From: Podospora anserina
Lineage: Eukaryota
NCBI GenBank assembly: GCA_017654855.1
Contig: CM030337.1
Coordinates: 372,001-436,000, forward strand
Direction of reading: 5' to 3'
Length of the DNA stretch: 64,000 bases
Below the pieces are notes generated by a model, which saw nothing but the letters and a program-made list of their open reading frames with translations, searched no databases and was not told the origin of the DNA. This document shows positions 1 through 64,000 of the stretch, in pieces (the stretch's first letter is position 1; every line of letters begins with the position of its first letter). The position numbers and the translations under genes were made by a program.

Positions 1-481
1 TGCAAGGCAGTTGAACAGTTCGTTGTGGTCCATCAGATCTTTCCGAATACTGTTCACCACCAGGTGTAATAGCTCGTGCTGCTCGTGCAAGAACAAGGTC
101 ATTGCCAAATACCCAATCTGCTTCTCCGAGTACTTTGTTGCCGAGATGAGATTAACTGCCTCGAGGTGTCCAAAATCGACGTTCCAGCCCAGAATGTAGA
201 TGTACAGAAGCTTGCAAACATATTTCTTTTTGTGATACCCGCTCAGATTACCATCTGCCAGCCATGTCAGTGTGGGCTTATAGAATACATGTGATCGGAA
301 AGAGGGGTCGCAAACCTTTGAACTTTTGCCTGATATTGGCCAGTTCCTTGTTGATTCTCTTCTCTTCCAATTCTCGAGCACGCGCATTGCGCAAGTCGGC
401 AATGAACTGCACTAGTCCTCGCATATTGGCATTGCTGCTGCTGGATCGGCCCAGAAAGCCCGTGGGGCCTGAAGACGCCAT
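1..481 (-). CDS. APL3: AP-2 adaptor complex alpha subunit, 5' part (runs off window). Exon1 481-316, intron 315-255, exon2 254-1
   Basis: [74 protein letters not shown] is the alpha-adaptin N-terminus; GT..CTGAC..CAG intron. Confidence 0.95.
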
Positions 482-1861
482 TTTGTGATATCCTCAACTC
501 TGTTCTGCTCTTGTATGATGCAAGCTAAGCTGGGCGTAATGTCTGCAACAAAATGCAGTGTAGTGTGGTAATGCCGTCAAGGCCTGGTAATCCCCCCAGC
601 TTTCAATATCCCCGTCACGCGACTAGTCTAGACGAAGGGCTCAAGTATAAGCGAAATCGACAGAGAAAGTCGAGGTTTCGGAGGCTGGATTTCAAAGACA
701 ACGGAGCAGGGAAGCAGCAACAGTGTGGTTTCTGGCTGGTTGAGTTCGAGCGCGCTTCGAATCGATCGAAAGCTAACGGGAATCGGCCGGCTGCATCTCA
801 GAGCCCCAAATGCCCAAGGCTGGGTGTACGAGAACTGATACGTGTGGTGTTGACAACGATATCGTGTATATCGTTAAAATTCCGACGGTCGACGATGCTG
901 GCGACAGTGGCTGGCTCACAATGCGTCGCCTCGAGGTAGTCGTCGGGATGCGGTCGGGTCGGCTCAGGGGGGTTGCTGTGGAATTGGAGGGTCTGGAAAA
1001 AGATGGAGCATTGTCGCATTGGCGCAGCTGCTCTGATCCCTGTCCATGCTCGAACGCGAGATGTGGACGGCGCGCTAAAGACTTGGTCGATGGCCAAGTG
1101 TACAGTCAGGTGATACAGCACGTGAGTAAACCAGCACAGACCAATTCACTTCCCCAGATGAGGTGAAACTGTCCCAGACGGACAGATTTGTCAACGAACT
1201 GGGCATCGTTGTACACTCTTTTCATCTGGTCCTTATTCTTACATTTCTGCATTACTTATCTTCCCCGCGCATAGGTCCGCTCGGTCGAGGCCCAATGAGA
1301 CCGCAATGGCACAAACTTGATACCTGGTACCCTCGAGCCTGGCTCAGTGTCTAGAGAGAGAGAGTAAAACGACCGCCACCAAGGGATCATATTACGAATC
1401 AATAGTATCTTTTGCACTCTCTACTACAAGTCCACAGCCTACCTACTGTCCGTTCGGCATTGCCATCATAAATGATAAAGCTGACAGGTCCTCATCATGC
1501 GCGCTGGCGCGGCTGAGGGCGCTTAATCGAAACCACTACTGCACACTATGCTTGTTAGTTAGAAGACGCGAGTCCCTAATCTGGCATGGTCCAACCGACA
1601 ATGCAGAAGAGAGGCACAGTTGCGGCGGTAATGCTACCTACCCAACCACATCTCAGGATCCGATGCTGATTGGCCTGCTCGGTTCTTTTCTTGATTGATC
1701 ATGCCAAAAAACATCTTGCAAAAGGTTCACACCGGCCGCGTCGGGATAGAAGATAGCACAAGTTCCTTCAGGCTTTTTATCCTTTCCTTCCCTTCTCCAC
1801 CGATCCTCCTTCCTTTCTCTCCGTAGATTACAAGTTGGGGCTTCACCAGTCACTCGCCATC

Positions 1862-2696
1862 ATGGAACAGGATCCTAGAAGTGTTAGTACCGTTGCATAT
1901 ATTACCAACTAGACAGTGCCTACCTAACACCACCTTGCAGTATCCCGTAGCTATTCTTCCAGGGGGGGATGCTCCTGAGGTCCACCAACACCAAACCCAA
2001 GCATATTTCAAGTCATACGAACAGCAGCAGCCATACTACCAAAATCAGTACCCGCAGTCCCACACCATTCTCGGCGCTGAGGACTCCGTCGAGCCCAAGG
2101 AAAAGAGGATATGCGGTGTTCGACTGAGCATTCTCTTCTTCGTCACCACGGGACTACTGTTCCTTGTCATTGCGGCGCTAGCTTTGGTTGGAGGTTTACT
2201 GGGAAGCAAGATCTCCTCGCTCGAGACATCGTACCCAGCACTCGCCAGTAATGTCGCCGCGATAGCCGGAGGGAGCACAAGTGGCGGGAACGACCAGATT
2301 GCACCGATCGACGACAATACCAACACCGGTACCGAAACACCGCCGCCATCACAAACAAGCAGTGCGCCGGTATCTTACTCGACCAATGTCGTTGTTGATG
2401 GCTACCGCTATGTTGGCTGCTATTACGACGATACCCAGCGCCTGCTGATTGACCAGCCGGCAAAGGGGAACAGCTCCATGACGAACCTTATGTGCTCTCG
2501 CATCTGCGCGGGCTTCAAATACTTTGGCACTGAGATTGGCATCGATTGCTACTGTGGCAACAGAATAGAGGAGCGCACTCCTAGTGCCAAAGCAAACGAG
2601 TGGGATTGCAGCGTCAAGTGCCCAGGCAACAATAGGGGGAGGAAAGAAGTGTGTGGCGGCGATTGGTCGATTAGTATCTGGGAAAAGACAGGCTAG
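1862..2696 (+). CDS. Single-pass membrane protein with C-terminal WSC domain. Exons 1862-1882, 1941-2696
   Basis: Hydrophobic TM stretch after KRICG, S/T-rich linker, WSC pattern YVGCY..D..R..MT...C...C..FKYFGTE.G..CYCGN..C...CPGN...CGG; ATG 1862 joins ORF 1881..2696 via GTTAGT..CAG intron. Confidence 0.85.
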
Positions 2697-3070
2697 TCCA
2701 GGCCGTGCCTGACTGAAATCATGATTGTTGGTATTAACAGGCATGCGAGCGAGGAGTTGGAGGTTCATTTCTTGGTTTATCTTAACACATGTATAATTAT
2801 TTAAAGCATTGGATGCCTTATATGGAGGACATATTATACGATCGTAGTTGTGAATATCTATTTGACCTAAAGTCTAAAGGAACTACATACATAGAGAATG
2901 GATGCCGGTTATTGTCCGTCACACGCCAAGCCTAAAGAAGGTAGCTTCCCACAATTAACCGCCGTCCATGACGTTTTGGCGCCTCCAATGTCAGTCCTCG
3001 GATTGCAAACCTCACTTTTTTGCTTCCTCAAGATGCGACGCCATAGCCATTGCGCATTCACACAGAAAGA

Positions 3071-4232
3071 ATGCGGCTGACCCCTTTCTCCCCAACAGCC
3101 CTTCGCAGGCCACTGTCATCCCGCCTAGTCCCAAAAATCCCACACCAAAAAAGACCCTACGCCTTCCAGACCTCTGGCATCCCCACCTCCTTCCATGTCT
3201 TCAACAACCGCACAAAATGGCTCCAGCGTGAGCGCGCCGCCTCCAACGCTGAAGCCAGCCGACAGGCCGACTATCTGAAAGATGAAGTCGCCATGCGCGT
3301 GGCCGAACGGCTCTTGGTATTCCCTACCCTCACGACACCTTAAATCTCACTTCATGTTCCATTTATTTATTAACCACCTACCCACCCACCCCCAGGACGT
3401 AAAACGAACCTTTCCCTTGACCCTCGATTTCGGAGCCTACACCAACTCCCTCGCCCGCGCACTCACAAACCCCAACCCTGACCCCTCCCAGCCCGACGCG
3501 GACATCCCACCCCTGGCCACCAAAATCGGCAAGCTCGTCGCTGCCGACTCGAGCCAAAAGGCTCTCTTCCGGGACGCGGAGCTCGAGTTCAACAAGGAGA
3601 TCAACATGGAGCGTGTTGTCTTGCCGTACGAGGAGGGCCCCTTGCCGTGGGAGGACAACACGTTTGACATGGTGCTGTCAAGCCTGTCCATGCACTGGAT
3701 CAATGATCTCCCTGGTGTGTTGGGGCAGATCAACCGGATTCTCAAGCCGGATGCCCCGTTTATTGGGGCCATGCTGGGGGGTGATACGCTTTTTGAGCTG
3801 AGGACTTCGTTGCAGCTGGCGGAGCAGGAAAGGAGGGGCGGGATTGGCGTTCATGTGTCGCCGTTGGCGGATGTCAAGGATGTCGGGGGGTTGCTGGGGA
3901 AGGCAGGGTTCAAGATGTTGACGGTGGATGTGGAGGACATTGTGGTGGAATACCCTGATACTTTTGCGTTGATGGAGGACCTCCAGGCCATGGGAGAGGG
4001 CAATGCGGTGTTGGGGAGGGAGGTGGGTGCGATTGGAAAGGATGTTCTGCTTGCAGCGGAGGGGATATATAGGGAACTTCATGGAAGCAAGGACGAGGAC
4101 GGGACTGTGAGGCTACCGGCGACATTCAGGGTGATACACATGATTGGGTGGAAAGAAGGAGGGGATCAACCAAAGCCGTTGCCGAGGGGCAGTGGAGAGA
4201 TCAATCTAAGGGATGTGTTGGGAACAAAATAG
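3071..4232 (+). CDS. SAM-dependent methyltransferase-fold protein, NDUFAF5-like complex I assembly factor. Exons 3071-3316, 3396-4232
   Basis: Mitochondrial-type N-terminus; DYLKDEVA.R..ERLLD, FDMVLSSLSMHWINDLPG, GGDTLFELRTSLQLAEQERRGGI, PATFRVIHMIGWK, RGSG motifs. Confidence 0.9.
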
Positions 4233-4363
4233 ATGACGACTCAACATCGTCGTCAATGTCATTGTATTTTGGCCTGTCGCTCATGAAAACGCCTTGTAAA
4301 AATATTCCCCCACACTGTTCTATCCGCCTGTTTCCTGGAATTCGCATGTACAATGCAAATGTC

Positions 4364-5056
4364 TTATACCCTCCGGAAATCAGTCATGACTCTCCCAATG
4401 CACCCCAGCCCGGCCACATCCACCACCTTCTCATGCCAACTAAGCAAGACGCTCATGGCGGCGCCGGTGGAGTCTCCGGCTGTTATCCCGGACCTGTTGC
4501 CAATCTGACTGAACCCCGTTGCCTGGGGCGTCATCAACTTGGTTGGTGTTCTCGGGCCGTTGCCGGTGTGCTGGCTGGAGATACCGCTCGACGTGGCCGC
4601 CATACCCTTGTACCTATTCACATCATGTCAGCATGTGCCTCGCCCCCTTTTTTTGCGCCCAACAATAACTGACAAGTACTTCATCAACACGTCCAAGCTC
4701 TCGCTACCCCTATCATCATTGTAGATCTTTTGCAAAAGAGGCGTCATCTCGTTCACCTTGATCCTTTGCAGCACCTCGATGACGGTCTGCAGATGCGTTT
4801 CCTTGGCCAGATCGGGAGCATTGTAGATTGGATTCTCGAGAGCCGACCGCAGCGCGCCCTCGGCATCGCCCGCTTGGAGGAGCTGGCGGATCTGAGACTG
4901 GAGGTTGCGGGCGTCTGGGTCGGAGAATTCGGGCTGGGGAGGGTGGAGGGTGGAGAGAGGGAAGTTCTGGGAGGAGTCGGGGTCGAGGGCATCGATGTTG
5001 ATGGTGCGCCAGGCATCGGTGAGCGAGGACTCGGTGTGTTGTTGGATAATAGACAT
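4364..5056 (-). CDS. ARC15: Arp2/3 complex subunit 5 (ARPC5). Exons 5056-4674, 4613-4364
   Basis: WRTINIDALD, DVLMKYL|YKGMA, SVLLSWHEKVVDVAGLGCIGRVMTD.RRV motifs. Confidence 0.93.
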
Positions 5057-5708
5057 TGTTGGGCTATTTCTCTGTGGTTATACGATTTGTGCGGTTTTGG
5101 ATATGGTGAAATTGAGATCGTGGCACTGTCGGTTGGAAGTGGTGATGTTGAGAAATAGTGTTGGTTGATAGCTCCGTGTGGAACTGGATTGCTGGACAGC
5201 TTGACGTTGCGCATGCAGCTTGCGTTGACGAGGCAGGGAGACGGGTTCAGGCAAACTGCGCCCTGCCCCGCACTGGTCCGACGGTGAGCTTACGGCCCCA
5301 CCCCGGGGCTCCACTGCCGGTTTCTGATGGAGGCCGGAGCTCTGCGGGGAGGACTCGGGGCTTAAACAGACTTTATGTTAATCAATAGTTTACAATCTTT
5401 ACTTCGCTTCTTCAAATCACTTTTGAGCATACCAAGCCCTAAGACAAGAGACATTTGAAGCTCACGGCATCCTTTTCCCTCAAACCTTACTGGTTTTCGT
5501 GCTTTCACAAACAGCGCCAACCCTGAAAAATGCTCCCTTGGCTCCGGATCCCTGGTTCAACTTTTCAAGGTATTGCCCAGCAAGTGCCCACACACACCTC
5601 CCAGAAACCCGCACCCACCCACACACAACAAGAAAAATCTCTTCCCTCACATTAACCCTTCTCCCACCACTGAATTTAACAACAAAGCATGGTTGATCGT
5701 TAGCCACT

Positions 5709-5795
5709 GCCCGGCTAGCTCAATCGGTAGAGCGTGAGACTCTTAAGGAGTACTCCGATATCTCAAGGTTGTGGGTTCGACCCCCACGTCGGGCT
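5709..5795 (+). tRNA. tRNA-Lys(CTT) with intron
   Basis: GCCCGGC/GTCGGGC acceptor stem, TAGCTCAATCGGTAGAGC D-arm, TGAGA-CTCTTA-intron-ATCTCA, GTGGGTTCGACCCCCAC T-arm. Confidence 0.97.
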
Positions 5796-6204
5796 CAATT
5801 CCCGTCGAAACGACACTTAAGACCATGTTATTTTTTGTATTTTTCTTTTGACTTTTGTTGCTCTTCATCTTGCTGTCGATGGCATTTCACTCTCACCATT
5901 AGTGCAGGGTGTTAGTGGATGGACAATATGCCTAATATCAACCTGAATTAGGAGAGTAGTGTATTCCACTCACCATGAAGCAAGACTTCACCGCCTTATC
6001 TTTTGATATGACTACTACTAGAAACACTACCTGTCTGGTTCGTGAGCAACATAGGGGGGATTCTTTCTTTCTTTACGAACATAGCTTGACCGTTACAGAC
6101 CCTCGTCTATACCTCGATTAGCCAAACTACTTAGATATTGTAGGCCTCGAAAACCACATTAGACTTACAACGACAAGAATGAGTAGGCCATATTTCCCAG
6201 GTTC

Positions 6205-6997
6205 TCAAGAAACCACATCTGGTGTACTGAGTCGGCTCCTGCAATCCTCCTTGTCTTCATTTCTGCAGTCCTCGCGTTTCTGGTCGTCGTCGTTCGCCCG
6301 GTCTTCGGTATGTATTGCATCCTCGTCCCAGGTAGAATAACTCTGCTCACCAACGTCGTCCTCGATAAGATCCTCTATCTCACTTGTACCTTGCTGCCAA
6401 GCGTGATGTTTTTCCAGAGGGCTTGACCTCGTGGGCGAGATCTCTAGCGATGGGAGGATATCAGAGAAAATTTCTTGAGGATCACGCTTCCTAGCTGTGT
6501 TCTGAGAGCCATCTTCTCCGGACAAATCGAGAGGGTCTCCCTCAGAGTCAGATATTTCAGACTTTTCCCGCTTCCTATGATCCCGTCCCCATACAATCAG
6601 CAAAGCCTGACTATCAGCGTACCGTCAAGAGCGCTGACCTCGGGGGAGATGAAGAGGCCCAGCCATTATGTGCCGGCCAAATGTTGGATTCCTCTCCCAA
6701 CCTCGGAGGCTCAGGCTCTAGCTTGGTCCGTTTCCGTTTTAGAAGCAAAGGGGAACTTGGGGGCGGTTGACCCTTCGCGGAACAGGTGGTGGTCATGTTT
6801 CTTGGAGATATATGGGCACAAAGCCTAGGCGAGATGCCCACAGCTCGCAGTTCTAAAGGTTGAAGAGGGTGCGTGTTGACCTTCTCCCCGCCATATGCAA
6901 TAGTGAGATGCCGGGTTTGGAAAGAACCAGCGTTCATGTACCCACACAAGTCATGTACTGCATAGGTAGGTTCCTTCCTCTCGATCGTCGAAAGCAC
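6205..6997 (-). CDS. Possible lineage-specific or degenerate gene with acidic C-terminal region; exon structure unresolved
   Basis: Two consecutive minus-strand ORFs (6614-6997, 6205-6603), the second protein-like and acidic; no recognisable domain. Confidence 0.25.
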
Positions 6998-7318
6998 TGT
7001 CGCACTTTCCCGTCCTTGAGCAACCAGCCCCTGCTGTCTAGGTCCTCAACATTCTGCGGAAGGAACCAGAGCATCTAGGACAATGTTCCTGGCCGCTCGG
7101 GAACAGCACGTGCGAACATCCGCCCACGGGATGTTATTTAACGTTCCTTGCCACAAGCATTCATTATCAGTCGGGTAGACATGCTGCGAGGAAAGAATGC
7201 TGTTCTATAGCATCTCGTAGATTGCCATGGAAACATCAAAACGACAAAAGAACTTGGCAAAAAATGTATCGCCAGTCGGATAGACTGAGAATCTGGGCAA
7301 AAGAGAAGTCTCTTCTTA

Positions 7319-7389
7319 TGCATCAGCCGTGAATCGAACACGGGGCCCATCGATGGCAACGATGGATTTTACCACTAAACCACTGATGC
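7319..7389 (-). tRNA. tRNA-Gly(GCC)
   Basis: Reverse complement GCATCAGTGGTTTAGTGGTAAAATCCATCGTTGCCATCGATGGGCCCCGTGTTCGATTCACGGCTGATGCA folds as a cloverleaf, anticodon GCC. Confidence 0.96.
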
Positions 7390-7841
7390 TTTTAGGGTTG
7401 TTACATGTTAGGGGGTGGACCTTGTACCTCAATTTGCAGCTTGTACCCACCCGCGATGGTGTTTCGAGTCAGACATCATGAGAAAAGGCATGGATATCAT
7501 TCCCCCAACCTAGAGCTCATCAAGCGAGAGGGTTGTATGCATACATGCCTGAAGTTCAGCTACAATAATAAATCTTATATACTAGTGTATTCTTCTTCTT
7601 AGACACCTTAAACACTCACCTTACACCTCTTAGGTTCCAACCACTAGCTACCTTTATCTAGCTGAAAAATGCACATCTAACAAAAGATAAGACCGACAAC
7701 CTCAACCCAGCTATATGTCATAGAGAAAACCCGAACACAACGCCAGCCAGGTGGCCACCAAGCCCACAAAACCTAAACAACAAAAAGACATCATGACTGG
7801 CCTAATGAGAAAAAGAGATCGAATCGCATCGACGGGAATTG

Positions 7842-7932
7842 AGCCCGACGTGGGGGTCGAACCCACAACCTTGAGATATCGGAGTACTCTGTACATAAGA
7901 GTCTCACGCTCTAACGATTGAGCTAGCCGGGC
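7842..7932 (-). tRNA. tRNA-Lys(CTT) with intron, D-loop G19->U variant
   Basis: Near-identical to the copy at 24725, but D-loop reads CAATCGTTAGAG instead of CAATCGGTAGAG. Confidence 0.9.
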
Positions 7933-10900
7933 AAGGTTATACCCATTATTCTATGTGTGGCATGTCCCAGGGTGGGTTTATGTGTAGTGTAGGGCTTTGT
8001 GTCTTGTGGAGGTTGATAAGAGGTGTTCCCTGGGGGCGAGCAGCACCACTGACTCGAGCTTGGGATTGGAAACAAGCTGGCAACCCTTGGGTTTGTGAGG
8101 AAACCTGGGTTCGAAAGGTTGGTCCTGTGGGAAGCTTGAGCTTGGAGTTGAACTTGAGCTATGAGCTTTTGGGATATGCTGTGACCATGTGCCTGAACAT
8201 GTGCGAGCCTGAGGATATTCCCCCATGTAGGTAGTTTGAGCCAAGATGATCTGGGTCAATCTAACAGCTTGCCCACTCAACATTTTGCCCAAGTTAAAGA
8301 TGAGTTTATTCTCAAAACGTGAGCTTTGTCAGTCCTAGGCTCTGCCCACTATGGCCTGGATCTGGCTCTATTAAAATGATTATTAACACCAGAGAGGATG
8401 ATTCTATCTTGTATTTGTCTTAATGACTGGCCAAGTGACTGCAGTTTTGAACTCTGTTTGTAACTGTACAAGCTATTGTGCTATAGGCAGAATGCGTGAA
8501 AGACACAGCTACCAATATATCCTCAAAGCCATACCTCTCTTCCTTCCATCAAGCTCCAGGCTTCGAAGTCTTCTCACCTACTTTGGGTCTTTGTTCTCGA
8601 GCTTGCCTATTTATCTTTTACTCGAGGAAGTATATGCATGTACTGCTTAGATTTATATGGCTTGCAAAACCTATCATGACCTATAAGGCAGTTCCAGTTA
8701 TATGTCGAATTTGGATTTCTATGCGTTGAACCACGAGTGAAGCTCTAGGTATCAGGGCATCTGAAGAGCATGGTTGTCCTGCCCAATGGTCTATTTGTGG
8801 ATGAGGCATCTCAATACCTTAGGTGCAGTAGAAGTCATTTCAACGGCCAGCCGACACTCTCCTGCCACCCGGGTCTAGGTAACTTCCTTTCTCGTCAAAA
8901 AGTTCGATGTAGCAGAGTATGATGTGCCGAATTGCCCAGTTCTCAGCCCTGGAAAGACATCATGCGAGGAACCCGGGCATCATAAACGACCGACCTCCCA
9001 TCCAACCCTTTGCCCAATGACGAGAATGCACCGTTGCTCACCAAGCCGTCACGATCCCGTCACAAACGAAACACATCACCCTCTGTTCATTCCTCCTTAT
9101 CACTCATGGTGTAGACCCTCTAGTCTCGCGATGCCATCACCAGTGTCTCCATATATAACCCACCGGCACTTCGCAGCGACATCGTGAGCCTTCCAAGTCC
9201 CGTGACAAACTAACAGGTGTCAAACCTACCAGTCAAATGTCACGGTCGCTTTCGCTTCTAACTCAGCAAGTTACTTCCTCCCTGAGTGATAAACTCGTTT
9301 TTCACACCCTCACCAGCCCATCCCGTTTCAACTCCTTCGGCACGAGCAGCCGAGAACGGTACCCATGACGACCGGTACAAAGTGAAAGGAGCAAGGGGAA
9401 CACAAAAGTCGGAGGGAACCAATCCTCTGAGTAATAACTCATCCAGGAAAAAAAGTTATCGTTGAGCATAACCTCCTGCCCACCGAAGGTGAGAGGAGAG
9501 GTCTGACCGTACACCGCCACGAACCAGCCTTGTCAACCGACTGGCTGGTTGCCCAGGCAAAACAGGGCTGTTGTTTGGAAAAATTTTCATTCCTTCCTGT
9601 TGGTTCTCACCTTCTAGCCCCGGGCGTGGTCGACCCGTCTGGGTGCTATCAGGCAGGGTATTATAGCTCCGGGGTTGACACCTCTTTGGGATGATGACAC
9701 CCGCCATCAACCACGCAGCCCTCCAAAAAATTAAATAAAACGGTCAAACAACAAAGTCCCGACAGGCAGGGATCTTTTTTAGGACTCTGTGGAGTTTTGC
9801 ACGGGAAGACCGTGGTGGACACGCAGTGGGCTGCTGGTGGTGAGACGAAGGTGTGGAATTCACTTGGAGAAAGCACGCTGGAACATTTTTAACAACTGCC
9901 TGTTCGGTAGACAAACCCGTGAGCGCCGAGTTGAAGTTTTACTTTTTTTTTTTGGCTGTTCTGGGGTTAATACGGAGAAAGAGTGTACAGAACGGGTTCA
10001 CATCCCGAATCAAGCAGGCTGTTGTTGAAGAAATCAAGGGACAGAGACGGCCTGAGCTTTGGGATTGGGTAGGTATGATACCACCGGCATCCCCCCATCT
10101 TTCTCTCTTGGGATCTGGGGTTCGGTGAGAAAGAAATATCGGCAGCATGGGGCTCTATTGGTTAGCGTCTTCCCACGCGTGTGGCATCGGAGACGTGTTC
10201 CCAGGGCAGGCAAGTCAAAAAAAGTCACCTGCTTGACAGTCCATCCGCCTAGATTAGCGAAATATCATGTTCCATGAATGTGGGAGGAGCGGGAGAAAAA
10301 GAGGTTTCAAAGGCAAAGGGGCATGAGGAAGGTGGCCGCCATGACGGTAAATCTACCTGTGTCTTGGACAGGATGATGAGGCCATAGAGTGAAGAAATAA
10401 TGCAGGAGCGGCAGTGGTGGTTAAGGGCGATGACGGGTGTGTGTCGTAAAAACATCGCTCTCGCTACCAGCTCGCCAACATGTCAGGGCCGGCCGGTGAT
10501 GAACAGGACAAATATTCAAGCCCAAATTTCACGAGCCGTCTTTCCCCGTCGCATATCCCCCAGATTTCTTTTGAGTGGTTGCATTTGGATACGCACCACC
10601 CACATCGCATCGCATCGCATCCGCCTTGCATCTCGCATCGTGACCCCCCAGGGTAATGATCCAGAGGCAACCATTGCTTCTTTCCCTTACCTCGTGCTTC
10701 AGAACGATGACTCTCCCTCCCACACCAAGCCTCAGGAAATACCGAGTATTCGGGCCTTTGAGAGATGGTGGTATCAACGGGCGGGACGCGATTTCGCAGT
10801 GCAGATCGCGTTCACAGAGCAACTTGAAACGCGCCTCCCAAAACGTGGTTAGCTTCCATGCCGAGCACATGCCCAGCCGGCTGTTCGTCCCAGGAGCGAC

Positions 10901-11230
10901 GATGACAGCAAACGGAGCAAGATAACGAAAAGGGAACAGAACCAGAGAAGGGGGGGAAAAAACCCCAAAAAAACCAAAAAAAACCGAAATTACCAAAAAT
11001 GGCACAAGCGGAAAGCTTCCCCGGCCGGTCCCAAACAAATGATATCCCCGTTTGGACGGTTGGAAGTCAAAGTCATGATGATGACCGCCGCTCGATGCAA
11101 CACAAGAGCCGACCAAGGGGAAGTGACTCTTGCTGCTAACCATTTTGCTGGAATTGGTGAATGGTTGCCCTGTAAGCCTGTGCGCGATCATTGGCGATGG
11201 TTGATTGAATGAAAAGGCTTTGTTGATGGT

Positions 11231-11269
11231 GGTGATCCAGGTGATCCAGGTGATCCAGATGATCCCAGG
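11231..11269 (+). repeat. 9-bp tandem repeat (GGTGATCCA) x~4
   Basis: ggtgatccag gtgatccagg tgatccagat gatcccagg. Confidence 0.8.
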
Positions 11270-12171
11270 ACCCATGTCTGCAAGGTTCCCAAAATGCTTC
11301 CAGAAGAGTTCACTGGTGATGATAGGGGCGCGTGCGCTTTTTCCAAGTGCTTGCAGAAATTTGAGCGTCCGTGTCATTTCTTCGAGACCTGGTCCGGCCC
11401 GCGCATGCGCCATGAGGACCCGCCCGTCCGGATTGCTTCCCCGTTCCTGCATCGCATACGGAGTACACTACAACAACACGCCCAACACCGGGCAGCGGCC
11501 AGGTTCGCAGCCAGAGTGTGCACTGATATCACCAGGGCATGCAGACGCAGATGACAGCATCGCCCGAGAATACGGATAGCCCGCACCGTATCGTCTGCTC
11601 GCTCTTCCTTCTGCGTCATTGCGACGTGCAGAAAAACGATATGCGCAGTGGAGTTTGGCGACCCGGGTGACCCGGGCCCTGTGGCAGGCTTTGCAGAAAT
11701 GGGCTTAGCCTCATCGCGGTTGATGTTCCGTTGGGTCTTCTGGAAATTTGGATCTGAGTGCTGGGCAACAGACAGCTCGACAGGCCACCTGCTCCGTTTT
11801 GTGCTGATGGGGCCATTGCTGCCTCGTAACGGAGGTCAATCCAGGGATACTGACAGATGACCACAAAAACGGACCAGCTCTCGTCCAGTGCTGTTCTTCG
11901 CCAATCTTGAAATCGCAGCGAGATTGGGCTCATATGCGCCATCTGAAATGTGGGATCAACACTGTCTCAAAACCGTAGAGGCAGAGCTTCACTTGACACG
12001 TTCCGGCCGCAAATGGGTGCAGGCAGCAACCCTGGGCTGCTCGATGCAGACGAGAAACATCGAGCTGTCAACCTGACGATCCTTGGCTGGCGGAACACAC
12101 GTTCGGCCGTCACATGATGAGGCACAAATGCAATGCCCAGCACCGTGAGTGGACGCCTGTGCGTGAATGGA

Positions 12172-12216
12172 AATCTTCCCTCAACCGCCAATCTTCCCTC
12201 AACCGCCAATCTTCCC
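12172..12216 (+). repeat. 18-bp tandem repeat (AATCTTCCCTCAACCGCC) x2.5
   Basis: Direct reading of sequence. Confidence 0.8.
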
Positions 12217-15200
12217 ATCACGCGCCTGCATGACGGTGCATGGTCGATCTGAGCCTTCCGTGTGGCCGCTTGTCCCGATGCGCCGCACCAGCTGTCCAAC
12301 ATAGCCAGAGCCAGCCCCGACTGATGAGTTGTACAGATGTATGTCGCTGCTGAAGAAGGACAATATTCCAAAAAAAAAAAAAAAAAGAAAAAAAGGACTT
12401 GTCATATGCAGCAGCAGCAAGCTAAAGACGGGACCGACCGAGTGGGAGTTGGAGGAGTTGCAGCAGCTCCCTCTCTGCCCTGCGTGGTGTTCTGGGGTCT
12501 GCTGGTGAGCTAATGCAGGAACAGAACCAGACCCCTGGATAAACTCCGTCCTGTCGGCCGCTCACGCGTGGCAACAGCTTCCTGCAAGGTACCGTATCAG
12601 CAACGGAGGCACCCGAGACTCAGGCGGGAGCAAAGTACCCAATACTTTGATCCCATCGTCTCACCAGAAAGGGGGCGAGCGGGGGCCAAAACCTCAAACA
12701 ACATCATGGGTACCTTGCCAAGAACCCTCCACCTGCCTCAGCTCACCACTTTCTTCTCCGACAAGACCTGGCCACAGGAGTGCCTGCCGATGGGGTCCAC
12801 AACACGTGTGAGCTTGCCCTGCGCCTTGCCATGGTATGTTTCCTTCGTCTGGGTCGCCTCCGATAAGTTCGGTATCGACGAAGGCGTACCCCTTTGTTGA
12901 GGGGGGGTGCATGATGACAAGGCTGCCCAAACACTTGGTTCGCATTGCTGATTGGAATGGGGCAAAACGGTCGACATGGCATCGGGCAGCCAAACTGCCG
13001 CGTCATCCTGCAGTAAGGTAGGTGACAGTTACCTATCATTCGGCGAAAATGGTAGTAGCGTAGGTAGAAACCCCCAAGGCTGATGGTCTTACAACTTCCC
13101 ATGTCGATTGTACAGTGAGTGAAAAAAAAATCGTCTTGTATCGTTCATACCTACCCGGGACACCGTGACATGGCATCAGGCTGTGAATCGAATTGCGGGT
13201 TCAAAGAACGCGGGGAGGCGAGGTCGGTACATAATTCGAGCCTCGCACGGCAGCAACTATTTCCAGCAGACTGCACCGTGTCCCCAGAAATAGTGATGGG
13301 TGGTGAATAATTGCAGAAAATACGACGGCTGGCGACACAATGTGCTCCCTTGCCCTTGCATCGAGTGTGAGGGACAGGATGTATCTCCGCAGGGTTCACC
13401 TCGGTGTGTTGCCGTTCGTGTTTGATTGCAACATCTCATATCCATTACGCTGGATGACAGCGAGCCGAGACCACCACCTCGTCGTGGTGAAAAGTGAACA
13501 ACGAGGCTGGCCTCTGTTTCATAACCTGCGGAGGAGGCCCCCACCTCGGCCCTCGGCGCTCTCGTGGCAGAAACGTGGGCCGGCTGGCGCTGGGGCTCCC
13601 AGAACGGGAGGTGAGATTGGCAGCGGTGGAAGGCTTCCAGAAGGTTTCTGCTGCAGGAGATGGCTGGTGGAAGCGGCCGGCACTGCTGGGCCAAGACGGA
13701 TCGATCAGTTGGGTCGATCCTCGGCTTTTCCTTTCCCAGCAGGCACCGTTGGATGGCCCGTTTTCTCCCACGCTGCAACCTGGAATGCTGGGCACAACTA
13801 CTGCGCTGGAATATATGGGATGCCAAACCGTCCTGCATGCATCGGAGCATAGTTTGTGCGTCCCCGAGTAAGCCACTATGCTGCCGACAGACCTGGCCCC
13901 AGACTTTGTTAGTGGTGTCCAACTTTGTCCAACTCTGTCCCACCCATCTCAGACTCCATGATGATGACGCCTCGCTTCATTGCTTTTGTGCTCACCTGAT
14001 CTGCTGTCTCGGCCAGCCGTGTCGAGGACTCGGAGTGAATCCAATATATATATATCAGTTGAGTCTATCCATCCCGCACACGGACAGGCGGACGGGCATT
14101 TCGTGGGTCGAGGTCGTGATACTTGATGGTTCCGACTAATTTGGTTGTGCTCCTCGCCGTCCGTCGTTGCACAGCAGACGAAAGCTACGTGCCCGCTGAT
14201 ATCTGCCCGAGAACAGGTTGGACAAGATATTCAGCTGCCCTCGTCCTTGCTGCTTGTTTGGACGCCTCAAGTTCCCGTGTTCCGGCGGAGAGAAAAATAG
14301 GGGACAATAACACGCGCTGAGCACGGGGGAAAAGGCCACCCGCCTCCCGGGCGATGCTGTTGTGCAAGTAAGTAGAGTAGGTAACCTCCGCAACTGCGTG
14401 CGTAGAGGATGTGGGTGGTACTTTGATGGTCTAAGACAAAAATCAGATACATCAATTTTGCAAATATTTACCAAGTCTCCATTCTACGCAGTGAAGCATC
14501 CGACATGCTGTAACGGCGCGCGCGCTGTCGAGAGAGCACCGGATATGCGACCCAGCTCCTTCTTTTGTGGTCTTGCATGCGATGGGGCGGTGGATTGGGC
14601 ATCACCGCATCGTTTTGGACGCTTGATCTGTCCCCGGTGTTTCTTCCGGCTCCTCACCTTGGGGCATAGGGCCAGCATCGTGAGCGCATGCCGGCTGTCT
14701 TTCTTCTTTAGCTCACCGCTCAATCACCGGCAGTTGGCGTGCTTCATGTGTTGAAACCCTCTTGCGCGCCCATCGCCAGCCGTTGGTGGTGTCTGACGCA
14801 AAAATTCAAAACTCGAGGCGAGAGGGACATCAGTGAAAAGTATTTCCGCATGGCGAGTCGTTTTGACTACGATGGAAAGACAACCCCGTGGCCGGGTAGC
14901 ACACCGTGAGGAAGGAAACGGAGGCTGTTCCGGTGTTACATTCCCATAGCCCCTCCACCTAGCCCCGCCCCCATCTGTACATACCAACAATACCTGACAG
15001 ATACAGCACCCAGCGCCGTAAAACTACAGCGGACCGCACCGAAAAATGCTTGTGCTTAGAAACACTCAACGGCCGTGGCTGACGACCAGATGGCATGGCT
15101 GCCTTGAGCTCTAAGCCCTGAGCTGAGTCATCAGCCTTCGTGCGTGAAGTGCGTGTTGTAGTAGGTAGGTAAGGTATGTGCTGCATCATATCCGGGGCAG

Positions 15201-15950
15201 GTATCGGTCTTGTATGCCATCTTCCGATCTTTTTGACCTTGGCTCGGATCCGGCCCTGGGGCAGACGGCGTTGAAGAAGCAGCGGAGTGGAGAGATGCAC
15301 CTAAAGTTCAACCGACTGGGCAGCAACCAGCAGCGGATGCAGCAGCATGCGAGGCCACCTAGACTATCATCCACGCGACGCTCTCCATCAAGACGTTCCC
15401 GATAGCACTGGACAGAGGGCCTGCCCCGGACTCATGGCATGCAGGCGACTGGTCTCGACTCGCAGACAAGGTGAGCTGTTCGTGCCATGCACGATGATGA
15501 CAGCATACCCCGCGACGTTGGGCGTCTTTCCCATCTGGGGCTCTTAGCTGGGGACAGCTACATCGAACTCAGTTCCTGCTGCTTTGCGTCTGTCGGCCGA
15601 ATGGTTATGGTCGAGGACTCGAGCTACCCGGGCCTACCGATCTGCTTGGTCGATAGGCCAAGAAGGCCATGTACAACGGCAGACGTGGACCCCCAGTTAG
15701 CCAACACTATGGGCTGTGAGCAGCTTTGCTATCAGGTGTGGGCCTAATAATAGGAATATATATCTGATGCAGTGCCACGACGACCAGCAGGTGGGAAAAG
15801 AGCCTATTATGCGGTGCACAGATGCATGGATGGATCTTCCGGGGGATGTGTCTCGAGTATCACGGTACCTCACTGGTTCCGAGATGGGAGCGCACCCGAC
15901 TTGTTTTGCGCGCCATGCTTTTCGGCGATCCACCCGTGGACCTCCTCTCA

Positions 15951-16019
15951 GGTGGTGTGTAGTGTGGTGTGGTATGGTGTGTGTGGTATGGTGTGGTGTG
16001 GTATGGTGTGGTGTGTGGT
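15951..16019 (+). repeat. Degenerate (GTGTG/GTATG)n microsatellite
   Basis: ggtggtgtgtagtgtggtgtggtatggtgtgtgtggtatggtgtggtgtggtatggtgtggtgtgtggt. Confidence 0.85.
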
Positions 16020-17954
16020 CTATGAAGCTTTGCTGGCGCTTATCTCGATGCGGGCTTTTTGGAGCAGCGAGTTGGAGATTTGGAGGGTCCAGTCTACTCC
16101 GTAGAAGTGCCGTTGGAGAGAGATGGGGGGAGATGTGGGCAAACGAATCGAGGCCTTTTTGGAGACATGTTGTTCCTGTTTGGAGGATGTTGTCTGGGCT
16201 GTGAGAGTGTGATTGTGATGACATGACAGACCATGGTCAAAGCAAACGGACGGCGCAATCCAAGACACACACAAAAAGTTAAATAAAATAAAAAAGATGA
16301 AAAAAATAAGGCAGGTGTGAATCTGATTGCTCAAAGGGCGCAAAGAAAGCAACTACACAAAAAAAGTTTTTCCTCTCCGTTTGAAATTGCACGGAGACAT
16401 TTGCAACGCCTGGAACGGAAGTCGCAGCCCGTTGTTGCCAGCCACTGTTTCTCTCTACCAACTAAAGCTCCCACGCTCCTTCCTATCCTCCCGTCCAACA
16501 TATGTCATCCATCCCGTCCATCCAGGGCAGGTCCAACTCGGTCGGAATCAGCTTTGCAGGCACTGCCTCGGGGTTTCGTACGCAGCGCACCCGACCACCC
16601 GACGTTCCATGCCTAGGTAGCTACACTAAGGTACTCTCTGCATGGATTTAGAGCGACAACAACCAAGGGGGGGACTAAGTATTGCACATTTGTCCAGAAG
16701 TACGGGTGTAGCTCGTGGTTATGGGGCCGACTACAATACGGATTGGGAACGCATGTGGCTTGTGTATCCCCAATCTCACTCGGGCCATCGACACTCGTTT
16801 CCCCTTTCATCGCATGTCTGTCCTGATGAGGGCAGCTGTGTGGACGTGCACCCGCCTGCAAATGCAACTGCACCTCCTGCTGGTCTGGTTCCTGGATTGC
16901 AGCGCTGTCCCAGCTTGTCGTTTGCCCGTTGCTTGTGCTGATCTGTGCCCTACCTAGGTAGATCCGGGCCGAGAATATTAAAAAAAACTGACAAGTTGCG
17001 ACTACAAACAAGACGATGATGTCTTGTCATCGTCGCTGTGGTCGGCGTCTGGAGAGATGGCTCGACGCTATGCTCTGATGGTCACCTTGGTGCCCACAGT
17101 GTCGCACACTCACAGGATGCTGGTTTCCCAGCTGCCAGCGGTACATGGTACGTGTGTCCTCACGCTGAGCTCTCACGCTCTCGAGCTGCTGTGGGCCCAA
17201 ACCACGATACCCCTGGCCTCAGGGAAATCCGCCGAGCCTGTCCGCTGGGATTCTGAGATGGTACATCCCGGTCCCAAAAAGGGGGACAACGGTGTCAGTC
17301 TGGAACGGTGACTCTCCACGCACGTTGCTTTGGGTCGAAACGGAGCTGCCCAGGGGTAACAGGGGTAGCAGGGGTAGCAGGGATGGGTACATTGGCTACA
17401 AGGTCACTCGGTACCTTTGAGGTGTCAGGGAGGGAGGTGTGCAATTCAACGCCAACGCCAGGCCCGGGGGGAGCAAGGGCAGGGCACCCAGGGAAAAATA
17501 GGCTGCTCTCATCATTCCCTTGTGTCCCAGCGATCCCATCCTCATTATAAGACCAAAGGGCCCCCCTTCCCCATTCCGAACATTTTCTTGGATTCCCATC
17601 ATCACACACCTCACCCTCTTCCTTCTGGCACAGGCTCCTTGTTGTTCCTGCCCCTGACTCCGGTCTCTTGTTACCATTGCATCACCGACAGCCTCGACTT
17701 AATAATACAACTTCACATCCTTCGACTGGCCGACTTGAGAAACCCAGTAATTCGAGGAACCACAGAAAGAACACGACGAGCTTGCCTCTGGACTGTCACA
17801 TACTGCGCCTCGCTCGGAAAACCAACCGCGACAGCCGACAGCACCATACATAAACCGCCATCAGCATCCCCTGACCTGACTGGACAACGCTCCTTTGCAT
17901 CATCATCGCTTCAACCGCTTCACCAGTCCTTCGCCCGTCGAGGACTTCTACACT

Positions 17955-18101
17955 GTGAGTCACCTGCCTCTTTTCAGGAAATTAAATTTTCCCATGGGTT
18001 GCGACGCTTGGCCGTGCAACGCCATTTTCCCTTGGTCTATATATATCGCCTGCGGTGCGGCACAGAAGGAAACGAAATGTGCTAACATGGCGCCGTGTCA
18101 G
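17955..18101 (+). other. Predicted 5'-UTR intron of the micropeptide gene
   Basis: GTGAGT donor at 17955, GCTAAC branch site at 18081, TCAG acceptor at 18101. Confidence 0.65.
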
Positions 18102-18135
18102 CTTCGAGTCCATTTTCGCTTCACACACATTCACA

Positions 18136-18231
18136 ATGATTGTCAGAGAGTCAGAACCCCACGCCAACTTCGGCCGCGGTGCCTATGACACCACCGGAGT
18201 GCCAAAGCCGCCTCCTCCCAAGCCCCGGTAA
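18136..18231 (+). CDS. Predicted 31-aa micropeptide MIVRESEPHANFGRGAYDTTGVPKPPPPKPR
   Basis: Strong fungal start context TTCACA-ATG, C-ending codon bias, upstream canonical intron, long T-rich 3' region; below the ORF-track length cutoff. Confidence 0.6.
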   Translation: MIVRESEPHANFGRGAYDTTGVPKPPPPKPR

Positions 18232-21200
18232 AGACCTCTCATATCGACCGGGAGATCAGCTGCAACCAATCGATTTTCCATGCAGATGCAGAGGCGGCAC
18301 CCATCTCTCGAATCACCACCCACATCCATTCCATTTCGATCCATCCTGAGGAGGAGCGACATTTTTTTATCCCACGATATCGACTTTAATCGCGTCTGTA
18401 CCACAACTTTCACCACCTTTCCCACCCCTTACTCTTTACCTAATCGGCGGTCTCGCATTCCTCTACGTCACTTTTTAATTACCATTCCTTACACATGATA
18501 CATTTATCGGCTCGGTGCCACTTGCTTCCCAGCAGCAAGTAAGGGAAGAGAAAAACGGGAGGCTTCATTCTGGATCTTTTTGTTTTGTGTCGGCTGCGCG
18601 GCGTTCAGATATATAGATGGATCGGCTTATTGATTTTTACGGGCGGTTTCCTCACTCACCACTCATAATCGACACCGATCCGCCCTAATATGCCATCACG
18701 GGCACATCAACGGTTCTGCGGTCGCATTTCTGGAGAGTTTTTTTTTCCTTTTTCCCTTTTTTTTTTCTTTTTCCTGGGGAGTCACGGTATGGGAAATCGG
18801 GATAAAGCAGGCACAAGAGGTGCTTGCGGCAAGAGTTTAAAAGGGTCAAGGATTTTTTTGGCTGGTTTTTGGGATGGGAATAAGGAACGGCCGGAAAAAA
18901 ACTGATTCGCATATAGACTCTTTGCATTTGTGTTTTTTTATCTGTATTTTTTCTTTTCTTTCGACGTCTTTGTCTTCCTCACGGGGACAAGCGTCTACAC
19001 TCGACGACACACATTTCCTTTTACCCTGTCATCACTACCTGTACACAAGCGGCGGAGTTTTACTTTTTTTCAACTTCGGCCACGAAGGGTTCTGGGCTGG
19101 GTCCGGTTCGCAAAGATACCCCCCATGGTTATTTTACTTTTTATTTTTTATTTTTTACTTTAGACATGTATATTACACGATGGCTTCACAGCCAGCCCAG
19201 CTCTGACCGACTGGGCACCAGGATCTGAGAAAATAATACGGATTCAACCTCTTACTTTTTGGCTCCTATCATGGCAATGTGAAACAAGCAGGCGGGAGGT
19301 AGCTGAGAAGAAGCATCGCGTGGCGGTAGTCATGATTGAGCAACCACAACAGCACCTCCGAGGAAACAGGAGAGTCATTTCCACTCATTCCCCCTTTGGC
19401 TGTGTTACCTGCTCAACCGGGCAATCAACACGACGATGACAACAACCTCCATCACCCAGATCGCACCCCCACTCCTCCTCAAGCCAGCTACTCAGCCCTA
19501 CACAGCTTTTCTCACACCGAACGACGCGGAATTCTGAAACGTTCCCCCCCCCCCCACTGGGCCGCCGGGAGCCCCGCGGGCACCCCGCGGGGTGTGATGT
19601 GGGCTGGCGGGATTACTCGGGTGTATTGCGTATATGTGAGTATTAAATCCGGAATCGAACCTCGTCGACATTCTGACTGATGACAGACTATATCCTCAGG
19701 CACACTCCGTCCTGTGTAAAGGAGGCAATGCAGGTTCTTTGTGCATCGCGTGGGGAGTCATACCGAGCAGGTAGGTAAGGTAGGTATGAATAGAACCACT
19801 ACACAAACTCTGGAAACCAATGAACAAACTAACCCGTCCGTTCCACACCTCTCCGAGAACCGAGAGCGGTCCCGGCCCAACCACCGCGCACACCCGACCC
19901 GACTGCTCGGACTCACCGTTGAACATCACTCTCGCAGCTGCCGACGTCATAATATGTGTTCCCTCGCTCAGGTACCAACGGTCTTCTTGTTTTTGCTGCT
20001 GCATGAATACAAAGCCAGTAGTCTAAAAATGTTTCGGGCCGGGCAACAGGATTGGATCGGTCGTAAATGGCCCGAAACGAACTTTTGGGTGTTTTTTTTG
20101 GGGGGCGGGGGGGGGGAGGACGGTTTCTTACTGTGCTGCTTGCTGCTGCTGACCGGTAACAAAGTCCGAAGCTTCCGAATGGACCATAATCTCTGTATGT
20201 AGGTAAGTAGGTTTCGTCCCAGCAGGGTGGCTCGGTAGGTGCAGCAGGAATACGTAAGGTTTAGTGTAGGCAAGGCAAGGCAAGGCAAGGTACGTTACAT
20301 CTGCATGTAATGTATGTCCCATCACCCATTTTTATTTGGCTTGTTTCTCATGCATGGTGACCAACAAACAGTAGTGTGTACATTTACCGTAGCTTAAAAG
20401 GGAACTTTACTGTGATGGATGGACACACACATACACACACATACCGTACAAAATGATGACAAAAAGCCTCTAGCGTGTGATTGTACGGCAAAGCAAACCC
20501 CCAGATTAAGTGTAATGGTGGGCAGTAGAATGTTCTATGGAGGATGAGAAATGCAAGCCCACTGCCGGTGGGGAGAAAGAAGAGTGGGTTGTGCTACACT
20601 TGGTGGGAACATACTATGGGAATATGTATTGACGGCACAGCACAGTCAGAAAGACAGGTATTGGGTTGCTTTCTAGTGAGAAGATGGTGGGTTACACACC
20701 AGGCAGGCTTCTACTGCTGCCCCCTTCGGCCACGGGACCATAAAAATCCCAAACCACGTTTCCCATGTTGCTGTGTCGGTTGGGGACTTTGTCTATGGGT
20801 GGTTGTAGTGCAGAAGCAGAGTTGGTGTACCAAGTGTGGATGATATCAATGGGCACAAGCATACAATAATAAGGGGTAGGTGAGAAATGAAGATGACGGC
20901 ATATGTCTGTCGAGTTTCTCATGTTCTCTCTTGCAGGCTGACCCTGCGTCTTGCGTGAAGTCCATATCCGCAGCTGTTGGAGATGGATCGGAGAAGGTTG
21001 CGAATTGCAGGGGTGAAAACGGACAACGTCCAGTTTCGGACCCGGGACTGCGGACCTGGGACGGCCTCGTGCAGTCTCCTTTGCTGCACGATGCACCGGG
21101 AAAGGCCGCCGGGGGTGGGGTGCTCCAAGATGCTGGGTTTTAGAGAGAGAGAACTGCCCCCCACTTGCCTCTCTCTTTCATAGATACAGACAGCTCATGC

Positions 21201-24200
21201 AAAGAAATGAAAGCCAATCACTGATAGCATGCCGTCTGGAAAATGCTCGCTTGTGGTTGACGTCTTGGCTTGAGACTTTGTTTTGTTGGAATTTGTGGCG
21301 TCTGGGGGTTGCTTTTGATGCTGAGTGAGGCACTTGAGGGAAACATTTGGGTGGGGTTGTCCAAGTTGTGGCTTGCAATTCGAGGGATGATCCACTTCTG
21401 GCAGCCCGTGGACACTGGCATGCTCCCGGCAACTTCTCCCACCAATCTCCTGGAATGACCCACTCGTGACAACCTTCATATATTCAATTTGAACAGGCAC
21501 GTGTATGCTGTCATCCAATGAGTTGGAATCTCTGTCCGCAGATGACTCGGTTGTATATTTAAAACTCTCGGTTCTGTTTCCCTCACTGCGGCACCGCCAC
21601 AACACGGCTCCGAGCTAGCGCCGGATCGTATTGTTACACTACGTCTTCCATCATCGCCTATGCGCTGGTGGTCGACTACGCCGCCATGTGCGCAGCAGTC
21701 GATGGTCCCCTTCGTAAGACGCAAGTCACCCAACTGAGAATGATGACCACCATCATGAACAGGTCGCACCGGGTATTCCCTTTTGGATCCCGCCCACCGT
21801 TCGCTCTAGCGTTTTGCCTTTTGGCTCACCGACAAGCTACCGTCCGTTGCGGCGGTTCATCCCATCTCCCATCATCATCATCATCATCGTCATCACCACC
21901 AACCGCCAACATCCCGTCGTTTCCGTCTGACATACAGGAGAAGTGCGTGGGGGTTGTCTGCTCACTCGTCTCGACGGTTGCCTGCTCCACCACGCCCAAA
22001 CACCGCATTCACTGATATGAGATACACACGACTATCTGGCTGGAAAGTTTCACCGCATTGGGCCAAATTGCTAATGGCACGTTGGTGGGGTGAGCTGTGA
22101 TTGTGTATCATTTGATCTGTAACCTCACTTTCTTCTTTGTTTCCTCGTCCTTCTCTTCGATTCCCTTTCGTTGGACAAGACAGACTCTCGGCTCGTGTTT
22201 TCATTTGCACTAATGCCCATCAATGGGGCATCCGGAGCGACAGTCCATCGCCGGGCCTAGGAACGGTGATGCCGCCGACTGGTTGCCATGGGCCGACAGG
22301 TCGTCCATTCGCGCCCCCGGCCCAGACCGCGGAGGGATTCCCGGTAGGATGGCTCGTGATGGGTCGCTCTCGCTTGGGGCGTCGAGCCCGCAGGCGGCGC
22401 TCTGAGACAGGAGATGGTCCCCACTTGACAATCGCCAATCCTGGGACGGCGTCGCTTCTTGACGGTGATCGGTCCAACGAGCCTTTCCTCTCGAGGCTTG
22501 GTTCCTGATTAGGCGTCGGCCATTCTCAAATCCCAACTGGGATTCCCCTTGAAGTGGCACATTGGTATTGGGGTCCATTCCTTCTGGAAACTGTGGACAC
22601 ACACAGAAGCCTTCCCAGTCAGCGCCATCGCTTCCCATTTGCCGGTGCTTGGTGTCTGGGCACTACATTCGTCTGCAGCAGCATCACTTTGATCCCGACC
22701 CCTTGGGTCTTCTGTTGCTGTGTGATGGTCGAGCCGTGTGGCTTGAAGCTGAACTTTTCCCATCACTGTCCTTGCTTTGACAAGGTGACAAGCAAGCTCA
22801 ACCAACCTGATATGTCTCATCGGTTTTGAAAACTCTTTCGCAGCTGGATGCTGCTTTTGGAACCAGGAGACGTCATTGCCATCCAACTTTGATATGTCAC
22901 TTGGCCCCCTGACGCAAATGCCAAAAAGGCCGACGTTTTCTTATTTCGAGACTTGGCGGCAGCGAATGACACAGAGGCAACCAAAGACACGGGAAGTTTG
23001 AAAAAGCAAATTCCAACTAAAGCCTCCCGCCACCAAAAAAACAGCTTTGGATTTTTGGTCTTGACCCATGAACAAAAGGCAAATAGTGACGCAGGGGAGT
23101 TGAATGAGGCACTTGCCCTCAAAGTCACTCTTTTCTCCCTCGAAACGGAGCCCATTCCCAGCACAATTACGGGAAACACCCGCCGTTTTGGAAGACATCA
23201 CCCTCCCCCAAGACAGTCCCTTTAAACGGCGTTAATCATCGCTAGTCCCACGTGCTTGACGCCGCCATACGCCACCGGTAGTCTGAGGGGTGTTTCCCCG
23301 GGGGCCCGAAGAGACCAACCGGATCTCGCCCGTCCACTTTCCCACTTGCCCACGTTTTTTAGTGCAAGCGGCGGCTCTGGTCGGTCTTGGATTGGGGGCC
23401 GTCTCAAGCTGGCGTTGTGTCTCGGAGCCCCTTGATCCTATCTTGGTTTTAAGTAGTAAGCACCTTATCAGAGCTCCGGATGGGGGTGGGTATGTTGAGA
23501 CATCGAGATTAACTAGCTCTGAAAACTCTGAAAGGAAAAGGATGGGTTTCCCAACGACGGAGAAACACGAATCGGACCTAGGTTGGGATCTATCACGATC
23601 TCCGGTCAACTTTCTCGGTGGGATCTTCAATTGCTTCTTTCCCGGGGGCTCGAGATGTCAAAACGGTGCGGTGAAACCCGGATGGGGAATAGACAAGGAG
23701 AGAGCCAAGGGGCCTGTCGATGATAGTGGCCTTCGAGAAGTTCTAGCTCTGTCCCGAGTGGATGGTAGCTGGGATCGTTGGAGGCAGCTAGAATTAGGGC
23801 GAGGAGCGACAACAAGTGTGGCATGGAGGGTGTGAGGGCCATTAAGGGGTGTAGGTAGCACACATAGAAGAACAACGCACACCACACCACAGAAGGATCA
23901 GGTGTGAGTGGGATCGGGCATCAGTTTCGGCAGTAGCGGGGAATAGACAGGGACAAGATTGCCTCATGGCAAGGAGGTTCAGCTGTCTGAGGCAATACGA
24001 GGCGAACGGAGGTCAGCTTAGTGAGGTCTCATCAGCTCAACATTCTCTTCACGAGAACTTGTGTCTGTGCAGAAGTATTGTGTACAAGATCACAGTGTGC
24101 ATTTCGTTCGGCAAGTTATCGGGGGCTTGAGCAGGTTGACAGTGAAAGCAGAAGTCAGAAATGAGCAGGCATGTCATGTCTGACCTGTAGAGACTGGGGA

Positions 24201-24724
24201 TGAACATGAAGGTTCTGACTATAGTAGACCAAACCTACCTATGTACCACTGGTTGGCGCCTCTAGGCCATCTTCAAGCCTCTTGGGGAATCTTTCAAGGC
24301 CTATCGTTCATATTTCAAGGTCTCTGTCTCAAGCAGCACTGCAGCGGCCTACTATCTTGTCCTCGACATTAGAGGGTGTGAACGATAACAGAAACTGACT
24401 TATTAAGCAGAATAGTTAAGTCCGAATCCATAGATCTCAGTTCGGATTGGTACCTTGCCAAGAGTTCTATACATGTGTTTGAGAACAGCACATAGCTAGC
24501 AAAATACCTATCTATCGGCAGTTCATGCTCTCACCCAACCCAGAGCTCAGATTTTGAGATACCTTAGAATAACAGGGACAGGCTGAGTTTCGAGTCATTG
24601 AGGAGGCAATATCAACCAGCCTCATCCCAACTTACACCATCCTCCACACACTCCACACTTCCACAAACCCTACTCATAAACCCACAGAATGTCACCACAA
24701 CCATCAAATAATGGGTGTAGCCTC

Positions 24725-24815
24725 GCCCGGCTAGCTCAATCGGTAGAGCGTGAGACTCTTATGTACAGAGTACTCCGAAATCTCAAGGTTGTGGGTTCGA
24801 CCCCCACGTCGGGCT
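24725..24815 (+). tRNA. tRNA-Lys(CTT) with intron
   Basis: Same cloverleaf as the 5709 copy; intron ~TGTACAGAGTACTCCGAA. Confidence 0.97.
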
Positions 24816-25135
24816 CAATTCCCGTCGACAACGATTCGATATCATTTTTGTGGTATGCTTCAAAATTGTCTTATAGATGGCAGAGTCCTTGGTTGGGAGC
24901 AAGACTCGCCTCCTCATGGGTGCAGTCAATAACCAAGTTCTTTTTGCTTCGTTGACGAGTATTGATCTGATTCTGATTTGCCTGGTCATTCGGGCGATGA
25001 TATGATAGTGATATGAGCACTGCTGTCCAGAGAGCAAATTGGTAACTTGTCATCGAAGAGCCGTTTTCGGCCAGAAGCTCCTACACCACTCGTCCACATG
25101 AACCGTCATGCGGTCGAAATCATACACAGACAACT

Positions 25136-48990: not shown

Positions 48991-51020
48991 TTTCGGTGTT
49001 ACCTTAACTCCTAGATTGATGTTGTTGGGCCCTCATGTGTTTCTTTGTCGAGTTAGGTGATCATGCATGTTTCACATTCAGACAAGAGCCCAGTATCCCT
49101 TTCCTCATCATGTTTCTACCAAGTCAATTCCCTACAGACTCGTCGGACGGGGCACTCTAACTCCTGCTTTTTCCTAGGGCCGGGACTTGAAAAAATGACT
49201 TGTGACTGTCTGACTGGTATATTGATTCTTACCAGGCTGCTGATTTGGGTTCCTGGGACTGTTGAGCTGTTATAAACATGTCTAGTTCACAAGTCCATGT
49301 CCACATAGATGTCTGTTGTGGGACAGCTGAAATGCCAGCCAGTAGTATTTGGAAGATCATGCCCGGAATTTTAAAGAATCTGGAAGCAGGCTGTCATGGT
49401 AATCATGCTGTAACCCCCCCTACTCGCCCACTGTCATTCTACCTATTACAATATTCCTGAGACTTCCACCGTTGGATCTCACACTAGACAACTTCAGAAA
49501 TTTCACACGGCCCATGTGTTCGCCTCATTCCCTTTGCTCTCTCCTCCAACAGATGAGCCTTATAAAAAGTTGATAGGCTACAATTTTCCAATTGTCAATT
49601 CCCGTACTCATGCTGCCATGACAGTGAAGTGAAGTTACCTGTTGGAGTCTGCCCTTGTTGGCCTCTTCCGCTCTATCGAACCGCACGTGGGTCTTGTTTC
49701 CAGTCTGTACCACCAAAGCCGTCAATTCTTCGTGTTGTCTGATCGATATATGATTCGTGGCAGTTTGCATCTCAGACGTTCTTGTCATGTTGGTCAGGAA
49801 CTCTCCTGCCAATTCTGCAATGCTCATCTCTAGAGGAGCCGGAGCAGAGGCACCACTGCTATCCGGCTCGGCGCCGGAGCTGTCCGAAGCCTGGTCTTCG
49901 TTTTAGTTTTGGTTATCGGTGAAGCGAGCCGAAAGCCTTGGTTAACCACTGAAAAGTGATGATGGCGATACTCATGGAGCCAAAGACCTACAGATGTCTT
50001 GGTAAAGCTGTCTTCCTTCCCCCTGCAGTTCAGTACCCTTCACAAGGGCATACTCTTCCTCAACCACCCGGGTTTTACCAATCTCTGACCGTCTCAGTCA
50101 ACACAGATGGCGGCTATGGGCCGGGTCAGCACCGGGCCCTGCCGCTACAGCAGTGGCCGCCGCAGCTTGGGCTGAAGAAATGGGTGTGATGGGTCTCTGT
50201 TCTGACTCATTTCAGTTTTGAACATGCCCGTTAACCATCATCTGTATCAAGTTGTTATAGGAAGTAGGTGCTTCCCATGTCCAAGCCAGCGGTCGCCTGG
50301 AAAGAAGACTGATACTGCTTGAAAACGAAACCAGCACCGTCTACAAACAAATCAGCATCGCCTACGAGCGAAAAAAGAAGCGTGTGGAAACGTAGCAACC
50401 CGTCTATAGAAAGGTAGGCGGGCCCGCAGTAACACAGGAGGCTTGATTGAGCATATCCTGGATGTCTCGATCCCCGGTAGAGATGAATGCGGCTAGCGGG
50501 TTTGGGGTAGGGGCCCGGCCGGCGCTGAATTTGCGAGACTTCTCTTCTTTCTGTTCGTTCTTCTTCTTATTGGTCTTGCCTTTGTTGTTTCTATTATTGG
50601 GGACCCGAGACGGGTCTGAGGGGGATATTGCCCACAGGAGGGTGAGCTTGAAGCCGGGGAGCCAGAGGCCGTCAATTGTATTGTTCGTGTTTGCTTGATT
50701 GGTGTGAAGGTTCAAGCAAGATAAAGTAATTTTTAGGCGACCTTTCGAGCAACTTTTAGAGCGAAGGGAGAGAGAGAAAGGAATTGTAGAGAGTCGCAGC
50801 TTTGGAACAAAAACAATCTACTGCTTAGCTCACTTCGCTGGCCCAAGCTCCCTTGTGACTTTGAGTATCAAAGGCCAGGCCTCAGGCACAACATATAGAC
50901 AATAGACACTATTATGATAGGTTTATTCCCTACTCTCACCCCAGGACAGGTCTACCAGCCTCAACCGTCACCTCTAACTTTTCTAACATTCAATCCAATC
51001 TATCCTAAACTGAACCGACC

Positions 51021-53855
51021 CTAAAACTCCATCGCCTCCCCCTGCTGCTGCTGCCCTCCTTGGCCCAGCCAACTCCCTCCCCTAACCCACTCCACAACCT
51101 CAAAGCCAAGCCTCCTCTCAATCTTCTCATCAACCACAACCTGCTGCTGCTCCCCCTGACTACTGCTCCCCCCCTCCTGAGACATCAAAACAGGAATCTT
51201 GACCGCAATCAACCCCCCAGCCTTGATCTCCACACCTCCCCCCTGTTGCTGCTGCTCCTTCGGCGACAAATTCGACGACTGCTGCTGCTGCTGCTGATAA
51301 ATCCCCTTGACATAAACCACCAAATCCGCCCCAGCAACGCCCCTCCAAAGCGTAGCCATCCACTGCCAGTGATCCACCGGCGCATATGAATCACTAATGG
51401 GTGTCTGACAAGCAAACTTATCCGACAGCGTCAAGCTAAACCCGCTAGGAAGAAGCGCGATGGGCACCTTTGAGGATGACGCATGACCAGGCAGTGGATG
51501 CCGGTGTCGAGGGGTGGGCGTCATCGACTCGGTATCCAACGAGGGGTGGCTCGCCGACGGGGAGGAGCCCTGCGGGGAAGTGACAAACGAGACAATCTCG
51601 TTCGATTTGGCGTGCCACTTTGTGATGGTGCGGAGGTACGTCTCGAACGGGCTAGAGTCGGATGGTTGGCGGAACGGAACCGGCGTCGTGCTGCCGGCTC
51701 TGGAGCCGAGGACGACCTTGGAGCTGCTGGCGTTGCTTTCCCTGCCGGAGAAGCTACCGGTTCGCTCTTTTGTTGTCCCGTCGTCGGACGATTCGTCATC
51801 GGCGGCGTTCCATGTCCTGATATCCCAGTTCTCGCCTCTTTCCTGGCGCAGGGCACGCTCGATGACACCGCCTACAAGCTTCATCAAAGACAGATCAACC
51901 CCTTCCACAGCAATTATAGGGCCTCGCCTCTTCTTCCGAGTTCCCTGGGGATCCGAACCCAAAGGAGGAGAAATTCGTTCCAGAACTCGGAGCTTGTTGA
52001 TGTAGGAAATGGACATTACCATCGCTTCCACGCTGCGTCGGGCGGCTTCCTCCTCCTTGGAGTCTTGACGGGGGTTGCTTTGGGGACCAGAAAAGGCAGA
52101 AGGTGGGTGGGAAGAAGAGAATGCGGTTTTGGTGCTGGAAGGGTAGGCACTTCCAATTTCAGACTCATTGTCTGGGGAGGTTGGAATTCGAGAAGTAGAA
52201 GGATTACTCGTTGAAGTCGACAGATGGAGGGGAGGCAGGCGGAGGGACTCGTCAAACTCACCACCAGTCGGAGGTTGGGAAGCACCGCCGGAGAGAACAG
52301 ACGACAATGAGCCAGTGCGTTGTTGTTGGGATTGGTGTAGGTATGTTTGATGCTGTGGTGGCGGTGGCGGGTATTGGTGTGAAGGAGGGCCGTACGGAGA
52401 TGACACGGACAACGACAAACTTGGGGCTCTGGGAACGGGTGGAGGAGCCATACTCCCCGTGATGCTACCTCCTGACAGTGGGCTCGGTCCTGGGCTGACA
52501 CGAGCAAGCATGGAAGATGGACCCGGCAGTTGCGGAGGCCCGTAACCCGGTGTGGGCGAACTGCTCATGCTCATCGAAGCTCGAGACACAGACCCCCTGG
52601 GAGGCCCGGGGTATGAATGAGGTAGTGGAGGAGGGGGTGAAGGTAGGGAATGGTAGTTTTGGTAGCTTCCTGCTGCATTGTACTTCCTACGCTTGGCTTC
52701 CGATGGAGAATAAGGATCTTCGTAGTGTTCACGAATATCGTACAGGCTGGCACCACTTCCTTGTGGTCCCCATTGAGGTCGAGCGGCTCCTCTTGCCGAA
52801 GCAGGCGTTGGTGGAGGTTGCTGGTGGCGAGGGTAGCCCGGAGGTGGTGGATGGCCTCCTCCGCCTGGAAAAGGGGGCTGTTTCGCCGCCGTGGGAGTCA
52901 TGAATGGCGTAGATGGTGTTCTCGGAGTGGCAATGTATCTTCCTCCACAGTTTGGACACTTGTGTGGATCTTGTCCTGGCGCAGTTGTTCTACCTGATGG
53001 AGCACCACTCTTATTTCCTCTTCTCGGCTGGTATCGATAGCCTGGAAACTGTGTCTGATGCCGCAGCTTTTCCGCCTCTGCCAGCTCTTTCCACCTGTTT
53101 TTGGACTCTTCTGGCTCAGCCTTCCAGTTCTCGCCAATGATCTTGGAAATATCCGGGTTGGCGAGACCAGGATTTTGTTGAACAATCGTCGCTTGATGGG
53201 CTTGGCGATAGAGTATAAAAGCTAACCACAGCCCGAAATCAGCGATCAACTTACAGCAAAGGCACAAAAAAAAAGAAAACATACCGTTTCTTGGTCTTGG
53301 AATCTTCGGTGGAGGTGCGCAAAGACAGACAAGATCCTGCCCAGAACCGTTGTCCTCTAGAACACGGTCACCGTGAAAAGAACTAGGATTGCTTGTAGGT
53401 GTCTGAAGGGTCAAGCTCTCGATCCGTGAACGGTTGTTGGCTTCCTCCGTGTTAATGGACGCCGCTCGCTTTCTAGTTATTGGCCCGCTGCCGAGCTGAA
53501 AAATATGCCCGTGCGAAGAGGAAGAAAAAGAAGAAGAGCCACGAGTAGAATGGGCAGGGCCAGAGGGTAAAAGAGGAGCTGAGGTCACAATGTGAGTGTC
53601 TTGTCTTGTCGATGTGGCCCTTGCAGCCGGTATTGATGCTGACTCTCCGCCTCCGACGGCCGTTCTTATGGACGAAGATGTGGACGGTGTGCTTCCCCCT
53701 CCTGCCAACCTCGCAGCAGACATGGCTGAGCGGGTTAAAGGGCCAGTCTGTTGCTGCTGATGTGGTTGCTGCTGCTGCTGTGAACCTGGTGGCTGCCGCT
53801 GCTGCTGTGAGGACGAAGGTATTACTTCTGTCATTTTTCCTCCCCCTTTTCCCAT
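51021..53855 (-). CDS. MATA/SOX-type HMG-box transcription factor (Rox1/Rfg1-like). Intron 53284-53222; start 53855 or 53834
   Basis: KIPRPRN|AFILYRQ.HQ..IVQQNPGLANPDISKIIGENWK....KNRWKELAEAEK.RH..QFPGYRYQPRR; CPNCGGR motif; P/Q/S-rich regions. Confidence 0.92.
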   Translation of the reverse strand: MGKGGGKMTEVIPSSSQQQRQPPGSQQQQQPHQQQQTGPLTRSAMSAARLAGGGSTPSTSSSIRTAVGGGESASIPAARATSTRQDTHIVTSAPLLPSGPAHSTRGSSSFSSSSHGHIFQLGSGPITRKRAASINTEEANNRSRIESLTLQTPTSNPSSFHGDRVLEDNGSGQDLVCLCAPPPKIPRPRNGMFSFFLCLCCKLIADFGLWLAFILYRQAHQATIVQQNPGLANPDISKIIGENWKAEPEESKNRWKELAEAEKLRHQTQFPGYRYQPRRGNKSGAPSGRTTAPGQDPHKCPNCGGRYIATPRTPSTPFMTPTAAKQPPFPGGGGHPPPPGYPRHQQPPPTPASARGAARPQWGPQGSGASLYDIREHYEDPYSPSEAKRRKYNAAGSYQNYHSLPSPPPPLPHSYPGPPRGSVSRASMSMSSSPTPGYGPPQLPGPSSMLARVSPGPSPLSGGSITGSMAPPPVPRAPSLSLSVSSPYGPPSHQYPPPPPQHQTYLHQSQQQRTGSLSSVLSGGASQPPTGGEFDESLRLPPLHLSTSTSNPSTSRIPTSPDNESEIGSAYPSSTKTAFSSSHPPSAFSGPQSNPRQDSKEEEAARRSVEAMVMSISYINKLRVLERISPPLGSDPQGTRKKRRGPIIAVEGVDLSLMKLVGGVIERALRQERGENWDIRTWNAADDESSDDGTTKERTGSFSGRESNASSSKVVLGSRAGSTTPVPFRQPSDSSPFETYLRTITKWHAKSNEIVSFVTSPQGSSPSASHPSLDTESMTPTPRHRHPLPGHASSSKVPIALLPSGFSLTLSDKFACQTPISDSYAPVDHWQWMATLWRGVAGADLVVYVKGIYQQQQQQSSNLSPKEQQQQGGGVEIKAGGLIAVKIPVLMSQEGGSSSQGEQQQVVVDEKIERRLGFEVVEWVRGGSWLGQGGQQQQGEAMEF

Positions 53856-55404
53856 CGGGCTGATTAGCGTCTCGAGCTCTCTGAGAAAAAAAGAGGCAAA
53901 GAAGGAAAAGACCAGAAAAAGCTTTGTGTTGAGTAAGACAACAAACGGATTAGAGGGGAAGACTGGTAGGGAGTGGAGGGGCCTACAACCAGAAAGACTA
54001 GTCCGCAGATTGATCCAGTCTATCGGGACGCACAATCTCCCACCTCTCCTCTCTCTCCTCACCGGGCACCCCTACTCCTGGATATGGCGTTTGACCTGTC
54101 TCTCCACCTCCACCTGGGAGACGAAGCCTGAGGTGAGCTGGGCTGGGCTGGACAGGACAGGGCAGGGCCGGGTCTGACGAGGTGTATGACTGGCCTGCCT
54201 GTCTCTCTGTATGTATGTCTTGGAATGAGGACAGGAGATGGTGTCGTAAAAGAATCCGGACCAGAAAGAAACTGCAAACAAGGAAACTCCATCTACACCC
54301 AAGAGGTTCCGTTGTGGTTGGCCAGTTGCCGTGCGTCTGCGTATGAGCGGTGTCAAGAGGAGGCAAAGGCCTCTCTCCGTCTCTGCAAGTGTTATCTGTC
54401 TGAGTGACTTCCCGCCAGGAGAGAATGGGAAAAAAAAACGACCAATCAATAGGAGTATATGTCGGGATTGTATCCTTTGTGATCTGTCTTCCCCGTTAAT
54501 TTCACCGTCCCCAGACAATGCCAGAGACCCCTCTCCAGATGGCCAACAACGGGAGAAAGAGACAGATAATGGATGACCGTATCATTGGGTGCCCCAGAGA
54601 GTATTGCTCCGTGGCTGACGGTGGGTGCTAGTCTAAAATGACATTATTACGAACGACAGCGTGATCGGCCTAGTGACAACAGATGGAAAAGAGTGGGCAG
54701 TCCAGAGTCGCGTAGCTGTGGTTGTGGTTGTGGTTGTCGATGTCTCGGGAGCCAGTATGCGCCGCAGCTCCAACGTTGGCTGCACCAGACTTTTTCTTTG
54801 TCCCCGCGTTTGCAGACATTCCGTTCGCAGTGGCCCATTTCAGGCCAGAAATCGTCTTGATCCAGCCTCTCTCTGCCATGACAATGCCAAAGGCACAAGG
54901 AATGTGGGAGCATGCCGTTGAGGAATGAGCACGCTGGACAAAGACCATGGTGAACCGAAACAGGTCTGGCCCCTCTTCTGACATCCTCTTGTTCGCTTCA
55001 AATTCCAGCCCAAGAGGGGTCCCGATTGTTGGCCAGAGTGTGGGGAAGACGGTCATAAAGAAAGAAAGAAAAAATATGATAGTAGTTGTTGTCGTTGGGT
55101 TGCTGTTTATATCATCCTGTCTTTCTCAAGCGCAGTCCCGCCAGCCAGCTCCCGTCGCAAATGTTCCCTTCCTCCCAAACAGATATCATAACAAAAGCAG
55201 AAAAAAAGTGATTACGCGCCAACTCCGACCTGCAACGCAGTTTTCCCAACCAAACCGGTATCCTCATCTATCATACGTGCTAAAATCAGAGATGTGACCA
55301 GTACCTATCCGCCGTGCTCTAAGCTTGCTTGGCCGCTACCCCTGAATCACCCCACCGCTCCGAGACCGACGATATAGAACTTCGATGTGTGCTGAGAACC
55401 CAGC

Positions 55405-56962
<1,558 letters not shown>

Positions 56963-57445
56963 ATTCGATGCTGGTGTTTGTGTCTTTGTCTTTCGAAGAT
57001 ATGATTTGTATCAGATGTCGCCAATTCGAAGTTGTTCGTTTCAAAAGGCGTCTGTTTGATGGCGGTGGAAAGGCTGTGAACTTGGGAGAGAAAGGCGGAC
57101 GCGAGCTCTGGAAGCTCTCAAATTTCCAGGAAACGCGATTGATCACTGCCAACCAAAAGCCAAACCAGGTGGTCTGTGCACTGGCGTATAAATAAATGAC
57201 TGAAAGTTGAGCAAAGCATCAGCAGAGTCGGCGACTCTGTGGTGGAATTACTATTAGATGAGTGCATATAGTGGTTACTTTGAAGTTATTCAACATATTC
57301 GACACCATGATTCCAAGTGTTGACTTGTCTATTTGCCGTGTCTCTTATGACACTTACCAGTGAGTGTTTTAGGGTTAGGGTTCCCGCATCAGTACCACTA
57401 CCCCCTTTTAGTCCTGACCTATGCCGCCACTTTCATATCCATCTC

Positions 57446-58915
57446 TCATCTACTTCTCAGCCTATCCATTTCCATAGATCCCTCCTCGTCCCCAGAGCTT
57501 GTGTCCTCTCCATTCAACATCGGCACCCCTTCTTCTCTACTATTGGCACCGCCCCCTTCCACATCCTGCTCCTTGGACCCCGCCCCTTCCACCTTCTTCT
57601 TGCCCAGAGCCGCCCACATTGCCCCTCCCAAGATCAAGGCACACCCCATCACACTCCACAGCCCCATTGTGTGTCCAAACACCCACCTGTCAAACCCAGC
57701 AGCAAACAGCATGTGAGTGTACACCATTGCCGTCGCCCTGTTGCTCTTTTCTCCTGCGAGCCCTGCCGTCAACAGAAACTGCAAACCGAAGCCGCATATA
57801 CCCAAGCTTCCCAACAGAAACCACTGATAACCTGACGACGGAAACCCAAATCTGATGGCTGGCTGTCCGATATCCAGCAGTGGGCAGACAAGTAAAGCGG
57901 TGGTGCTGACGATGGTACTAAAAACAGAGAAATAGTTGACCGTGATTAGCGGGTGAGTCCGTTTGCCTATCCAGCGGATGGTACTGTATGCCCCCGCTGC
58001 TCCAAGGACGCCGAGTAAGGCAACCAAGATGGCGAAAAGACGTTGGGTAGGTGTTGCATTGTCTCCAGGTGGATGGTGAGAACCTTCCCCTGACAATGGC
58101 GGAGGTGAATCAGTGGAAGACGAGAAGAGCGAAGTGGGTTTGGCGATGAGGACAACTCCTCCGAGGGCTATGAACGAGGCGATCTGTTCTTTGCGAGTGA
58201 ACGGGTCCTTGAGCAGCAGGTGGCATATGTAGCCTGCTACACAGGGGGCGAGGAAGGTGATGACTGTTGCCTCGGCCAGGGGAAGGTACATCATGGAATA
58301 CCACATGCCGTAGATACCAAACTGCGGGCTTGTTAGTATCAGAGCTCGGAGTTAAAGGGGATAATCTCCACATACGAATCCGCTGAACCCTCTAAGAAGC
58401 AACAGAGGTCTGATATTCCTGGGACCCATGGGAAAATCGGGGATGTTCTTCCAGTACATGTATATGCAAGAGAGTATCGAGGTGACACTCATCCGCACAA
58501 AGAGAATCTGGAGAGGGTGCATTCCATCTCCTTCCAACTCGAGTAGCCTTGCCGAAACGTTCATGAGAGCACCAAACAACTGTGCAAAGACCACCAATAT
58601 CGGTCCCTTATTCTTCTCCCAGAATGCAAGACATGACCTCGAGAAGGCACTTTGCTTTTGCTTCTCTCGAGAAAGGGTAGGGGACCTTGGCGAGGCTGGA
58701 GCTGGAGCACGGCGTGAAGGTGAGGACGATAAGGCTCCTCGTTGCGGGTTTGGACTGACAGACCGTGATCGAAGACCTTGTATGTTTGTTGTCAAGTATG
58801 GCGATGAAGTCCTAACCTTGCCAGTAGCCACCACCTCCATAGGAAGGTTGTCAATGACATCGTCATCATCGCTCTGCTCAGACTGCTTGCTAGGTACGTT
58901 AAGATAACGGGACAT
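57446..58915 (-). CDS. EamA/DMT-family membrane transporter. Exons 58915-58376, 58321-57446
   Basis: Two EamA-like repeats: QILFVRMS, LLLRGFSGF|FGIYG.WYS..YLPLAEATVITFLAP, QFLLTAGL..EK..RAT.MVY. Confidence 0.9.
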
Positions 58916-59853
58916 AATTGCGGAAAATATAAGTGTATTTGGACAAAAACCACAAGAGGATTACTCATCTTGCCCGTTAACAAGATGTAGAAAGAGGAAA
59001 AGAAGTTTATGGTTCAACGAGAAAAAGCCAAACCTACCTAAGCACCTCAAAAGCGGAGAGAATAGCATGCCCGGGGGCTGTTATCCCCGGACCGGGCGGA
59101 GTGCTAGGCACACCTTAAGCCTGACTGACTGCTTGGGCGACGGAATTGCGACTGTGAATGGTCAACACAAACAGACGCCATGCTGTGATCCAGGCTGGCA
59201 GGCAGTGACAGCCATCGGATACGGGAACCGTTCGTCGGATGCCAGGGGTCGACCATACTATGGCTCTACCCGCCCGATATCGCGGCGGGTGACATTGAAC
59301 GTCGGTTTTTGCGTGCTTCATCTCTGCGTCATTCGAACGGTGCTAAACCCAAGGACAGAAGGTGTTTGGTTAGGAGGGGTAGGTATGTGGGGGTCGGCGT
59401 CATATGAGTGCTTATCCACTCGAATTTTGGCTTCAAGGTCCATCGACAGTACGAAGTATCCACAGCCACTTCGACCGTCTCTGAAGAGCATCAGATTATC
59501 TTTGGAAGCCTCTTCGCTAGGCAGGTCTCTCGTCGGAGAGTTTATTGTATTGGCTGGCTGAGAGTTGCAGTGTCGGTGTTGAAGAAATGAAGAAATGAAA
59601 GGAGTGATCGGCAAAGGAATTCATTGACAGGCTTGGCTCGTGCTTTCCCAGATCCCAGATCCCAGATAGACAATGGTTACACAATCAGCAAGAACTCTCA
59701 TTTATAGACGCGTCGATTGTCTGCATCACCTGTCATTTTTGTTTGGCAAAACTGCTGTTGTATCATTCTTGGAAGGCAACGCCATGGCAAACTCCAAGCA
59801 CCTCCTCACGACTCATCTATCTTCATATAAAACCGACCTCCACACGCACAATC

Positions 59854-61182
59854 ATGGCCTCCAAGAGACGCATTGGTGCCATCGTTGGTGCCTCCTCTAA
59901 ATCAGTGAACCATCGCATCACCGATTTTTATGGTCCACCAGCCCGATTGAAGCGGCAAAAGACCCAAGGTCCTATCCTGGACTCTGCCACTGAGCCCCAG
60001 TCGACCACAATGGCACCATCCCTGGCCGAATCATCCTGGGAGGACAAGCCCTCATTGGCAGACCTCAACTTATTCTCCCAAGAGGAACAAAACTGGGAAG
60101 TGAGAGACACCAAACCACCACCCCAACCTCAACGTCAAAAGGTCAACACAGGAGGAGGCTTTCATCAGTCTAACGAGAAGAAACAGCACTACACCCGAAC
60201 CAGGGCATCAAGTACCTCGACAGTTCACTCACTTCCTGGAAAAACTCGCTCTGAACCAAAGACTAGAAAAATTGTCCTCACCTACGAGCAGGGTGATTTG
60301 TTTGATGCCCCGCCCAACAGTGTCCTCATTCACGCCTGTAATACGATTGGCAAGTGGGGAGGCGGTATTGCTCTCGCTTTCAAGAAGTCTTACCCAGCTG
60401 CCTTTGAGATTTACAGGAAGCATTGTCAAGAGTTTACCCCGGATGAGCTCGTCGGGACGGCTCTTCTCATTGCCCCTCAGTCCGACAAATATTCGCATGT
60501 TCGGGATGATGAGGTCGAAGCTGGTAGTGTGGAGGGTGACGACGAAGCCAAAGATGCCCCTGAGGTCAAAGACGAAGATAGAGCTGAAGTTGACGAGAAT
60601 GAGGTTGGCAACGCCGGGGTACAAGACACCGATGGCAAAACAAGCAACGCCAGCAAAGAACCCCCAGAAGAAGAAACCACCAACTGGATCCAAGTCCCAA
60701 AACGCTCCATACACCCCCAAGAACAGAGATTCAACTGGGCCAGGCAGAACGACGACGATGGTTCCAAAAGTGAATCCAACCCCCAGCGCCGGTCCCCCCA
60801 CGAAAAAGACATCCACTACGTCGCCTGTCTCTTCACCAGCAAGAACGTCGGCGCCAAGCGGGACCCCCCGGATGAGATCCTCAAGCACACCGAGTCAGCC
60901 ATGCTCAATTTCTTGTCCAAGCTCAACGACGTCAAGTTCAACCAGGAGGACTGCCCTTTTATTCCCCAAGTCAGGATGTGCAAGATCAACTCGGGGCTTT
61001 TTGGCGTTCCGTGGGAGCGGACGAGTGGGTTGCTGGATGGGATGCCGCTGAGCAGGTTCCAGACGTGGGGGAGGGGGGATTTTAAGATTGTGGTGGCTTC
61101 CAAGGACGGCGATGGTGTGGTGAACGAGGAGAACGGGGAGAAGAAGAAGAAGATGTCCAAGGGGGAGGAATGGAGGGAATAG
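59854..61182 (+). CDS. Macrodomain protein (Poa1/TARG1-like ADP-ribose hydrolase) with an acidic insertion
   Basis: GDLFDAP..SVLIHACN..GKWGGGIA.AFK..YP.A, YVACLFTS, RMCKINSGLFGVPW. Confidence 0.88.
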   Translation: MASKRRIGAIVGASSKSVNHRITDFYGPPARLKRQKTQGPILDSATEPQSTTMAPSLAESSWEDKPSLADLNLFSQEEQNWEVRDTKPPPQPQRQKVNTGGGFHQSNEKKQHYTRTRASSTSTVHSLPGKTRSEPKTRKIVLTYEQGDLFDAPPNSVLIHACNTIGKWGGGIALAFKKSYPAAFEIYRKHCQEFTPDELVGTALLIAPQSDKYSHVRDDEVEAGSVEGDDEAKDAPEVKDEDRAEVDENEVGNAGVQDTDGKTSNASKEPPEEETTNWIQVPKRSIHPQEQRFNWARQNDDDGSKSESNPQRRSPHEKDIHYVACLFTSKNVGAKRDPPDEILKHTESAMLNFLSKLNDVKFNQEDCPFIPQVRMCKINSGLFGVPWERTSGLLDGMPLSRFQTWGRGDFKIVVASKDGDGVVNEENGEKKKKMSKGEEWRE

Positions 61183-61486
61183 GCGTACAGATGAGCCTGG
61201 ATAATCCAATAGATACAATGGGGGTGGCATGTTCGCAGGCTTTGAACGCAGCTTAATAGACATCTAATGACATCTGAACACACTTGAATCATATGCTCTC
61301 TTATAATCCCATTCATATCAAGGTCCTCTGACGGCTCGTGTACATACGCAGCTAAAACGCCATTGTCCAGTATTATTCTGTTGATCATGCCGTAAAACAA
61401 TACCCAAAACTCCATCGCTATGATATATCTTCCTTCCCGTGAAAAAAAGAAAGAAAAAAGAACAGCAAATCCCACATCTTCAAAAC

Positions 61487-62116
61487 CTATCTCCGCCTGA
61501 TGGCACTAACAACATCAGCATCCCCCTCCAAATCATCATCCAACCCATCCTCCAAGTCCTCCTCCCCAATATCCATCCTATCCACCTGCTGACTCTGCGA
61601 CTGCGACCCCGACCCCTCCGGCTGGACACTCTGACTCTGACTCTGGCTCCCACTCCCCGCACTTGCCCCCCTATCCTTCCGCGGCCGTCCCCTCTTCCCC
61701 TTGGCCTTCTCCCCCCCTTCCCCACCAGCCTTCTCCTTCTCCCGATCGGCCTTCTCCTTCTCCTCCCTCTCGGCATCCTTCATCCACTGATCCTCGATAT
61801 TGAAATTCTTCCTCGCGGCCTCAATCTCCTTCTTCTTCTCAAACACCTCCTGGATCTTGCCCATGAACCTCGGGTTGCGGCGCATGGCGAACTCAAAGTC
61901 TTCAAACTTGACCTTTTGGCGGCCGGCGTGGTGGGCGGCGCGGGTGGCCTCGAAAGAGACGCCCTGGATGAAGTCGGTGAGGACCTCGTCGAGGAGGCGG
62001 ACCGTCTCGTTGAGGGGGAGGCGGGCGTCGCCGTGGGAGTAGAGGAGCTGGGCGAGCTCGTTGTGGCCAAAGTTCATCTTGCCGACATTTTTGCCGGCGC
62101 GGGCGCGGGGTTCCAT
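61487..62116 (-). CDS. TAF13: TFIID subunit 13 (histone fold)
   Basis: LLYSHGD...PLNETVRLLDEVLTDFI...A...GRQKVKFEDFEFAMRRNPRFMGKIQE. Confidence 0.9.
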   Translation of the reverse strand: MEPRARAGKNVGKMNFGHNELAQLLYSHGDARLPLNETVRLLDEVLTDFIQGVSFEATRAAHHAGRQKVKFEDFEFAMRRNPRFMGKIQEVFEKKKEIEAARKNFNIEDQWMKDAEREEKEKADREKEKAGGEGGEKAKGKRGRPRKDRGASAGSGSQSQSQSVQPEGSGSQSQSQQVDRMDIGEEDLEDGLDDDLEGDADVVSAIRRR

Positions 62117-62711
62117 TTTGGGGTTGTTGGAAGGGGAGTTGGCCGCGGCTTGCGAGAATGGGTGGGTGGGTGGTGATTATTGGGAAGGTTAGAATGAGTT
62201 GTAGTTCGCGTTTGTGTTGTGAGCTTGTGACGTTGTTGATGGATGGATTTCGAACGCGCGATTGTCTTTTGGTTCAGAATCTTTGTCGACAATCATTGAC
62301 AAGTTTATCCTCTTCGGGCGGTCGATATCAGCGATGGAGTAATCTGAACAGCTTCGTCAAAAGTTACAGCTGTTGATGATGATGGAAGAAGGAAGCATCG
62401 TCCATCAAGGTCCCCGCAAAAAGTCGTCGTGTGGAGCTCCCAAACGAACGGTTCCAGAACTTCCAGCCGCACATCCCTGCCAGGGGCTCCACCTTCGCCC
62501 TGTTTAAAAGTGGGTCTAGACAGGTGGCCTGAGCTTGTCAGGACACGACACGGGGGTCACTTTGGCTTCAATTCAGAGGTGATGACATCTTTATTTCTGG
62601 CAGGCAACTCACAGCGTACTTCACACATACCATCTCGCAACACCAAATCACCCCAATACTGTATCAAACCATAAAAATCTGAAGACAATCGATAAGAATA
62701 AAACCGACAAA

Positions 62712-63101
62712 ATGGTATATTTCATTCCATGTCTTGTTGCGACATAAGAGTAAAAGCTAATGATGGTGAACAGTCCGCCCTTTTCAACCTCCAGTCACTC
62801 CTCCTTGTAATCCTCCTCCTAATCTGGTACTTTCACCCCTCACTTTCACCGTCCTATAGGATGCTCATACTAACTCACGACAAAGCACATGCGCCCACGT
62901 CCACCAAATCTTCCCCGCCATCCTCGACAGAAACAAGACCGGCCTTATGGGTGTCTTTTGGAAGTCAGCCAGGATCGGTGAGAGACTGAGCCCGTACATG
63001 AGTTTGTGGTGTCTCTTCATGGCTGTGAGTCAAAATCGTGCTCTTTTACAGTTATGGCGTGTGCTAATGAGGAACAGGGCTCCATCTTCCTCAGCTCTTA
63101 A
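62712..63101 (+). CDS. KSH1: Protein kish (TMEM167 family). Exons 62712-62714, 62774-62826, 62886-63024, 63078-63101
   Basis: [72 protein letters not shown]. Confidence 0.9.
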
Positions 63102-64000
63102 ACTAGCTTTGATGGGAGGAAAACAGATTGGTGGTTTAGGTATATAATAATTGCCTTTGGTTTGGCGATTTCACGGCGTTGGGTTTTGGTTTCTTCTTAC
63201 ACAACACTTACACCAAGCAGTAATGAGACAGTGGTGGATATGCGGTGGGGAGACCGGTTGTTTGCCTTGCGCAGGCATGATGATGAGGACAAGATCATCA
63301 AAAGAGAAAACTAATTTAACATTTCTCAACAACCAATTCCCAGACTCTTTCACGTTTATGCCGGCTCTAGGATATTTGTTTCTTGTTTCTTCACGATAGT
63401 TGTGGGTTGGCTTCCTTCAACGGTATGCGTCTTAGGTGGCCTTCTGGAACTGGACAGGACATAACGACAATGTCAGATAGGAAAATGAGATGGGCCTCAC
63501 CAACACCGGCCATCTACACTCATATGATAGAAATGGAGGGGAGTGTACATAAGCGAGGCCTCTCCACCATCTTCCCCAGACCAACGATCGCCAATCCGTT
63601 TTGCTGGCCTTTCCGAGCTTCTCAAAGCAAAAAGCCACATATGTTGTTTGTTTCCTGTGCAGGGACAAAAATTATCTTGTTAGACAGAGCGGTCAATGCC
63701 CGTCGGCCGCTTGGCCACCTTCTCGGGCTCCATCCGGAGAATTCTCCCACAAAGTGGCGGCCAGGAATATGGCCCGTTGAGATTCTCGAAGGAAACACGG
63801 GTAGGAGACCGAGTTTGCGGCCATGGGGTTTGGGGATTTTTTCCAGATGAAAACTTGAAATCGGCCTGATGATTGGGTCGAGGGACGAGTCCGAAGTTGT
63901 GACTTGGGCCGTGGTGATGTGACGGGTGGTCGGGATAGTAGGTCCACGGGTTGATAGTGAACAGTCTTGCGAGAACTCGGTACCAGGTTGGGAGGTGTGC

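Follow-up and report, generated by a model that had tools for sequence, protein, structure and literature searches.

A two-exon gene of Podospora anserina encodes a 31-residue member of an undescribed micropeptide family of filamentous ascomycetes

To our knowledge, very few conserved micropeptides of fungi have a known role. The arginine attenuator peptide, encoded by an upstream ORF (uORF) of Neurospora crassa arg-2 and yeast CPA1, is conserved in fungi, acts via its amino acid sequence, and stalls the ribosome upstream of the main ORF. The lipopeptide pheromone precursors of Sordariales (mfa-1 and ppg2) consist of ~24 codons and end in a CaaX prenylation motif; their transcripts are abundant and have a long 3′UTR that has been reported to matter itself. 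In arthropods, the Pri peptides (polished rice, tarsal-less, or mille-pattes) act through Ubr3. They are 11 to 32 aa long and come from a non-coding-looking mRNA of ~1.5 kb; they share a single short invariant motif, LDPTGQY, and have no predicted structure, and the motif is repeated several times per gene (PMC11475943).

The window, that is, the whole 64,000-nt stretch of P. anserina DNA that was analyzed, contains a two-exon, polyadenylated gene at positions 17580 to 19254 of the + strand. Of its reading frames, only the 31-codon ORF 18136 to 18231 is conserved. This ORF belongs to a so far undescribed family that spans the Pezizomycotina and has the core N[MF]GRGAYDTTGxPKPPP. The intron signals of this gene (GTGAGT at 17955, GCTAAC at 18081, and a CAG ending at 18101), its TTCACA-ATG start (ATG at 18136), and the ORF itself had been listed in a preliminary description made from the sequence, and all of them were found in place. 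The features are as follows.

17446 to 17629, + strand: promoter/start region, block C, ~180 bp (blastn and MAFFT against 7 loci)
17546 to 17551, + strand: TATAAG in block C
17587 to 17599, + strand: 13-mer CTTGGATTCCCAT in block C
17580 to 17954, + strand: exon 1, entirely 5′UTR and ATG-free (contig pieces; the 5′ end is approximate)
17955 to 18101, + strand: 5′UTR intron of 147 nt with GTGAGT donor, GCTAAC branch point, and CAG acceptor (joints)
18102 to 18135, + strand: last 34 nt of the 5′UTR, ATG-free, with the start context TTCACAATGA
18136 to 18231, + strand: micropeptide coding sequence, 31 aa, stop codon TAA included (family, codon periodicity, pN/pS)
18232 to 19254, + strand: 3′UTR of ~1,023 nt with no conserved ORF (contigs unbroken from 18102 to 19224-19254)
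18445 to 18620, + strand: block A, with TTTAAT, TCGGCTCG, GCTTCCCAGCAGCA, GGCGTT, and ATAGA (nhmmer, alignment)
18600 to 18618, + strand: two-part linear motif GGCGTT-N-[AT]AGA[CT], here GGCGTTCAGATATATAGAT (family-wide)
19048 to 19131, + strand: block B (blastn and MAFFT with 11 loci)
19114 to 19120, + strand: AGATACC in block B (family-wide motif)
19224 to 19254, + strand: 3′ end and poly(A) site region (contig ends, A-run of X1)

The 17954/18102 junction (GT..AG, 147 nt skipped), which the preliminary description had singled out for checking, is present in 4 of 4 runs (X1, X2, X4, and X9, from four studies); these are Logan contigs whose RNA nature is a guess, as it is for all 16 RNA-like runs. 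P0009, a protein model of the sister species, allows the same junction to be read. On the exon 1 side, contigs start at 17580 in X9 and at 17628 in X2, and longer ones extend to 17121 (X4) and 16995 (X1). Contigs cannot reveal transcription starts; the start is predicted to lie within block C, near 17580 to 17630. At the other end, contigs stop at 19224 (X4), 19242 (X2), and 19254 (X1 and X9), and the X1 contig shows an A-run loose end, AAAAAAAAA, behind 19254. The T-rich tail of ~1 kb, previously noted as 3′UTR-like, is therefore a true 3′UTR; in positions 18001 to 19000, the GC content is 0.482 and the AT skew is -0.139. Because no joint is seen downstream of 17954/18102, the stop codon (18229 to 18231) lies inside the mature RNA. 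Contig depth, a poor measure of expression, is 28 to 525 over the gene versus mostly 0 to 32 in the flanks.

With the intron removed, the leader contains no ATG from 17386 to 18135; the last upstream ATG is at 17383, and the ATG of the ORF is the first one. Shuffling of the 438-nt leader gave an ATG-free outcome in 1.6% of cases. The -3 position is A or G in 38 of 54 distinct loci. The C-ending codon bias mentioned in the preliminary description is present (14 of 31 codons) but only modest. Downstream ORFs of 71 to 110 aa have no relatives among the fetched loci, and those inside the 3′UTR have none in the loci either; the RNA ends at ~19254 with no further joint. The mRNA thus has no main ORF downstream of the kind that follows a conserved-peptide uORF such as the arginine attenuator.

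The ORF translates to MIVRESEPHANFGRGAYDTTGVPKPPPPKPR, followed by the stop codon. Residues 13 to 21 form the GRGAYDTTG core, after which comes a Lys/Pro tail. Family members share the layout of an M-[IV]-x-R-[ED] start, ~6 variable residues, N-[MF]-GRGAYDTTG-[VTL]-PKPPP, and a short Lys/Pro-rich end. Accordingly, the window peptide begins with MIVRES, 12 residues ahead of the core, and carries NFGRGAYDTTGVPKPPPPKPR before its stop, which corresponds to the family pattern N-[MF]-GRGAYDTTG-x-PKP with a Pro/Lys tail of 9 to 13 residues and a stop codon. The distance from Met to the core is 11 or 12 residues in 47 of 54 distinct loci, and the tail is 9 to 13 aa long in 112 of 133 distinct modules. 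Pro is found at position +12 in all 133 modules, and Asn is found two residues before the core in 118 of them; the C-terminal residues (R, K, Q, RR, or S) and the tail length vary. The window has a single occurrence of the core coding pattern, against an expectation of 0. Trypsin leaves K-P bonds uncut, and the tryptic peptides of the micropeptide include ESEPHANFGR and GAYDTTGVPKPPPPKPR.

The protein homologue search, in which the query was the 42-aa in-frame stretch 18103 to 18228, matched all 7 candidates. True members account for 83 of the 86 phmmer hits, and a profile search retrieved 193 proteins at E values of ≤1e-3. Of the 173 proteins that were collected, 170 contain the core, and 151 modules read exactly GRGAYDTTG. 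Named members come from Sordariomycetes, Leotiomycetes, Dothideomycetes, and Eurotiomycetes and include NCU03451 (N. crassa), SMACR_12796 (Sordaria macrospora), MGG_17295-like proteins, and QC762_604015; the positions of the start and the stop are conserved across these four classes. Ten database proteins contain two or three tandem modules in one ORF, and the named ones among them (7 of 10) are all from Xylariales. In these proteins, inner copies are not adjacent to the stop and the spacers are acidic.

Every named member is annotated as a “hypothetical protein.” The gene had been presented as unannotated, which is incorrect, as the identical 31-aa protein is found in NCBI, UniRef, and nr on two contigs (P0089). 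Public gene models of the family vary in length between 29 and 320 aa, and many of them are over-extended or carry a low-quality flag. Pfam searches with 6 peptides returned no families at E values of ≤10, a profile search of PDB returned no matches, and ESM Atlas contains the sequence with no usable neighbor. Rfam gave no matches at E values of ≤1 over positions 16500 to 20000. Literature searches by motif string retrieved no papers and those by locus tag only 3 spurious ones, and no report on the GRGAYDTTG family could be recognized among the best-ranked titles and abstracts of topical searches (20 of 543, 15 of 1,673, 10 of 503, and 10 of 422). Parts of PMC6794485 and PMC7394265 make no mention of it.

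The 54 distinct coding sequences of environmental origin are fixed at codon positions 1 and 2, while position 3 is saturated, with 2 to 4 bases. The pN/pS ratio of the 11 codons not covered by the search pattern is 0.28 in frame versus 1.07 and 1.31 in the shifted frames. Per-site entropy, for which the maximum is 2 bits, climbs to ~2 bits immediately past the stop codon, which is TAA in 42 of the 54 distinct loci. Because these loci had been selected with a back-translated [MF]GRGAYDT pattern and then filtered by tblastn, the invariance of the core is partly built in there; the phmmer search serves as a check on it that is independent of locus selection. Across filamentous ascomycetes, purifying selection acts on the protein encoded by the 31-codon frame.

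The architecture of the gene is kept alongside the peptide and comprises a TATA promoter, a 5′UTR intron, an ATG-free leader, a 3′UTR of ~1 kb, and strand-specific linear motifs. A 5′UTR intron located close before the ATG, combined with ATG-free leader exons, is found in 31 of 46 loci versus 5 of 2,047 control ATGs. Splicing in a relative is supported by the intron-less contig L002, in which the gap opens at the predicted donor of the L009 intron. The 13-mer of block C is found exactly in 8 of 80 loci and only once in the window.

Block A is detected by nhmmer at E values of <1e-8 in 25 loci, always on the + strand and 190 to 320 nt past the stop, and is present in 24 of the 48 distinct loci that have at least 450 nt downstream. 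The GGCGTT...ATAGAY motif inside it is family-wide: among 49 distinct loci, 40 have it in the first kilobase past the stop codon. The controls gave 0 of 49 for the opposite strand, 1 of 36 for the upstream side, and 2 matches within 350,891 nt of background sequence. The alignment of this two-part motif yields 0 predicted pairs and no consensus structure. For AGATACC, the count is 31 of 41 loci in the first 1,300 nt past the stop codon, versus 1 of 41 for the opposite strand and 1 of 25 for the upstream side. As in the rest of the family, the window copies of both motifs are on the coding strand. Since these motifs are about as widely conserved as the peptide, a function at the RNA level could equal or exceed the peptide in importance.

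Two further candidates in the region were rejected. A hairpin at 18521 to 18539 (5 bp, with compensatory change in 2 pairs) has a z-score of -0.87 (single sequence), and its partners pair equally well when slid by -3 (92.7% versus 91.8%). A second coding frame in block A would start with the ATG at 18495, which is not conserved and reads ACG in other loci.

The preliminary description had placed the micropeptide in a gene desert of ~17 kb as its only convincing gene-like unit. The flanks are not silent, being covered by contigs at low depth, and the vicinity includes a spliced unit (joint 14057/14217) and a tRNA-Lys (24725 to 24816). What holds is that, of the 233 frames of at least 50 aa in positions 9000 to 27500, the micropeptide frame alone is widely conserved (18 of the 80 environmental loci, L001 to L080, that were retrieved as relatives). 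The loci conserve none of the window's flanking frames, and the downstream neighbors differ by clade. An analysis of the nearest long ORFs of the loci is uninformative, as this composition yields 200-aa stop-to-stop frames by chance.

The best explanation, held with moderate confidence, is that the gene produces a trans-acting, disordered motif peptide from an mRNA of conserved architecture that is under strong post-transcriptional control. The peptide would be translated efficiently from the first AUG and would act in trans as an unstructured short-linear-motif ligand, with the invariant core docking on one conserved partner. The basic polyproline tail might add a second, less specific contact with a proline-recognition domain or an acidic surface. 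GGCGUU...AUAGAYGG and AGAUACC are putative sites for RNA-binding proteins that would set the stability, location, or translation of the mRNA. Action in trans is favored because the inner modules of the tandem forms do not lie beside the stop and because the C-terminal residues and the tail length are variable. Disorder is favored by the AF2 model, an extended chain with a mean pLDDT of 67.8, a pTM of 0.20, and no helix or strand. The preliminary description, which had proposed a heavily regulated micropeptide, possibly an SH3-binding or signaling modulator, controlled by the surrounding desert, is confirmed in its observation and partly supported in its interpretation. The transcript, its splicing, and conservation of the frame, whose absence it had named as refuting, were all found; what is conserved around the gene is the ~180-bp promoter block and the 3′UTR motifs.

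The ORF might instead act in cis: the nascent peptide, which would fit into the exit tunnel and whose PPPP run would need eIF5A, would stall or slow the ribosome and thereby control an RNA whose real function is that of its 3′UTR. It could then be an eIF5A/polyamine sensor or a nonsense-mediated decay switch. In this RNA, the ORF is indeed the first reading frame, and the motifs of the ~1-kb 3′UTR match the breadth of conservation of the peptide; the polyproline run, with its ever-present Pro at +12, is conserved, and so is the Met-to-core distance. Translation of polyproline requires eIF5A. However, known arrest peptides depend on their C-terminal end, and in this family it is precisely the last residues and the tail length that vary. 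Moreover, the predominant stop codon is TAA, the most efficient one, the tandem forms put modules far from the stop, and there is no conserved downstream ORF to regulate. Such a role in cis appears unlikely.

Another reading, which we also regard as improbable, is that the product is the precursor of a processed, modified, or exported peptide (pheromone-like, RiPP-like, or a peptide-derived cofactor), with the variable acidic N-terminal part as the leader and GRGAYDTTG... as the core. The arrangement of leader, invariant core, and tail, the acidic spacers of the multi-module forms in Xylariales, and the nearly invariant Asn two residues before the core are all consistent with this, as is the very small size, which is typical of known fungal peptide precursors. 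On inspection, though, there is no hydrophobic signal-like N terminus and there are no regular dibasic sites between leader and core: the N-terminal MIVRESEPH is polar, and no KR separates leader from core, in contrast to secreted Kex2 repeat proteins and dikaritin-type RiPPs. Nor does the peptide, which ends in PKPR and contains no Cys, have the CaaX end of a-factor-like pheromone precursors. No gene for a modifying enzyme recurs alongside, given the clade-dependent downstream neighbors and the lack of conserved flanking frames in the window, and the product is invariant over a subphylum, whereas toxin-type RiPPs have hypervariable cores.

The proposal that the peptide modulates SH3 signaling, with PKPPPPKPR, its tail, serving as a class II SH3 ligand, is a special case of the favored trans-acting peptide. 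The tail is conserved in its proline-rich, basic character, and the class I pattern [RK]xxPxxP is present at K24, although a pattern match is not binding. The class II pattern PxxPx[RK], which the preliminary description had assigned to this tail, has no match anywhere in the 31-aa peptide. Among 49 distinct peptides, class I fits 31 and class II fits 20, with no register conserved, and the invariant part of the family is GRGAYDTTG rather than the tail, which makes this version quite doubtful. Finally, a long non-coding RNA with an incidental 31-codon ORF, suggested by an RNA of ~1.5 kb with merely a 96-nt ORF and conserved non-coding blocks, is highly improbable in view of the frame-specific pN/pS, the saturated third positions, conservation that ends at the stop codon, and start and stop positions kept across four fungal classes.

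A single conserved partner of the trans-acting peptide, if there is one, would probably belong to core biology peculiar to filamentous ascomycetes. By analogy with Pri, one might imagine, as a rather unlikely extension, that the peptide and the 3′UTR motifs form a single old, subphylum-wide regulatory module. A dual-purpose RNA, localized or translation-gated by dedicated RNA-binding proteins, would then release bursts of an unstructured switch peptide that flips one conserved enzyme (a ubiquitin ligase, kinase, or phosphatase) controlling a filamentous-ascomycete process such as hyphal fusion, septal pore plugging, or development. The family is found in the genetic models Neurospora, Podospora, and Sordaria, as well as in major pathogens of plants and in biocontrol fungi (Pyricularia, Fusarium, Zymoseptoria, Colletotrichum, Verticillium, and Trichoderma). 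Comparative and omics studies tend to miss it because its gene models are inconsistent. With its conserved promoter, intron, and 3′UTR signals, the gene offers a compact, easily mutated system in which the functions of the peptide and of the RNA can be told apart, as well as a route to new sites of fungal RNA-binding proteins.

Like the arginine attenuator peptide, the micropeptide is encoded by a short conserved fungal ORF near the 5′ end of the mRNA, but this ORF is not followed by a conserved one before the RNA ends at ~19254. The gene shares a tiny ORF and a long 3′UTR with mfa-1 and ppg2, whereas its product ends in KPR and has no cysteine. Like the proline-rich ligands of SH3, WW, and profilin, the peptide has a basic polyproline stretch, KPPPPKP, which fits the class I SH3 pattern; in contrast to those, the pattern is not in a conserved register (31 of 49) and the invariant element lies outside the proline run. 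The comparison with Pri extends to a 31-aa peptide, an mRNA of ~1.5 kb, an invariant 9-mer, no predicted structure, and 2 to 3 repeats in some lineages. However, the fungal modules share one ORF, whereas in Pri each repeat is a smORF of its own on a polycistronic RNA. Pri belongs to arthropods and the GRGAYDTTG family to fungi, and the likeness between them is one of layout.

The gene predicted around the ORF at 18136-18231 is real and is already present in the databases as a nameless hypothetical protein; sequence comparisons place it in a subphylum-wide micropeptide family with a conserved gene architecture and conserved 3'UTR motifs. The features reported in the preliminary description are all in place: GTGAGT at 17955, GCTAAC at 18081, a CAG whose last base is 18101, TTCACA-ATG with the ATG at 18136, and an ORF of 31 codons closed by TAA at 18229-18231. 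The stretch 16500-20500 is present in 22 of 24 public sequencing runs; 16 are RNA-like by guess and none is recorded as RNA. Contigs of four RNA-like runs, one from each of four studies, were placed on 12500-25500. The proposed splice junction is found in all four (their RNA nature being guessed), as a GT..AG joint 17954->18102 that skips 147 nt. Exon 1 contigs start at 16995, 17121, 17580, and 17628 and all reach 17954, while exon 2 contigs run from 18102 through to 19224-19254, one with a loose end AAAAAAAAA behind 19254. This joint and the continuity of the contigs past the stop show that the intron is real and that the stop codon lies within the mature RNA, so that the 3'UTR-like tail of ~1 kb is a true 3'UTR of ~1023 nt. 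Contig depth is 28 to 525 on the transcript and mostly 0 to 32 in flanking bins; as depth of this kind is a poor measure of expression, it hints only faintly at an abundant transcript.

Homologues of the peptide are numerous. With the in-frame stretch 18103-18228 as the query, 7 of 7 homologue candidates matched. A phmmer search of 1.84 billion representatives with the 31-aa query (cutoff E<=1e-3) gives 86 matches, 83 of them with the motif and the other 3 being repeat proteins, and a profile search lists 193 proteins. The core GRGAYDTTG, residues 13 to 21 of the window peptide, is found in 170 of the 173 collected proteins, and 151 modules match it exactly. In the 133 distinct single-module sequences, the tail after the core is 9 to 13 residues long in 112, and the flanking positions are conserved as follows.

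Residues flanking the core in 133 distinct single-module sequences
Position -2: N, 118/133
Position -1: M or F, 123/133
Position +10: P, 117/133
Position +11: K, 129/133
Position +12: P, 133/133

Named members are found in Sordariomycetes (Podospora, Neurospora [NCU03451], Sordaria [SMACR_12796], Thermothielavioides, Pyricularia, Colletotrichum, Trichoderma, Fusarium, Verticillium, and Xylariales), Leotiomycetes (Monilinia, Pseudogymnoascus, and Oculimacula), Dothideomycetes (Alternaria, Zymoseptoria, Venturia, and Cercospora), and Eurotiomycetes (Penicillium and Trichophyton). All named members are annotated as “hypothetical protein” or equivalent. The database entries are 29 to 320 aa long, the majority being N-terminally overextended or reading through the stop. 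Two models from Podospora sister species (158 and 169 aa) carry a LOW QUALITY flag from their source but splice this same pair of exons together (...VEDFYT/LRV...). Their C-terminal 31 residues are identical to the window peptide, which points to an origin of the window in the Podospora anserina species complex. NCBI, UniRef, and nr already contain this 31-aa peptide unchanged (P0089), as does the ESM Atlas, so the gene was wrongly described as unannotated with respect to the public record. These matches place the peptide in a large family, as yet undescribed, that spans the subphylum.

In 10 database proteins a single ORF encodes 2 or 3 modules (GRG[AS]YDTTG followed by a K/P tail) with acidic spacers between them; tandem forms of this kind are seen in P0008, P0013, P0014, P0017, P0020, P0050, P0059, P0060, P0071, P0088, and P0165. 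The seven named ones are all from Xylariales (Anthostomella, Xylaria, Annulohypoxylon, and Rostrohypoxylon). Pyricularia oryzae encodes, beside the canonical P0006, a diverged paralogue type, MIMQ..MRDAYDTTGVPKPPPPKPR, which has lost the GRG (P0083 and P0098 to P0100). Copies of it lie at multiple sites within this species (on three Y34 scaffolds, and as MGG_17295 under two accessions), and a repeat may have carried them along.

Selection on the reading frame was assessed in metagenome contigs. A scan with back-translated [MF]GRGAYDT gave 246 matches; tblastn confirmed 129, and 80 loci were retained. The ORF could be parsed in 68 of these 80, yielding, with the window, 54 distinct coding sequences. 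Six loci (L015, L021, L050, L059, L061, and L071), in which a long open frame replaces the short tail after NMGRGAYDTTGVPKP and no Met is present at the usual distance, were excluded from the codon counts; PKP may be followed by an intron in them, or they may be fusions or decayed copies. Core codons are invariant at positions 1 and 2 but take two to four bases at position 3, a periodicity that is partly circular because the search pattern picked the loci. Three-base periodicity is also seen outside the pattern, and per-site entropy (maximum, 2 bits) leaps to ~2 bits directly upstream of the ATG region and again past the stop. Eleven codons outside the pattern have a pS of 0.64 and a pN of 0.18 (pN/pS, 0.28), against pN/pS values of 1.07 and 1.31 in the two shifted frames. 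Of the 54 sequences, 51 have an ORF of 30 to 34 codons and 42 use TAA as the stop. The frame is thus under purifying selection at the protein level, which rules out an incidental ORF on the RNA.

The spliced RNA is free of ATGs from 17386 to 18135, the intron containing three, and an ATG-free 438-nt leader arises in just 1.6% of shuffles. An in-frame stop at 17548-17550 makes an N-terminal extension impossible, and the remaining ORFs of the transcript (54 to 110 aa) are random-looking and have no relatives. A canonical intron ending 5 to 80 nt before the ATG, with ATG-free exons on either side, is found in 31 of the 46 loci whose upstream sequence is long enough (mostly GTGAGT...GCTAAC) and at 5 of 2047 control ATGs from the same loci. 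The environmental contig L002 is intronless: its alignment with the related locus L009 leaves 2743-2980 of the latter unaligned, a gap that starts at the predicted donor (2743) and ends ~14 nt beyond the predicted acceptor (2966), which suggests that L002 is a spliced copy originating in a different species. ATG-free sequence precedes the ATG for 445 nt in L002, 304 nt in L010, and 524 nt in L075. Conserved noncoding elements of the gene are as follows.

17446-17629: promoter block, common to 7-8 loci, containing TATAAG (17546) and, at 17587, the 13-mer CTTGGATTCCCAT
18445-18620, + strand: 3'UTR block A, 25 loci by blastn and nhmmer
18600-18618, + strand: GGCGTT-N(0-25)-[AT]AGA[CT], in 40/49 distinct loci, at most 1 kb past the stop
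19048-19131, + strand: 3'UTR block B, common to 11 loci
19114-19120, + strand: AGATACC, in 31/41 loci, at most 1300 nt past the stop

ATTCC occurs twice near the inferred transcription start (17571-17599). In its 25 loci block A is always on the coding strand, 190 to 320 nt past the stop; counted over distinct loci whose downstream sequence is long enough, it is present in 24 of 48. The two-part GGCGTT motif is found in 0/49 reverse strands and 1/36 upstream regions, with 2 matches in the 350,891 nt that make up the rest of the loci; the respective controls for AGATACC are 1/41 and 1/25, and the window copy lies ~135 nt upstream of the poly(A) site. Since the loci were picked by the peptide alone, the linkage of peptide and motifs is an independent observation; the loci tested include peptide types matching Eurotiomycete and Dothideomycete proteins. 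No RNA structure in the 3'UTR is supported: the alignment of the two-part motif yields no predicted base pairs, and Rfam gives no match (E<=1) over 16500-20000. A small hairpin at 18521-18539 failed the controls and was rejected. Most simply, the motifs would be linear sites for RNA-binding proteins; oriented sites at the DNA level are the less simple alternative. Block A contains three copies of the hexamer CATTCC (18445-18560), with 43 forward copies versus 1 reverse copy in 24 loci. TEA/ATTS factors (AbaA/Tec1) bind DNA at CATTCY.

The supposed gene desert and the rest of the window contain further features.

5709-5796, 7319-7389, 7841-7932, and 35934-36005: four tRNA genes
13802-15947, + strand: second spliced transcript, joint 14057/14217
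24725-24816, + strand: tRNA-Lys(CTT), 92 nt
25136-26872, - strand: lariat debranching enzyme DBR1 (Pfam)
46807-48042, + strand: Hsp70 (Pfam)
51021-54071, - strand: HMG-box protein (Pfam)

The 14057/14217 intron (GT..AG, 159 nt, CTGAT branch point), the single other joint within the 13 kb covered by the contigs, is seen in three of the four runs. Its transcript has no convincing ORF, the frames of at least 90 aa being random-looking, and may be another noncoding or small-ORF RNA. Unbroken RNA-like contig cover extends for ~2.6 kb at 21736-24373 (depth, ~30; two runs), and it too lacks a convincing ORF, since all five ATG frames (97 to 142 aa) are random-looking. The depth peak and many loose ends of RNA contigs at 24722-24830 fit a multicopy tRNA gene at 24725-24816. 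Pfam also identifies WSC, methyltransferase, EF-hand/MS-channel, and Macro-domain frames. Downstream neighbors, each ~1.2 kb past the stop, vary by clade (L025, L038, L076, and L078 versus L022 and L064); by-eye reading of translations suggests a Rab5-like small GTPase and an Arp2/3 p16 subunit-like protein.

Given an alignment of 20 sequences, AF2 models the peptide as an extended chain that lacks both helix and strand (mean pLDDT, 67.8; pTM, 0.20), and there is no relative in Pfam or PDB. We lean slightly toward the view that it is translated, stays disordered, and serves as a short-linear-motif ligand; the invariant core would dock on a single conserved partner, and the conserved promoter, leader intron, and 3'UTR sites would keep the mRNA under tight control. 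Less probably, the ORF could act in cis as a regulatory element on a functional RNA; the tandem modules, variable C-terminal end, and TAA preference together favor a modular trans-acting peptide over one that arrests the ribosome. Also less probably, the peptide might be a processed or exported precursor; it is neither a CaaX pheromone precursor nor, on inspection, a signal-peptide/Kex2 one. The SH3 ligand initially proposed is likewise less probable: the class II pattern (PxxPx[RK]) ascribed to the tail has no match in the window peptide. Class I ([RK]xxPxxP) matches at K24, but neither pattern fits all 49 distinct peptides (class I, 31; class II, 20), and the invariant element of the family is the core, not the tail.

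Searches by motif strings, locus tags, and best-ranked topical results gave no description of the GRGAYDTTG family in the literature; it is absent from passages of PMC6794485 and PMC7394265, whose supplements might include it. The gene differs from uORFs of the AAP type because its RNA has no main ORF. The nearest known kind is the arthropod Pri/Tal/Mlpt gene, by likeness only and with no claim of homology: according to passages of PMC11475943, its 1.5-kb mRNA encodes peptides of 11 to 32 aa with an unstructured invariant heptapeptide that is repeated in the gene.
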